NCBI GenBank assembly: GCA_963721805.1 | Contig: CAVRJY010000001.1 | Location: 832,001 to 896,000 of the forward strand | Source of the DNA: Nitrospirota bacterium | GTDB lineage: Bacteria; Nitrospirota; Thermodesulfovibrionia; Thermodesulfovibrionales; JdFR-86 | Length of the DNA stretch: 64,000 nucleotides | Reading direction: 5' to 3' | Shown here: piece after piece, positions 1 to 64,000 of the stretch | Position numbering within the stretch: the stretch's first letter is position 1 | Layout of the letters: each line of letters starts with the position of its first letter | Made by a program: the position numbers and the translations under genes | Notes under the pieces: generated by a model | What the model saw: the letters and a program-made list of their open reading frames with translations, nothing else | Told to the model about the DNA's origin: nothing | The model's database searches: none

Positions 1-86
1 CGCGCACCGGGGTCGAGATGGAGTTTTTGGCCCCGCCGCCCCGCGACATGGAAGACGCGATCAGCTCGCTGCGCGGCTCCTTGTGA
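1..86 (+). CDS. 3' end of RluA/RluD-family pseudouridine synthase (partial)
   Basis: Frame 3 reads RTGVEMEFLAPPPRDMEDAISSLRGSL*, resembling the 'HPxTGExMEFxAPLPxDM' RluD C-terminus; only 27 codons visible. Confidence 0.55.
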   Translation, partial: RTGVEMEFLAPPPRDMEDAISSLRGSL

Positions 87-270
87 GACCGGGCATCAAC
101 TCCCCTGCCTACAATATTGTCAATAGGCGGGCGGCCCGGCGTGAATTCAGCCGGCGGGGACGGTCAGCCTTGCGCCGCCCGCGCGGAACCGCCGATGAAA
201 TAATCGCTTTTCCTTGATTGGCGTGCTTTACAAACATTCCGGCGAATTGCTAAAATTATGAGCTTTATGT

Positions 271-360
271 GGAGAGGTGGCCGAGCCGGTCGAAGGCAGC
301 CGCCTGCTAAGCGGTTGTGGGGGTAACACCTCACCCTGGGTTCGAATCCCAGCCTCTCCG
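271..360 (+). tRNA. tRNA-Ser(GCT)
   Basis: GGAGAGG...CCTCTCC acceptor stem, CT-GCT-AA anticodon loop, long variable arm, GTTCGAATC T-loop; CCA not encoded. Confidence 0.95.
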
Positions 361-408
361 TATTAGAAACGCTTACAATTAACTTTATCTCAAGGAGGAT
401 TCAAGACG

Positions 409-936
409 ATGGTGAAGAAGCTGGCCGTTTTGGTTTTGGCTGTTGGTCTTATAGTGTCTTTCGGGGCTTGCAAGCAGAAATCGCCCGAGAAGGTCGTGGC
501 GCCCGCCTCCGTTCCCGCTAATGCCCCGGCTAACCCGCACGGGGCCGCTGGCGGACCCGGCGTCATGGTTCCTCCAGGCGAGATGCAGGTCGTCGTGCCC
601 GAGAACGTAAAGGGCAAGTATGCGTCCGTGAAGCTCGTCATCGAGGACAAGTCCACGAACAAGTCTTCAGAGGCCGTGGTCAAGCTCGGGTCGGAATACA
701 AGGTCCCGAACTCGGACCTTACGGTCAAGGTCGGCGAGTTCCTCCCGGACTTCAAGATGGAGGGCTCACTTATCACCTCCTCAAGCGCGGAACAGAACAA
801 CCCTGCGGTCAGCATCGTCGTGAGCGAGAAGGGCAAGGAGATATTCAAGGGCTGGCTCTATTCGAAGTTCCCGGCCATCCATCCCTTCCAGCACGAGAAG
901 TACGGCCTGACCCTCAAAGAGGGCAACAAGAGCTAA
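409..936 (+). CDS. Lipoprotein, DUF2155-like
   Basis: SD AAGGAGG, signal peptide with lipobox-like FGAC, C-terminal IFKGWLY motif. Confidence 0.7.
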   Translation: MVKKLAVLVLAVGLIVSFGACKQKSPEKVVAPASVPANAPANPHGAAGGPGVMVPPGEMQVVVPENVKGKYASVKLVIEDKSTNKSSEAVVKLGSEYKVPNSDLTVKVGEFLPDFKMEGSLITSSSAEQNNPAVSIVVSEKGKEIFKGWLYSKFPAIHPFQHEKYGLTLKEGNKS

Positions 937-1030
937 GGATTTTTTACGGCCGCAGACGCTGTGGCCCGACGTATGGCATGATCGGGCAGGGGGCCCGCAA
1001 GGGCTCCCCGCTTTGCTTCAGAGGGTGGTT

Positions 1031-1106
1031 GCGCCCATAGCTCAGTTGGATAGAGCATCGGACTACGAATCCGTGTGCGGGGGTTCGAATCCTCCTGGGC
1101 GTACCA
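1031..1106 (+). tRNA. tRNA-Arg(ACG)
   Basis: GCGCCCA acceptor stem, TAGCTCAGTTGGATAGAGC D-arm, CT-ACG-AA anticodon loop, GTTCGAATC, encoded CCA. Confidence 0.95.
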
Positions 1107-1201
1107 CCCATTTTTTTGCCTCCAGCCTCGCCCGCTCCCTCCCGTTTCCCCATTGCAGACAATTAGTTTCCACCTCCCGCGTTTGCTGATATAATCGGGC
1201 C

Positions 1202-4200
1202 ATGAGCAGGCGAAGCAAGATCATACTGCTTGCATGCGCGGCGGTTTACGTCCTGTTCGTGGCGTTCGGATTTCTCTTCGCCCCGTCCATCGTTAAGGAC
1301 ATCGCTGTGCGCAAGCTTTCGGAGGCCTTAAAACGGCCGGTCTCGATCGGGGAGGTCAGGATAAACCCGCTGGCGCTCTCGGCCACGATCAGGGGGCTGC
1401 GAATAGGCGAGCCCAAGGGCGGCACTGACTTCGTCTCGTTCAAGGAGCTATATCTGAACCTCGAGGCCTCGTCGATCCTCAGGCGGGCACTGGTGGTAAG
1501 GGAACTGCGGATCATATCCCCCTACGCGAGGGTCGAGCGCACCGCCGAGAATGCGTATAACTTCTCGGACCTGCTTACGGGGGAAAAGCCGAAGGAGCCC
1601 ACAAACTCCGAACCCCTCAAGTTCTCGGTCAACAACATCCGGATCACAGATGGCCGGGTGGAGATATTCGACGACCCGAAGCATGCGCACCACGTCCTGG
1701 GGGACATAAACATCTCGATCCCGTTCATCTCGAACTTCAAGTCCAATGTCGAGACCTTCGTGCAGCCCCATTTCTACGCGACCTTTAACGGCTCCCCCCT
1801 GGTGGTCGAGGGCAGGGCCAGGCCGTTCGTCGAGACGCGCGATACCGCGATGGACATAAGCTTCCATGGCATAGACCTTCCGGAATACGTCAAGTACTCT
1901 CCGGTCGCGCCGCCGGTGGTCCTGAGGTCCGGGAGGCTCGACATAGACTGCGTGCTCTCGTTCCTGCAGGGCAAGGGCGATAACCCGCGGCTCTCGCTCT
2001 CAGGGCTCATAGGCCTAAGCGGCCTCGCCGTTGATTCAAGGGACGGGAAACGGCTTGCGGCGATCCCGTCGCTTAAGGTTGCGATCACGAACTCCAGCGT
2101 GTATGAGCGCATATTCAGGCTCTCCGGAATCACGATTACAGGCGCCAGCGTGAACGTCGAACGAGATAAGGGCGGCCGGATAAACCTGTTAAGCCTGATG
2201 CCAGCCGGGGAGGAACCCCCCGGGCAGCCCAAGCCGGAGGCTCCGTCGGAGCCCATGATATTCTCGGTCGACTCGATCCTCATCATCAACTCGGGTGTCG
2301 ACTACAAAGACAGCTCGTTCAGCGCGCCGTATGAGACCGCGATCAAGCCGATTAACTTAGAGGTGCGCGACCTGAGCACCGAGCGCGGCCATAAGGGCAG
2401 CTATGCGTTCAGCGCGATGAAGGACGAAGACGAGACAATAAAGGCCGAGGGGGCGCTTATGCTCGACCCCATGCTTACCGAGGGCTCGTTCGATCTCGCT
2501 GGTATCGATCTGACGCGGCTCAAGCCGATATACAAGGGCTTCGTGGGCATAGTGATAGACCACGGCATATTCGGCGTCAAAGGAAGATATTCGTTTGTGA
2601 AGGGCCGCGCCGAGGGCCCGGCGAACGTATCGGAGGTCGCGGCATCGATCGACGGGCTGAGGCTGCGCGATCCGGCGCAGAGGAAGCCGTTCCTCTCGGT
2701 CGATGCGCTGTCAATCCTCAACTCGTCCGCCGACCCCGGCAGGCAGCAGCTTCATATCGGCCAGTTAAGTACGAGCGGAGGGCTGATCAATATCCTGCGC
2801 CAGAAGGATGGGGCGCTCGCGATCAATGCGCTTTTGAATGCCCCCGTTGCGCACCCCGCAAGGCCGGTCGCAGCGCCCCGGTCGCAGCCGAAGCCATGGC
2901 TGGTCGATATGGACTCGATGGAGGTTTCGGGGTACGCGGTGAACTTCAAAGACCTCACCCCGCCCGGTGAGACGTTCTCTGTCTCGATCAAGAACATCGC
3001 GGTAGGGCTTAAGGGGTTCTCGACCGATCACGCGAAGTCCGCCACGCTTTCGGCAAGGGCCCGGGTGGACAAGCGGGGCTCGGTCTATGCGGCCGGCAGC
3101 TTGGCCATGAGCCCCGTGAGGCTGAACCTCGCGCTGAGGGCGCGCGACATAGGCGTATGGCTGGCGCAGCCTTACGTGCAGGATGCCCTGAGCGCGAAGA
3201 TCGGCGACGGGTATCTCAGCGCATCGGGCCGCATGACGTATAACGCCTCAAACGGCGCTGCGACGTTCAGGGGCGACGCGGGCATAAGCAGCCTTATGCT
3301 GCTGGATGCCGAGCGCAGCGAAGAGGTCATAGGATGGAAGGCCCTCAGCCTGAAGGGCATACGCGCATCGCAGAACCCGAACTCTGTCGATATAGGCGAG
3401 ATCGTGCTTGCGGGGCTCAAGGCCAACGTCGAGGTGGCCGAGGACAAGTCCACGAACATCGCAAGGCTAATGAGGCAAAAGGCGGCGGCTACAGTGCCGC
3501 CGGTGCAGCCGTCAGCCGCAGCCCAGCCAATAGCCAATCAACCTTCACCTCCGGCGCAGCCCTCCGCGGTGCAGCCTGCGCCCCCGGCTCCGAAATGGGA
3601 CGTCAAGATCGGCGACGTGGTATTAAGCGATGGGGCTGTCGCGGTCTTCGACCGCTCGGTCTCGCCCTCATACAGGGGCAGCCTGAGCAGCATCGAGGGC
3701 AGGGTCTCGGGCATATCCTCGATCGCGAAGGAGCCAGCGCGCGTCGATCTCAAGGCGATGTGGGACGGCCGCGCGCCGCTTATCATCAACGGCACGCTGA
3801 AGCCGTTTAAGGACGACCTCCACGTGGAGCTCAACCTAAAGTTCACGAACATGGACCTGAGCACTCTGACCCCCTATTCCGGCACGTTCGCCGGCTACAC
3901 GATCTCAAACGGCAAGCTCTTTGTCGAGACCTCGACGAAACTCGAGGGCAAGGCCCTCACGTCCCAAAACAAGATAATGATCGACCAGTTCGATTTCGGT
4001 GACGCGGTCAAGAGCGCGAGGGCCATGCACCTGCCGTTTAAGCTCGCGGTGGCCCTGCTTCGTGACCGAAAGGGCCAGATCAACCTCGACCTGCCGGTCT
4101 CCGGCAGCACCGACGACCCGAACTTCAGCTACGGCGGGATCATCATAAAGGTGATAGTGAACCTCATCACGAAGGCCGCGACCTCGCCGTTTTCGCTGAT

Positions 4201-4786
4201 CGCTGGGGCGTTCGGGGGCGAGGACATCTCTAACGTGGAGTTCGAACCCGGCACGGCCCTGCTGGCCGATGCCGGGCAAAAAAGGCTCGCCGAGATGGCG
4301 GACGTGCTCTATGACAGGCCGGGCCTCAAGGTCGAGGTCAAGGGATATGCCGGGCGCGGCGCGGACGAGGCCGGGCTTAAGGACGCGATATTCATGCGCA
4401 AGCTCAAGGCCGCGAAGCTCAAAAAGCTTATCTCGGCGGGCAGCCACGAGACTTCGCACGGCACGGTCACTATCGCGCCCGAGGAGATGCACGAGTACCT
4501 CGAGCTGGCCTATAAGGACGAGAAGTTCAAGAAGCCCCGCTACTTCTTCGGCCTCGCCAAGGGCCTGCCGGACCCCGAGATGGAGAAGCTCATGAAGGAG
4601 AACATCGAGGTGTCTGATGACGACCTTAGGGAACTCGCGACCGCACGCGCGCGTGCCGTGATCGCCTTCCTGAATTCGACCGGCAAGGTCGAGCCCGCGA
4701 GGGTGTTTCTCGTCGAGGGCGAGCTGTTGACGCCGCAGCAGGCAGGGAAGCTCACGCCGAGCCGAGTGGAGTTTACGCTGAAATAA
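1202..4786 (+). CDS. DUF748 (AsmA-like repeat) envelope protein
   Basis: 1194 aa, N-terminal TM, repeated beta-rich units, LAVALLRDRKGQINLDLPVSGS motif, OmpA-like C-terminus. Confidence 0.85.
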   Translation: MSRRSKIILLACAAVYVLFVAFGFLFAPSIVKDIAVRKLSEALKRPVSIGEVRINPLALSATIRGLRIGEPKGGTDFVSFKELYLNLEASSILRRALVVRELRIISPYARVERTAENAYNFSDLLTGEKPKEPTNSEPLKFSVNNIRITDGRVEIFDDPKHAHHVLGDINISIPFISNFKSNVETFVQPHFYATFNGSPLVVEGRARPFVETRDTAMDISFHGIDLPEYVKYSPVAPPVVLRSGRLDIDCVLSFLQGKGDNPRLSLSGLIGLSGLAVDSRDGKRLAAIPSLKVAITNSSVYERIFRLSGITITGASVNVERDKGGRINLLSLMPAGEEPPGQPKPEAPSEPMIFSVDSILIINSGVDYKDSSFSAPYETAIKPINLEVRDLSTERGHKGSYAFSAMKDEDETIKAEGALMLDPMLTEGSFDLAGIDLTRLKPIYKGFVGIVIDHGIFGVKGRYSFVKGRAEGPANVSEVAASIDGLRLRDPAQRKPFLSVDALSILNSSADPGRQQLHIGQLSTSGGLINILRQKDGALAINALLNAPVAHPARPVAAPRSQPKPWLVDMDSMEVSGYAVNFKDLTPPGETFSVSIKNIAVGLKGFSTDHAKSATLSARARVDKRGSVYAAGSLAMSPVRLNLALRARDIGVWLAQPYVQDALSAKIGDGYLSASGRMTYNASNGAATFRGDAGISSLMLLDAERSEEVIGWKALSLKGIRASQNPNSVDIGEIVLAGLKANVEVAEDKSTNIARLMRQKAAATVPPVQPSAAAQPIANQPSPPAQPSAVQPAPPAPKWDVKIGDVVLSDGAVAVFDRSVSPSYRGSLSSIEGRVSGISSIAKEPARVDLKAMWDGRAPLIINGTLKPFKDDLHVELNLKFTNMDLSTLTPYSGTFAGYTISNGKLFVETSTKLEGKALTSQNKIMIDQFDFGDAVKSARAMHLPFKLAVALLRDRKGQINLDLPVSGSTDDPNFSYGGIIIKVIVNLITKAATSPFSLIAGAFGGEDISNVEFEPGTALLADAGQKRLAEMADVLYDRPGLKVEVKGYAGRGADEAGLKDAIFMRKLKAAKLKKLISAGSHETSHGTVTIAPEEMHEYLELAYKDEKFKKPRYFFGLAKGLPDPEMEKLMKENIEVSDDDLRELATARARAVIAFLNSTGKVEPARVFLVEGELLTPQQAGKLTPSRVEFTLK

Positions 4787-4813
4787 AAAAGGGGCCGCCT
4801 TTCGGCAGCCCCC
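4785..4813 (-). terminator. Intrinsic terminator between convergent DUF748 and dapA
   Basis: Minus strand GGGGCTGCC-GAAA-GGCGGCCCC followed by a T6 tract. Confidence 0.7.
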
Positions 4814-4880
4814 TTCATGATTAATTGGATAGTGAGCGGTGCGTTGTCACCGCGAATGGGGAGAGGGGCCAGTCGGCCCC

Positions 4881-5759
4881 TTATATGAGCTTGTACTTCT
4901 TCATCACCGTGACGAGCCTCTTTCTGGGCTCCTCCGACATCCTGCAAAGCGGGAGCCTGAACTCCTCCTGCACCAAGCCCATCAGCGCAAGAGCGGTCTT
5001 CACCGGTATCGGGTTCGTCTCGAAGAACATCGCGGAGTTAAGCTCGTCGAGCTGGTAGTGTATCTTGCGCGCCGCATCGAGGTTGCCGCCGTCCCAGGCG
5101 TTCCACATCTGGCTGCACTCGGCCGGCGTTATGTTTGCGGTCACTGAGATAGACCCCTTGCCGCCCAGCACGAACAGTGGCAGGTTCGTGAAGTCGTCTC
5201 CGGAGTACACGGCGAACCTGCTGCCGCAGCGGCGGATGAGCTCCGTCACTTGCTGCATGTTGCCGGTGGCCTCCTTGATGCCGACGACGTTCTTGCAGCC
5301 GTCCGCTATGCGCTCGACCACGGCCGGGGGCACGTTCTGCGCGGTTCGCCCCGGTACGTTATAGAGGATCAGCGGGAAACCCTTGACGGAGTCCGCGATC
5401 TTCTTGTAGTGCTGAAACAGGCCGTCCGCGGTCGGCTTGTTGTAGTAAGGCGAGACCACGAGCGCGCCGTCGGCGCCGACCTCCCTGGCCTTCTTCGTGA
5501 GGAAAACTGCCTCATCCGTGGCGTTGGCGCCGGTGCCCGCGATGACCGGTATGCGGCCCTTCACGGTCTGCACCGTGAGTTCCATGACCCTGATATGCTC
5601 GTCAAAGCCGAGCGTGGCCGACTCTCCGGTCGTGCCGCACGGGACGATGGCATGGGTGCCGCTTTTTATGTGCCACTCTATGAGGGACTTCAGGGCTTTC
5701 TCGTCGACCTTACCCTTCTTAAACGGCGTAACTATCGCGACCATCGAGCCCTCGAACAT
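4881..5759 (-). CDS. dapA: 4-hydroxy-tetrahydrodipicolinate synthase
   Basis: GTTGES, YYNKPT, LYNVPGRT, GIKEA motifs; start at MFEGSM after SD GGAGG. Confidence 0.95.
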   Translation of the reverse strand: MFEGSMVAIVTPFKKGKVDEKALKSLIEWHIKSGTHAIVPCGTTGESATLGFDEHIRVMELTVQTVKGRIPVIAGTGANATDEAVFLTKKAREVGADGALVVSPYYNKPTADGLFQHYKKIADSVKGFPLILYNVPGRTAQNVPPAVVERIADGCKNVVGIKEATGNMQQVTELIRRCGSRFAVYSGDDFTNLPLFVLGGKGSISVTANITPAECSQMWNAWDGGNLDAARKIHYQLDELNSAMFFETNPIPVKTALALMGLVQEEFRLPLCRMSEEPRKRLVTVMKKYKLI

Positions 5760-5760
5760 C

Positions 5761-6591
5761 TCAGTACCCTCCTCCTTGGATTTTGATTTCGCCTTCAAAG
5801 ACCTCTTCGGCCGGCCCGGTCATATAGACGCGGTTGTCGGCCTCGGACCACTCTATCAGCAGGTCGCCGCCTTTTAGGTGCACGGTGACTTTTCTCTCTA
5901 TCAGGCCCTTTATAACAGCCGCGACCATCGAGGCGCTGGCCCCGGTGCCGCATGCCATCGTCTCGCCCGCGCCGCGCTCCCAGACGCGCATCCTGAACTC
6001 GGTACGGTTCATTATCTGTATGAACTCGACGTTCGTGCGCTTGGGGAATAGCGGGTTGTTCTCGATCGCCGGGCCGTAGCGTATGATCGGGAAGTCCAGG
6101 ACGTTATCGACGAATATCACGGCGTGCGGGTTGCCCATCGAGACACAGGTGATCAGGAACTTGCGGTCCTTGACCTCGAGCGGGTAGTCTGTGACGCGGC
6201 CTTCGAGCTTCGTCGGGATAAGGCTGCCCTCGAGCACCGGCTCGCCCATGTCCACGCGGACCATCGAACCCTCGCGGCGCGGCCTGATGATCCCGGCCAG
6301 CGTCTCGATCTCGAGCGTCTCGCTGGCGCTCAGCATGCGGTCCCAGATGTACTTCGCCAGGCAGCGGATCCCGTTGCCGCACATCTCGACCTCCGAGCCG
6401 TCGGCGTTGTATATGAGCATCTTGAAGTCCGCAATCTCAGAACGTTCTAACGCGAGCATCTGGTCCGCGCCGACGCCGAAGCGCCTGCGGCAGAGCTTCC
6501 TGGCGATCTCGCCGGGCTCGGTGAGCTTGTGCTCCCTGGCGTCGATCACGATAAAATCGTTGCCCAGGGCGTGCATCTTTGTAAACCGCAT
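5761..6591 (-). CDS. dapF: Diaminopimelate epimerase
   Basis: KMHALGNDF, EMCGNG, ERGAGETMACGTG. Confidence 0.95.
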   Translation of the reverse strand: MRFTKMHALGNDFIVIDAREHKLTEPGEIARKLCRRRFGVGADQMLALERSEIADFKMLIYNADGSEVEMCGNGIRCLAKYIWDRMLSASETLEIETLAGIIRPRREGSMVRVDMGEPVLEGSLIPTKLEGRVTDYPLEVKDRKFLITCVSMGNPHAVIFVDNVLDFPIIRYGPAIENNPLFPKRTNVEFIQIMNRTEFRMRVWERGAGETMACGTGASASMVAAVIKGLIERKVTVHLKGGDLLIEWSEADNRVYMTGPAEEVFEGEIKIQGGGY

Positions 6592-6593
6592 GG

Positions 6594-7853
6594 CTAGCCG
6601 AGCTCCTTGGGGATGAGCTCCCCGCGTATCAGGTCGGGGTACTTCTCGCGCCTGCGGATCAGGAAGTGCTGGTCTCCCATCACCATGACCTCGGCCGCGC
6701 GCGGCCGGCTGTTATAGTTTGAGCTCATCGAAAACCCGTAGGCCCCGGCGCTCATGACCGCGAGGTATTCGCCCTGCGTGGTGCGCGGGATCAGGCGGTC
6801 CTTGGCGAGGAAGTCCCCGCTCTCGCAGATCGGCCCCACGATGTCGGAGAGTTCCGGCCTGCGCCCTGCGCGGCGGCGCACCGGGAGTATCTCGTGGTAT
6901 GCGTCATACAGAGTCGGGCGGATGAGGTCGTTCATCCCCCCGTCGACGATAACGAAAGTCTTCTTGGGCCCTTCCTTGAGGTACAGGGCCTTGGTGACCA
7001 GTATACCGGCGTTGCCCACAATAGAGCGGCCGGGCTCGGCCACGAGCGTAAGGCCGCGCCCCTTTATAAGCGGCAGCACCCGCCTGGCGAGATCGGCAGG
7101 CATGGGGGTTTTCTCGTTATGGTACGGGATGCCGAGCCCGCCGCCGATGTCGATGTGCGTGATCTCGATGCCGCGCGTGCGCAGCTCGTCGACGAGCGCG
7201 AGCACGCGCTTGATCGCGTCGGCGAAGGGCGTGGTCTTGGTGATCTGAGAGCCTATGTGCTTGTGTATGCCCACGATGCGGACGTGCTTCATCTTCGAGG
7301 CAGCAACGTAGTATTCGAGCGCCTGCTCCATCGGTATGCCGAACTTGTGCTTCCTGAGCCCGGTAGATATGTAAGGGTGGGTCCTGGGGTCGACGTCCGG
7401 GTTGACGCGCAGCGATATCGGCGCGGTCGCCTTCATCGTGCCGGCCACGCGGTTGATCTCCGCGAGCTCGTCGCCGGACTCGATGTTGAACATCAGGATG
7501 CCGGAGCGGATCGCGTACCTGATCTCGTCCTCGGTCTTGCCGACGCCGGCGTAGACTATCTTCGAGGCCGGGACTCCGGCCTTGAGCGCCCGGAAGAGCT
7601 CTCCGCCGGATACGACGTCCGCCCCCGCGCCGCGTGCGGCGAGCGTGCGTATCACCGCGATGTTCGGGCAGGCCTTCACGGCGAAGCATATGTTGTTGGG
7701 CACGCCGTCGAACGCCGTTAAGTAGGCGTCGATATGGCGCGTGAGCGTGGCATGGCTGTAGACATAGAGCGGGGTGCCGTACGTCCCGGCCAGTTCGCTT
7801 ACGGGTATGCCCTCGGCGTAGAGCTGGTTTCGCTTGTAGTTGAAGTGGTGCAT
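6594..7853 (-). CDS. lysA: Diaminopimelate decarboxylase
   Basis: FAVKA PLP lysine, HIGSQ, GPICESGD, SSNYNSR. Confidence 0.95.
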   Translation of the reverse strand: MHHFNYKRNQLYAEGIPVSELAGTYGTPLYVYSHATLTRHIDAYLTAFDGVPNNICFAVKACPNIAVIRTLAARGAGADVVSGGELFRALKAGVPASKIVYAGVGKTEDEIRYAIRSGILMFNIESGDELAEINRVAGTMKATAPISLRVNPDVDPRTHPYISTGLRKHKFGIPMEQALEYYVAASKMKHVRIVGIHKHIGSQITKTTPFADAIKRVLALVDELRTRGIEITHIDIGGGLGIPYHNEKTPMPADLARRVLPLIKGRGLTLVAEPGRSIVGNAGILVTKALYLKEGPKKTFVIVDGGMNDLIRPTLYDAYHEILPVRRRAGRRPELSDIVGPICESGDFLAKDRLIPRTTQGEYLAVMSAGAYGFSMSSNYNSRPRAAEVMVMGDQHFLIRRREKYPDLIRGELIPKELG

Positions 7854-7861
7854 AAGTTAGT

Positions 7862-7892
7862 AATTTACCATTGAGGTGTTTGCGTTGTCAAA
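7862..7892 (-). promoter_or_regulatory. Sigma70-type promoter for lysA-dapF-dapA
   Basis: Minus strand TTGACA, ~18 nt spacer, TGG-TAAATT extended -10, 8 nt before the lysA ATG. Confidence 0.55.
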
Positions 7893-7925
7893 AACGCAAA
7901 AAATTCCGGTGCTTGAGGTTGCGTC

Positions 7926-9629
7926 CTATCCGGCGTGCTCCCGTAGCGCCCTGATCTGGAGCTGGGGGTTTCGGCGGCCCTCCCATTCGTTGATCGAGAC
8001 CGAGAACGCGGCGTCCACGGCCGGTGAGTCCTCGAGCGCGGCCATCATGCCGCCCATGTCGAAGCCTATCGCGTCGAGCATATTGCCGCGGTGCCTGAGG
8101 CGCAGCCTCAGGTGGTTGTTGCCGACGATGCGCGCGCTTGCGACAGCGAGCCCCCGCGCGCCCAGGACGGGCTGCGGGTTTCCATACCCGAACGGGGCGA
8201 GGCCCTCGATCTCCTCGACGAGGCGCGTCGTGATCTCGCCGAGCGTCACGCCGGCGTCGATCTCAAGCGTCGGGACGAACTCCGGCACCGCCGCGCCGAC
8301 CACCTCGTTGAACCTCTCGCGGAACGCGCCGATCTCGGAGGGCCTGAGCGAGACCCCGGCCGCCTGCTTGTGGCCGCCGAAGCTCATCAGCAGCCCCGAG
8401 CACTCGGCAAGCCCGCTGAAGATGTCGAACTCCGGGATGCTCCGTCCGGAGCCGCGCGCCTTCTCCCCCGATACCGAGAGTATGACCGTCGGGCGGTAGA
8501 AGCGGTCCACGAGCTTCGAGGCCACGATGCCTATGACGCCTTCGTGCCAGCCCTCGCCCTCAAGCACGATGGCGTTGCCGAACCCTTCGGCCTCGAGCCT
8601 GCGCAGGGCCTCTTTGAGCACGCCGTCCTCTATCTTCTGGCGCTCTGAGTTCAGGCGGTCGAGGTCGCGCGCGAGCTCCATGGCCTCGTCCTGCGACTCT
8701 GCCAGCAGCAGCCCGACTACGGGCGCGGCGTCAGCGAGCCGGCCAGCCGCGTTTATGCGCGGCACTATCGTGAAATTAAGGAAGGTCGAGGTGACCGGCC
8801 TGTCCGTATGGCCGACCGTGGCGCGCAGCGCAGCGAGCCCGGCGCGGCGGCCCGCCCGGATGTCGGCCAGTCCGCGTATGGCGATCAGGCGGTTTTCGCC
8901 TATGAGAGGCACCGAGTCGGCGAGCGTGCCGATCGCGGCGAGGTCGTAATACGCGGCAGGGTCCACGTCAGCGCCGGAGGCCGCGAGGGCCTCGATCAAT
9001 TTAAGCGCTACCCCGGCCCCCGAGAACTCCGGCCCTATGCCGGCGCCCATGAGCTTGGGGTTGACGATAGCCAGCGCGTCAGGGAGGATAGGGGCGCCGC
9101 CCTCGAGCGCGGGCTCGTGGTGGTCGGTGACGACCACGTCTATGCCGAGGCTGCGCGCCTCGGCCACGGCCTCGAAGGACGAGACGCCGCAGTCGACCGT
9201 GACGATCAGGCCGCAGCGCTCCTGATGCGCGAGCCGCACGGCCGGGGGGTTGAAGCCGTAGCCGTCCTTGAAGCGGTTTGGGATGAAGTGCATGACGTCG
9301 GCCCCGAGGGCTCGCAGGCCCCCGGCCACGATGGCGGTCGAGGTCAGGCCGTCGGCGTCGTAGTCGCCGTGGACGAATATGCGGGTGCCGCGCCGGAGCG
9401 CGTCGAGTATCCGCGAGGCCGCCTCGCGCATGCCTGGGATGTCGAAGGGGTCGGTCGTGCCGCGCTCAGGGGCGCGGTCAAGGAACGCGCGTGCGACCGC
9501 GGGCTCCCTGATCCCGCGGTTGATCAGGATCTGCGCCAGGACGTGCGAGACGCCGGCCTCCCGCGAGAGGTGGCCGACGTACTCGGGATTGGTTTTCTTG
9601 ACGAGCCAGCGCCGGCCGCTGTTTAGCAT
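7926..9629 (-). CDS. recJ: ssDNA exonuclease RecJ
   Basis: GDYDADG, TVDCG, TDHH, PRINAAGRL, GGHKQAAG. Confidence 0.95.
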   Translation of the reverse strand: MLNSGRRWLVKKTNPEYVGHLSREAGVSHVLAQILINRGIREPAVARAFLDRAPERGTTDPFDIPGMREAASRILDALRRGTRIFVHGDYDADGLTSTAIVAGGLRALGADVMHFIPNRFKDGYGFNPPAVRLAHQERCGLIVTVDCGVSSFEAVAEARSLGIDVVVTDHHEPALEGGAPILPDALAIVNPKLMGAGIGPEFSGAGVALKLIEALAASGADVDPAAYYDLAAIGTLADSVPLIGENRLIAIRGLADIRAGRRAGLAALRATVGHTDRPVTSTFLNFTIVPRINAAGRLADAAPVVGLLLAESQDEAMELARDLDRLNSERQKIEDGVLKEALRRLEAEGFGNAIVLEGEGWHEGVIGIVASKLVDRFYRPTVILSVSGEKARGSGRSIPEFDIFSGLAECSGLLMSFGGHKQAAGVSLRPSEIGAFRERFNEVVGAAVPEFVPTLEIDAGVTLGEITTRLVEEIEGLAPFGYGNPQPVLGARGLAVASARIVGNNHLRLRLRHRGNMLDAIGFDMGGMMAALEDSPAVDAAFSVSINEWEGRRNPQLQIRALREHAG

Positions 9630-9644
9630 CGCGGGGCGGCCCAG

Positions 9645-10562
9645 CTACTTCTTGAGCCCGCCCAGAGCCCTCTTTTCGCCCCAGAGAAGCACTACGGGGC
9701 TTGCCACGAACACGGAGGAGTAAGTGCCGACGATGATGCCCAGGAGGATCGCTAGCGCGAAGTCGTGGATCACCTCGCCGCCGAACAGGAACAGCGAGAG
9801 CGCGCAGAAAAACACGGTCATCGAGACAATTACCGTCCTTGAGAGCACCTCGTTGATGCTCGCGTTGATGATCTCGTTGGTGGGTACCCTGGTGCGGTTT
9901 CGCAGGTTCTCGCGTATCCGGTCGAACACGACGACCGTGTCGGTGAGCGAATAGCCCGCGATAGTCAGCAGCGCGCTTACGAGGATGAGGTTGATCTCCC
10001 TGCCCATGAGATAAAACGCCCCGAGCACCGCCAGCACGTCATGGAAAGTGGCTATCGTGGCCCCTATCCCGAACCAGAACTGGAAGCGGAACGCGATGTA
10101 GATGAGGATGCCGATGACCGAGGCTCCTATGGCGATCAGCGTGTTGCCGCGCAGCCTCTGGCCGACCTTGGGCCCGATCTCGGTCGTCGAATCCACGACC
10201 GGGTGCTGGGCGGAGAACTTGGCGTTGAGCGTCGAGATGATCTTGTCGGAGATGCCGCCGAGCTTGTCCTCGTTCTTCTTGACGCGGATGAGGATTTTGT
10301 TCTCGGTCGGCAGGTCCTGCAGGTCGGCGTCCTTGATGCCCGCGTCCTCTATGGCGACGCGCACGTCGTGCAGCGGGACGTGGGAGTCGAACTTTATCTG
10401 CACCGAGGTGCCCCCGGCGAAGTCTATGCCCAGGTTCGCGTTGCCGAGGGATATCTGCACGACCGCGAAGATCCCTATCAGCGAGAGTATGCCCGAGATC
10501 ACATAGGCGTACCTGCGCTTGCCCATATAGTCGAGGTTGGGTTTCTTTATCAGTTCTATCAT
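9645..10562 (-). CDS. secF: Protein translocase subunit SecF
   Basis: [28 protein letters not shown]. Confidence 0.95.
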
Positions 10563-12172
10563 ATGCTTAGCCTCTTAACCTCTCTGCGCTGGAAGATGAG
10601 ATCGAAGATCGTCTTGGTGCCGACCAGTGCGGTATAAAGATTGATCGCGACGCCGAGGCTCAGCGTGACCGCGAAGCCCTTGATAGGGCCGGTGCCGAAC
10701 TGAAAGAGCACCGCGGCCGTGATGAGCGTCGTCACGTGCGCGTCGAATATCGTCCAGAAGGCCTTGTCGTAGCCTGTGTCCACCGCGGCGCGCGCTGTCT
10801 TGCCCGCGCGGATTTCCTCGCGCATTCGCTCGAACATCAGCACGTTACTGTCGACGGCCATGCCGACGGCGAGTATTATGCCGGCGATGCCGGGCATCGT
10901 GAGCGTGGCGTTAAGCGAGGCCATCGCTCCGAGCAGCAGTATGATGTTCAGCACGAGGGCGAAGTCCGCTATCACCCCGGAGAGCCTGTAGTAGAAGATC
11001 ATGAATACTATGACCATGATCGAGCCGATCAGCCCGGCCATCTTGCCGGCCTGTATCGAGTCGCGCCCGAGCGACGGGCCGACCGTGACGTTCTGGAGCA
11101 TCTTGACCGGGGCCGGCAGAGCGCCTGCCTTCAGCACGATGGCCAGGTCCTTGGCCTCGTCCATCGTGAAGCTGCCGGTGATCTGGGCGCTTCCGCCGGA
11201 GATGCGCTCGCGTATGACCGGGGCCGAATATACGTTGTTGTCTAGGATGATCGCCATGCGGTTGTTGACGTTGGCGGCCGTGACGTCGTCAAATATCTTG
11301 GCGCCGCTCGCGTTAAAAGTGATGGACACGTAGGGCTCGCTGTAGCGCTGGTCGATGCTCACGCGGGCCTCCGAAAGCAGGTCGCCGGTCAGCAGCGCGG
11401 TCTTGTGCAGGAGCAGCGGGACCTTGATGACCGCGCCGGTCTCCTTGTTGGTCACGCGCTCAAAGAGGATCTCGTCGTCCTCGGGGATCTTGCCCTTTAA
11501 CTTTTCAAGCAGCGCGACTTCATCGCCCGGAGCGAGCGAGCGCGGAAGCTCGGCCGCGACCGGGGACTTGTCGTCCACTATCTTGAACTCCAGCAGCGCG
11601 GTCTTGCCGATGATGTCGATGGCGCGCTTGGGGTCCTTGATGCCCGGCAGCTGGATCACGAGCTCGTTGGTGCCCTGGCGCTGTATCGAGGGCTCGGCCA
11701 CGCCGAACTGGTCGATGCGGTTGCGGATAGTCTCGATGGCCTGCTCGGTGGAGTTGTCACGGACGCGGTTGCGCTCGGCCTCGGAGAGCATGTAGTTGCC
11801 GCTGCCCTTGCTCTCGAGCAGCGGAAAGTCGTCCTTGATCAGCTGGTCGATCTCGGGCGTCGCCGGAGTGACGTTTATCGTAAGCCCGCTGACCTTGACG
11901 TCGACGTTGATGTTCTTCTTCTTGGCCGAGTCCTTGATCACCTGCCCAAGGCGCTCGGTCGTGATCTCGACGGCCTTGTCGCCCTCGACCTCGAATACGA
12001 GGTGCAGGCCGCCCTGCAGGTCGAGCCCCAGCGTTATGCCCTTGCTGGGCATCGTGTTTTTCCACCATGAGGGCATGGCGTCGAATACCGGTGTGTTGGG
12101 AAGGAAGAACACCGTGGCCAGCACTATCGTGGCTGCTATGATTATGATGCGCCCTAGTACGCCCTGTTTCAT
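10559..12172 (-). CDS. secD: Protein translocase subunit SecD
   Basis: [27 protein letters not shown]; start taken at MKQGV. Confidence 0.95.
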
Positions 12173-12353
12173 CCACCCCTCCAAAGACAAGGCATCTTAA
12201 CGATGCGGATATGTCATATGCATATTGATATGCATATAGATTAAACCCGGTTATTTTGCACTAAATGCCCCCCATTCGGCAAGTCCATCCTTAAAAGGGC
12301 GGCTCGGGGCGGCTATTGATATTCGGCCGCGATTATTGGACAATAGCGGTGAG

Positions 12354-14327
12354 ATGAACAAAAACCGGCTTATTTTGCACGGGTTGGCCCTGTGCTCCAC
12401 GCTCATGTTCCTGGCGTTTCAGCTCTACGACCCTGCCGTGCTCCGCGAGCAGGTCGAGGCCAAGACGCTGGATCTGCGCCAATACCTCCGCAACCGCATG
12501 ACCAAGCCCGCGCCGCCCGAGGACATCCTTATCGTGACGGTCGACGAGCACAGCATCGCCGAGGTGGGGCGGTGGCCCTGGAGTCGCACAGTGATAGCCG
12601 GCCTGATAAACACGATATCCTCCGGGGCCCCGAAGGCGATCGGCGTGGACATACTGTTCAGCGAGCCAGAGGGCAAGGGGCCGGACGAGGCGCTCGGACG
12701 GGCGATATCGGAGGCCGGAAACGTCGTGCTCGCAACCGGGTTTCTGGTCTTTGCCGATACGGGCGAGCGCATGAAAACGGTCAAGCCCGACTACCTGTGG
12801 GAGCACGCATTCATGGAGGTCAAGGGCACGAAGGATATCCCGTGGAAGCGCTGGGTGCTCAACGCAGACAGCGTGCTCGCGCCGGTCGCGCCGATTGCCT
12901 CGGGGGCGGAGATAGGCTCGGTCTATACACAGCCGGACCTCGACGGGGTGCTGCGCTGGGAGATTCTTGCGCTTCAGTACGACGGGGACTTCTACCCATC
13001 GATGCCGCTTCAGGTCGTGAGGATCGCCAAGGGCCTCAAGCCGCAGGACATGGCCGTGCTTGGCGGCACCGGCATCAAACTCGGCGCCGAGACGATACCC
13101 ACGGACTTAGGTATGCGGATCCTCCTTAACTACCGGGGCGGCGCGGGCAGCTTCCGCTATATCCCGGCCGCCGACCTGATGAAAGGACGCGTCTCGCCAT
13201 CGGTATTCAAGGATAGGATCGTGCTGCTCGGGACCTCGGCGCTCGCTACCTATGACCAGAAGGTGACGCCGCTTTCGGCCAACATGCCGGGGGTCGAGAA
13301 AAACGCCACGGTCATCGACAATATCATCCATCGGAGCTATCTGACCCGCAGCCCCGGCGTGATAGAAATGGTTATCACTGTCCTGACCGCCGTCATACTG
13401 AGCATCATTACCCAGCGCACGAGGGCGCTGGTCGGCGTATCTTTCGCGCTGCTGCTGATCGCGGGATATATCGGGTTCTCGTTTTACATGCTCGAGGCTC
13501 GCGGCGTATGGCTGAACGTTATCTATCCGGTCGGCAACATGGGGCTGATCTTCGTCTCGCAGGGCGCGGCGAGGTTCTTCCTCGAGGAGCTTAAGGCGAG
13601 GCACATCAGGCATATGTTTTCGAGCTACGTCTCTCCGAAGGTCGTCGAGGCCCTGATCGAGAACCCGGAGAAGGCGAAGCTCGGCGGCGACAAGAAGGAA
13701 CTGACGGTGCTGTTCTCCGACGTGGCCGGCTTTACGAGCATATCGGAGAAGCTCGACCCCGCGGAGGTCGTGGCGCTCCTTAACGAGTATTTCAAGTCGA
13801 TGACGGACGTGATATTCCGCTGGGACGGGACGTTTGACAAGATCGTGGGCGACGAGATCATGGCATTCTGGGGCGCGCCGGTTGACCAGCCAGACCATCC
13901 TGAGCGCGCCGTGCGCTGCGCGCTCGACATGCTCAACAAGCTTGAGGTCCTGCGCGAGAAATGGCGCGCCGAGGGCAGGCCGCTCATCCAGATGGGCATA
14001 GGCATCAACACCGGGCCGATGCTGGTTGGAAACATCGGGGCCGAGGACAAGAAGATGGACTATACCGTGATGGGCGACTCGGTCAACGCCGGGGCGCGCG
14101 TCGAGGCGCTCACAAGGTCGTATAACGCCAAGATACTGATCACCGAAGCGACCTACGAGAAGATACGGCCGCAGGTCGAGGCGGGCCACTTCGGCCACAC
14201 TAAGTTTGAGTGCAGGGGAGAGGTCAAGGTTAAGGGGAAGGAGATTTTATTCCAGGTCTATGAAGTCTATGACACGGAAGCCAAATGGGATCACACGTTC
14301 GACGGAACGGGCTCGGATACTAAGTGA
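12354..14327 (+). CDS. CHASE2-domain class III adenylate cyclase
   Basis: GRWPWSR CHASE2 motif, three TMs, FSDVAGFT, DKIVGD, DYTVMGDSVN (Lys/Asp typical of ATP specificity); start could be 12336. Confidence 0.9.
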   Translation: MNKNRLILHGLALCSTLMFLAFQLYDPAVLREQVEAKTLDLRQYLRNRMTKPAPPEDILIVTVDEHSIAEVGRWPWSRTVIAGLINTISSGAPKAIGVDILFSEPEGKGPDEALGRAISEAGNVVLATGFLVFADTGERMKTVKPDYLWEHAFMEVKGTKDIPWKRWVLNADSVLAPVAPIASGAEIGSVYTQPDLDGVLRWEILALQYDGDFYPSMPLQVVRIAKGLKPQDMAVLGGTGIKLGAETIPTDLGMRILLNYRGGAGSFRYIPAADLMKGRVSPSVFKDRIVLLGTSALATYDQKVTPLSANMPGVEKNATVIDNIIHRSYLTRSPGVIEMVITVLTAVILSIITQRTRALVGVSFALLLIAGYIGFSFYMLEARGVWLNVIYPVGNMGLIFVSQGAARFFLEELKARHIRHMFSSYVSPKVVEALIENPEKAKLGGDKKELTVLFSDVAGFTSISEKLDPAEVVALLNEYFKSMTDVIFRWDGTFDKIVGDEIMAFWGAPVDQPDHPERAVRCALDMLNKLEVLREKWRAEGRPLIQMGIGINTGPMLVGNIGAEDKKMDYTVMGDSVNAGARVEALTRSYNAKILITEATYEKIRPQVEAGHFGHTKFECRGEVKVKGKEILFQVYEVYDTEAKWDHTFDGTGSDTK

Positions 14328-14337
14328 TCGATTTTGG

Positions 14338-14460
14338 AAAGCGCGCTAAAGTCGCGTGATACGTTGTCGCGGTTTCAAAGACGCGCCCTCGGAGTACGTC
14401 TCAGTACACCGTCGGGCGGTCTCCTCACCGCTCCTAGTCTGACGCGATTTATCGCGCTTT
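14338..14460 (+). repeat. 123-bp imperfect palindromic repeat, copy 1
   Basis: AAAGCGCG...CGCGCTTT ends; homologous to 22811-22933 and the reverse complement of 25038-25160. Confidence 0.9.
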
Positions 14461-14901
14461 GCGGGGTTAGACGCGGCCCAGCCGCTGGACCCCGCACCCC
14501 AAGGTCAACGGCATTTATTTGAGTAAGCGCTCTGTGCGAAGATTGAGCGGGGCAGGTGGCAGTTTTAATCTTATGCGGGATGCTGTGCTCCCCTGCACTC
14601 TCAAAAGGGCCTGACGGCATGCATGCGCAAATTTGTTCTATCAGGCCATGTTCCGCGAGACGTTTCCATTGATTTTTGAAATGTAACAATCGCGGCGATT
14701 GGAACTTATATGGATAAAGGCTTCGATAGCGGTTTCGCCGCATCAGGCAAGCCCTGCGAGCTATCGCTACAGCTTTATATGGTTGTTTTGGGATACATGG
14801 AACATGAATATAAGATGCAAGTAATGGTAAACTAATCAAACATTTATCAATATCCTCGTGTTTTAAAGCGAGGGATATGACAACATGAAAGGAAAATAAT
14901 C

Positions 14902-15753
14902 ATGAGTCTAGTTAAGTTTAGTGCTTATGCAACTTCTACTCAATATCCTGGCATTGAGAAAATCCCAGCTGATCATATTTTTGTTTGCCCAGGAGATGGT
15001 AGTCATAATTGGAACTGCTTTGGCGGAGGATGCGAAATAATTATAAATAAATCGAGGGAATTAAGGAAATTAGAGAACGGTTCGGGATCGGGAAACGCCC
15101 GGTGGGCCAGCTTGATATATGGCCCTTCTTCCGAGGGAGATCCAAATTTCTACGGCAGCGCGGCTGGTATTAGAAATGTGTATGATGGAGTTTGTCACAA
15201 TGTTGCGAATCGAATTCTAGTGATTACCGGAGAGGGGATAGACGTAAGCGGAGCAGCCGGAAATGAGTTGGTAACATTGATGTACGGAAAATTTGGGTAT
15301 AATATTGAAAAGTTTATTGATAATGTTAGGATTACCGCTAAGCTAGTAAATGAGGAGCAACCAGGGACATTGACTGATCAAGAAATTGAAGACGTTGTAA
15401 ATCGGATTACGCGGGGGGTATCTCCTGATAATGAGTTGGAGATATTGAAGAAGGATTTGGATGAGCATTTTGGTCCGCATCTTTCCCATTTGAGCGACGA
15501 AGAACGGTCAAAGTTTGACAGCATCTACAAAGATTTCCAAGATGATCGTAAGACGGCTTATTATGATGCTGAACCACAAACTGGAACTGGCCTAGAGTTT
15601 CAAAGAAGATTTGCTGATCGGATAGAACCCCATCTGAAAACATGCTTGTTAAAACTCGATGAGTTGCTCGGAAGAGATCGATTTCTAGCGCTTTTTAAGG
15701 GTGTGCCCGAATCTGTTATCGCAGCTGCTAAAGGATTCTTGTTTATGCGATGA
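14902..15753 (+). CDS. Hypothetical protein (AT-rich cargo; possible His...Cys papain-like catalytic pair)
   Basis: 283-aa ORF with SD AAGGA, composition unlike flanks; DHIFV and GVCHNVANRIL motifs. Confidence 0.75.
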   Translation: MSLVKFSAYATSTQYPGIEKIPADHIFVCPGDGSHNWNCFGGGCEIIINKSRELRKLENGSGSGNARWASLIYGPSSEGDPNFYGSAAGIRNVYDGVCHNVANRILVITGEGIDVSGAAGNELVTLMYGKFGYNIEKFIDNVRITAKLVNEEQPGTLTDQEIEDVVNRITRGVSPDNELEILKKDLDEHFGPHLSHLSDEERSKFDSIYKDFQDDRKTAYYDAEPQTGTGLEFQRRFADRIEPHLKTCLLKLDELLGRDRFLALFKGVPESVIAAAKGFLFMR

Positions 15754-15840
15754 AAACGATTAGGTATGCCTCGCACGTTACCGCTCACCTCATTGTCCAC
15801 AACTACCCCGCTTGCTGGTAGAGCTTATCTCTAATTTAAT

Positions 15841-16974
15841 TTACAAACCCAGCGCTACGAACAGCCTGACCGTAACCGGGTTCATGAGCATGAGGGCATC
15901 GGGGGTTAAGGCCACGCGGCCGGCGCGCTCGACTATCATCCCCTCCCTTATAAGGGGGGCGCATGCGGCCGAGAGGTCAAGCCCGTGCTCGTTTTGGAAG
16001 CGAGCGAGTTCAAGCCCCTCCGAGGTGCGCAGGCCGAGCATGACCTCCTCCCGAAGCGCGTCGGCCTCGGATAGCTCGTGGCGTTCGGCCACGGGCTGGA
16101 TGCCCTCTCCGAGCATCCTTACGTAGGCGTCCGTGTCCTCGACGTTCCACCATCGCGCAGTTCCGTCGAAGGAGTGCGCGCCGGGGCCGAGCCCGAGGAA
16201 GCTCCCCCGCCGCCAGTAGTTGAGGTTGTGGCGGCACTCCATGCCCGGCAGGGCGTAGTTCGAGACCTCGTAATGCCCGTACCCCTCGGCCGTGAGCAGC
16301 TCCCTGCCGCGGTGAAACATATCGGTGACGAGGTCCTCAGACGGCATCGCCACGCTCCCGCCCTCTATCGCGTCCCAAAGCGGCGTGCCCTCGGCAGGCG
16401 TAAGCTCATAGGCCGATACGTGCGAGGGCCGGAGTTCGAGCACCCTGCCGAGCGTCCGCTCCCAGTCCCTCATGGCCTGCCCCGGCAGCCCGTACATCAG
16501 GTCGACCGAGAGGTGCAAGCCGTGGTCCTTGATCATCAGCGCGGCGCGGAGCGCGTCCTTTGCGGTATGCAGCCGTCCGAGGCTGCGCAGTTCGGGGTCG
16601 TTGAGCGACTGCACGCCGAGGCTCATGCGCGTTACCCCAGAGCGTTTTAAGATCCCGAGTTTTTCGTCATCGAGAGTGCCGGGGTTGGCCTCGACCGTGA
16701 ACTCACGCGCCTCATGGGTGATCTCCGTGACAATCTCAAGCAGAGAGGAAAGCATAGGGGCGGGAAGCGAGGTGGGCGTGCCGCCGCCTACGTAAACCGT
16801 ATCGGGCGGGCCGGGGGCCAGGAAGCGCGCCTCGCTTCCGAGGGCGTTGAGGTATGCGCGCGCCGGGGCCTCCTCGATCCTGACCGAGTAGAAGTCGCAG
16901 TACGCGCACTTGCCGATGCAGTACGGCACGTGCACGTAGAGCCCCTCGTACCTGCGCCCTTTTATTATTTCCAT
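15841..16974 (-). CDS. hemW: Radical SAM heme chaperone HemW (HemN-like)
   Basis: LYVHVPYCIGKCAYCDF (CxxxCxxC), GGGTPT, YEVSNY, HNLNYW. Confidence 0.88.
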   Translation of the reverse strand: MEIIKGRRYEGLYVHVPYCIGKCAYCDFYSVRIEEAPARAYLNALGSEARFLAPGPPDTVYVGGGTPTSLPAPMLSSLLEIVTEITHEAREFTVEANPGTLDDEKLGILKRSGVTRMSLGVQSLNDPELRSLGRLHTAKDALRAALMIKDHGLHLSVDLMYGLPGQAMRDWERTLGRVLELRPSHVSAYELTPAEGTPLWDAIEGGSVAMPSEDLVTDMFHRGRELLTAEGYGHYEVSNYALPGMECRHNLNYWRRGSFLGLGPGAHSFDGTARWWNVEDTDAYVRMLGEGIQPVAERHELSEADALREEVMLGLRTSEGLELARFQNEHGLDLSAACAPLIREGMIVERAGRVALTPDALMLMNPVTVRLFVALGL

Positions 16975-16994
16975 GGCTACTTTATAATACAATG

Positions 16995-17327
16995 ATGTTG
17001 ACCGGATATAATACCAACGTGCCGCACAAGGGCCGCACCCTGCACGTCCAGACCGAGGACGGGGGGCGGGGCAACCCGGTCATAACCACCCTTTTATACG
17101 AGCGCGGGGCTATACTGGATTCGGTGCGCGCGGCCTATGCCGACCTCCTGATCGACGAGGACTGGAAGGAAAAGGTCGTAGGTATGATGCGCGAGCAGCA
17201 CAAGCGGCTGATACAGGCCGTGATGTCGGGCAGCTATGACGAGGCCCCCTCCGGGGAGGCCGCGCCGGACGCGGATCAGGCAGGGCAAGAGGACATAGAC
17301 TCAGTCGTTGCCGCATACATAATCTGA
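16995..17327 (+). CDS. Conserved hypothetical protein upstream of ftsE
   Basis: GYNTNV...HVQTEDGG...MMREQHK pattern; start 16992 or 16995. Confidence 0.7.
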   Translation: MLTGYNTNVPHKGRTLHVQTEDGGRGNPVITTLLYERGAILDSVRAAYADLLIDEDWKEKVVGMMREQHKRLIQAVMSGSYDEAPSGEAAPDADQAGQEDIDSVVAAYII

Positions 17328-17346
17328 GCGCGGAGGTGCCTGAAGC

Positions 17347-18006
17347 TTGATAAAGTTCGTGGACGTGACAAAGACCTTCGAGAGCTCCACGATCATCAGG
17401 AAGGCGAACTTCGAGATCGGGCGCGGGGAGATGGTATTCATCTCGGGGCCCAGCGGCTCGGGGAAGACCACCCTGCTGAAGATGATCTTCATGGAGGAGC
17501 GGCCGGACGAGGGCCAGATCCTCGTCGACGACAAGGACCTGACCAACCTGCCCCCGTCGCACATCGCCCACCTCAGGCGCATGGTCGGCGTCGTGTTCCA
17601 GGACTTCAGGCTCCTGCCGATGAGCGTATACGACAACGTGGCGCTGACGCTGCGCATACGCGGGATGAGCGAACGCGCGCTAAGGCCGATAGTCAACGAC
17701 ACGCTGAAGCTCGCGGGCCTCAGACACAAGGCCGAGAGCTTCGCCGAATCGCTCTCGGGCGGGGAGCAGCAGCGGGTATCCATCGCGCGCGCCATTGTGG
17801 GCGAGCCGCAGGTCCTGCTCGCCGACGAACCGACGGGCAACCTCGACCCTGACACCGCGGCCGGGATAAGGAAGCTGTTTAGGGAGATCAACATGCACGG
17901 CACCACGGTGGTGTTCGCCACGCACTCGCGCGAGCTGTTTCGCGACCTCGGCAACCGCGTCCTGAGGCTCGAGGACGGCGTGATAATGCAGGAGGCCGGG
18001 CTTTGA
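17347..18006 (+). CDS. ftsE: Cell division ATP-binding protein FtsE
   Basis: GPSGSGKT, GVVFQDFRLL, LSGGEQQRV; TTG start after GGAGG; precedes ftsX. Confidence 0.9.
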   Translation: MIKFVDVTKTFESSTIIRKANFEIGRGEMVFISGPSGSGKTTLLKMIFMEERPDEGQILVDDKDLTNLPPSHIAHLRRMVGVVFQDFRLLPMSVYDNVALTLRIRGMSERALRPIVNDTLKLAGLRHKAESFAESLSGGEQQRVSIARAIVGEPQVLLADEPTGNLDPDTAAGIRKLFREINMHGTTVVFATHSRELFRDLGNRVLRLEDGVIMQEAGL

Positions 18007-18875
18007 ACGCATACCAGATCCGCACTGCCGTAAACGGCATAATGCGCGAGAAGTGGATAAACGCCATAAGCGTCCTGGCTATCGCCACCGGGCTGCTTCT
18101 GGCCGCGATGGCGTACCTCGCGGTCTATAACGTCAAGCTCGCGGCCGACCGCCTGCCCGAGCGGTTCTCCGTCACGGTGTTTTTGAGCGACACGCTCACC
18201 GGGGCCCAGGGCCGCGACCTGGCAAACCAGGTCAGCCGCATCGAGGGCGTAAAGCAGGTCACTTACATATCGCGCGATGATGCCCTCGCGGAACTGAAGC
18301 GCACCATGGCCGACGCAGATACGATACTCGGCGGCCTCGCAGAAAACCCGCTGCCCGCGTCCCTGGACGTCAGGGTCAACGAGGACTCCGTGACGGCCGA
18401 GGCGGTGCGCACGGTCGCGGACGCGATAAAGAGGATCAGCGGCGTCTCGGACGTCGAATACGGCGAGAAGCTGCTGGGCGTGATACAGAAGGTGAGGTAT
18501 TACGCCGGCACGTTCGCCTCGGCGGTGATGACGATAATCGTGGCCGGGATGCTGTTCGTCTGCTACAGCACGGTGAAGATCCTGCTGTACCGCAAGCGCG
18601 AGGAGGTCGATACGCTCATGGTGCTCGGGGCCACCAAGTGGTTCATCCGGGGGCCGTTCATCATGGAGGGCGCGATCGTCGGGCTTTTGGGCGGCCTGAT
18701 CGCGGCCGGCGGGCTCATGGCCTTCAAGGTCGTGGTGTTCGACCAGATGATGTCGACGATGCCGCTGCTGGGCGAGTTGAGCGCGCCGCCCGAGATCCTG
18801 CTGGCGCTGCCCCTTGGCGGCCTGCTGGTTGGCGCGCTCGGGGCGCTTATGGCCGTCGGGGCCATAAAATATTAG
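18003..18875 (+). CDS. ftsX: Cell division permease FtsX
   Basis: ENPLPAS, LGATKWFIRGPFIMEG, four TMs. Confidence 0.9.
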   Translation: MNAYQIRTAVNGIMREKWINAISVLAIATGLLLAAMAYLAVYNVKLAADRLPERFSVTVFLSDTLTGAQGRDLANQVSRIEGVKQVTYISRDDALAELKRTMADADTILGGLAENPLPASLDVRVNEDSVTAEAVRTVADAIKRISGVSDVEYGEKLLGVIQKVRYYAGTFASAVMTIIVAGMLFVCYSTVKILLYRKREEVDTLMVLGATKWFIRGPFIMEGAIVGLLGGLIAAGGLMAFKVVVFDQMMSTMPLLGELSAPPEILLALPLGGLLVGALGALMAVGAIKY

Positions 18876-18882
18876 GCCGCCG

Positions 18883-20046
18883 ATGAGGCCCATCGCCGGT
18901 CTCGCCTCAGCGGTGGCGGTAATATGCGTTTTGTGCGTCTTTTGCCCGCCCGCCGCCCTGGCGGCCGGCGCCGGTGCCAACGATACCGAGCGCGAGTACC
19001 AGGACATGAAGCGCAAGATCGAGAGCAACGAGCAGCAGCTGAAGATCTACAGGGGCATCGAGTCCTCGACGCTCTCCGAGATAGAGAAGACCAACCGCGA
19101 GCTCTCGGCCGTCTCCAAGGACCTGCGGTCTTACCGGGCCGGGCTCGCGGACACGCAAAACAAGATAGCGGGCGTGAAGGCCGACATCGACGCCCTCGGC
19201 GGCAAGCTCGAAAAGCGCAAGGGCTGGCTCCGCATGAAGGTGCGCGCGATGAACCGCTACGGCAGGTACGCCAACCTGCTGCTGAGCCTCGAGGGCTCCT
19301 CCGACATGTCGCAGTTCATAAGGCGCTGGCGGTATCTGAGCGTCCTGGCCTCGCTCGAGAACAAGGCCATAGACGGCTACAAGCGCGACCTGTCCACGCT
19401 CCACAGCCGGCAGGCCGAGCTGGATTCCCTTTACCTGCGCATGCAGTCCGACGAGCACCGGATATCCGCGGCCGAACGCCTCGTGGCCGAGAAGAAGGCC
19501 GAGAAAGAGACCGAGCTTGCGAACGTTAGGAAGAAGAAGGCCTCGCAGGAGCAGGTGCTGAGCGAGATGCGCGAGGCCCAGCAGCGGCTGTTTGACATGC
19601 TCAAGAAGGCCGAGCGCACCACCCCCCAGTATACCGGCAAGGGCTTCGGCGCGCGGAAGGGCTCGCTGCAGTGGCCTGTCAGGGGGACGGTGGCGGCCGG
19701 ATACGGCACCGGCAACGACCCCCGCGTCAATACCCCGGTGTTTAGAAACGGCATATACATCACGACCGCCGAGGGCACGGTGGTGTACTCCGTCTCCGGC
19801 GGCAGGGTCGTCTTCGCGGACTACTTCAAGGGCTTCGGCCAGCTCGTGATCGTGGACCACGGCGAGGGCTACCATTCGCTGTACGGCGACCTGTCCGAGA
19901 TTTTTTTGAAGACAGGAGATATAATAGAAGGACGCACCAAAATCGGCGTGGTAGGCGAGTCGGGCATGTTCAGCAAGCCCTCTCTCTATTTCGAGATCAG
20001 GTATAAGGGCAAGCCCCTCGACCCGCTGCAGTGGCTCGGTGGATAG
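18883..20046 (+). CDS. envC: Murein hydrolase activator EnvC family
   Basis: Signal peptide, coiled coil, degenerate M23 domain (LYFEIR) following ftsEX. Confidence 0.85.
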   Translation: MRPIAGLASAVAVICVLCVFCPPAALAAGAGANDTEREYQDMKRKIESNEQQLKIYRGIESSTLSEIEKTNRELSAVSKDLRSYRAGLADTQNKIAGVKADIDALGGKLEKRKGWLRMKVRAMNRYGRYANLLLSLEGSSDMSQFIRRWRYLSVLASLENKAIDGYKRDLSTLHSRQAELDSLYLRMQSDEHRISAAERLVAEKKAEKETELANVRKKKASQEQVLSEMREAQQRLFDMLKKAERTTPQYTGKGFGARKGSLQWPVRGTVAAGYGTGNDPRVNTPVFRNGIYITTAEGTVVYSVSGGRVVFADYFKGFGQLVIVDHGEGYHSLYGDLSEIFLKTGDIIEGRTKIGVVGESGMFSKPSLYFEIRYKGKPLDPLQWLGG

Positions 20047-20111
20047 TGCGCGGGCGCACGGGCTTATTTTCTATCAATAACTTGTGAATCAGCCGGAGGA
20101 ACTCAGACTAA

Positions 20112-21479
20112 ATGTTTAAGAAGACCAGATACTGGGCGCTGCCATTCGTAGTCGCCTTGTTCGCCGCGGCCATCCTGATGGGCCGCCTCGCGGCCGCGGA
20201 CGTAAGGGCCGGGGACACCACTTACGAACGGCTCAAGCTCTTCACCGAGGTCCTCTCGGTCGTGCAGCAGAACTACGTCGAGCCCGTCGACGACAAGACC
20301 CTCATCTATGACGCCATAAACGGCATGCTCCGCTCCCTCGACCCGCACTCGGCCTTCATGACCCCGGAGTCCTACAAGGAGATGCAGGTCGACACGAAGG
20401 GCGAGTTCGGCGGCTTAGGCATCCAGATCTCGATCAAAAACAGCATCCTGACCGTAATCGCGCCGATCGACGACACGCCGGCCGCGCGCGCCGGGATCAT
20501 GGCCGGAGACCGCATAGTGAAGATCAACGGCGAGTACACGGACAAGCTCACGCTGCAGGACGCGGTCGAGAAGATGCGCGGCAAGCCCGGCACCCCCGTG
20601 ACGCTCTCGATCATGCGCGAGGGCTTCAAGGAGCTGCGCGACTACACGATAGTGCGCGACATAATAGTCATAAAGAGCGTCAAGAGCAGGATGCTCGACA
20701 ATAACATCGGCTACATCAAGCTCAGCGCGTTCAACGAAAAGAGCGCCGGGGAGGCAGAGCATGCCCTCAAGGAACTCTCGGACAAGAAGATGACCGCGTT
20801 TATCCTGGATTTGAGGAACAACCCCGGAGGGCTGCTCAAGAGCGCCATCGACATCTCGGACATGTTCCTGCCCGCAAACACGCTGGTCGTCTTCACGAAG
20901 TCCAGAAGCGGCGAGCGCGTCGAGTACAAGACGCGGGCCGGCTCGCAGATACCGCAGATCCCGATGGTCGTGCTCGTAAACCCTGGCAGCGCCAGCGCCT
21001 CGGAGATCGTGGCCGGCGCGCTCAAGGACTGGAAGCGCGCGGTGATAGTGGGCGAGACGACCTTCGGCAAGGGCTCGGTCCAGAGCGTCATCCCGCTCAG
21101 CGACGGAGCCGCGCTGCGCCTGACGACGTCGAAATACTACACGCCCAACGGCGAGTCGATCCAGAACACCGGGATCACGCCCGACATAGTCGTTAAGCTC
21201 AAGAGTTCGGGCGAGAACAAGCCGCACCCGATAATGCGCGAGAAGGACTTGACGGGCCACCTCGATAACGAGCAGGTCGACGGCAAGGTGCAGAAGCCCG
21301 AGGTCAAGACGCCGGAGAAGGGCGCCGCGCCCGAGGAGGAAGAGGAGGCCGTGATGGCCCCGAAGGACGACAAGGACGACAACCAGCTCCAGCGCGCCAT
21401 CGACCTGCTGAAGACCTGGGAGATATTCAAGAAGCTCCCGGACGTCACGGCAGGCGCGGCCCCGGCGGCTGCAAAGTAA
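20112..21479 (+). CDS. ctpA: Carboxy-terminal processing protease (S41)
   Basis: LDPHS, PDZ GGLGI, DLRNNPGG, SASASEI, TFGKGSVQ. Confidence 0.93.
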   Translation: MFKKTRYWALPFVVALFAAAILMGRLAAADVRAGDTTYERLKLFTEVLSVVQQNYVEPVDDKTLIYDAINGMLRSLDPHSAFMTPESYKEMQVDTKGEFGGLGIQISIKNSILTVIAPIDDTPAARAGIMAGDRIVKINGEYTDKLTLQDAVEKMRGKPGTPVTLSIMREGFKELRDYTIVRDIIVIKSVKSRMLDNNIGYIKLSAFNEKSAGEAEHALKELSDKKMTAFILDLRNNPGGLLKSAIDISDMFLPANTLVVFTKSRSGERVEYKTRAGSQIPQIPMVVLVNPGSASASEIVAGALKDWKRAVIVGETTFGKGSVQSVIPLSDGAALRLTTSKYYTPNGESIQNTGITPDIVVKLKSSGENKPHPIMREKDLTGHLDNEQVDGKVQKPEVKTPEKGAAPEEEEEAVMAPKDDKDDNQLQRAIDLLKTWEIFKKLPDVTAGAAPAAAK

Positions 21480-21481
21480 TA

Positions 21482-22156
21482 TTGCCGCCAAGACGGCTCG
21501 TAATTGACATAGAAACCAGCGGCGCCCTGCTTGAGGACCTCGACGAGGGACTCAGGCAGGGCCTGCTGAAAAAGGCCGAGACCCCGGAGGACATAGACAA
21601 GATCCGCCGCGAGACCGGCCTGAACCCCGTCACAGGCGAGGTCATCGCCATCGGCACCTTCGACCCCGACCTGCGGCGCGGCACCGTCCTTTACCAGGCC
21701 CCCGGAGAGCTCCCGCTTACGACCGAGGAGGAGGGCATGCGCTACGTCTCGGGCTCCGAGGCCGAGATCCTGCGCGCTTTCTGGGACGAGGTCAGGGGCG
21801 TAAAGACCGTGGTGACCTTCAACGGCCGCGGCTTCGACGGGCCGTTTCTGATCATCCGCTCCGCGGTGCACCGCATCAAGCCCACGCGCGACCTCATGCC
21901 CAACCGGTACTCCGACGACCACGTAGACCTCTTCGACCGGCTCTCGTTTTTCAGCGCGACGCAGCGCCGGTTCGGGCTCGACATCTGGTGCCGGGCGCTG
22001 GGCATAGCTAGCCCCAAGGACGCGGGCATATGCGGGGCCGAGGTCGGCGACGCCTTCCGCGCCGGGCGTCACCTCGACATAGCCCGCTACTGCGGCCGCG
22101 ACATCCTCGCCACGGCCGAGCTTTACGCAGTCTGGGAGAAATTCATCAAATCGTAA
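21482..22156 (+). CDS. Stand-alone PolB-like 3'-5' exonuclease (DEDDy, RNase H fold)
   Basis: VIDIET, TFNGRGFD, HVDL, YCGRD exonuclease motifs; TTG start. Confidence 0.8.
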   Translation: MPPRRLVIDIETSGALLEDLDEGLRQGLLKKAETPEDIDKIRRETGLNPVTGEVIAIGTFDPDLRRGTVLYQAPGELPLTTEEEGMRYVSGSEAEILRAFWDEVRGVKTVVTFNGRGFDGPFLIIRSAVHRIKPTRDLMPNRYSDDHVDLFDRLSFFSATQRRFGLDIWCRALGIASPKDAGICGAEVGDAFRAGRHLDIARYCGRDILATAELYAVWEKFIKS

Positions 22157-22185
22157 GCTCCGCCACGCCGTGATATAATCTTTCC

Positions 22186-22779
22186 ATGAATGAGTTTCTG
22201 CACGCGCTGCCCAACACGTTCATCCCGATCTTCGTAGCCATGGACCCGTTTATCATAGTGCCGGTCTTCGTCTCGCTGACCGAGGGGATTAGCGCGAAGT
22301 CCCGTGACCACGTGGTGAACACCTCGGCCGTCACCGCCCTTACGGTGAGCCTGATCTTCACGATGGGCGGAAGCGCGCTTTTCAGGGTGATGGGCATCAC
22401 GGTATTCGACTTCAAGGTCGCGGGGGGGCTAGTGCTGCTCGTGATCGCGATACTCGACCTCGTGAGCACGGGGGCGAAGGCCGCGACCCGAAACTCTGAG
22501 CACGCCGGGGTGGTGCCGATAGGGGTGCCGCTGATCGTCGGGCCCGCGGTGCTCACGACGATCATAGTGCTGATGGACAACCAGGGGCTTGTCCTGACCG
22601 TGACCTCGCTCGTGCTCAATATCCTTATCGTATGGATCGCGATGAAGAGCGCGAAGGCTATCGTGAGGTTCATGGGCATAAACAGCATGAAGGCTATTTC
22701 AAAAATCATGGCCATTATGCTGGCGTCGCTCGCGGTGATGATGATTCGATTGGGCATCGCTGGCATGACCGGGCACTAG
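22186..22779 (+). CDS. MarC family membrane protein
   Basis: FVAMDPF, VAGGLVL, VVPIGVPLIVGPA. Confidence 0.9.
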   Translation: MNEFLHALPNTFIPIFVAMDPFIIVPVFVSLTEGISAKSRDHVVNTSAVTALTVSLIFTMGGSALFRVMGITVFDFKVAGGLVLLVIAILDLVSTGAKAATRNSEHAGVVPIGVPLIVGPAVLTTIIVLMDNQGLVLTVTSLVLNILIVWIAMKSAKAIVRFMGINSMKAISKIMAIMLASLAVMMIRLGIAGMTGH

Positions 22780-22810
22780 GTGGAAGTCGTCCATTATCGA
22801 GAGCCATTGG

Positions 22811-22933
22811 AAAGCCGCGCTAAATTGGCTGATACGTTGTCGCGGCTTCGGAATCCGTCCTCGATGTACGCCCAAGTACACCGTCGGACGTCTTCCTCGC
22901 CGCTCCTAGTCTGAGTCTAATTTATCGCGCTTT
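22811..22933 (+). repeat. 123-bp imperfect palindromic repeat, copy 2 (followed by a small hairpin at 22944-22973)
   Basis: Shares GATACGTTGTC, GTAC..GTACACC, CCTAGTCTGA and CGCGCTTT with the other copies. Confidence 0.9.
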
Positions 22934-23021
22934 GATGTGGCCGATGCCTGATCGTGCGAGCGGTCAACGGCATTGATAGGAGCGGGCCAGCTACGACTCC
23001 ACTTTGCTTTATCAGTGAACC

Positions 23022-23786
23022 TTATTGATTAAATTCGGTTTGTTCCAATGCTAAGCGCTTTTCAATTTCAATAAGTGCTTCCGACAAAGATAAATTATAA
23101 AATCCATCAGTTTCTTTGAGCGCTGTTAACATTAAGTCGCATGCCACTAGTAAATATAGTGACCTGTCTTCCTGATAAGGGAAAAAAGTAAATACGACAG
23201 GTTTGTTTGTTCCGCTGAGAATTAGATGTTCAATAGTCTTAGGTTTAACATGCACCACTTCAGAAAGGATACGATAAACGTGTTGATACCAATCATTCAT
23301 CTCAACCTTTTTAGCCAGCCATTCTGTCGAAATCCCTTGTTCTTTAGTTTCTTTAGCCACTGATAGTAGCATTGGCTTTAACTCAAATTCTTCATCTGGA
23401 AATAAATCAGGATGATCCTTCATAACATTCCCCATCTTTTTTTGACATGCCTCATGAGACTTCAAATATTTGTCAGCAAATGTTTCATCGTTTAGATTTG
23501 CTTTCAATAAAATTATGATTTCGAATAAATGCCTTAATAGAATTTGTATCTCAGCATTAAGTTGATACTCACCCAACTTGTAGAGACCTTTAAAAGTATT
23601 CATTGCTTTAATAAGAAAACCTAACGAATAAATATTGCGTGGATTAAGGTTGTCAGAATTGATTGCGGATCCGACTGCGGTAATGGCTTTCTCGCATATT
23701 TCGAAGAGTTTCTTGTATAAGTCTATGAGTTCGGGACTAATATCCCCATAGCCATATTTACTGTCAATCGAGACATCATTATCCAT
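23022..23786 (-). CDS. DUF5677-like (HEPN-related) hypothetical protein, AT-rich
   Basis: ILLRHLFE and YQHVYRILSEVVH patterns; very AT-rich. Confidence 0.65.
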   Translation of the reverse strand: MDNDVSIDSKYGYGDISPELIDLYKKLFEICEKAITAVGSAINSDNLNPRNIYSLGFLIKAMNTFKGLYKLGEYQLNAEIQILLRHLFEIIILLKANLNDETFADKYLKSHEACQKKMGNVMKDHPDLFPDEEFELKPMLLSVAKETKEQGISTEWLAKKVEMNDWYQHVYRILSEVVHVKPKTIEHLILSGTNKPVVFTFFPYQEDRSLYLLVACDLMLTALKETDGFYNLSLSEALIEIEKRLALEQTEFNQ

Positions 23787-23967
23787 GATCTATTATAGGT
23801 TATTGCGTGCAACAATGTTCCGCTAATAGCCGCCTCAGGCAAGCCCGGCGAAGCGTTCCGAAGTATTTATCGGGTAATGGATTGCCCGCAATCGGATGTT
23901 CCGGGGTCACGGACCCTATTCTTTAAGAAGGGGGCCAGTCGGCACCGCGGTCGTGGTATAATTGCCC

Positions 23968-24264
23968 ATGGCCAGGTCACTTAAAGAGATAAAAAGCGCC
24001 ATAGTGCGGCATAGGGCCGAACTCAGGAGCGTATACAAGATCAAGGACATCGCGCTCTTCGGCTCATACGCGCGCGGCGAGCAGAAAAAAAACAGCGACA
24101 TGGACCTGCTCGCGGACTTCACCGGTCCGATAGGTCTCATAGAATTGGTGGGGGCCGAGCAGTACCTGAGCAAAATCCTCAAGGCGAAGGTCGACCTTAT
24201 CCCGAGGCGCGACGTGCGGCCGGAACTCAGGGCAGGAATACTTAAAGACTCCGTTTCGCTATGA
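23968..24264 (+). CDS. Minimal nucleotidyltransferase antitoxin (MntA type)
   Basis: FGSYARGEQKKNSDMD (GSx10DxD), KVDL. Confidence 0.9.
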   Translation: MARSLKEIKSAIVRHRAELRSVYKIKDIALFGSYARGEQKKNSDMDLLADFTGPIGLIELVGAEQYLSKILKAKVDLIPRRDVRPELRAGILKDSVSL

Positions 24265-24608
24265 ACCGCGACCACGGCCTGTTTATCAAAGATATCCTCG
24301 ATAACATGGAGCGTGCCGAAGCTTTCATCAGCGGCATGACCTACAGGGAATTCTCAAAAGATATAAAGACCGCATACGCAGTAGTGAGATGCCTTGAGAT
24401 AATCGGCGAGGCCGTAAAGAACATTCCCCAGCCGGTCAGAAAACGATACCCCGAAATCCCGTGGAAAGAGATGGCCGGGATGCGGGACAAGGTGATCCAT
24501 TTTTATTTCGGAGTGAAGTTCAAGACCGTTTGGACTACCGCCAAAAAGGACATCCCCAAGCTTAAGCCGCTCATATTGAAGATCAAAGAAGACCTGTCCG
24601 AAGTCTAA
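24261..24608 (+). CDS. HepT/DUF86 HEPN RNase toxin
   Basis: LEIIGEA, IPW, RDKVIHFY (Rx4HxY); ATGA overlap with the MNT gene. Confidence 0.92.
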   Translation: MNRDHGLFIKDILDNMERAEAFISGMTYREFSKDIKTAYAVVRCLEIIGEAVKNIPQPVRKRYPEIPWKEMAGMRDKVIHFYFGVKFKTVWTTAKKDIPKLKPLILKIKEDLSEV

Positions 24609-24813
24609 GACTAACTAAAGTTAATCGTAAGTTAATAGAAAACGCACGGGGATCAAATTATTTATCAACTCCGGTTTATATATAAACATTAGTTCCATGG
24701 ACTTTTCGGATTCGATGTGATTCAATACGGGATGATGTACATATGCTTATTTTTGAGAGTGTGTAAATCGCTGAGCGGCGGCTCGGAAAATGTCTTTGAG
24801 CACCCGGCTGGCG

Positions 24814-24999
24814 CATCCGAACAAACGGCCGGATTTGGGGGTAAAACATCCGAACATCCGAACACGGATAAAACAAAAAAGATAGGCAAATCACCATCTT
24901 ATGATCTGTTTTGCGCCCAACATCCGAACAAAAAAGGACAAAAACGCGCGCGCACGCGCGCGGAATGCATAACTATACCTAAGCGAGCGCATCCGAACA
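24814..24999 (+). repeat. Cluster of five CATCCGAACA direct repeats
   Basis: Exact copies at 24814, 24847, 24855 (overlapping the previous), 24921 and 24990. Confidence 0.85.
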
Positions 25000-25037
25000 C
25001 GCCTTTGACCGCTCGCACGATTAGGCATGTGAAACTT

Positions 25038-25160
25038 AAAGCGCGAGAAATCAGCGTCAGACTAGGAACGGCGAGGAAAACGTCCGAGGGTGTACTGAGA
25101 TGTACATTGAGGACGGATTTCCGAGTCGTGACAACGTATCACGCGATTTGGCGCGACTTT
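25038..25160 (-). repeat. 123-bp imperfect palindromic repeat, copy 3 (inverted; small hairpin at 24999-25028)
   Basis: Reverse complement aligns end-to-end with copies 1 and 2. Confidence 0.9.
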
Positions 25161-25221
25161 CTGCCCTCTTACTATTATTTACGGAATTTGATAGTATATG
25201 GGTGTAGATAGGGGGTAGACC

Positions 25222-25863
25222 GTGATCGGTGCCGAGCTGGACATAACCTCCAACGACCTCAACGTGCTCATGAACGCCGTGAGCCAGGCCCAGAAGTCGC
25301 TGAAGGGCGCGGTGCAGGATGCCGCGGTCACTGCGTCCGGTTCCGTCACCGGGGCGGCCGCCTCAAAGCCGCCACCCACTGCCGCCACGACCATCGGCAG
25401 CACTCAGGAAGAACGCGCTATAGCGCTCGAGATACAACAACTCCAGCAGCGCGAGAAGGCCGTCATCGCGCACGAGCAGGCCCACATAGCCGTCGGTGGC
25501 CAGTACGCCGGCCCGGCCAGCTATTCATACACCCTCGGCCCGGATAAGAAGGACTACATCTCCGGCGGCGAGGTCTCGATAGACGTCTCGGACGAGAGCA
25601 CCCCTCAAAAGACTATCCCGAAGATGCAGCAGGTCCGCGCGGCCGCGCTCGCCCCGATGGACCCCTCAGCGCAGGATATGTCGGTGGCCGCCACCGCGAC
25701 GCAGAAAGAGGCTGATGCGCAGCGGGAGGTCTACGCCGAGCAGATGGAGTCCGCGCAGCAGGCCGAGGCCGGTCAAAAGGGGAATTCGATCCTATCCGGC
25801 ATCTACGGCAGTGCGTCCCCGGGTTCAGCGCCGGCCGGGGCCTCGGTTTCGGTCTACGCTTAG
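25222..25863 (+). CDS. SprA-related / putative metalloprotease CJM1_0395 family
   Basis: VIAHEQAH, GPD..Y..GGEVSID, AALAPMDPSAQD. Confidence 0.8.
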   Translation: MIGAELDITSNDLNVLMNAVSQAQKSLKGAVQDAAVTASGSVTGAAASKPPPTAATTIGSTQEERAIALEIQQLQQREKAVIAHEQAHIAVGGQYAGPASYSYTLGPDKKDYISGGEVSIDVSDESTPQKTIPKMQQVRAAALAPMDPSAQDMSVAATATQKEADAQREVYAEQMESAQQAEAGQKGNSILSGIYGSASPGSAPAGASVSVYA

Positions 25864-25873
25864 GCCCCGCTGA

Positions 25874-26209
25874 TCACACTATGCCCGCGCCGCCTTCGAG
25901 GTATTCCTTCAGCTGGTCTATGGGCCTGGGGAGCCCGGCCACCTTGTATGCGACGAGCGGCTCAATGAACTTTTCGGCCAGGCAGTCCTTGGGCTCGTGG
26001 ATGTTCCGGCAGACGTGGCCCAGGATCGGGAAGAAGTCGTATTTCATGTAGTAGTCCCTGAGGAACCTGATGATCTCCATCATGTCCGGCTTTAGCTCTT
26101 CGATGCCCGCCCGCTCGGCCAGGGCGCATGCGACCTTCTCGTTCCATTCGGCCGGGTCGATCAGGTATCCCTCGTTGTCGATGCGTATCTCCTGCTGCGC
26201 CTGCGCCAT
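25874..26209 (-). CDS. TusE/DsrC-fold protein lacking the C-terminal cysteines
   Basis: DNEGYL.DP..WN, FLRDYY, KVAGLPRP; SD GAGGAGG before MAQAQ. Confidence 0.8.
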   Translation of the reverse strand: MAQAQQEIRIDNEGYLIDPAEWNEKVACALAERAGIEELKPDMMEIIRFLRDYYMKYDFFPILGHVCRNIHEPKDCLAEKFIEPLVAYKVAGLPRPIDQLKEYLEGGAGIV

Positions 26210-26309
26210 GTCGTCCTCCTCTGAGCCCGATGGTATCGCTATGCTCAAGAATTATCACAGAACGCCGGGGCTGTCAATCGGCAGGGGGCCGCTGCATGCG
26301 CGCTGCGGT

Positions 26310-26711
26310 TCAGCCGCGCTCGATCTCGATCTCCCGCTCGTCGCCGCCCGCGAACTCGATCCGCACCCTGATGGCGCCATCGAGGCTGATGCGCTCGGCC
26401 CACTCGATCACGGCTATGCCGCCGCTGCTGAGCACGTCGTATATGCCTGTGCTCTCTATGTCGTCCTCCCCGCTGATCCTGTAGAGGTCGACGTGGTAGA
26501 GCGGCGGGGTGGTGGGGTATTCGGCGATCACGGTGAAGCTTGCGCTGATTACGTCGCGGGGGTCCATGCCGAGGGACGAGGCGATGCCTTTTACGAACGT
26601 GGTCTTGCCAGCGCCGAGCTCGCCGTAGAGGCAGACGATGTCCCCGGGCCGGAGCGATGCCCCGAGGGCCGCGCCGGCAGCCTGGGTCTCCTCAGGCCCT
26701 CGCGCCCTCAC
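26310..26711 (-). CDS. tsaE: t6A biosynthesis ATPase TsaE
   Basis: GELGAGKTT, HVDLYR, IEWAE. Confidence 0.92.
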   Translation of the reverse strand: MRARGPEETQAAGAALGASLRPGDIVCLYGELGAGKTTFVKGIASSLGMDPRDVISASFTVIAEYPTTPPLYHVDLYRISGEDDIESTGIYDVLSSGGIAVIEWAERISLDGAIRVRIEFAGGDEREIEIERG

Positions 26712-27156
26712 CGCCGAGCCCCTTTACGATGTCGTGGCGGCTTACGAGCCCGACGACCTTCCCGTCCCTCACGACCGGCAGCAGGATCAGGTTGCGCTCG
26801 GCCATTATGGTAGAGATCTCGTCAAGCGGGGTATCGTCGCGTATCGAGACGACCTGCCGCGTGCAGATGTCCGAGACCGTGGCGGCGGCCATCTTCCTGA
26901 GCTCGTTGTCGAGGGCCTTGGTGCCTTCGAGCGTTATGAAGGCGTCGAAGATGCGTATGACCGTAGGTATGTGCAGGCGCTTGCTGCGGCTGATGAGGTC
27001 GTACTCCGTCACCATCCCGATGAGCTTCCCGTCCGGGTCGAGCACCGGTGCGCCGGTGAGGTCCTTCTCTATGAACAGCCGGCCGAGGGCCTCGACCGTG
27101 GTCGATGGCGCTACGGCAGTGAACTCATTCTGCATGATGTCGGCGGCCTTGAGCAT
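26692..27156 (-). CDS. CBS-pair domain protein
   Basis: AADIM, GAPVLD..GKLIGMVTE.DL, LPVV..GKVVGLVSR.D; start MLKAAD after SD AAGGAG. Confidence 0.88.
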   Translation of the reverse strand: MLKAADIMQNEFTAVAPSTTVEALGRLFIEKDLTGAPVLDPDGKLIGMVTEYDLISRSKRLHIPTVIRIFDAFITLEGTKALDNELRKMAAATVSDICTRQVVSIRDDTPLDEISTIMAERNLILLPVVRDGKVVGLVSRHDIVKGLGGEGARA

Positions 27157-27164
27157 ATGTCTCC

Positions 27165-27845
27165 TTATGGCATCCCTATGTATCCGCCCTGGCGCCGCTT
27201 GGCCGCCGGGCTGTCCGGCCCGCCGTGCTTGAGGGCGTAGCGGTAGGAGTAGTAGCGCTCGGGGAAGCAGTAGGTGCATTCCTCGATGATGCTGATGTTG
27301 CGCTCCGGCACGCCCAGCGAGAGGGCCTGCAGCTTGTTCGCGCTCTGGAGGTCGAGGCAGTATTTGCCAGCCTTCTTCGGCTTGAAGTACTCGCCTTCCT
27401 TGCCGGTCTCTTTCGAGACGGCGTCTATGACCTCGCGGCCGACCTCGTAGCAGCACCAGCGGATTGAGGGCCCCATGCTGATGAGCAGGTCCTCCGGGTC
27501 GGTGCCGAACGCGGCCTGCATCTCGGCGATGGTCTTTTTGAGTATGCCAGCGGCGGTGCCCCGCCATCCGGCATGTGCGGCGCCTATCGCGAGGCCGACC
27601 TTGTCGTACAGGAGTATCGGCACGCAGTCGGCAGTCTTAATGCCGAGCAGGACGTCGCGGCGCCGCGTGATGACAGCGTCGCCCACCGCGGGCTTGGTCT
27701 TCTCCTTAAGGTGGATGACCGTGTCCGTGTGCTTTTGGACCGGATAGTAGACGCGCCTGCCCGTGATGCCCTCCACCTCAAGGCCAATGTCCTTGCCGGT
27801 GAAGAACGCCATCGCGAAGCCGTCGAATATTTCGGGATATATCAT
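27165..27845 (-). CDS. pgeF: PgeF/YfiH laccase-domain nucleoside-editing enzyme
   Basis: QKH, TADCVP, HAGWRG, YSYR. Confidence 0.9.
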   Translation of the reverse strand: MIYPEIFDGFAMAFFTGKDIGLEVEGITGRRVYYPVQKHTDTVIHLKEKTKPAVGDAVITRRRDVLLGIKTADCVPILLYDKVGLAIGAAHAGWRGTAAGILKKTIAEMQAAFGTDPEDLLISMGPSIRWCCYEVGREVIDAVSKETGKEGEYFKPKKAGKYCLDLQSANKLQALSLGVPERNISIIEECTYCFPERYYSYRYALKHGGPDSPAAKRRQGGYIGMP

Positions 27846-27850
27846 CGGCC

Positions 27851-29377
<1,527 letters not shown>

Positions 29378-29456
29378 GCGCCTCCCCTTGACATCCGAAT
29401 TATATCACGATACGCGGAACTTGCCACCTGCTGCGTCTCGGTATATCCTAATGGCA

Positions 29457-29870
29457 ATGGGATATGAATTCTTGGACCTATCGGGCGACGCCGGGGTGCG
29501 GGCCACGGGCGAGGATCTCAGAGAGGCGTTTCAGGAGGCCGCACTGGGGATGTACGCCCTGATCGCGCCGCCTGAGAGCGTGCGGCCCGAGCGCGAGGTC
29601 AGGGTCGCGGTCGAGGCCGATACCCCGGAGGGCCTGCTCGTAAGGTTCCTCAATGAGCTGGTATTCCTTTTCGACGCCCGCGGGTTCATCGGCAGCGGCG
29701 TCCGCATAGGCCGCATGGACGCCCAGAGCCTTTGCGCCACGATTGCGGGGCAGGATTTCGACGAGGGCGAGCACGGGGGCGGGCTGCTGATCAAGGCCGC
29801 GACGTACCACGGCCTGCGCATCTCGTGCGAACGCAAGGGGTGCGTCGTAGAGGTGATGTTCGACATATGA
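29457..29870 (+). CDS. Archease
   Basis: YEFLD..GD, IKAATYH, C-terminal FDI; directly upstream of rtcB; start 29451 or 29457. Confidence 0.88.
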   Translation: MGYEFLDLSGDAGVRATGEDLREAFQEAALGMYALIAPPESVRPEREVRVAVEADTPEGLLVRFLNELVFLFDARGFIGSGVRIGRMDAQSLCATIAGQDFDEGEHGGGLLIKAATYHGLRISCERKGCVVEVMFDI

Positions 29871-29880
29871 TGGAGGCTCT

Positions 29881-31326
29881 ATGACGATCGAGGGCATCAG
29901 GCGCATAGACGATTACCGCATCGAGGTCCCGGCCACGTTTAAGCCGGGGATGCGAACGCGCGGGCTGATATTCCTTGACCGCGGCCTTGAGAGTTCGCTG
30001 GAACTCAAGTCAATTCAGCAGGTCGCGAACGTGGCCATGCTGCCGGGCATCGTCGGGGCCTCGCTCGCGATGCCGGACATCCATATGGGTTATGGTTTTG
30101 CCATCGGCGGCGTCGCGGCGTTCGACCTCAAGACCGGCGTTGTGTCACCCGGAGGCGTGGGGTATGACATCAACTGCGGGGTGCGGCTCCTGCGCACCAA
30201 CCTTATGAAACAAGACGTAGCCCCCCGCATCAAGGAGATCGTGACAGCGCTATATAACGACGTCCCGGCGGGCGTAGGCTCCAAGGGCAGGCTGCGGCTG
30301 AGCCCCGAGGACGAGCGCCGGATACTCATGCAAGGCGCGCGCTGGGCCGTGGATCAGGGCATGGGCGGCAAGAGCGACCTTGAGCATACCGAATCAGGCG
30401 GCTGCATCGAGGGCGCGGACCCGGATCTCATAAGCCCCAAGGCATACGAGCGCGGCCGCCAGCAGCAGGGCACGCTCGGCTCGGGCAACCACTTTTTGGA
30501 GATCCAGTTCATCGACGAGATATATGATGAGAAGGCCGCGGAAGCCATGGGGCTCCATGAGGGCCAGGTCACGGTGATGATACACACCGGCTCGCGCGGG
30601 CTCGGCCATCAGGTCTGCACCGACTTTCTGGAGGTCATGGCGCGCGCCGCGAACAGATACAACATCGACCTGCCGGACAGGGAACTCGCCTGTGCGCCGA
30701 TTATGAGCAAGGAGGCCAAGAACTACCTCGCGGCCATGGCCGCCGCGGCGAACTACGCATGGGCCAACCGCCAGTGCATCATGCACTGGTGCTCCGAGGC
30801 CCTGATGCGCGTGATCGGCTCGTCTCCATCCGCTCTGGGGATATCGCTCGTATACGACGTCGCGCACAACATCGCCAAGATAGAGGAGCACGAGTTTGAG
30901 GGCCGCAAGCGCAAACTCATGGTGCACAGGAAGGGCTCGACGCGCGCATTCCCGCCTGGCCACCCCGAGCTTCCGCCCGCTTATCAAAGCCTCGGGCAGC
31001 CGGTGCTCATACCCGGCGACATGGGCCGTGCGTCTTTTGTGCTATTGGGCACCGAGGCGGCGATGCGCGAGACATGGGGCTCTACGTGCCACGGTGCCGG
31101 GCGGCTGCTCTCGCGGCATGCTGCGATAAAGCACGCGAAGGGCCGCGCGATATGGCGCGAGTTAGAGGACAGGGGGATAACCGTTATGTCGCGCGGCCGC
31201 GAGACGCTCGCCGAGGAGATGTCCGAGGCGTACAAGGACGTCTCGGCGGTCGTCGAGGTCGTCCACCGCGCGGGGATATCGACTAAGGTCGCGAGGCTAA
31301 GACCCATGGGGGTGGTGAAGGGATGA
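29881..31326 (+). CDS. rtcB: RNA 2',3'-cyclic phosphate/5'-OH ligase RtcB
   Basis: MPDIHMGYG, GYDINCG, GSGNHF, HTGSRG, HRKG, CHGAGR. Confidence 0.95.
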   Translation: MTIEGIRRIDDYRIEVPATFKPGMRTRGLIFLDRGLESSLELKSIQQVANVAMLPGIVGASLAMPDIHMGYGFAIGGVAAFDLKTGVVSPGGVGYDINCGVRLLRTNLMKQDVAPRIKEIVTALYNDVPAGVGSKGRLRLSPEDERRILMQGARWAVDQGMGGKSDLEHTESGGCIEGADPDLISPKAYERGRQQQGTLGSGNHFLEIQFIDEIYDEKAAEAMGLHEGQVTVMIHTGSRGLGHQVCTDFLEVMARAANRYNIDLPDRELACAPIMSKEAKNYLAAMAAAANYAWANRQCIMHWCSEALMRVIGSSPSALGISLVYDVAHNIAKIEEHEFEGRKRKLMVHRKGSTRAFPPGHPELPPAYQSLGQPVLIPGDMGRASFVLLGTEAAMRETWGSTCHGAGRLLSRHAAIKHAKGRAIWRELEDRGITVMSRGRETLAEEMSEAYKDVSAVVEVVHRAGISTKVARLRPMGVVKG

Positions 31327-31862
31327 AGCTGATAGCAGAGAAGAAGGTCGGGGCGAAGACCCTGCGCGTGGTGCAGGGAGACCTCACCGAGCGCGACACG
31401 GACGCGATCGTCAACGCGGCCAACGAGTATTTGCAACACGGCGGCGGCGTGGCGGGAGCTATAGTCAGCAAGGGCGGACAGATCATCCAGGAAGAGAGCG
31501 ACCGCATAGGCTTTACGCCCGTCGGCACAGCGGTGATAACCGGGGCGGGCAGGCTGCATGCCCGCTACGTGATCCATACGGTAGGGCCGCGCATGGGCGA
31601 GGGCGACGAGAACTTCAAGCTCATTAGCGCGGTGCGCAGCGTGCTCGAACTCGCCTCGGGCCGGGGGCTTAAGAGCATCTCGATGCCAGCCGTGAGCGCC
31701 GGGATATTTGGGTTTCCGAAGGAGCGGTGCGCGGCGATACTGGTGGGTGAATCCGCGCGCTACCTCGCATCTCACCCTGACAGCAGCCTTGAGCTTGTGG
31801 AGTTCTGCCTGCACGACGGCATGATGGCCGCGCTCTTTGAGGCGGAGCTAAAGCAGCTCTAG
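31323..31862 (+). CDS. Macrodomain protein (YmdB/MacroD-type ADP-ribosylhydrolase)
   Basis: GDLT, AIVNAAN..L.HGGGVAGAI, VIHTVGP, SAGIFGFP; ATGA overlap with rtcB. Confidence 0.92.
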   Translation: MKLIAEKKVGAKTLRVVQGDLTERDTDAIVNAANEYLQHGGGVAGAIVSKGGQIIQEESDRIGFTPVGTAVITGAGRLHARYVIHTVGPRMGEGDENFKLISAVRSVLELASGRGLKSISMPAVSAGIFGFPKERCAAILVGESARYLASHPDSSLELVEFCLHDGMMAALFEAELKQL

Positions 31863-32581
31863 ATGCCTATCCCGATGTCCGGGAAGATGGCCGCGACGTC
31901 GCGGACGCGGTTGGTAAGCAGAAGGATGCCGAAGATTATCAGCAGGATGCCGCTTACGAGCTTTATGACGCGCATGAACCGTCCGATCACGCTCATGCGG
32001 GCCAGAAACGTGTTAAACGCGAGCGCGGCGAGGAAAAAAGGCACCGCGAGCCCCGCCGAGTAGACCGCGAGGAGCTTAAACCCGTACATCGTCGAGCCCT
32101 GCGACGAGGCGACCAATAAAATCGATCCCAGTATCGGCCCTATGCACGGGGTCCAGCCGGCGGCGAAGGTCATCCCTACTATGAATGTGCCGAAGTATCC
32201 CGCGGGCTTCCCCGTGAAGTGTATCTTCTTTGTTGCCTGAAGGAAGTCCAGCCTGACGACGTCCGCGATGAAGAACCCAAATACGATGACGAGGATGCCG
32301 CCGATTATGCGGATCCAGTCCTGGTACTCAAATAGTGCCTTCCCGACCAGCGAGGACGACGCACCGAGCGCTACGAAGACGAACGAGAACCCGAGAGTGA
32401 AGATGAACGAGTTTTTGGCCGTGACGATGAGCACGTGCCGCCGGTTGGACTTGTCCGTAAGCTCCTCAAACGCGAGCCCGGTGATGAAGCTGACGTATGA
32501 CGGCACGAGCGGCAGCACGCACGGCGAGAGGAACGATAGCACCCCGGCCAGAAACGCGAGAGGATAGCTAATCTCCTTCAT
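31859..32581 (-). CDS. ccdA: Cytochrome c biogenesis protein CcdA
   Basis: SFLSPCVLPLVP and GWTPCIGPIL. Confidence 0.92.
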   Translation of the reverse strand: MKEISYPLAFLAGVLSFLSPCVLPLVPSYVSFITGLAFEELTDKSNRRHVLIVTAKNSFIFTLGFSFVFVALGASSSLVGKALFEYQDWIRIIGGILVIVFGFFIADVVRLDFLQATKKIHFTGKPAGYFGTFIVGMTFAAGWTPCIGPILGSILLVASSQGSTMYGFKLLAVYSAGLAVPFFLAALAFNTFLARMSVIGRFMRVIKLVSGILLIIFGILLLTNRVRDVAAIFPDIGIGI

Positions 32582-33063
32582 CTGCCGCAGTCCTCCGTCG
32601 AGCCCTTCAGTTTATCTATCGCGTGCTGCAGTACGTCTACTATAGCCATGAGGCCCTCCATCGCCGCCTTCTCGCTCCCCGGCAGGTTTATTATCATACA
32701 CCGTCCCCGCGTCCCCGCGACCCCCCTGGAGAGCATCGCGCGCCGCGTGGCCTGCATACCCGCGGCCCGCATCGCCTCGGCTATGCCGGGGACCTCGCGG
32801 TCTATGACCGAGCCCGTGGCCTCGGGCGTGATATCGCGTGGCGAAAGCCCGGTGCCCCCGGTCGTGAGTATCAGATCCGCCTGTTCGGAGAGCCGCAGCA
32901 GGGCCTCTATTATGTTTTCCGCCTCGTCGGGGACGATCTCGGCCGAGAGCACGCTGATGCCCGCGCCCTCAAGCGCGCGGCGCAGGGCAGGGCTGCTCGT
33001 GTCCTCGCGGAGCCCGGCCGAGCCGCGGTCGCTGACCGTCAGCACGCAGGCGTTTATGGGCAT
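32578..33063 (-). CDS. MogA/MoaB molybdopterin adenylyltransferase
   Basis: LTVSD, TTGGTG, RDITPEA, NLPGS. Confidence 0.9.
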   Translation of the reverse strand: MPINACVLTVSDRGSAGLREDTSSPALRRALEGAGISVLSAEIVPDEAENIIEALLRLSEQADLILTTGGTGLSPRDITPEATGSVIDREVPGIAEAMRAAGMQATRRAMLSRGVAGTRGRCMIINLPGSEKAAMEGLMAIVDVLQHAIDKLKGSTEDCGR

Positions 33064-33491
33064 ACCACGCTGTCGCCGGGCCTGAGCTTGCCGCCCTTTA
33101 TGACCCTGATGAAGATACCCTCGCGGGGCATCACACAGTCACCGGCCTGTTCGTATATCGCACAGCGGCTGTGGCAGGTCTTGCCTATCTGCGTGACCTC
33201 GCCCACGACATCGCCGCCGAGCCTGATCCGGGTCCCTATCGGGAGCGAGACGAGGTCGATCCCCTCGGTCGTTATGTTCTCGGCGAAATCTCCGGGGCCG
33301 ACCTTGAGGCCCATCGCGAGCATCTTTTGGATGCTCTCAAGAGCGAGCAGGCTGATCTGCCTGTGCCAGTCCGGTGAGGCGTGGGCGTCGCCCTCGATCC
33401 CGAATTCGGCCCTGACCGAGGCCTCGGCCACATGGGACTTCCGCATCCCCTTTTTTTCGCTTATGTTGATAGAGACTATCGTGCCGGTCAT
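33054..33491 (-). CDS. MOSC domain protein
   Basis: GDAHA, RQISLL, GDFAEN, QIGKTCH, CVMPREG. Confidence 0.9.
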   Translation of the reverse strand: MTGTIVSINISEKKGMRKSHVAEASVRAEFGIEGDAHASPDWHRQISLLALESIQKMLAMGLKVGPGDFAENITTEGIDLVSLPIGTRIRLGGDVVGEVTQIGKTCHSRCAIYEQAGDCVMPREGIFIRVIKGGKLRPGDSVVCP

Positions 33492-33505
33492 CTACTCTTA
33501 AAATA

Positions 33506-34543
33506 TCACAAACATTCGGCCCGATGCGCGATCCGGCCCCCTCCGAGCACTAGGTCCCCGGCATACAGGACCGCCGACTGCCCCGGCGCTGGCGCCCAGA
33601 CCGGGCTGTCAAACTCTATGCGCAGCGTGCCCTTGCCGAGGACATGCACGGTTGCAGGCGCGGGCTCCATCATAGAGCGCACCTTGACGTCAGCCCTGAA
33701 CTCAGGCGCACCGGGCGGCACGAGCCATTGCAGATCGACGGCGGTGCAGCCGCCCTGCATCGCGTCTATGCCCACGGTGATCGTATTGCGGCCGGGGTCG
33801 ATCTCAGTAACGTACATCGGTTCGGCATGCGGGAAGTCGAGGCCCTTCCTCTGCCCCAGTGTATAGCGCTCGATGCCGTGGTGCGTGCCTACGGCCGCGC
33901 CCGAGGCGTCGAGTATGGGGCCGGGCCGTCCGGGCTCCAGCCTGCATTCCCTGAGCGCGGCGGTGTAGTCCCCGCCTTCGATGAAGCATATCTCCTGGCT
34001 GTCCTCGCGAAGGGCCGACGGCAGGCCGAAAGATGCCGCGAGCTCGCGCGTCCGGGCCTTTGTGAGTCCACCGAGCGGGAGCGTGAGCATCGAGATCGTC
34101 TCGGCCCCTATGCGGTATAGGACGTATGACTGGTCTTTCTTCGGGTCGGCTCCGCGCAGGAGCATACGGCCCTCGGTGCGCGCGTAGTGGCCGGTTGCGA
34201 CGCGTTCGGCACCGCACTGGCGCGCGTGGGCCATCAGAGATGGGAACTTAAGGCGGCGGTTGCACTCGATGCAGGGGTTCGGGGTGAGGCCGGAGGCGTA
34301 AGCCTCGGCGAAAGGCCGGATGACGAGGCGGCTGAACTCAGCTCTCAGGTCTACTACGTCCAGCGGGATCCCGAGCGCCGATGCGCTCTGCCTTGCGCTC
34401 TCAACGGCGCTCTCGCCTGAGCAGGCTTCGGAGTCCGGCGCCATCAGGAACGTGACGCCCCTGACCTCGTGGCCTTCGCGCTGAAGCAGGGCCGCCGAGG
34501 TCGAGGAGTCCACGCCACCGCTCATACCGACCAGAATTAGCAT
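33506..34543 (-). CDS. mnmA: tRNA 2-thiouridylase MnmA
   Basis: MSGGVDS, TPNPCIECN, ATGHYA, KDQSY, SQEICF, PGQ. Confidence 0.93.
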   Translation of the reverse strand: MLILVGMSGGVDSSTSAALLQREGHEVRGVTFLMAPDSEACSGESAVESARQSASALGIPLDVVDLRAEFSRLVIRPFAEAYASGLTPNPCIECNRRLKFPSLMAHARQCGAERVATGHYARTEGRMLLRGADPKKDQSYVLYRIGAETISMLTLPLGGLTKARTRELAASFGLPSALREDSQEICFIEGGDYTAALRECRLEPGRPGPILDASGAAVGTHHGIERYTLGQRKGLDFPHAEPMYVTEIDPGRNTITVGIDAMQGGCTAVDLQWLVPPGAPEFRADVKVRSMMEPAPATVHVLGKGTLRIEFDSPVWAPAPGQSAVLYAGDLVLGGGRIAHRAECL

Positions 34544-34644
34544 GTAAAGTGGCGTCCCTGCATGGTGTTAATTATAACCTATGAACTGATATAATTAATC
34601 CATATGAAGGCGGAGGGTACGATGGGCGGAGGGCGCCCCTCATT

Positions 34645-35988
34645 ATGACGTCCGGTCAGGACTGTGTTTTCATAGCCGACACCTCGGCGCGAGTGATCTA
34701 TTCAGACAAAAACCTGTGCTCTACGTGCGGCCTCGGCGAGACCGAGTTCCTAGGCAGGGGGCTTGTTGAGATAGCCAAACATTTCGACGCCCCGGCCGAG
34801 TTCGGGACCGTTCCCCAGAGCACGATCACGCACCTCTGCGAGAAGACGTCCAGGGAGGGCATGAAGCAGACGTTCGAGCTTTCGCTCGTGCCTGTCAGGG
34901 ACCGGGGCGGGGCGGTCTCGTCCGTAGTCGGGAGGGTCAGGGACGTCACCGACGAGGCCCGCTCTCAGGGGGTGATGAAAAAATACGCCGAGGGCCTCGC
35001 GCTCCTCTACGAACTCTCGGCCCTGTTTTTAAATGCGCGCGGGCTTAAAGAGGCGCTTACGAAGGCCCTCGATATGGTCCGGAATTATTACGACGCCGAC
35101 TGCACCCACGTGCTGTTCCCAGACGCCGGGGGCGTCGCCCTCGAGGTCTTCGCCGGGGCCGGGGATAGCGGCGGCATCGTGATCCCGGTCTCGCAAGAGG
35201 ACCAGGCCGGCGCAACGCTGCTGGACCAGTGCCCGGTGATCGTGATGGACTACGCCAAGGAGGCGCGCTACCGCCTCTCGGAATACTACGCCGCGCTCGG
35301 CATCCGCAGCGGCGTATGCGTGCCGATGTCGGCCGAGGGCCGCGTCACGGGCGTGCTCTGCATCTATTACAAGGAGCCCAGGGAGATCGACACCGGGGGG
35401 CTATGGTATATGAACGTCGTCGCCAACTCGCTCGCTGTCTATATCGAGAAGGAGCGCTCGCTGGAGAAGCTCGGCAAGTCCGAGGCGTTTCTGTCCTCGG
35501 TGCTGGAAGGCATAGGGGAGGGCGTAGTCGTCATAGACCGGGAGTTTAACATCCTCTCGGCCAACAACAGTTATTACGAGCAGGTGAAGTACGTGCCCGA
35601 TGACGCCGTCGGGCTTAAGTGCTATCAGATCTCCCACCGGATCGCCGTGCCCTGCTTCGAGGCGGGCGACGCCTGCGCCGTCAAGAAGGTCTTCGATACC
35701 GGCCGGGCGCAAAGCGAGATTCACACCCACCGCGACAAGCTCGGCAACCCCGTGCACGTCGAGACGAACGCATACCCGATATTCGACAGCAAGGGCGAAC
35801 TCGTCTCGGCGGTCGAGACGCTTACGAACATCACCGAGCGGATGCGGCTTGAGAAGGACCTCGAGAAGCGCGTGCGCGAACTCGAGGACTTCTACGAGAT
35901 GGCCGTGGGCAGGGAGCTCAAGATGATCGAGCTTAAGGAATCCATCGAGGCGCTCAGGCAGGAATTAAAGAGGCTCGGAGGGCAATGA
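34645..35988 (+). CDS. PAS-GAF-PAS sensor protein without a catalytic output domain
   Basis: PAS/PAC, GAF (SGVCVPM...GVL), Cys-containing PAS (KCYQ..H...PC....C), ends in coiled coil VGRELKMIELK. Confidence 0.75.
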   Translation: MTSGQDCVFIADTSARVIYSDKNLCSTCGLGETEFLGRGLVEIAKHFDAPAEFGTVPQSTITHLCEKTSREGMKQTFELSLVPVRDRGGAVSSVVGRVRDVTDEARSQGVMKKYAEGLALLYELSALFLNARGLKEALTKALDMVRNYYDADCTHVLFPDAGGVALEVFAGAGDSGGIVIPVSQEDQAGATLLDQCPVIVMDYAKEARYRLSEYYAALGIRSGVCVPMSAEGRVTGVLCIYYKEPREIDTGGLWYMNVVANSLAVYIEKERSLEKLGKSEAFLSSVLEGIGEGVVVIDREFNILSANNSYYEQVKYVPDDAVGLKCYQISHRIAVPCFEAGDACAVKKVFDTGRAQSEIHTHRDKLGNPVHVETNAYPIFDSKGELVSAVETLTNITERMRLEKDLEKRVRELEDFYEMAVGRELKMIELKESIEALRQELKRLGGQ

Positions 35989-37622
35989 AGCAGCGGCTGG
36001 CCTGGCCGATAGCGCTCTCCGGCTGGTTCCTGGCCGGGTTTTATCTCTATTACGAGTGGATCGAATACGGCGCCGGTCTCGGCAACCACCTCGTCTCGAC
36101 CGAATCGGGGACCGGCCTCCTGTTCCATCTGTTCATCTTCGGCGCGCCGCTGGTCTCGACCTATCTGGGCTATGTCGTCCACGAGCGCATGAAGCTCATG
36201 GGCGGCGTCAGGGAGCTTGAGGCCCGCTACCGCGACTATTTCGAGAACGCCCCGGTGGCATACCATACGGCCCTGCCCGACCAGACGCTCATGGAGGTCA
36301 ACGGCACGTGGCTGCGGCTGCTCGGATACGTGCGCGAGGAGGTCGCGGGGAGGATGAAGTTTTCAGACCTCGTGGCCCCGGCCTGCATGCAGCAATACGC
36401 GGCCTGCTGCGAGAAATTCCTCCTAGACGGCGCGGTCGACAACTCCGAACTCGTGCTCGTCAAGAAAGACGGATCGAGCGTACCGGTCATCGTCAGCGCC
36501 ACGATGGTGCGCGACGGCGCGGGCCGCCCCAGCCTCACGCGCACCATCCTGCGCGACATAAGCGAGCGCAAGGCTTATGAGGCCGCCCTCACCGGCGCGG
36601 CCGAGCAATGGAGGACCACGTTTGACTCGATGCCCTGGGGCGTGATGCTCATCGACAGGGAATACAACATAATGAGGGCCAACAAATTCGTCTCCGAGAT
36701 GTCGCAGACCGCGGTGCACGAGATAACCGGGCGCAAGTGCTTCGAGCTTATGCACGGCGGCCCGGGCCCTATCGAGGGCTGCCCCCATGCGCTCTCGATG
36801 CTGACCGGCAGCTCCAACGTCCTTGAGTACCATGAGGAGGGCTCGGCCAGGCACTACCGCATCTTCTGCAGCCCGGTCATACAAGACGGCAGGGCGCAGG
36901 CGGTCGTGCACTCCATCGTGGACATCACGGACATCAGGCAGCAGGAGCGCAAACTCCTGGACAGCCGCAACGCCTTCTTCAACATGCTCAAGGACATAAG
37001 CTCGGCCAACAGGGAGCTCCAGGAGCTCTACGACGGCCTCGTCTTCGCGTTCGCCAACGCCATCGACGCTAAGAGCCACTGGACCAAGGGCCACTCGGAG
37101 CGCGTCAGCCGCTTCGCGGTCTCGATCGCGCAGGAGATGAAGATGAAGCAGACGGACATAAACCGGCTCCGCACCGCGGCCCTGCTGCACGACATAGGGA
37201 AGATCGGCACCTACGACTACCTGCTTGACAAGCCCGAGAGGCTCACCGATGAGGAGTACGAGATAGTGAAGGAGCACCCGCTGCACTCGGCCCGGATACT
37301 CGAGCCGCTGACGCAGCTTGCGGACATCATCGACGTGATCAAGTTTCACCACGAGCGGTGGGACGGCCGCGGCTACCCGATCGGGCTTAAGGGCGAGGAC
37401 ATCCCTCAGATGGCGCGGATACTCTGCGTGGCCGACTCCTTCGACTCGATGACCGCGGACAGGCCATACCGCCCAGCGCCGGGCATAGACTACGCCATCA
37501 AGGAACTCAGGGAATGCTCCGGCACCCACTTCGACCCCGGGATCGTAGAGGTCTTCCTCGCGGTGCTCAAGCGCGAGGGCCACATGAAAGAGAGGTTTAC
37601 GTCCGCCCATGGGAGTAATTGA
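35985..37622 (+). CDS. Membrane PAS-PAS HD-GYP c-di-GMP phosphodiesterase
   Basis: HSERV, LLHDIGK, HHERWDGRGYP, DRPYR intact; two N-terminal TMs. Confidence 0.9.
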   Translation: MKQRLAWPIALSGWFLAGFYLYYEWIEYGAGLGNHLVSTESGTGLLFHLFIFGAPLVSTYLGYVVHERMKLMGGVRELEARYRDYFENAPVAYHTALPDQTLMEVNGTWLRLLGYVREEVAGRMKFSDLVAPACMQQYAACCEKFLLDGAVDNSELVLVKKDGSSVPVIVSATMVRDGAGRPSLTRTILRDISERKAYEAALTGAAEQWRTTFDSMPWGVMLIDREYNIMRANKFVSEMSQTAVHEITGRKCFELMHGGPGPIEGCPHALSMLTGSSNVLEYHEEGSARHYRIFCSPVIQDGRAQAVVHSIVDITDIRQQERKLLDSRNAFFNMLKDISSANRELQELYDGLVFAFANAIDAKSHWTKGHSERVSRFAVSIAQEMKMKQTDINRLRTAALLHDIGKIGTYDYLLDKPERLTDEEYEIVKEHPLHSARILEPLTQLADIIDVIKFHHERWDGRGYPIGLKGEDIPQMARILCVADSFDSMTADRPYRPAPGIDYAIKELRECSGTHFDPGIVEVFLAVLKREGHMKERFTSAHGSN

Positions 37623-38517
37623 CTGCATTGGAAATACGCCGCTCGCATCGATAGACACCTTAAACCCAAACCCGGCCGTCAAGGTCTTCGCGAAGCTCGA
37701 GGGCAGCAACCCCGGCGGCTCGGTGAAGGACCGCATAGCGCTGCGCATGGTGAGAAACGCCGAGCGCGACGGCCTGCTCAGCCATGACAAGATCATCCTC
37801 GAGGCCACATCCGGCAACACTGGCATAGGGCTGGCGATGGTCGCCGCGGCGCTCAGCTACAGGGTCAAGCTCACGATGCCGGGCTGCGTGAGCATCGAAC
37901 GGAGGCGCATCCTCGAGGCCCTGGGCGCTGAATTGATCCTGAGCCCGGCCGAGGAGGGCACCGACGGCGCGATCCGCCTCGCCCACAAGATCATGGCCGA
38001 GGAGCCGGGGACGTACTTCATGCCCAACCAGTTTGACAACCCCGCAAACGTCGAGGCCCATTACGACACGACCGGCCGCGAGATCATCGAGCAGACCGGG
38101 GGGAAGGTTACGCACTTCGTGGCCGGGATGGGCACCTCAGGCACGCTGATGGGCGCGGGCCGGAGGCTCAAGGAGTTCAACGCCGGGATACGCATCATAG
38201 GGGCCGAGCCGGTGCTGGGCCACCGCGTGCAGGGGCTTAAGAACATGAGCGAGTCGATCGTGCCCAAGATCTTCGACCCCTCGGTGCTGGACGAGCGCCA
38301 CCTCGTCGGAGACGAGGATGCCTTCAACACCACTCGCATGCTCGCCATAAAGGAAGGCATATTCTGCGGCATGTCCAGCGGCGCTGCGATGAGCCTCGCG
38401 CTCAAGAAGTCCTCCGAGCTCAAGGAGGGGCTCATAGTCGTCATACTCCCTGACCGCGGCGACCGCTACCTTTCGACCGCGCTCTTCACCTCGGTGTGCG
38501 GCAAGTGCCCGCCCTAG
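37609..38517 (+). CDS. cysM: Cysteine synthase (CysM/CysK family)
   Basis: IGNTP, NPGGSVKDR, TSGNTG, GMGTSGT, DRGDRYLS. Confidence 0.88.
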   Translation: MGVIDCIGNTPLASIDTLNPNPAVKVFAKLEGSNPGGSVKDRIALRMVRNAERDGLLSHDKIILEATSGNTGIGLAMVAAALSYRVKLTMPGCVSIERRRILEALGAELILSPAEEGTDGAIRLAHKIMAEEPGTYFMPNQFDNPANVEAHYDTTGREIIEQTGGKVTHFVAGMGTSGTLMGAGRRLKEFNAGIRIIGAEPVLGHRVQGLKNMSESIVPKIFDPSVLDERHLVGDEDAFNTTRMLAIKEGIFCGMSSGAAMSLALKKSSELKEGLIVVILPDRGDRYLSTALFTSVCGKCPP

Positions 38518-38534
38518 GGGGCATATCCACGGCC

Positions 38535-38548
38535 GTCAAAATAATGAC
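38535..38548. promoter_or_regulatory. Palindromic putative enhancer (UAS) GTCA-N6-TGAC
   Basis: (C)GTCAAAATAATGAC(G) about 150 bp upstream of the sigma54 site. Confidence 0.45.
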
Positions 38549-38697
38549 GTTCTGTACGGATTTGTATGTCATGCATTTCTCGCTTAAAGGGTAAAACATT
38601 CCGCGTCCTGATTGGACACTAAGGGGTAACTTTTACTGATAGCGCAAATCCACCTGTAAAATAACGGAAATATTATGAGATCCCGATCTCCGAAACT

Positions 38698-38713
38698 TGG
38701 CACGGCGGTTGCA
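38698..38713 (+). promoter_or_regulatory. Sigma54 (-24/-12) promoter
   Basis: TGGCAC-GGCGG-TTGCA, exact match to TGGCAC-N5-TTGCW, upstream of the GGDEF gene. Confidence 0.8.
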
Positions 38714-38724
38714 TATCAATCGTC

Positions 38725-39807
38725 ATGATGAACAGGGCCAACGGCAAGGGGATGATCGGCAGGATGCTTAGCCGCACGACGGCCGCCCTCCATATCGTAT
38801 CCCACAAGACGAAGAGCGCCGACTACATGGCGCTGAGCCGCTACATCATAAACATCAATACGCTTACGGACATAGACGGGGTGCTCGGCGAGGTCTCCGT
38901 ATGCTTGAGCGAACTCCTCAACTACGAGGTCTTCGGTTTTGCGCTAAAGGACCAGAGCGGCTTTGACGTCTGGGTGGACCCCCGCACGCACAGCGAGCAG
39001 GTGCTGGGCATGGTGGAGCGCGATTTCGGCGGCCCGATGCAGGGCTACAGCCTGCACCACTTCAGCGAGGAGCACGAAGACGCCGCGGCCCCTGACGGCG
39101 CGGACTTCGAGGGGATGCTCTCCTATAGCGTGGCCGGCTCGAACGAGGCCCGGCTGTACGTGCAGCCCCGCAAGAAGATGCTCCCCCGCCACCACGAAAT
39201 CATGGAGGCGGTCGTAAGGTCGCTGGGCGTCGCTATCGGAAACTTGCAGAGGCTCCGCCGCCTCGAGGCCGAGGCCTCCATAGACCCCCTGACCGGCTGC
39301 TACAACCGCAGGACTTTCGAGCGGTTCATATCCCACGAGATCTCCAACGCCAAGCGCCACGGCGGCGCGATCACGATGATAATGTTCGACCTCGACCACT
39401 TCAAGAGGATCAACGACACGTACGGCCACCAGGCCGGCGACCAGGTGCTCGCGGAAGTCAGCGCCTTGGCAAGGAAGACCATCCGCTCAAGCGACTACGT
39501 CGTGCGCTACGGCGGCGAGGAGTTCGTGATAGTGCTCCACAAGTGCGGGCTCTACAGGGGCATGGTGCTTGCCGAGCGGCTGCGCCGCGAGATCGAGGGC
39601 ATGGACGTCAGCCTCCCGGACGGCCGCGTCATCAAGCTTACGTCGAGCTTCGGCGTGGCGACGCTGCGCGAGGACCAGAGCCTCGAGCCGTTCATCCGCG
39701 AGGCCGACATGATGCTGTATCAGGCCAAGAAGACCCGCAATACGGTCGTGCCGTCTCTGGACGTCCACTCCGCCTTCAGGCTCCAGCCCGCGTTGTCCGC
39801 CTGCTGA
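38725..39807 (+). CDS. Diguanylate cyclase (GGDEF)
   Basis: DPLTG.YNR, DLDHFK.INDTYGH..GD, RSSD I-site, RYGGEEF; true start may be 38752 or 38764. Confidence 0.92.
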   Translation: MMNRANGKGMIGRMLSRTTAALHIVSHKTKSADYMALSRYIININTLTDIDGVLGEVSVCLSELLNYEVFGFALKDQSGFDVWVDPRTHSEQVLGMVERDFGGPMQGYSLHHFSEEHEDAAAPDGADFEGMLSYSVAGSNEARLYVQPRKKMLPRHHEIMEAVVRSLGVAIGNLQRLRRLEAEASIDPLTGCYNRRTFERFISHEISNAKRHGGAITMIMFDLDHFKRINDTYGHQAGDQVLAEVSALARKTIRSSDYVVRYGGEEFVIVLHKCGLYRGMVLAERLRREIEGMDVSLPDGRVIKLTSSFGVATLREDQSLEPFIREADMMLYQAKKTRNTVVPSLDVHSAFRLQPALSAC

Positions 39808-39914
39808 GCCACAATCTTCCGGCAGGCCATTGCCCACGTACTTGCGAAACCTTTAAAATCAGCAGCCTCATGGTTTATAATTGTTGATTCTGATTACGCG
39901 TTACGGAGCGGGCG

Positions 39915-40151
39915 ATGAATAAACTTAACTGTTGGGAATGGAAGAAGTGCGGCCGCGAGGCCGGCGGGAAGCTGGCGACGAAGTTCGGAGTCTGTCCGGC
40001 GTATCCCGATGGCGGCCAGCGCTGCGCGCGGGTAGCGGGCACCTTATGCGGCGGCAAGGTGCAGGGCACTTTCGCCAGCAAGTTTTTAAACTGCATGAAG
40101 TGCGATTTCTACCTCAGCAGCAACTACGACACCGGGTACAGGGGACTTTAG
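39915..40151 (+). CDS. Small Cys-rich two-CW-domain-like protein
   Basis: NCWEWKKCGRE..CPA..C..VAGTLC..C..CDFY. Confidence 0.8.
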   Translation: MNKLNCWEWKKCGREAGGKLATKFGVCPAYPDGGQRCARVAGTLCGGKVQGTFASKFLNCMKCDFYLSSNYDTGYRGL

Positions 40152-42010
40152 CCGAGCGCGTTTAGGCGCGCCTCGTACTCCTCCGAGCGGGCCTCCTGCT
40201 CGGAGGTCGCGGCCTCGAGCTCGGCGAACTTCGTGTCGATCTTCACCCTGAGGTCGTGCAGCGCTATCGACGCCTTCTGGATCGAGCCCCCGTCGCCGCG
40301 CGAGGAGGCGTCCATCAGCACCCCGGTCTCCCGGTTCTCCCTCGTCTCTAAATCTATTATTTCGGCCTCGAGCCTCGCTATGCGTTCCTTCAGCGGAGTG
40401 AGGACCTTCGAGCGCTCGTTGATCAGCGATGCCCTGGCGCGCTTTATGTCCTTGGCCCTGTAGTTCTTGGCTACGGCGGCCCCGCCGGCGGAATCGAGGG
40501 TGGAGGGCCCCTCGCCCTCCTCGGACCACCCGACGCGGTCGAGGAAGTCGCGGTAGCCACCCTCGAACATCTTGATCTCTCCCTGGTCGAATACGATCAA
40601 ACGCTCGGCGATGGCATCGAGTATCAGCTCGCTGTGCGTAACAATCATCACCGCACCGTTGAATTCGTCTATCGCCTCCAGGAGCGAGTCGATGGAAGGC
40701 ATGTCGAGGTGGTGCGTGGGCTCGTCGAGCAGCAGCAGGTTTGCGGGGCTTACGAGCAGCTTTCCCAGCAGGACGCGGCTCCGCTCGCCGCCCGACAGCA
40801 CGCGGACCTTCTTTAGCGCGTCGTCGTTGCTGAACATCATCGCGCCGCATATCGCGCGCGCCTGCGCGATGCTCACGTCGTTGCGCGTGTCCATGATCTC
40901 CTCAAGCACGGTCTTTGCCGGGTTCAGGCGGTCGATGTTGGTCTGGCCGAAGTATGCTATCCGGGCGTTCGGGTGAGGGGTTATCACGCCATCGCCCGGG
41001 TGCAGCTCCCCGGCGAGCAGGCTTAAAAGCGTGGTCTTGCCCCGGCCGTTTTTCCCTATCACGCCGATGCGGTCTCCGGGGCGGACCTCGAAGTTCAGGC
41101 CGTCGAGTATAGGGCTTCCCGCGCCTTGGTACGAAAACCCGAGCCCGCTTATGTCCATCATCCGCTTGCCGCTGAACGGGGCCTCCGAGAAGCTGAAATC
41201 CAGCACTCTCTCGGTCGAGAGCTTTTCCCTCCGTCCCTGCCTCTCCAGCGCTTTGACGCGCGACTGCACCGCGCTGGCCTTCGTGGCCTGGGCCCTGAAT
41301 CTATTTATGAAACGCTCGACCTCGCGCCGTTTCTTGTCGTCATTGATGCGCGTGCGCTCGTAGTGATCCTCCTCTTCGAGGATGCGGGCGGTGTATTTCT
41401 CGGTGCCCCCGGCGAACTTGCGGAACTTCTGGCGGTGGATGCCGAGCGTGTGCGTCACGACGCTGTCCATGAACGAGCGGTCGTGGGTGATGAGCAGCAG
41501 CTCGCCGCGCCACTGCCTCAGAAACCGCGTCAGCCACCTGATAGAGACGATGTCGAGGTAGTTGGTCGGCTCGTCTAATAAGAGCAAATTCGGCGCGGCG
41601 GCGAGCGCTTTCGTGAGGTTCAGGCGCACCTGGAACCCTCCCGAGAGCTCGGCCGGATCGCGGTCCATCAGCTCCGCGCCCATCCCGAGCCCTTCAAGTA
41701 TCGCCTTGACGCGGTACGTCTCGTCGCGGCCGTCCTCCGTGTGGGGCAGGGCGAGCGAGGCCTCGCGCAACACGGTCGGCTCGCTGAAACGGATGTGCTG
41801 CGAGACGTGCCCTATGCGGTAGCCGTCCGGGATGTTTATCGAGCCCTCGTCCGGGTGCTCCTCGCCGAGTATCATCTTAAAGAGTGTTGTCTTGCCCGAG
41901 CCGTTTATGCCGAGCACGCCTATGCGCTCACCGGGGTTAACGAAGAATCCGGTTGCGTCGAACAGGACGCGCTGGCCGTAATGTTTCGTGATGTTGTTGA
42001 CCTGTATCAA
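40148..42010 (-). CDS. ABC-F family ATPase
   Basis: Two ABC domains (GSGKTT/GRGKTT, LSGG, LDEPT), no TMs, C-terminal coiled coil; TTG start overlapping the cobO stop. Confidence 0.9.
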   Translation of the reverse strand: MIQVNNITKHYGQRVLFDATGFFVNPGERIGVLGINGSGKTTLFKMILGEEHPDEGSINIPDGYRIGHVSQHIRFSEPTVLREASLALPHTEDGRDETYRVKAILEGLGMGAELMDRDPAELSGGFQVRLNLTKALAAAPNLLLLDEPTNYLDIVSIRWLTRFLRQWRGELLLITHDRSFMDSVVTHTLGIHRQKFRKFAGGTEKYTARILEEEDHYERTRINDDKKRREVERFINRFRAQATKASAVQSRVKALERQGRREKLSTERVLDFSFSEAPFSGKRMMDISGLGFSYQGAGSPILDGLNFEVRPGDRIGVIGKNGRGKTTLLSLLAGELHPGDGVITPHPNARIAYFGQTNIDRLNPAKTVLEEIMDTRNDVSIAQARAICGAMMFSNDDALKKVRVLSGGERSRVLLGKLLVSPANLLLLDEPTHHLDMPSIDSLLEAIDEFNGAVMIVTHSELILDAIAERLIVFDQGEIKMFEGGYRDFLDRVGWSEEGEGPSTLDSAGGAAVAKNYRAKDIKRARASLINERSKVLTPLKERIARLEAEIIDLETRENRETGVLMDASSRGDGGSIQKASIALHDLRVKIDTKFAELEAATSEQEARSEEYEARLNALG

Positions 42011-42528
42011 AACTCTATCCCTCGTCTCGCTCCTATTTTATTTGCGTACGGGTGCTTCGACTCGCGCATCTCGGTCACGAGGTCGGCCGAAGCGATCAGC
42101 TCGTCCGGCGCGCCCCGGCCGGTAAGCACGAGTTCGGTATGTGGCCCCTTTTTGCTTATGAATTCCAGCGCCTGAGCGGTCGTGATTATCCCCCCCGAGA
42201 GCAGGCAGTTGAACTCGTCGAGCACCACCAGGTCATATCCCGCGGCGATGCGCGCCGCGAGCTCAACCAGAGCGCGGCCCGCGGCCTCGCGGATTTCTTC
42301 TAGCGGCACCTCGGGGTGAAACCTCGGGGAGAGCACGTCGTGAAACCTCATGACCTCGACGCCGAGCGCCGTGAGCAGCTCGGTCTCGCCACCCTCTCGC
42401 GACTTCATGAACTGCGCGTAGAGCACCCGCAGGCTGCGAGACCTCGCGCGCACCGCGAGCCCGACCGACGCGGTCGTCTTGCCCTTGCCCCCGCCGGTGT
42501 AAACGTGTATCAGGCCCTGCTCAAGCAT
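42007..42528 (-). CDS. cobO: Cob(I)yrinic acid a,c-diamide adenosyltransferase (BtuR/CobO)
   Basis: VYTGGGKGKTT, QFMK, LDE, LTGR, HPY...ARRGIEF. Confidence 0.9.
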   Translation of the reverse strand: MLEQGLIHVYTGGGKGKTTASVGLAVRARSRSLRVLYAQFMKSREGGETELLTALGVEVMRFHDVLSPRFHPEVPLEEIREAAGRALVELAARIAAGYDLVVLDEFNCLLSGGIITTAQALEFISKKGPHTELVLTGRGAPDELIASADLVTEMRESKHPYANKIGARRGIEF

Positions 42529-43678
42529 CGTTGCGAAACCCCTCAAGCACGCGTGCGTCTATCTTATCGAGGATGGATTTGAAGCGGCCGCCATAGCTCT
42601 TGCTCTCCGCAAAAAGCGACGAGCGCAGGGCCTTGAGTTGCGGGTCCGCTGTAGCGGCGAAGCTCAAGGGCTCTCCGCGCTGAAGCGCCATCCGCTCGTG
42701 CAGCAGCAGCCGCTTTGCGTCGGCTACGAAAGAGGCGACCTCGCCGGCAAGCCCGTCCGGCAGAGCGCCGTCCGGCAGCTCGCGTATCATCGCGTGGAGG
42801 GTGAAGTACTCTATCCCCCTGATGCCGCGCCGCCACTGGATCAGCGGCGGACGGTCGTACCACAGGAAGTTCCGCCGCCCGAAGCGCATCAGCCCCTCGG
42901 CAAGGTCTTGGAGCGGCCCGGACGCAGGGCGAGCGGTCTCGGGCCTGATCATGCAGTAGTCGAGCCCAAGGTGCTTCCATACGTTTTGGAGCATGTGCGT
43001 TCCGCTTTGGTCGTATGGGGTATCCGGGTGCACGAGCGATGCCACTACGCGGCCGTCGCCGTATGCGCCCTCGACGACCAGCGGGTCCCCCTTCATGCGC
43101 GAGGGGTCGAGGTTGATCCCGTACGCGCGTTCGACATCTGTCCAGCCCGTCTCTTGCATGTCCCCGGCGCAGAGGTCGGACGAGAAGGTCGCCTGCGTGT
43201 GCGACTCGAACACCCCGAGCACGCGTATCGAGTTGTCGGCCGGAACGAACTGCGACGGCCACCAGATATGAAACCTCGGCGAGTCGATCCCCTCCCATAT
43301 CGGGTGGGGCGTGAGGTTGAGCATAACAGGGCCGCTCAGGCTCGGGGTGCGTTCCCTTAGAGGGCGGCGGTTGATCTGAAGCAGGCCAAGGCCGTCCGTG
43401 GTCGCGAGCCCCGCGCCGCCGCATATGCCGAAATATGAACCGCCCGAGCCGATGAATTTTCTTATCGCTGTCGCGCCCTTATCTCCGAGGGCCTTCATCT
43501 TATTAGACGCCCAGCCGCCGGGCACTACGAGCGCGGCGTGGTCGCGAAGCGCCCCGGCGCGGATGTCCGAGGCGGTCACAATCTTGTATGCGAGTCCGTT
43601 GCGATTAAGCGCGCGGATGAGTATCAAGGCCCAGTAGAACGACTCGTCCCACAGCAGCGCCGCCTTAGGAGAGCTCAT
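42521..43678 (-). CDS. BPL-N / class I glutamine amidotransferase-like protein of unknown function
   Basis: LVVPGG and YFGICGGA nucleophile-elbow motifs, later VHP. Confidence 0.75.
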   Translation of the reverse strand: MSSPKAALLWDESFYWALILIRALNRNGLAYKIVTASDIRAGALRDHAALVVPGGWASNKMKALGDKGATAIRKFIGSGGSYFGICGGAGLATTDGLGLLQINRRPLRERTPSLSGPVMLNLTPHPIWEGIDSPRFHIWWPSQFVPADNSIRVLGVFESHTQATFSSDLCAGDMQETGWTDVERAYGINLDPSRMKGDPLVVEGAYGDGRVVASLVHPDTPYDQSGTHMLQNVWKHLGLDYCMIRPETARPASGPLQDLAEGLMRFGRRNFLWYDRPPLIQWRRGIRGIEYFTLHAMIRELPDGALPDGLAGEVASFVADAKRLLLHERMALQRGEPLSFAATADPQLKALRSSLFAESKSYGGRFKSILDKIDARVLEGFRNDA

Positions 43679-45374
43679 ACTTCCTCCCGTACCCGCGCGG
43701 CGTGACCATGCGCCCTCCCGTGCGGAAGCTCATCGAGTTTCCGATGATCACGGTGCTGCGCATCCCGACCTCGAAGTCCATCATGCGCTCCAATGTCGTG
43801 ACGACAGCGCGCTCGTCGGGGCGCATCGCGGAATCCACGATCCCTACAGGGGTAGATTGGGCGCGGTGGCGCAGTATGATCTCACGCGCCCGGCCGAGCT
43901 GTGTGGCGCGACCCCGGCTTTTTGGGTTATACAGCGCGATCACGAAGTCCGCGCGGCCTGCCGCATCGAGCCGCTCTTCTATCTTCTCCCAAGGCGTCAG
44001 GCGGTCCGAGAGGCTTATGGCAGCGAAGTCGTGCATCAGCGGAGCTCCGAGCACCGAGGCGCATGCGTTGAGCGCCGAGATGCCGGGGATGACCACAACG
44101 TCGACCGCTGCTGCCATCGCGTCGATGACCTCGAAGATCAGTCCGGCCATGCCGTATACACCGGCGTCGCCGCCGCTTATCACGGCCACGCGCCTGCCCG
44201 AGGCCGCAAGCTCGACCGCGGCCTTCGCGCGCTTGACCTCCTCGGTCATCGATGTAGCGACGACCTCTTTTCCTGCGAGCAGAAGCTCGATCATAGTGAT
44301 GTATGCCTTGAACCCGACTATCACGTCCGAGCTGCGTATGGCGTCGAGCGCGGCGGGCGTGATGTGCGAAAGCCCGCCCGGTCCGGTGCCGACGATGTAT
44401 AGCGTGGCCGCGAGCGACTCCGCGACCGCTAGCGTGAGGTTGCCGGATTTCGTCTTATGTACTATCAGCCTGCCTTGGTGCGATGCGACTATCGCCGATG
44501 GCTCCGCGACCGCCTGCACGCCCAGTGCGCGTTGTGCGGCCTCGGACTTCACGATGCCCTGCACGGAGTTCAACTCCTCGGCCGTGATGCCTATGACCCT
44601 GAGCCCGCGCGACTTTGCGAACTCGATCAGGCCCGGCTCCGCGGCCTTCTTCTCGTGAGTGGCGATGCATTTTAATGACAGCGGCGAGAGGGAGTGTTTT
44701 ATCATGAGCGCATCCACCGCGCCGGAGATCTCACCAGAAGTCGTGCCGCTGTTGAGGCCGATGCCTATCACGAGCGAGCGAGGCCTGAGCATCAGCGCGT
44801 GGCTCTCCATCACGCGTGAAGAGATGATAACGTCGGCCTTGTCAGGCGATGTCACGGCCTCGTATCCATCTGGCAGGTTAAACGCTCGATCCGAATATAC
44901 GCTGAGCGTGCCGTGCTCGATATGCCGCTTCGATACCCTTGGCAGGGCATCGCGGTTTTCGATGACCAGGCCATTGTCCTTTGCAAATACGTCGATGGAT
45001 ACCAGATCGTTCGTGTCCGTGCCGGTCGTGATGACCGGGTTCGCGCCGATATGCTCAGCGATCCGGGCCGCGAGCTCGTTCGCCCCGGCCTCGTGGCCGC
45101 CAAGCAGGCTGATCACGTTATTACCGCGTTCGTCGGTCACGACTATAGCGGGATCGTGAGCCTTGTCTTTAATGAGCGGGGCTATCGAGCGTACCGCTAT
45201 CCCCGATGCCATGATGAAGACAATAGCGCGGCTGGTGGGCCATAAGTGTGCGACGACCTCGCGAGTATATTTGATCGCCTCTGCCTCTGGATAAAGCGTG
45301 GCTATCCGTTCCGCTAAAGCGCGGCCGCCGGAGGTGACATAAAATATGATTACCCTGCTATGGTCTGTATCCAT
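43665..45374 (-). CDS. cbiGH: Fused CbiG (cobalt-precorrin-5A hydrolase) and CbiH (C17-methyltransferase)
   Basis: ASGIAVR, DPAIV, LLGGH..GAN, VAEP; then VGTGPG, SGGDAGVYG, HDFAAISLSD, TPRGY. Confidence 0.9.
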   Translation of the reverse strand: MDTDHSRVIIFYVTSGGRALAERIATLYPEAEAIKYTREVVAHLWPTSRAIVFIMASGIAVRSIAPLIKDKAHDPAIVVTDERGNNVISLLGGHEAGANELAARIAEHIGANPVITTGTDTNDLVSIDVFAKDNGLVIENRDALPRVSKRHIEHGTLSVYSDRAFNLPDGYEAVTSPDKADVIISSRVMESHALMLRPRSLVIGIGLNSGTTSGEISGAVDALMIKHSLSPLSLKCIATHEKKAAEPGLIEFAKSRGLRVIGITAEELNSVQGIVKSEAAQRALGVQAVAEPSAIVASHQGRLIVHKTKSGNLTLAVAESLAATLYIVGTGPGGLSHITPAALDAIRSSDVIVGFKAYITMIELLLAGKEVVATSMTEEVKRAKAAVELAASGRRVAVISGGDAGVYGMAGLIFEVIDAMAAAVDVVVIPGISALNACASVLGAPLMHDFAAISLSDRLTPWEKIEERLDAAGRADFVIALYNPKSRGRATQLGRAREIILRHRAQSTPVGIVDSAMRPDERAVVTTLERMMDFEVGMRSTVIIGNSMSFRTGGRMVTPRGYGRKYELS

Positions 45375-46101
45375 GCTTGAATTTCCTGTCATATAATTTC
45401 GATTCAGCCGCATCGTCATGCGCGAGCGCCGCGCCCACGTATATCAATGCGGTGCGAGTGATTGCGGCCTCCTTGACCTTTGAAGCGATGTCCGAAAGCG
45501 TCCCCCGCACGATGCGCTCGGTGGGCCACGATGCGCGCTCGACGACCGCGACCGGCGTCTCCGGAGTATAGCCGCCCTTTATGAGTTCTTCGACCAGCGC
45601 CTCGATCATCCCGACGCTCAGGAAGACGACCATTGTAGCACGATGGGCAGCGAGCGAGGCGATGTTCTCCCGCTCAGGCACAGGGGTGCGGCCTGCCATG
45701 CGCGTGAGGATCACGGTCTGCGAGACCTCGGGTATCGTGAGCTCCTGACCGAGCGCCGCCGCCCCCGCACCGACAGAAGACACGCCCGGCACGAGCTTGC
45801 CGTGTATGCCGAACTCCGCGAGCCGCCGGATCTGTTCGGTCACCGCGCTGTAAAAAGATATGTCCCCTGTATGGAGGCGTACCACGCGCTTGCCTTGGCT
45901 GATCGAGCTGCGTATAAGCTCCACGATAGCGTCGAGGTCCATCCCGGCCGAGTCGTATACCTCGGCCCTGATGCCCTGTAGCAGCGCGGGGTTCACGAGG
46001 CTCCCGGCGTATATCACGACGTCCGCCTCATCGAGCAGCCTCCGGCCTTTTATCGTCAGCAGCTCTGGGTCTCCGGGGCCTGCGCCCACGAAGCTAAGCA
46101 T
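45358..46101 (-). CDS. cbiF: Cobalt-precorrin-4 C11-methyltransferase
   Basis: GAGPGDPEL, YAGSLV, RLHTGD, ELTIPEVSQT, SKLY. Confidence 0.92.
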   Translation of the reverse strand: MLSFVGAGPGDPELLTIKGRRLLDEADVVIYAGSLVNPALLQGIRAEVYDSAGMDLDAIVELIRSSISQGKRVVRLHTGDISFYSAVTEQIRRLAEFGIHGKLVPGVSSVGAGAAALGQELTIPEVSQTVILTRMAGRTPVPERENIASLAAHRATMVVFLSVGMIEALVEELIKGGYTPETPVAVVERASWPTERIVRGTLSDIASKVKEAAITRTALIYVGAALAHDDAAESKLYDRKFKHGYRP

Positions 46102-46798
46102 TTCTTGTCCTCACGATCACGGTAGAGAAATAATTGAGGTCGCCTTCGTTGACCTCCGATAGCGGCTTTATCACCTCGCCTTGGCGCCCTGCGCGCGAGA
46201 CGAATACCGCGCCTCCCAAAAGCCCGCGCCTCGCGAGCACGGCCTTGATCTCCTCGATCACGCTGTGGGCCTTCATCAGTATGACGGTCTGAAACCCGTC
46301 GAGCACCGAATCGAGGTCACCCACGTACGTCGCGGGTATGACCGCGACCCTGTCGCCCGAGAGCGCGAGGCTCATCGATGCGGCCGCGGCCGAGGCCGTG
46401 ATCGAGCTGACGCCGGGTATGATCTCTGCCTTGAGGCCGGGCTCGATCTGGTGGATCGCGTCTAACAGATGAAAGAATGTGCTGTAGAGCGTAGGGTCGC
46501 CAAGCGTGATGAACGCCACGTCACGGCCCTGATACAGCAGGCCGAGCACCTCCTTGGCGGCCTTCCCGAGCGCCTCGCGTTGCGGGCCCTTGCGCATCGG
46601 GAAGTGTATCTCGAGCAGGCGCTTGCCCTGCATGTCCACGATGCTCTCGACGATGCCTAGCGCGACGCTCTCGCCGTCTTCTTTGCCCTTGGGCACAGCG
46701 ATCACCTCGGCCTCGCGCAGTATGCGCACGGCCTTGAGCGTGATGAGCTCCGGGTCCCCGGGGCCGATGCCTACGGCGTATAGCCTGCCTCGCGTCAT
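46094..46798 (-). CDS. cbiL: Cobalt-precorrin-2 C20-methyltransferase
   Basis: GIGPGDPELITLKA, FPM, TLGDPTLYSTF, YFS. Confidence 0.9.
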   Translation of the reverse strand: MTRGRLYAVGIGPGDPELITLKAVRILREAEVIAVPKGKEDGESVALGIVESIVDMQGKRLLEIHFPMRKGPQREALGKAAKEVLGLLYQGRDVAFITLGDPTLYSTFFHLLDAIHQIEPGLKAEIIPGVSSITASAAAASMSLALSGDRVAVIPATYVGDLDSVLDGFQTVILMKAHSVIEEIKAVLARRGLLGGAVFVSRAGRQGEVIKPLSEVNEGDLNYFSTVIVRTRNA

Positions 46799-47997
46799 GC
46801 GCGCCCCCTTATGAGCGTTACGGTATTTAACGCCTTCATGTATGTCTTTCCGTCCACGGGCTCGGAGCGCGATACAGATACTGCGACGATGTCCACCCCG
46901 AAGCCGTGGGCCTTAAGCGAGCTTATGGCCTCGTCGATATTCTCCAGCGTTATGGCCGAGACGACCACTACACCCCCGGCAGCCATGCGCCCGGCTGCAT
47001 GGCCGATGATCTCGCTCAGGCGCCCGCCCGAGCCGCCGATAAATACGCGCTCGGGGGAGGGCAGGGCGGCAAGCGCATCGGGGGCGCTTCCCTCGACCAC
47101 ATTGATCGCTCCGGCGTCGAGGATTCGGCTGTTGTGGCGGATGTCGGCCGCGCGCGCCGGGTCTTTCTCTATCGCGTATACATCGAGGGCGGGGCAGATG
47201 CGCCTTGCCTCTATCGCGACCGAGCCGGAGCCCGAGCCGATGTCCCATAGCACCCCGCGGCGCGGGAGCATGAGCTTGTGTATGGCGACTGCGCGGACTT
47301 CGTCTTTCGTTATCAGGCCGCGCTGGTGGCGGAACTCACCCTCGGATAATCCGAAGACGGGGCCGCCGGTTGCCTTGGAGAGGACGACCATCAGGTTAGG
47401 GCTTCGGAATTCCCTAAGCGCGATATCCTCGGCTGTGCCTGTCGTTATCGACTCGTCCGGATATCCGAGCCTCTCTAGAACGTGCACGGTGCACTCTGGC
47501 GGGAGCGAGCGAGAGATAGCGGCCGGCGTGTTCTCGCCGCCCGTGAGTATGAAGAGCTTGCCGTGGACCCGAAGCAGCATCCGCAGGTCTTCGAGCTTCC
47601 AGTCGCGCGTAGCCGTGCCGTGCAGGCTCACGAGGAATGCATCATGCCACGGTATGCGGAGCCGTGCGGCCGCGAGCTGCACCGACGAGAGCGTCGGGAT
47701 GATCTCTACCGGCCCGAGCGCCTCAATCAGCTTGATGCCTATGCCGAAGAACAGAGGGTCCCCGCTTGCGAGCACGGTAATGGTGCTCGCGGTTTTGCGG
47801 ACTCGCTCTATGATTTCTGACACGTTCGATATATTGACGCACTTCCCTGCGTATGGCTTAAACTCCGGGTGCTGCCCCGCAAGCCCGAGCAGGCTCGGGG
47901 ACGCCAGTATCTCGGAGGACGCATCGAGCGCGGCGAGCGCGGACTTTCCGAGCGCGCCCACGCCGTCGATGCCGACCACGAATATCTTCTCAGGCAT
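46795..47997 (-). CDS. cbiET: Fused precorrin-6B C5,15-methyltransferase
   Basis: ASGDPLFFGIG, SLHG, ITKDEVR, WDIGSGSGS, FIGGSG. Confidence 0.92.
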   Translation of the reverse strand: MPEKIFVVGIDGVGALGKSALAALDASSEILASPSLLGLAGQHPEFKPYAGKCVNISNVSEIIERVRKTASTITVLASGDPLFFGIGIKLIEALGPVEIIPTLSSVQLAAARLRIPWHDAFLVSLHGTATRDWKLEDLRMLLRVHGKLFILTGGENTPAAISRSLPPECTVHVLERLGYPDESITTGTAEDIALREFRSPNLMVVLSKATGGPVFGLSEGEFRHQRGLITKDEVRAVAIHKLMLPRRGVLWDIGSGSGSVAIEARRICPALDVYAIEKDPARAADIRHNSRILDAGAINVVEGSAPDALAALPSPERVFIGGSGGRLSEIIGHAAGRMAAGGVVVVSAITLENIDEAISSLKAHGFGVDIVAVSVSRSEPVDGKTYMKALNTVTLIRGRA

Positions 47998-49006
47998 TGG
48001 TTATCCTCCCGTCGTACGAGACCAGGTGCGCGCGCGTCGGTATCCCGCTGACGCTGCTACAGTACCATTCGGCCATGCGGAGCACCGGGCCGGGGCCTTC
48101 GATCTCGTCGAGCATCTCGCGCGCGGTGTTGTAATCTTTCCCCGAGAGCCTGATGCCGAGCCTGTCGAGGAACCCTGCAGCTTGTTTCATGTCGATCACG
48201 CCAGCGCGGACATGAGTGTCCGGGGTCGCCATAGCTATCTTGAGCATCTTGGCCCACTGGGCCGCGAGGTGTATGATTTTAAATCCGTGTGAGGCCGCCT
48301 CCTTGAGGCTGAACTCCACGTAGTCGCCCATCATGACGTATGAGGGCTCGGGAAGATTATATGTCCTCATGTGCGCAAGCTCGGAGGTGCGCCCGGCGCT
48401 CAGCACTATCTCATCGAGCCCCGATGCGCGCGCCACGTCCATCGACGAGCGTATCGTCGCGGTCCATGCCTCGCTCGAGAGCGGCCTGACTATCCCGGTA
48501 GTGCCTAGTATCGAGATCCCGCCCACGATGCCGAGCCTCGAGTTAAGCGTCTTTAGGGCAAGCTCCTCGCCGCGCGGGACGCAGATCGTGATCTCCATGG
48601 ATGATGCGACCTCTGAGACCGCCTCGCGTATCATCGCCATCGGCACGGGATTGATGGCCGACTCTCCGATCTTCACCGGGAGTCCGGGCCGCGTGACCAC
48701 GCCTACTCCAACGCCGCCTTTTATAATAATGCCGTTGTTGCTATGGGCTGCCATTGCCTCGATCTCGGCCCCGTTCGTGACGTCAGGGTCGTCGCCTGCG
48801 TCCTTGATGACCGACGCGCGAGAGACCGCGTCTTCCATGCCCTGAGAGTGTATCTTAAACGTCGCACGCTCGCCCGAGGGCATCGGGATATCTACCGACT
48901 CGCCGAGCGGTATGCCGGTAAGCTGCATTGCCGCGGCCTTAGCGGCCGCCGCGGCGCATGCCCCGGTCGTATAGCCCGAGCGCAGCGGCCTATTCGGGCG
49001 CGCCAT
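47990..49006 (-). CDS. cbiD: Cobalt-precorrin-5B C1-methyltransferase
   Basis: GYTTGACA, KDAGDDPDVT, GISILGTTG. Confidence 0.93.
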   Translation of the reverse strand: MARPNRPLRSGYTTGACAAAAAKAAAMQLTGIPLGESVDIPMPSGERATFKIHSQGMEDAVSRASVIKDAGDDPDVTNGAEIEAMAAHSNNGIIIKGGVGVGVVTRPGLPVKIGESAINPVPMAMIREAVSEVASSMEITICVPRGEELALKTLNSRLGIVGGISILGTTGIVRPLSSEAWTATIRSSMDVARASGLDEIVLSAGRTSELAHMRTYNLPEPSYVMMGDYVEFSLKEAASHGFKIIHLAAQWAKMLKIAMATPDTHVRAGVIDMKQAAGFLDRLGIRLSGKDYNTAREMLDEIEGPGPVLRMAEWYCSSVSGIPTRAHLVSYDGRITNA

Positions 49007-49841
49007 CGAGCCTCCTAAGCAGCATCCGCCTGGCCTCGCCGACCGTGAGCGGGAGTTTCTTGAATTTCACGCCGTCTTCCTCCCTGAGCCTCCATATGAG
49101 CTCGGCCACGTGCGGGAGGCGGAGCTTGACCTCGCGCATCTCCTCCGGGGCGTTGAAGACCTCCTCGGGCGTGCCGGAGCGCGTAAGCCTGCCCTTGCTC
49201 AATATATAAAGCCTGCTAAGAAACAACGGCACCAGGTCTACGCTGTGGCTCGCCATCACGACCGTAACGCCCTTGTCCTTATTGAGTCCCATAAGCAGAT
49301 CCATCATCCTGTACTCGCCCATCGGGTCGAGCCCGGCCGTGGGTTCGTCCAGCAGAAGTATCTCGTGGCCCATCGCCAGGAGCCCGGCGATGCAGATGCG
49401 CTTCTTCTGGCCGAAGCTCAGGTGGCTGATCCGGCTCTTGGCATGGCCGGACATGTCCGTGGCCTCAAGCGCATACCTGATGCGCTCTCGGATTTCGGGC
49501 TCGGGTATGCCCATGTTAAGCGGGCCGAAGGCCACGTCCTCCTCAACCGTGCCGCCGAAGAGCTGAGAGTCCGGGTTTTGGAACACGAGCCCCACGCGGC
49601 CGTATATCTCGCGCGGCGTAAGGCGGCTGATCTCCGCGCCGTCAAGCCGCACGCTGCCCTCGTAGCCCTTGAGCATCCCGTCCATGAGGTTTAGAAGCGT
49701 GGTCTTCCCCGAGCCGTTTGAGCCGAGGATGCCAGCGAACTCGCCGCGGCGCACAGCGAGGCTTATGCTCTGAAGGCTGAACGCGCCCTCGTGGTAGCGG
49801 TATCCGGCGTCTATGAGTTCTATCCTCGCAGGACTGTCCAT
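48990..49841 (-). CDS. cbiO: Cobalt ECF transporter ATPase
   Basis: GSNGSGKT, FQNPDSQLF, LSFGQKKR, LDEPT. Confidence 0.9.
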   Translation of the reverse strand: MDSPARIELIDAGYRYHEGAFSLQSISLAVRRGEFAGILGSNGSGKTTLLNLMDGMLKGYEGSVRLDGAEISRLTPREIYGRVGLVFQNPDSQLFGGTVEEDVAFGPLNMGIPEPEIRERIRYALEATDMSGHAKSRISHLSFGQKKRICIAGLLAMGHEILLLDEPTAGLDPMGEYRMMDLLMGLNKDKGVTVVMASHSVDLVPLFLSRLYILSKGRLTRSGTPEEVFNAPEEMREVKLRLPHVAELIWRLREEDGVKFKKLPLTVGEARRMLLRRLDGAPE

Positions 49842-50542
49842 ATCATCCCGGAGACTAAGATGAGCATGAATGCGAGCGCGGCCTCGGTGCGGCGCATGTG
49901 TTTGTGCTGATACAGTGGCATCACGCCCTCATACCCTCGCTGACGGAGCGCCGCCGAGGTCTGCCCCGCGTGGTCGAAGACCGCGAGGACCAAAGCCCCC
50001 GCGAGCGTGCCGAAGCTCCTGATGCCGTTTGACATCTTCGCGTATCCGAGTCTGTTTTTCTGAGCGGTGTATATCACCACAGCCTCTTCGAATAGCACGA
50101 ATATGTACCTGTACGCGAACGTCAGTATTTCGATGAAATCCCGAGGCAGGCGCATCCAGCCTAGCGCGGCTATGACCTCGGTAAAAGTCGTTGTGAACCC
50201 TATCAGCGCCAGCACCGAGACAGCCCCCATCACGCGTGAGCCGATTATCATCCCTTCCCGGAGGCTGCCATGTTCGGTGAGGAATACCTTTACGGCGCAC
50301 AGCACCAGCACGATGAAAAGCGGCTCGGCGAACCGCAGGAGGATGGTGAAGGGCGCTACGCCTATCACGAGCGCCGTAAACACTGACACCGCGAACACCA
50401 GCGAGGGGAACGCGTAGCCTCTGCTCAGCAGCACGAGCGCGATGAGCGCGAGACCCGCTATCAGCTTAAGCCGCGCGTCGGCCCGGCCGAGCGCCCCGGC
50501 ACTTTTGGCCGGGGCGTCAGCTATGGGATGGAAGTGGCTCAC
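49820..50542 (-). CDS. cbiQ: Cobalt ECF transporter T component
   Basis: DARLKL, AYRYIFV, RLGY, RGY; GTG start overlapping the upstream stop. Confidence 0.85.
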   Translation of the reverse strand: MSHFHPIADAPAKSAGALGRADARLKLIAGLALIALVLLSRGYAFPSLVFAVSVFTALVIGVAPFTILLRFAEPLFIVLVLCAVKVFLTEHGSLREGMIIGSRVMGAVSVLALIGFTTTFTEVIAALGWMRLPRDFIEILTFAYRYIFVLFEEAVVIYTAQKNRLGYAKMSNGIRSFGTLAGALVLAVFDHAGQTSAALRQRGYEGVMPLYQHKHMRRTEAALAFMLILVSGMIWTVLRG

Positions 50543-50802
50543 TCGCGGCCCTTTGGTTTCTCTGTCAGCATGCGGTAAGAATAACCTCCTGCGAACCCCG
50601 CCGCCGCGCCGCCGAGCAGGAACACGAACAGGAGCATATCGCCCTGGTCGGTGTTGATAAGCGGCGCGTGGGCCTCGCGGCCGTGCTCTTTTGCGACCTT
50701 CTCGACCACGGCCTCGTCCACTCCGACCCATGCTGCATAGGCCGCGCTCCCGGCGAATGCCATGCAAGCAAGCAGCGCCATAGATATGACTATGCGTTTC
50801 AT
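50539..50802 (-). CDS. Small membrane ECF accessory protein (CbiN-like)
   Basis: Signal/TM, WVGVDEAVVEK, GDMLLFVFL..G...GF..GY; lies between cbiM and cbiQ. Confidence 0.75.
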   Translation of the reverse strand: MKRIVISMALLACMAFAGSAAYAAWVGVDEAVVEKVAKEHGREAHAPLINTDQGDMLLFVFLLGGAAAGFAGGYSYRMLTEKPKGRE

Positions 50803-51560
50803 GCCGCCACCTCCGAGGGCTTGATTACCTTCATCTTCACGAGCAGGTCCGGCCGCCGCTTGTATAGCAGCACGACCATCCCGGCTGTCATCGCGCCTTC
50901 CAGGATCCCGAGCGGGAGCTGTGTCGGGATGAACGAGAGCATTATCTTCCACGCCAGAGGCCAAAACGCATCATCGCCCTTGATGCCGGAGGCGAGCTCC
51001 ATCGACGTGGCGATGTAGGTGCACCAGTCTGCGGCGACCCCGGCGACAAAGGCCGATGTGCCGAGCGAAAGCCGCGCCGAGCGCAGGAGCTTGAATGTTC
51101 CGTAAGCCGCGAACGAGCCTACGATGCCCATCGACATTATGTTCGCGCCCCAGGTGCTGATGCCTCCGTGCGCGAGAAACAGGGCCTGTATCAGGAGCGC
51201 GGCCGCCGCGACCACCACGCTTACGAATGGCCCGACCAATAGCGCCGAGATGCCGGTGCCGCATGGGTGCGAGCATGTCCCAGCCACAGGCACCGGGATC
51301 GGCATGCACGAGATGATGAACACGAGCGCGGCCATCAGGCCGAGCAGGGGCTTGAACGATACGTCCTCGCGGCTTTTAATTTTAACCTGGCGAAGCCCTA
51401 TCGCAACAAACGGCGCTGCGAGCACGAACCACAGCGCGGCCCAGTTTAAGGGCAGGATGCCCTCCGAGATATGCATCGCATAGGCATTGGCGGGAACCAG
51501 CGCTAGCAGAGCTAGCAGAGCTATCGCAGAGCGTTTATGGCGGCATATTGTAGTCTTCAT
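50799..51560 (-). CDS. cbiM: Cobalt ECF transporter S component
   Basis: Leader then MHISEG, GTCSHPCG, QALFLAHGG, TQLPL. Confidence 0.93.
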   Translation of the reverse strand: MKTTICRHKRSAIALLALLALVPANAYAMHISEGILPLNWAALWFVLAAPFVAIGLRQVKIKSREDVSFKPLLGLMAALVFIISCMPIPVPVAGTCSHPCGTGISALLVGPFVSVVVAAAALLIQALFLAHGGISTWGANIMSMGIVGSFAAYGTFKLLRSARLSLGTSAFVAGVAADWCTYIATSMELASGIKGDDAFWPLAWKIMLSFIPTQLPLGILEGAMTAGMVVLLYKRRPDLLVKMKVIKPSEVAA

Positions 51561-51576
51561 GTTGTTTGTTTCCCTC

Positions 51577-51834
51577 TTATACGGTTATAGGTTCCTGAAC
51601 GGACCCTTTATTATATATCTGTTCGCTGACGACCGCGAGGACATAGCCGTAGCCGTCCTTTGTATGCGGGATAGTACAGCCGGAGCAGTCCTTGATGCCT
51701 TTCTTTATCGTGAAATCGCCTCCGCACTCAAGCAGATAAAGCGGACACCAGCAAAACAGACATGACTTCCAGTCTGTAAGGTCATGGCATGGGTAAAAGC
51801 CGCAGTCCTGATGAACGAAAAACTTGTAGTTCAT
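51577..51834 (-). CDS. Cysteine-rich small domain (zf-like) protein
   Basis: C.FYPCH...CLFC.CPLY..CGG...KDCS.C..PH. Confidence 0.85.
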   Translation of the reverse strand: MNYKFFVHQDCGFYPCHDLTDWKSCLFCWCPLYLLECGGDFTIKKGIKDCSGCTIPHTKDGYGYVLAVVSEQIYNKGSVQEPITV

Positions 51835-51873
51835 CTCATTGATCCCTCCCTCGGGAACGCGCTGATTGTTCGT

Positions 51874-52062
51874 GGATAGGTCTTCCGGCTTGGGGCATAA
51901 GTCTTCACCTACTCGCCCGCCTTCCCATCGCGGTCATCTCCGCGACAGTGGCTAATGGATGGGCTTTCGTTCCCTTTACGGCTGCGGGGCAGCGGGAGAA
52001 TCGCACTCCTCTTCCCTGGCTTCCTCTGACATTGCTGGCTTTTGTCCCCATCACCTCCTTAT
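51874..52062 (-). ncRNA. Cobalamin riboswitch
   Basis: Minus strand: AGGGAA, CTGCCCCGCAGCCGTAA, GCCACTG, GGGAAGG, AGCCGGAAGACCT; upstream of cbi genes; ends approximate. Confidence 0.92.
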
Positions 52063-52084
52063 TCGGCTGAGACGCATTATGTAT

Positions 52085-53038
52085 TTATACGGCAAGCTTT
52101 GCTATCGCGTTTACTATAGCCGCGGCCACGGGGCTTCCGCCCTTCCTGCCAAGGTTCGTGATGAACGGAAAATTCTGGGACGCCAGCAGGGCCTTGGATT
52201 CCACCGCACGCACGAACCCCACCGGCACCCCAACGACCAGCGCCGGACGGACACGGCCCGTATTTATTAACTCTATGCATTTCAGCAGGGCGGTGGGCGC
52301 GTTACCTATCGCGACGATCCCGATGCTGTCATCGAGCATCTCCTCCATAGCCGACTCGGCGCGCGTCATGCCTTCCTTTGCCTCCGCCTCCGAGATGCCG
52401 CAGAGCACCTTGCCCTTGATGATTTTTTTATTGATCCCCGCGCGGACCATCTCGACGTCCGTGAGTATGTTCTTACCGCTGCGGATCGCCTCTATCCCCG
52501 CACCCACCGCGTCCGGGTGAAACATCATGGTAGTCCTGAAATCGAAGTCCCCGGTGGCGTGTATGACGCGGCGCACTACGGGGCGGTGGAGTTCCGGCAG
52601 GCCGTCGAGCGAGAGTTCGTCCTCTATAGTGCGCATGCTCGCGGCCTCGATCTCGTGCGGGGCGAGTCCGCATGCCGACTCGATGCGGTCGCGGACGACC
52701 TGCACGAGCTTCTCCGAGATGCCCAGCGGCTCTGTGTAGTGGAACTCGACGTCCGGATGAGCATTCCGGGCATCGTCTATGATCGCGGGGATGTCCTTTG
52801 TCACGTGCATGCCAGAGGCCAGGAAGTAGGGGTGCACGATCACGCGCGTCGCGCCCTCGCGCACTGCCTCTTCGAGCACCCCCGGAAGCTCCGGGCTCTG
52901 GAACTGCAAGTACGCGGTGCTGACGCAGGCGTTCTCACAGCCGGGGTGCAGCAGGCCGTGGAGCATGACGCCCACGAGGTCCATCTGGTTTGCGTCCTTC
53001 TTCGGGCTCCCGTGGCCGACCAGTATTATTTTTTCCAT
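52085..53038 (-). CDS. cbiXC: Fused CbiX cobaltochelatase and CbiC precorrin-8X methylmutase
   Basis: LVGHGS, PYFL..GMHV..DIP; then RVIHATGD, IGNAPTAL, PVGFV, GRKGGS. Confidence 0.9.
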   Translation of the reverse strand: MEKIILVGHGSPKKDANQMDLVGVMLHGLLHPGCENACVSTAYLQFQSPELPGVLEEAVREGATRVIVHPYFLASGMHVTKDIPAIIDDARNAHPDVEFHYTEPLGISEKLVQVVRDRIESACGLAPHEIEAASMRTIEDELSLDGLPELHRPVVRRVIHATGDFDFRTTMMFHPDAVGAGIEAIRSGKNILTDVEMVRAGINKKIIKGKVLCGISEAEAKEGMTRAESAMEEMLDDSIGIVAIGNAPTALLKCIELINTGRVRPALVVGVPVGFVRAVESKALLASQNFPFITNLGRKGGSPVAAAIVNAIAKLAV

Positions 53039-54351
53039 GTAGATTCCTTTCGAATAAAATCCACGAACCAGCGCGCGGCCTCGGGCCGTGAGCCGAGATG
53101 CACGTGCGTATAGCTCGCGAGGCATCGGTTCAGCGAGGCCGACGATACACGAGTGCCAGCCCCCTCGCCCAGAACATTATATTTTACCCCATCGGCAGCG
53201 GCCGGGTCCGTTATCTCGCTGTAATGAAACTCATGCCCGCGCAGGACCGTGCCCTCCGGCCCCAATATACAGTCCGAGAGAAGACGGACCTCGCGGTATC
53301 CGAGCGCCGCGCGTTTGTTGAGCATGCGGGTTTCGAACGGGAATACCTCGGCCATCTCAAACGTCCCGTCATCGCTCTGAATCGCCCGGCCAAGGTACAT
53401 CAGCCCCCCGCACTCGGCGTAGAGCGGCCGGCCTTCACTCACCCATGCCCGGACGCTCGCGAGCATCGCGCGGTTGCCCGAGAGCGCGGCAGCGTGGAGT
53501 TCGGGATATCCGCCCCCGATAGATACCGCATCGAGATCAGCGGGAAGGGCGGCATCATTAAGCGGGCTGAAGGGGACGATCTCCGCTCCGGCTTGGCGCA
53601 GCATTTCTAAGTTATCATCGTAATAAAAACAGAACGCGCGGTCCCGAGCCACGGCGATGCGCACGGTGGGCGTTTCGTTTACTGGCGCGGCTATCGCATC
53701 AGGTGGGATGGAGAGTTCCTTGATGCGATTCATGTCGATGTTCTTGATTATGGCGTCCGCCAGCACATCGAGCGAGGCCGCGCTGATCGGGGAGTCCTCG
53801 GCCACGTGCAGCCCCAGGTGGCGCTCGGGGATGCTAAACTGCACGTCTCTCGGAAGATACCCGAGCACCTCGACATCGGCTACCGAGGCGCGGAGCCTTG
53901 CGTAGTGCGCCTCTGACGCGACACGGTTGAAGATCACGCCAGAGAGAGTAGCGCCCGATGCATTAAAGCCGTGCACTATCGCACCGGCGCTCTCGGCCAT
54001 CCCATATGCGTCGACCACTAGCACGACGTTAGCGCCTATCGCCGAGGCGAGAGCGGCGGTGCTCCGATCCGCCCCGTCATAGAGTCCCATAACGCCCTCG
54101 ATCACGACCGCATCCGCGCCTTTGGAGTGCATCGCAAATGATGAACGCACATAGTCCGCGCCGCAGATCCAGAGGTCGAGGTTGCGTGAGACGCGCCCGG
54201 CGATCATGGTGTGCAGGCCCGGGTCTATGAAGTCCGGCCCGGCCTTGAAGGGCTGCACGCTATGGCCGAGCCTCCGAAGCGCGACGAGCAGCCCGAGCGT
54301 GACCGTGCTCTTTCCGCAGCCGCTGTGCGTGCCCGCGATCAGGAGCGGCAT
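53026..54351 (-). CDS. cbiA: Cobyrinate a,c-diamide synthase
   Basis: SGCGKS, FKAGPDFID, EGVMGLYD, ERHLGL, AECGGLMY, GHEFHYS. Confidence 0.93.
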   Translation of the reverse strand: MPLLIAGTHSGCGKSTVTLGLLVALRRLGHSVQPFKAGPDFIDPGLHTMIAGRVSRNLDLWICGADYVRSSFAMHSKGADAVVIEGVMGLYDGADRSTAALASAIGANVVLVVDAYGMAESAGAIVHGFNASGATLSGVIFNRVASEAHYARLRASVADVEVLGYLPRDVQFSIPERHLGLHVAEDSPISAASLDVLADAIIKNIDMNRIKELSIPPDAIAAPVNETPTVRIAVARDRAFCFYYDDNLEMLRQAGAEIVPFSPLNDAALPADLDAVSIGGGYPELHAAALSGNRAMLASVRAWVSEGRPLYAECGGLMYLGRAIQSDDGTFEMAEVFPFETRMLNKRAALGYREVRLLSDCILGPEGTVLRGHEFHYSEITDPAAADGVKYNVLGEGAGTRVSSASLNRCLASYTHVHLGSRPEAARWFVDFIRKESTWKK

Positions 54352-55403
54352 TCGTAGCCCTCCTCGCCGGATGTGGCATCGCCGAGCCCTGCGATCAGGA
54401 GCGCGTTTTCTCTCCTCGTGCGCACCGCCACCCGTATATGCCGCCTGTCCAGTCCGCGGAAGTCCGAGCAGTCGCGCACGATGATCCCGCGCGCGGCGAT
54501 TTCGGTTGTCACGCGTTTTGCATCAGCTATTTCAAGGAGATAGTAGTTCACGTCCGACGGATAGTGCCTGATCGATAGCCGCCTGAACTCGCTTTCGAGG
54601 TATGCCTTCTCTGTGCCTATAAGGCGGCGTGTGCGTTCTATATAGTTGGTGTCAGCGAGCGATGCCGCAGCCGCCATCTGGGCCGGGGTGTTGATGCTCC
54701 ACGGTTCCTTTAGCAGCCGGAGCTTTCTAATCATGCGCTGCGGGAAGACGCCGAACCCGGCCCTGAGCCCGGCAAGCGCGTAGAACTTCGTTAGCGAGCG
54801 AATCACCGCAAGATAGGGGCTCTCTATGTCGAGCACCGAGCCAGAGGGGCAGAAGTCCATGAACGCCTCATCGACCACGAGCATGCACCTTGCGGCCTCG
54901 GCCGCCTTGACTATGCGCAAGACCTCCTCGCGTTCTATAAGCGTGCCGGTCGGGTTTCCGGGGTTGCACAGAAACGCCATATCCGTCCCGGACATTGCCT
55001 TTATGAACGCATCGGGCCTGGGCACGTAGCCGTCCCGGCGATGCGCGGTGACCTGCTTGAGCCTCGCGCCGGCCGCTGCCGCTGCATGAGCGTATTCCGA
55101 AAACGTCGGCCCCGCGATCAGGACGGTCTTCGGGGCCAGGGCGCGCACGCTAAGGAATATGAGTTCGGTGCTCCCGTTGCCGCAGAGCAGGCGCGATGGG
55201 TCAATATTATAACGGCTGGATATCGCCCGTGTCATTTCATATGAGTCGGGGTCGGGGTAATGCGCGCATAGCTCCAGCGCCCGCCTCATCGCGGAACGCG
55301 CCTTGGGCGACGGCCCGAGCGGGTTGATCGAGGCGCTCAGGTCGATGATCTCGCCGTCCCCGCGTTCGCGCGCGGCCTTGTGGATGTTGCCGCCGTGGCT
55401 CAC
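54339..55403 (-). CDS. cobD: L-threonine-O-3-phosphate decarboxylase
   Basis: HGG, DLSASINPLG, GNGSTE, DEAF, RSLTKFYALAGLR. Confidence 0.9.
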   Translation of the reverse strand: MSHGGNIHKAARERGDGEIIDLSASINPLGPSPKARSAMRRALELCAHYPDPDSYEMTRAISSRYNIDPSRLLCGNGSTELIFLSVRALAPKTVLIAGPTFSEYAHAAAAAGARLKQVTAHRRDGYVPRPDAFIKAMSGTDMAFLCNPGNPTGTLIEREEVLRIVKAAEAARCMLVVDEAFMDFCPSGSVLDIESPYLAVIRSLTKFYALAGLRAGFGVFPQRMIRKLRLLKEPWSINTPAQMAAAASLADTNYIERTRRLIGTEKAYLESEFRRLSIRHYPSDVNYYLLEIADAKRVTTEIAARGIIVRDCSDFRGLDRRHIRVAVRTRRENALLIAGLGDATSGEEGYECRS

Positions 55404-56344
55404 AGGAGAAGCCTTAACTGGAGCGCGGTCGCCGCGAGCGCGAGGCCGCCGAGCGCCGTGACCGTCGTGATCGCCATCGCCCTGCAGCGCGTCTCCTTAT
55501 AATGCAGGCCGCCGCCCTCGCCGATGCGGGGCTTCTCGACGAGCACGCCGCCATACACGGACGGCCCGCCTAGCACCACTCCCAACGCCCCGGCCATCGC
55601 GGCCTCAGGGATGCCGCTGTTCGGGCTTGAGTGTTTTCCTCCGTCACGGAGCATCGTCATGAGCGCGTCCGTAGCATGCGCGGCGCGCACGAACGAGGCT
55701 GCAACGACCATCAGCGCGCCCGTGAGCCTCGCTGGTATGAAGTTCGCGATATCGTCGATCCGCGCCGGGGCCCAGCCGAACTTAATGTAACGGTCGTTTT
55801 TGTACCCGACCATCGAGTCGAGCGTGTTTACGGCCTTATACGCCATCGCGAGCGGGACGCCGCCGATCGCGAGGTAAAAAAGCGGCGCGATTATGCCGTC
55901 CGAGGTGTTCTCGGCGAGCGTCTCTATCGCGGCGCGGTGGATGCCCTCCTCGTCGAGCGATGCGGTGTCGCGCCCGACGATCCGCGATAGCCTCCGGCGC
56001 GCCAGCTCGATATCCTTGCTTTTGAACACGCCGCCCACCGCCATCACGAGCCCCCTAAGCGCGAGCGTCGTCGAGGCGAGGTATGCGATGATTATCGTAG
56101 CCGTGATCCCGCCTATGCGTAGGCGGATGAACTCAACGGCGTAATATGTTAAAAAGTATGTTGCGCCGACCATCGTGACCGCGAGCAATACCCCGCCGAT
56201 GCGCGCGGGCATTAGCTTGCGCAAGATCGCCTCGCCCCACTCGATAGCCTTGCCGATGATGCGCACCGGGTGGGGCAGCCAGCGGGGGTCTCCGATCAGG
56301 ACGTCGAACCCGAAGGCGATCAATAGCTCAAGCGGGGTAATCAC
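55400..56344 (-). CDS. cbiB: Adenosylcobinamide-phosphate synthase
   Basis: GDP..PHPV, IVGRDT, ENTSD, NTLDSMVGY, SPNSG..EA; GTG start. Confidence 0.92.
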   Translation of the reverse strand: MITPLELLIAFGFDVLIGDPRWLPHPVRIIGKAIEWGEAILRKLMPARIGGVLLAVTMVGATYFLTYYAVEFIRLRIGGITATIIIAYLASTTLALRGLVMAVGGVFKSKDIELARRRLSRIVGRDTASLDEEGIHRAAIETLAENTSDGIIAPLFYLAIGGVPLAMAYKAVNTLDSMVGYKNDRYIKFGWAPARIDDIANFIPARLTGALMVVAASFVRAAHATDALMTMLRDGGKHSSPNSGIPEAAMAGALGVVLGGPSVYGGVLVEKPRIGEGGGLHYKETRCRAMAITTVTALGGLALAATALQLRLLL

Positions 56345-57813
56345 GAGACCAGCCCCTTTATGAAATCGATATCGAGGTTGGCGCGAAGGTGCCCGGCCCA
56401 TGCGTCTATGGCGCGGTCGCGGAGCGCCCGGAAATTTACCGGCTCATCAGGCACGTTGAGGCTCTTCCTGCGCCTGATCGTATTTAGCACTGCAGAGCGC
56501 AGGGCGTCGTTGTCGAATATCCCGTGCAGGTATGTGCCCCATACAGAGCCTTTAGTAGAGCCGTCCGGCAGGTCGCCCACCTCGCGGTTTAGAATGAACG
56601 CGCCGGTATCTCCGGTCGTAGTGCCCATATGGATTTCGTACCCTACGATCCCGGTGCAGCCCCCGAATAGCGCTGTTGTTGCGTTGGCCTGTGTGACGAC
56701 CTTGCTGCCCTCCAGGACCGTGTCTACATCCAGAAGCCCGATGCCCCGCTCGACGCCCGGCGCGCCTTCGACACCGAGCGGGTCGCTTATCGTGCGTCCG
56801 AGCATCTGGTATCCTCCGCAGAGCCCGGCTATTGGAACGCCCTTTGCGGCAGCACGTTTTATGGCGTCTTCGATGCCGCGCGAGCGGATGAGCAGCAAGT
56901 CCTTGATCGTGTTCTTGGTGCCCGGAAGTATTATGAGGTCAGCGCCCTCTATATGCTCGGCGGTATCCGTGAATATGAGTTCGACGTCCGGCTCGTACGC
57001 AAACGGGAGCAGGTCTGTGAAGTTCGATATGAAGTCAGTGCGCACGACCACGACCCGAAGCCCGCCGCGCTGGCCTGATATCTTGCTGCCCGGCAGCGAC
57101 ATGCCGTCTTCGTCCTCGAGCCCGATCTCGCGCACGTATGGCAGCACGCCGAGTGTCGGTATGCCCGTGCGCTTAAAGAGCATCTCCATGCCTGGGTTTA
57201 GGATGTCGCGGTCGCCTCGGAACTTGTTTATGATGAATCCCTTGATAAGCCGTGCGTCATCGCCCGTGAGTGCGACCGTGCCGTATAGCGAGGCGAAAAC
57301 TCCCCCCCGGTCTATGTCGCCGACGAGCAGGACCGGGCACGCGAGGCGGCGCGCCACGCGCATATTCACGATCTCGACGTCCGCAAGATTGATCTCGGCC
57401 GGGCTCCCCGCGCCCTCGATCACGATCAGTTCGTATGCCGCGCTCAGACGTTCAAGCGATTGCTCCACCGCGCGCCATGCCTCGTCACGGTATGAGTAAT
57501 ATTTCTTCGCGGTCATGTTGCCTACCGCGCGGCCGTGCACTATCACCTGCGATGCGCTCTCGCCGGTGGCCTTAAGCAACACCGGGTTCATATCTGATGT
57601 GGGCAGCACGCGCGCGGCCTCGGCCTGCAATGCCTGTGCGCGGCCTATCTCGGCCCCCTCTAGCGTGGCGAACGAGTTGAGCGCCATGTTTTGTGACTTA
57701 AACGGCGCTACCTTGATCCCCATGTCCGAAAATATCCTGCACAGCCCCGCGACGAGCATGGTCTTTCCGGCACCGGAGCAGGTGCCTTGCATCATCAGCG
57801 CCTTCACCTGCAT
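56341..57813 (-). CDS. cbiP: Cobyric acid synthase
   Basis: QGT.S.AGK, PFKSQNM, EGAGSPAEIN, DIDRGG, CGGYQMLG, GYEIH. Confidence 0.93.
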   Translation of the reverse strand: MQVKALMMQGTCSGAGKTMLVAGLCRIFSDMGIKVAPFKSQNMALNSFATLEGAEIGRAQALQAEAARVLPTSDMNPVLLKATGESASQVIVHGRAVGNMTAKKYYSYRDEAWRAVEQSLERLSAAYELIVIEGAGSPAEINLADVEIVNMRVARRLACPVLLVGDIDRGGVFASLYGTVALTGDDARLIKGFIINKFRGDRDILNPGMEMLFKRTGIPTLGVLPYVREIGLEDEDGMSLPGSKISGQRGGLRVVVVRTDFISNFTDLLPFAYEPDVELIFTDTAEHIEGADLIILPGTKNTIKDLLLIRSRGIEDAIKRAAAKGVPIAGLCGGYQMLGRTISDPLGVEGAPGVERGIGLLDVDTVLEGSKVVTQANATTALFGGCTGIVGYEIHMGTTTGDTGAFILNREVGDLPDGSTKGSVWGTYLHGIFDNDALRSAVLNTIRRRKSLNVPDEPVNFRALRDRAIDAWAGHLRANLDIDFIKGLVS

Positions 57814-58421
57814 GGCCCCCCGTTTAGGAGCTTTATGACCGCCACGCCGTCGTCGTGTATCTCGATCACGTTTACGCATGAATACTGCTGCTCGATGCGG
57901 AAGATGTTATTCAATGACAGCCCCATGTAGTGGCAAAGCGTTGTGCGGTTTACGCCTCCGTGCGCGACGATTATAAACGTCTCGTCCTTGTGGCGCGCCG
58001 CGAGCCCCTGAACAATAGGCAGCACGCGGTCGCTCACCTGCTGGGTGCTCTCGCCCCCTATCGGGCTGAAGTGCAGCGGGTTCGTGGCCCAGGCCTTGAA
58101 GTCGTTGGGGTAGGCGGCGTCGATCTCGTCGAAGCTCATCCCCTCCCACTTGCCGAAATTTCGCTCGCGCAGGCCGGGCTCGATCTCTAATTCAAGGCCA
58201 TATAATGCGGCTATCGGCCGGGCGCTTTCTATCGCGCGGCCGAGCTTGGAACTATAGATAGCGCGCACGCCCTCGGGGAGGCATTCCCTGACATAGCGCG
58301 CGGTGATGCGAGCGGCTTCGAGGCCCTCGGCCGAGAGCGGGACGTCAATGGTGCCCTTATACCGCCGGTCCTCGTTGCCCTCGGTCGCGCCGTGCCTTAT
58401 CAGATATATAGTCGTTGCCAT
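57804..58421 (-). CDS. cobC: Alpha-ribazole-phosphate phosphatase (histidine phosphatase)
   Basis: LIRHG, FGKWEG, AHGG; cob operon context. Confidence 0.85.
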   Translation of the reverse strand: MATTIYLIRHGATEGNEDRRYKGTIDVPLSAEGLEAARITARYVRECLPEGVRAIYSSKLGRAIESARPIAALYGLELEIEPGLRERNFGKWEGMSFDEIDAAYPNDFKAWATNPLHFSPIGGESTQQVSDRVLPIVQGLAARHKDETFIIVAHGGVNRTTLCHYMGLSLNNIFRIEQQYSCVNVIEIHDDGVAVIKLLNGGPCR

Positions 58422-59191
58422 GCCAGTACCGTCATAAGAAATATCAGCTCCGAAAGCTCGGCCGTCGCCCCGAGGGTGTCCCCGGTATGCCCGCCGAACG
58501 AAGTACGGCAGAATTTTGTTGCGATGCGCACGAATCCGTATGTCGCCAATAAGGCCACAATAAGCCCGATATGCCAAGCGACGGTTTGCAGGTCCGCCAG
58601 CATCAGCGAGGGCACCGCGAGCGATACGAGCGCGATGACGGTGGCCTCGGCCATATACCGGCCCCGCATGCCCTCTATAAACGCATGGCCCAGCCCCTCG
58701 GGCCTCGCGGACGTCCCGTGGTACATCGATGCGACCATGGCCCAGCGCGAGGCAACGAGCATGAGTGTCAGCGCCCCCAGATATGCGGCCCACGAGGCCG
58801 ATGCGAGCTCGACCAGTACCAGGTACTTGACGCCCAAGTCAAATACTATCGCTACCACGCCCATCGGCCCTACGGAGCTGTCCTTCATGCTCCGGAGCTT
58901 GCGCTCCCTGTCCCCGCGCGTTGCTATCGCGTCGAAGGTGTCCGCGAGCCCGTCGAGGTGCAGCCCGCCGTTTGAGGCCGCGAGCACGAGCATCACGAGC
59001 GCGGTCGTAAGCGCCGGGCCGAACACGTGCGAAAGCGCCGCGGCGCACCCGGCCGCGACGAACCCGAGCAGGAGCCCAACGAGCGGGAACGCGCCGCTTA
59101 AGGAGGACATGTTCGCCCCGCCCCAGTCGGTGCGCACCGGAAGCGGCACGATCGTCAGAAACTGCATGGCCATGATGAGACGCTTAAGCAT
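58400..59191 (-). CDS. cobS: Cobalamin synthase
   Basis: QFLT.VP, GLHLDGLADTFD, MKDS.VG, GHTGDTLGA. Confidence 0.93.
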   Translation of the reverse strand: MLKRLIMAMQFLTIVPLPVRTDWGGANMSSLSGAFPLVGLLLGFVAAGCAAALSHVFGPALTTALVMLVLAASNGGLHLDGLADTFDAIATRGDRERKLRSMKDSSVGPMGVVAIVFDLGVKYLVLVELASASWAAYLGALTLMLVASRWAMVASMYHGTSARPEGLGHAFIEGMRGRYMAEATVIALVSLAVPSLMLADLQTVAWHIGLIVALLATYGFVRIATKFCRTSFGGHTGDTLGATAELSELIFLMTVLAWQRLYI

Positions 59192-60273
59192 TAGGATTGC
59201 TTGTCGCTGACCCCGGCGCTCTCAAACGTGGCCATCTCCTTATATATCTTCAAGCCGCCCTCGATCAGCATCATCGCGAGCGCCGCGCCTGTGCCCTCGC
59301 CGAGCCTGAGGTCCAGATCGAGTATCGGCCTGAGTTTCATCTCGCGCAGCATCACTATATGGCCGCGCTCAACCGACTGGTGCGCAGCGAACAGGTAGCC
59401 GCGCACTTGTGGCACGAGCCTCGTGGCCACCAGCGCCCCGGCGGTCGAGATGAAGCCGTCGATCACGACCGGCACGCGGTTTAGGGCCGCGCCGATGCAG
59501 AGCCCCGCTATTCCCGCTATCTCGGCCCCGCCGAGCTTCGCGAGCACGTCGAGCGCGTCATTGGGGTCTGGCTTGTTGACCGCTATCGACTCCTCTATCA
59601 CCGCGATCTTGCGGCGCAGGGAATCGTCCGTGATGCCCGTGCCGCGGCCCGTAACCTCAGCGACCGGGTATCCTGTGAGCACCGCCGCTATGGCGCTTGA
59701 GGGCGTGGTGTTGCCGATGCCCATCTCCCCGGTGCCCATGATCTTGTAGCCAAGCGCCGCGTACTCGGTCGCGAGCGTCGCGCCTACCTCGATACACTGA
59801 AGCGCCTCCTCGTGCGTCATCGCCGCGCCCGTGTGCATGTTGCGGGTGCCGCGCACTATCTTTCTTGAGATCAGGCCTTCAATGTTGCCGAAGTCGTAGT
59901 CCACGCCGATGTCCACCACCGCGACCTCGGCCCCGGCGTGGCGCGCAAGCACGTTTATGCCAGCGCCGCCCCGGAGGAAGTTCAGGACCATCTGGGGGGT
60001 GACTTCCTTGGGGAAGGCCGAGACGCCGTCGCTGGCGACGCCATGGTCGCCGGCGAAGGTGAAGATGATCTTCTTATCGAGCGTAGGCATCAGGTTGTCG
60101 GTCATCGCGACGAGCGAGCGCGCGAACTCCTCGAGCCTGCCCAGGCTGCCCTGCGGCTTGGTGAGGTTGTCGAGTCTCCTCTGGGCCTCGATCAGGAGGC
60201 TGTCCCCCACCGGCTCGACCTGCTTGTTGGCCAGCCCTATCAGGCAGGCCGGGGCGCATTGAAACTTCTTCAT
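59191..60273 (-). CDS. cobT: Nicotinate-nucleotide-dimethylbenzimidazole phosphoribosyltransferase
   Basis: [33 protein letters not shown]. Confidence 0.94.
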
Positions 60274-60292
60274 CCGTGCATCCTCCTTATGG

Positions 60293-60808
60293 TTATTTGA
60301 TCTTTAGCGGGATTCCCGAGACCACGAGCCATGCCTCGTCCGAGGCGGCCGCGATCGCGCTGTTAAGCGCCCCGGCGTGGTCGCGGAACGAGCGTGCGAG
60401 CGCGTTTTCAGGCACTATGCCCAGCCCGACCTCGTTCGATACCACGATGATCGTGGTTTGGTGCGGGCAGCTCTTTATCGCGTTGACGAGCGAGCCTGAG
60501 CGGCTGGCGATGTCCGCCCGCGTGTGCATGAGGTTAGATAGCCATAGCGTGACGCAATCGAGCACGACCACCTCGTACTGAGGCGCGGTGCGCGCAATGG
60601 CGGATTCGATCTCCAGCGGTTCTTCATAGGAGTGCCAGTCTGGCCCGCGCTGGAGCTTGTGGAGGCGGATGCGCTCCGCGCATTCCTCGTCACGGGGCTC
60701 CATCGTGGCTATGAACGCGCGCGGGCCGGGGATCTGCGCTGCAAGCGACAGCGCGAAGGCGCTCTTGCCCGAGCGGGCGCCGCCGGTTATGAAGACAGCC
60801 CGGCCCAT
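60293..60808 (-). CDS. cobU: Adenosylcobinamide kinase/guanylyltransferase
   Basis: [26 protein letters not shown]; start MGRAV. Confidence 0.93.
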
Positions 60809-60882
60809 CACATGCCCCTGCGGTTGCGGAGAAATGAAAAGCCCCGGCAGGATGCCGGAGAGTGCGGCATGTAACGCTCCAT
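60808..60882 (-). CDS. Putative 24-aa leader peptide (uORF) coupled to cobU
   Basis: AAGGAG SD 9 nt before ATG; MERYMPHSPASCRGFSFLRNRRGM*; TGA overlaps the cobU ATG (TGATG). Confidence 0.4.
   Translation of the reverse strand: MERYMPHSPASCRGFSFLRNRRGM
60831..60860 (-). terminator. Terminator-like hairpin in the riboswitch expression platform
   Basis: CTCCGGCA-TCC-TGCCGGGG followed by CTTTTCATTTC. Confidence 0.65.
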
Positions 60883-60971
60883 CTTGATGATCTCCTTGTC
60901 TTCGCAAGGGGGGCCGCGGGCGGGTCATTGACCCCTTCCGCTTAAATCACTGGCCCCTCAAGGTTAATCTG

Positions 60972-61145
60972 CGCGGGCAGGTTTTCTGGCTCCCGGATCG
61001 TCCTACTCGCCCGGCCTTCCCATCCGCGTGAGCGGACAGTGGCATGGTGGGCTTTCGTCCCCGGCTACAGCGGCGGGACCGCTCCCGATTCAAACGGGAT
61101 TCCCTTTTGTCAGCGCCCCGCAATTGCCGGGGCACCCGCGTATAT
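60972..61145 (-). ncRNA. Cobalamin riboswitch
   Basis: Minus strand: AAAAGGGAA, CGGTCCCGCCGCTGTA, GCCACTG, GGGAAGG, GAGCCAGAAAACCTG; upstream of cobU; ends approximate. Confidence 0.93.
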
Positions 61146-61299
61146 ATTTAATCAGCGCGGGGGAGGGAATGTCAACGCCGTAAATAAGCCTCATCGCGGC
61201 GGCATTTCCGCCAGGTCCGGAGGGCGCTGAATGCGGCGTTTTTGGGGGCTAGTGCATGCGCGCATCTTCTGATATACTGAGCTCAGGAGGGTACTGATT

Positions 61300-62157
61300 A
61301 TGACCGATATTGCATGTAAGTCTACGAAGTTAGGGAAGATTTTGCTCGCCACGGACGGCTCTGAATTCAGCGCCGGAGCGGTACGCGAGGCCATTGCCCT
61401 GGCCAGGGGCGCAAAGGCTGCGCTGGTGGCGATGATGGTGGTCGAGTTCAACCCCGAGTACGATGTCATGGCCCCGGAAACGCAGGTGAAGCACGAGGCC
61501 CAGGCGGTCGCGGCGGTGGGCGCGATCTGCGCGGAGGCGGCCAAAGAAGGCATCCCCTGCGAGACGGTCGCGCTACGGCACTCAAGCCCGTGGCTGGCGG
61601 TAGTCGAGGAGGCCACGAGCAGGGGCTGTGACCTGATCGTCATGGGCCGCCACGGCCGGCGAGGGCTGGCGCGGCTGATGCTCGGCAGCGTCACCGCGCG
61701 CGTCATCGGGCATTCGCCCGTAAACGTGCTGGTCGCCCCAAAGGAAGGCCGGACGGGCAAGGCGGTCCTGATCGCCACGGACGGCTCGGCCTACAGCGAC
61801 AAGGCAGCCTGCGAGGGCATAGAGATAGCCAGGTCGCTCGGGGTGCCGGTCGTCGTCACCTCGGCCGCAGAGGGCGACGAGAAAAACGCCAAGACCCATA
61901 TCGAGAAGATCACTAACTCGGCAAAGAACCTCGGCGTGGCGGCCGAGGGCATCGTTGTGCACGGCCGGCCGTACGAGGCGATAGCCAAGGCGGCAAAGGA
62001 CAAAAACGCCGGGGTGATCGTCATCGGAAGCTACGGCAAGACCGGGCTCGAGCGTCTGCTTATGGGCAGCGTGACCGAGCGGGTAATAGGCCTTGCCGAC
62101 TGCCCGGTCTTCGTCGCGGCATCGGGGACGTACCACAGCAAGTACATAAAGAAATAG
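61300..62157 (+). CDS. Tandem-domain universal stress protein
   Basis: Two ATDGS...G..G.....LGSV/MGSV..RV USP domains. Confidence 0.92.
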   Translation: MTDIACKSTKLGKILLATDGSEFSAGAVREAIALARGAKAALVAMMVVEFNPEYDVMAPETQVKHEAQAVAAVGAICAEAAKEGIPCETVALRHSSPWLAVVEEATSRGCDLIVMGRHGRRGLARLMLGSVTARVIGHSPVNVLVAPKEGRTGKAVLIATDGSAYSDKAACEGIEIARSLGVPVVVTSAAEGDEKNAKTHIEKITNSAKNLGVAAEGIVVHGRPYEAIAKAAKDKNAGVIVIGSYGKTGLERLLMGSVTERVIGLADCPVFVAASGTYHSKYIKK

Positions 62158-62192
62158 CCCGGCCGCCGGGGCCGGGTATCTGGCTTCGTTTT

Positions 62193-62220
62193 AAGGGGCG
62201 CGGACGCGCCCCTTTTTGTT
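62193..62220 (+). terminator. Intrinsic terminator after usp
   Basis: AAGGGGCGCG-GA-CGCGCCCCTT followed by TTTGTT. Confidence 0.75.
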
Positions 62221-62264
62221 GCCCTGCGGACTGCCCCCCACGATACGATGAAATCAAAAAACTG

Positions 62265-62293
62265 TTGACAAACCATGCGGTAATACCTAGAAT
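62265..62293 (+). promoter_or_regulatory. Sigma70 promoter of the AbrB-PIN operon
   Basis: TTGACA-17 nt-TAGAAT with an A-rich upstream tract. Confidence 0.75.
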
Positions 62294-62383
62294 AAAACTG
62301 ACAATAAAAGAATAAGGAATAAAAAACGACATATCCAAAAGAAAGAGAACTACAATAAAGAACTACTTAATAAAAGTAATACC

Positions 62384-62578
62384 ATGCCGGTAATAACGAA
62401 AAAGGGGCAGGTGACGATTCCCAAGGAGATGCGCGAGGGCCTCCATATAAAGGAGGGCGACAGCGTGACGTTCGAGCTGCGCGAGGGCGAGATCGCTCTC
62501 AGGAAGCTCGAGCGCGTCTCGATACTCGGCCTCGGCGGTATGCTCAAGGGCTCATCCAGGAAGGGCAGGCCCTCATGA
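62384..62578 (+). CDS. AbrB/MazE/SpoVT antitoxin
   Basis: ITKKGQVTIPKEMRE.L.I..GD. Confidence 0.9.
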   Translation: MPVITKKGQVTIPKEMREGLHIKEGDSVTFELREGEIALRKLERVSILGLGGMLKGSSRKGRPS

Positions 62579-63009
62579 GCGCCGCCGCGGTGCGAAACGT
62601 CGCGAGGGCCGTGTTCGTCGATACCGACGTGTTCCTGCGCTTCCTGCTTAGAGACAGCGAGGCCCCGTACAAGCGCGCCCGCGAGCTTTTCGAGCTCGCC
62701 GAATCAGGCGCGGTCAAGCTCGACACGACCGTGACCGCCTTTGCCGCCCTTGCGGATGAGCTTGAGGCCTACGGCCTCGGGCGCGCCGAGATAAAGGACA
62801 TCCTCAGGGCGATCCTCGGCACCCGCAACCTGAGGGTCCAAAACCGCCTGCTGGTCGCGGGCGCGGTGGAGCTGCTAGGCCGCGGCATGAGCTTCAGGGA
62901 CGCATACGCTGTGGCCTACATGAAGGACAAGGGCATAACGAAGACCGCGACGTTTCGGCGCGGCGGGATCGGCACGGCGGGCGAGCCGATCTGGAAGGAT
63001 ACGGCATAG
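62575..63009 (+). CDS. PIN/VapC-family protein (possibly degenerate)
   Basis: VFVDTDVFLRFL, SFRDAY, TATF; ATGA overlap with the antitoxin. Confidence 0.8.
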   Translation: MSAAAVRNVARAVFVDTDVFLRFLLRDSEAPYKRARELFELAESGAVKLDTTVTAFAALADELEAYGLGRAEIKDILRAILGTRNLRVQNRLLVAGAVELLGRGMSFRDAYAVAYMKDKGITKTATFRRGGIGTAGEPIWKDTA

Positions 63010-63014
63010 CGGAC

Positions 63015-64000
63015 ATGGACAGGCTCTTTGCGTATAAGATGCTGATGACGCGCGGCACGCTCGAGGGCCTCTCGGACGAGGCCGCGCTCAGGCACATAGA
63101 CCGCCTTTCGGAGGCAGCGGTGGGCGTGGCTAAGGCCGACGGTCTGATGCGGGCCATCGGGCTTGCGGAGGAGCTTATCAGGCGCGGCACGCTGAAGCCC
63201 GCAGAGGAGTCCTCCGTGCACTTCGCGCTCGCCGAGGCGTGGGAGAAGCTGAGGGTCGTAAAGCGTACGCAGGTCGAGCTCTGGGAGCAGGACGAGATCG
63301 AGCACGAACTGCACCACCTGCGGCTCTCGGTGCCGCGCGATGGGGTCCGCGACGTACCGCGCGAGCGGCTCTGCCAGTCGCTATCGAACACGGCCGCGCT
63401 GCTTAACCACGTCGGACGGTTCTCCGAGGCGATAGAGCTTTGGGACCGCGCGCTCTCGCTGATGCCCTCTTTCGCGATGGCGCGGGGCAAGCGGGGCTAT
63501 GCGCTTACGCACTACGCCCAGACGCTGTATGACCGCGCTCAGGCCGCCGCGTTCCTTAAATGCGCGCACGCGGAACTCGGCACCTCGCTTCGCCTCGGGC
63601 TCTATGACAAGGCGCGCGGGTATTTCGAGTCGCGGCTGCGCTGGATCGAGGCGCGCATCTCGCCCGAGGAACTGGCCTCCGGGCTCGCGCTCGACGACTA
63701 CTCTGAGGGCTGCACGGAGGATGAGTCGCTATACAGGCGCTGGTGCCTCGATGCGCGGCTGTTTCTAAACCCTCTAAACGACCTCGGCCCGTTTCCGGTC
63801 GCGGCGCGCGACACCCTGCACCTTGACGGCCCCGCCCGTGACCCGTATTTTCAGGCCTTCTTCAGCCAGGCGAAGCGGGCCTACGTGTCGGCCCGCGCCC
63901 TATATTACGAGGGGCTCAACGCGGAGGGTCCGCAATTTACCGAGCGGGGCATCAACGGGACCCGCTCCCTCTCGGTCGACAAGATCAATGCAGCGTACCG
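63015..64000 (+). CDS. TPR plus LA2681-like HEPN family protein (runs off the window)
   Basis: Open frame MDRLFAY... with TPR (VGRFSEAIELWDRAL) and YRRWCL..RLFLNPLNDLG...AARD..L motif; absent from the ORF track because it has no stop in the window. Confidence 0.75.
   Translation, partial: MDRLFAYKMLMTRGTLEGLSDEAALRHIDRLSEAAVGVAKADGLMRAIGLAEELIRRGTLKPAEESSVHFALAEAWEKLRVVKRTQVELWEQDEIEHELHHLRLSVPRDGVRDVPRERLCQSLSNTAALLNHVGRFSEAIELWDRALSLMPSFAMARGKRGYALTHYAQTLYDRAQAAAFLKCAHAELGTSLRLGLYDKARGYFESRLRWIEARISPEELASGLALDDYSEGCTEDESLYRRWCLDARLFLNPLNDLGPFPVAARDTLHLDGPARDPYFQAFFSQAKRAYVSARALYYEGLNAEGPQFTERGINGTRSLSVDKINAAY

Follow-up and report, generated by a model that had tools for sequence, protein, structure and literature searches.

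The analysed stretch of DNA, referred to here as the window, comprises 64,000 nucleotides of a contig from a Nitrospirota bacterium. It contains two AT-rich stretches, at about 14500-16000 and 23000-25000, which had been noticed in a sequence-only reading and are confirmed here, together with three copies of a 123-bp hairpin element (the rod). Each rod is part of a larger directional unit (the arm), in which a second hairpin and a GGTCAAMGGC tail come after the rod. The features are as follows.

14338..14460, + strand: rod of arm 1, starting 10 nt past the stop of a CHASE2/cyclase gene (12336-14327)
14461..14523, + strand: inner part of arm 1, with second hairpin, tail and iteron-like element
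14461-14495, + strand: G-rich second hairpin of arm 1
14503-14512, + strand: tail of arm 1, GGTCAACGGC
within 14461..14523, + strand: degenerate iteron-like element of arm 1, ATTTATTTGAG
14524..15840, no strand: island 1 cargo, GC about 0.43-0.49
22811..22933, + strand: rod of arm 2, starting 31 nt past the stop of a MarC-family gene (22186-22779)
22942..22991, + strand: inner part of arm 2, the second hairpin and then ~20 nt common to contig C9
22962-22971, + strand: tail of arm 2, GGTCAACGGC, within the second hairpin
22992..24609, no strand: variable cargo of island 2, DUF5677 and toxin-antitoxin genes
23022-23786, - strand: gene of a DUF5677 protein, island 2
23962-24264, + strand: gene of an MNT-type nucleotidyltransferase, island 2
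24261-24608, + strand: gene of a HepT ribonuclease, island 2
24610..25000, - strand: module X, from arm 3 inward, about 390 bp, non-coding
24945-24962: GC hairpin and T-run in module X, resembling an intrinsic terminator
24997..25030, - strand: second hairpin of arm 3, including the tail
25001-25010, - strand: tail of arm 3, GGTCAAAGGC, within the second hairpin
25038..25160, - strand: rod of arm 3, its outer end 61 nt ahead of the start of a SprA-related gene (25222-25863)

In island 1, the ORF at 14902-15753 has no Pfam match, and there is no second arm at the far border. In island 2, the MNT-type nucleotidyltransferase and HepT form a toxin-antitoxin pair. By eye, five ATCCGAACA iterons can be counted in module X, which also contains an AT-rich palindrome. 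The tail, GGTCAA(C/A)GGC, is found behind all three rods and forms the 3' half of the second hairpin in copies 2 and 3, as had been described, and the second hairpin of copy 1 is a separate G-rich stem, distinct from the tail.

The three hairpin copies are real, each folding into one long imperfect rod, with z-scores of -5.7, -5.7 and -3.8, and none of 200 shuffles folds equally well. The AAAG..CGCG/CGCGCTTT ends and the GTAC-N6-GTAC apex are present in these rods, and the termini of the family are AAAGCGCG...CGCGCTTT. There is no further copy in the window (three nhmmer matches), but the element is not a family of three: about 236 non-overlapping nhmmer matches are found in the 2.78-Mb genome (94% complete), of which 159 are full length (118-128 bp) and 129 of these 159 have the GGTCAAMGGC tail. 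The rod family has terminal inverted repeats, as in classical MITEs, and is a dispersed, many-copy hairpin of two inverted halves, as in REPINs. The compensatory segments named between the window copies are present, and formal support for the maintenance of the fold by compensatory change comes from larger alignments. In 40 copies of the same genome 95.7% of the cells are paired (87.1% in shuffles), with double changes at 14 of 28 pairs; in 20 copies from other genomes, in an alignment fitted to the model, 93.5% are paired (75.8% in shuffles), with double changes at 20 of 28 pairs. The bulges, which had been called invariant, are so only in part across the 40 copies: GATAC, GTAC and GTCTGA are constant, but GTTGTC and CCTAGTC vary (for example TGCGTC and CCTTGTC). 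No described Rfam family matches the rods, either in the whole window at the gathering threshold or, for the arms, at E values up to 10 in the region 22700-25300. The rod is an uncatalogued 120-nt structure with conserved loops.

The genome-wide placement of the arms is strongly polar, the rod adjoining core genes and the tail facing AT-rich accessory DNA. Gene distances, which rest on crude in-house ORF/GC3 calls, place 124 of 188 arms after a stop codon (median 15 nt) and 51 before a start (median 53 nt), the remaining 13 being distant from any gene. Next to the rod the GC content is 0.62-0.63, and beyond the tail it is about 0.50 for over 1 kb; 500-bp windows below 0.5 GC adjoin the tail side of 90 of 186 arms and the rod side of one, compared with 6.8% for the genome background. 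When considering neighbouring arms within 3 kb, 54 pairs have their tails inward, seven have their tails outward and 39 point in the same direction, and between arms of the same direction the rod side shows no AT-richness (the same 1/186); 106 arms lie outside inverted pairs. The slots between inverted, tails-inward arms span 0.1-6 kb, and empty units are known, in which the tails of two arms almost touch and which measure about 310-350 bp. The extra iteron module X sits on the slot side that adjoins a gene start: exactly one X arm is present in 33 of 65 pairs and two X arms in none, X arms point toward gene starts in 26 cases versus 12, other arms point toward stops in 112 versus 26, and in tandem-gene contexts the arm polarity is 15 versus 3.

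An arm with its tail inward is found at the border of 77 of the 154 AT-rich islands, where about 9.7 are expected under random placement; outward-facing arms occur at only six borders, and the other 77 islands have no arm. The association with junctions between core genes and foreign-looking DNA, seen for the window copies, therefore holds across the genome and with a direction, so that the copies are not scattered without a link to cargo. The cargo of the slots is mutually unrelated (toxin-antitoxin, restriction-modification, Abi, genes without a Pfam match), and none occurs at high identity in different slots besides the copies of two IS elements. Every one of the ten IS481-like and six IS200 copies has an arm within about 1.2 kb; these insertions are in cargo or next to a different repeat (GGAACYRGTTCC arrays), never in the rod itself.

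A diverged version of this region is found on contig C9, which aligns with window positions 12383-26281 at 80-85% identity and retains all three arms in position; it may be paralogous DNA and not that of a different strain. The cargo of island 1 is kept at about 80% identity. Beyond arm 2 the similarity stops at about 22991, and in place of the cargo 22992-24609 C9 has DUF4019 and two ORFs that match nothing in Pfam. This replacement is seen in one slot comparison only, that with C9, and empty and filled alleles of one same site are not seen. Module X is conserved far above the adjoining arms, where the mean column identity of 88% refers to the whole of the one alignment with C9 that contains the module, and the location of most mismatches outside module X is judged by eye.

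In the order, 16 of 151 genomes have full-length rods, and in the phylum 21 of 151 do (G000 being counted); the rod with its covarying stems is conserved phylum-wide. At none of 17 loci are rods found beside orthologous genes in other genera, which shows that copies were gained or lost. No consistent AT-rich side is seen at the rods in 18 loci of other genomes, and therefore the role in slots may be special to this lineage. In relatives of family f4 the rod is enclosed by 30-bp inverted ends (TAGAACCTRTCTCAAAAT), which number 26-136 per genome, and one such unit has 1.7 kb between these ends.

It had been suggested that the rod is a folded substrate of the HUH (REP/IS200) type or of the attC type. 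For the former, the only Y1 (PF01797) matches in the genome are six identical IS200 copies, whose own end hairpins are unrelated to the rod, and the rod-bearing relatives G002 and G006 (at least 16 rods each) have no PF01797 gene; three family f4 genomes have 2-3 divergent Y1 genes each. Neither a RAYT gene flanked by rods in this genome nor a GTAG or CGTC tag at the rod ends is found. For the latter, the arms are paired in inverted orientation instead of in direct arrays, and the best match to the integron integrase model (TIGR02249) scores 68.8 bits against a cut-off of 265. Neither proposal is supported. A search of the genome for IS110 finds none, no parent IS sharing the rod ends is seen among the cargo ORFs of 57 pairs, the seven tyrosine and one serine recombinase genes are located away from the arms (positions compared by eye), and no enzyme linked to the arms is found among these candidates.

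The reading that we tentatively prefer, at a little under even confidence, is that cargo slots have the arms as their resident structured borders. The 123-bp rod would be the core of an old structured repeat, MITE/REPIN-like, present in many genomes of the phylum, which in this genome would have become one module of the arm, together with the second hairpin, the GGTCAAMGGC tail and one iteron-like 9-mer. The arms would act as resident borders or docking sites, with cargo entering and leaving at the tail, through homologous exchange among the many arms or through a recombinase acting in trans that recognises the tail and the iterons. The rod fold may be retained because it is needed by a protein of the host or of the element, or by shielding of the adjoining core gene at the RNA level. 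A bolder version, which we consider possible but unlikely, is a gene-capture platform, integron-like without an array, in which defence and addiction cassettes are exchanged between dispersed docking arms by a hitherto unrecognised recombinase. At least about 120 fixed structured arms at the ends of core genes would then define at least some 60 modular slots, the recombinase would recognise the folded rod, the tail and the iterons, and module X would be a promoter- or insulator-like addition where the slot is upstream of a core gene.

It is also conceivable, if rather improbable, that we are dealing with non-autonomous transposons, of the kind known as mobile insertion cassettes, whose long terminal inverted repeats are the arms and in which arm, cargo and arm would move as a whole by a trans-acting transposase that is now lost, unrecognised or unassembled, the empty units being the MITE form. 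The bracketing of cargo by inverted arms is in agreement with this, as are the TAGAACCTRTCTCAAAAT-bounded rods of family f4, with their 1.7-kb unit, and the gain or loss of copies at the 17 orthologous loci; by analogy, the multiple iterons at one end only resemble the asymmetric, iteron-bearing transposon ends of Tn7 and Mu. However, no target duplication is found in 55 pairs (k=3-5, no offset exceeding controls), and long flank repeats are absent in 56 pairs (maximum 8 nt, versus 9 in controls); one of 79 solo arms has a 16-nt flank repeat. Paired arms are no more alike than random arms (medians 0.805 and 0.789, p 0.18), and the types of their second hairpins do not match. High-identity cargo in two slots is seen only for IS copies, the ends of both active IS families, IS481-like and IS200, are unrelated to the rod, and in C9 the cargo is replaced while the arms are retained.

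Of similarly low probability is the proposal that the rod acts mainly as RNA, forming a stable hairpin in a UTR, either the 3' UTR of the core gene upstream or the 5' UTR of the one downstream. By stalling ribosomes, or by ending or processing transcripts, it would shield core genes from transcription into or out of foreign DNA, and its association with islands would be a result of selection for such insulators. The rods start at a median of 15 nt past stop codons, and PMC12306157, citing an earlier study, reports ribosome stalling and reduced translation for REPs that lie at most 15 nt from a stop codon. The arm type tracks the direction of transcription, covariation and unpaired motifs are conserved phylum-wide, and module X contains a hairpin like that of an intrinsic terminator, such a site being found only there. 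Against this, the signal of a strand is absent, since G:U (128) and A:C (167) counts across the copies indicate no clear strand for the folded form, which may be RNA, single-stranded DNA or a cruciform, and in 139 of 159 copies the better fold is that of the strand opposite to the upstream gene. The element also occurs in either orientation with respect to genes (the 124 and 51 arms above), and in the copies read no U-run follows the rod, which is followed by TTT and then G-rich sequence, unlike an intrinsic terminator. Least probable of all is a selfish palindromic repeat without host function, in which the apparent compensation would be due to gene conversion between copies and to templated correction inside the palindrome, and copies would persist only where insertion is tolerated, at gene ends and beside DNA that is already foreign. 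The rod pairs are nearly all Watson-Crick, as a DNA palindrome would give, and where orthologous arms of the window and C9 differ, they do so by entire stem blocks that recur in other subfamilies of the genome, a pattern suggestive of conversion and not of point changes. Nevertheless, the asymmetric internal loops (GATAC...GTC facing CCTNGTCTGA) escape such correction and are retained in genomes of other families, and tolerance alone would hardly produce the one-sidedness (1 versus 90 of 186) or the X-arm rule.

If the arms do serve as docking borders, one repeated structured element organises about half of the foreign-looking islands of this genome, and this would give a small genome a new means of carrying and exchanging its defence and toxin-antitoxin genes while sparing the neighbouring core genes. 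The rod, kept in many copies phylum-wide, is therefore a clear target for finding a binding protein, and the arms are a practical marker of accessory-gene slots in metagenome-assembled genomes of this group.

Several known systems share some of these properties. The ERIC/IRU and Correia/NEMIS-type MITEs are imperfect intergenic palindromes of 100-150 bp near gene ends, probably transcribed and found in both orientations. The rods resemble them in being imperfect intergenic palindromes near gene ends in both orientations, but lack a target duplication, are conserved phylum-wide instead of genus- or family-wide, and associate one-sidedly, as arms, with AT-rich islands. The attC repeats of Vibrio chromosomal integrons are roughly 123 bp and flank small, AT-richer, toxin-antitoxin-rich cassettes, and integron core sites have the consensus RYYYAAC/GTTRRRY. 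The similarity extends to length, imperfect palindromy, the conservation of structure over sequence and the cassettes flanked; however, the arms form inverted pairs over all contigs and not one direct array, no integrase reaches the cut-off, and the tail (GGTCAAC/GTTGACC) matches just 6 of 7 positions of the core consensus, by eye, and at the cargo end only. Mobile insertion cassettes are passenger genes between IS- or Tn3-type inverted repeats, as described in PMC4337579, and share transposase-free passenger genes between inverted repeats with the slots, whereas the arms are structured and about 170 bp, have neither duplication nor a parent element found, and in C9 enclose swapped cargo. REP sequences serve as targets of insertion sequences, according to PMC1525189, and like these the arms attract other mobile DNA nearby (IS481-like, IS200), although the IS elements do not insert into the rod itself and enter cargo or the vicinity of GGAACYRGTTCC arrays. 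A further parallel is with REPINs, which PMC3116915 and PMC3337134 describe as REP doublets forming hairpins, with RAYT transposases, the REP end tag being GTAG or CGTC according to PMC3733652. Rods and REPINs are both hairpin-forming, dispersed, extragenic repeats of about 100 bp, in hundreds of copies, long-lived and with the fold kept; the rod differs in that its genome is without a RAYT gene, and in that it stands in a directional arm, which carries an extra hairpin, a tail and an iteron and is tied to cargo slots.

The sequence-only reading described a 123-bp hairpin (the rod) at three places in the window, and the analysis confirms these copies in both position and length:

14338-14460, + strand, rod of arm 1
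22811-22933, + strand, rod of arm 2
25038-25160, - strand, rod of arm 3

Each copy folds far better than shuffled sequence (z-scores of -5.7, -5.7 and -3.8), in agreement with the long imperfect rod that had been claimed. The window copies also have the described end motifs and compensatory blocks, the apex GTAC-N6-GTAC and the tail GGTCAAMGGC. As proposed, the tail of copies 2 and 3 lies inside a second hairpin, of which it forms the 3' half; copy 1 has a distinct G-rich stem as its second hairpin. The rods are not, as had been thought, a family of three copies. Iterated nhmmer searches find 236 non-overlapping matches in the genome under study (2.78 Mb in nine contigs, GC 0.60), distributed over contigs C1 (135), C2 (37), C4 (32), C5 (26), C6 (3) and C9 (3), and three of the 236 fall in the window, where indeed no further copies had been noticed. 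The Atlas protein cluster nearest to the window consists mainly of Nitrospirota. Full-length rods (118-128 bp) account for 159 of the 236, and the median pairwise identity is 0.78. The repeat unit extends beyond the rod, being composed of a weak T-rich stretch, the rod, the second hairpin, the tail and ATGATTNGA-like bases, in this order. The second hairpin is variable (of the G-run type or the AATCGTGCGAGC type), and the tail is found in 129 of the 159 full-length copies. Rod, second hairpin and tail are together referred to as an arm, and the cargo region between two inverted arms with inward tails as a slot.

The rods have no Rfam match when the whole window is searched at the gathering score and 22700-25300 at E-values up to 10, and a test with wobble pairs gives no clear strand for the rod fold. 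A description of the 236-copy family is not found among the papers listed on Nitrospirota repeats; when the motif strings are searched in papers, a 9-mer alone turns up, in unrelated papers among the 10 listed. Other features of the window are two tRNA genes and two cobalamin riboswitches:

271-360, + strand, tRNA gene
1031-1103, + strand, tRNA gene
51878-52017, - strand, cobalamin riboswitch
60959-61154, - strand, cobalamin riboswitch

A covariance model built on 40 copies detects full-length rods in 16 of 151 genomes of the order and 21 of 151 of the phylum (the genome under study being counted in both), and all 11 sampled genomes of another family, f22, are rod-positive; the rod copy counts per genome are capped, with at most 23 candidates of each genome being scored. 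For 20 copies from other genomes, in an alignment fitted to the covariance model, 93.5% of the cells pair, as compared with 75.8% after shuffling and 38-53% with a slid partner, and both sides change at the same time in 20 of the 28 pairs. The unpaired motifs GATAC...GTC and CCTTGTCTG are retained in the copies of other genomes. BLAST with one rod copy finds nothing in the 10 other genomes of the host family, three of which are positive with the covariance model, and BLAST is therefore too blunt for rods. Exact-pattern scans find three singleton loci in genome contigs and three in metagenome contigs; three of these six have a weak match to the nhmmer profile, and the covariance model confirms L095 and L097, not L094. 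The rods of family f4 (loci L119-L136 and L143) are the core of a palindromic element of ~180 bp with ends TAGAACCTRTCTCAAAAT, in which 30-bp inverted ends, numbering 26-136 per genome, enclose the rod. The TAGAACCTRTCTCAAAAT ends also form rod-less mini-palindromes and once enclose 1.7 kb with a 332-aa ORF; this ORF was considered as a transposase and rejected, being single-copy and without a Pfam match. In other genera, 17 loci with orthologues of the flanking genes from the window have been inspected and none of the 17 has a rod next to the orthologue, which means that copies were gained or lost; in the empty-site comparison with these genera, synteny is lost and rods are likewise absent next to the orthologues.

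The arms have a clear direction. When each arm is oriented from rod to tail, the GC content is 0.62-0.63 (core-like) on the rod side and ~0.50 over more than 1 kb on the tail side, and GC drops below 0.5 in a 500-bp window on the tail side of 90 of the 186 arms versus the rod side of one (6.8% of windows genome-wide). Neighboring arms within 3 kb are tails-inward in 54 cases, same-direction in 39 and tails-outward in seven. The genome has 154 AT-rich islands, defined as at least 600 bp with GC below 0.5 and making up 8.8% of its length. In 77 of them, an inward-tail arm is located no more than 400 bp from a border, where ~9.7 are expected with random placement, and 26 have such an arm at both borders; outward-facing arms occur at six island borders only. 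When the cargo of 57 arm pairs is scanned, the 139 ORFs with a length of 75 aa or more include HepT/MNT, MazE/PemK, ParE, Phd and Gp49 plus HTH as well as MmeI-type and other restriction-modification genes, Abi, KAP NTPase, HEPN, HNH and PLD, and many have no Pfam match. With the exception of a non-coding module and the members of two IS families, different slots have no high-identity cargo in common. Empty units of ~310-350 bp also exist, and the two members of an arm pair resemble each other no more than random arms do.

With distances that depend on our own crude gene calls, 124 of the 188 arms lie behind the stop codon of a gene pointing at the rod (median gap of 15 nt), 51 lie ahead of a start codon (median gap of 53 nt) and 13 are far from any gene. 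This positioning varies with the presence of the non-coding module, referred to as module X:

24610-25000, module X, ~400 bp, non-coding

Module X contains five ATCCGAACA iterons that all point the same way, together with an AT-rich palindrome and a terminator-like CGCGCGCG hairpin with a T-run. It occurs 51 times in the genome, 44 times immediately behind a tail; exactly one arm with the module is present in 33 of the 65 inverted pairs, and two such arms in none. Arms with module X face gene starts more often than stops (26 versus 12), and the other arms face stops (112 versus 26 starts). The polarity of the module matches transcription in tandem-gene contexts (15 versus 3), and converging genes flank most of the pairs lacking it, namely 17 of 32 overall and 17 of 26 when only pairs with both flanking genes within 400 nt are counted. 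A consensus scan of module X finds no promoter reading to the downstream gene.

Exchange of cargo between conserved arms is seen when comparing the window with contig C9 (13.7 kb; L118, 1-13697), which is collinear with window positions 12383-26281 at 80-85% identity. All three arms are retained in position in C9, with their inner stems switched to subfamily types seen elsewhere in the genome, as is the second hairpin in two arms. The cargo of island 1 is retained; the island 2 cargo (22992-24609) is exchanged, being DUF5677 and MNT/HepT in the window and DUF4019 with two unknown ORFs in C9. Module X is much better preserved than the adjoining arms, the mismatches lying, by eye, mostly outside the module; the mean column identity of 88% refers to the whole alignment spanning it.

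Other contigs also resemble parts of C1, namely C3 (92%), C7 (95%) and C8, in which 9.3 kb match at 93% and 2.3 kb at 80%. Either large duplications or fragments of a second strain or species seem to be present in the assembly. At the beginning of C4, 18.7 kb (32-18743) match their own reverse at 82% identity, the explanation being an assembly artefact or else an inverted repeat that is very large and diverged. C1:685218-690133 and C2:622971-628091 share two stretches (1.6 kb and 3.2 kb) at 99.9% identity, perhaps as the result of a recent duplication or because they are an rRNA operon. Among the sequencing runs listed, none is of RNA; one DNA run contains 24% of the words, and its short low-depth contigs give repeat-repeat joints only, with no usable structural variant.

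What can be said most safely is that the repeat is abundant, old and structured, and that its arms mark the limits of slots for accessory genes in the genome under study. The reading that we favor, tentatively, is that the arms are resident docking borders between which cargo is exchanged. It is doubtful that the rod acts mainly as an insulator at the RNA level, and quite improbable that it is a palindrome without function; these readings, and that of a transposon, are not mutually exclusive.

That arms and cargo together form a unit transposon is unlikely. No target duplications are found at the arm pairs, and a long flanking duplication is seen at one of the 79 solo arms. The attC idea is not supported, no integron integrase being found in the genome; the search also finds no IS110, and the recombinase genes (seven of the tyrosine and one of the serine type) sit away from the arms when positions are compared by eye. 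A Y1 enzyme of the IS200 type had been suggested as well, but the only Y1 genes are those of six identical IS200 copies. The mobile elements considered as enzyme source or parent are:

L067:1028-1459, L040:1356-1787, L078:243-674, L079:730-1161 and two more, IS200
L031:815-1849 and nine other places in the genome, IS481-like element

The IS200 copies (601 bp) all lie in AT-rich cargo, ~1.2 kb or less from an arm, and their transposase is rejected as the arm enzyme because their own GCCCCGTGGCTTGCCACGGGG end hairpins are unrelated to the rod. The IS481-like element encodes a 344-aa rve transposase and is rejected as the parent of the arms on its ends (TGTAAAGGTTACGC, with a duplication of ~7 bp); its 10 copies, nine of them identical and one at 99.7%, are inserted next to arrays of a further repeat family found near the arms, the 12-bp palindrome GGAACYRGTTCC.
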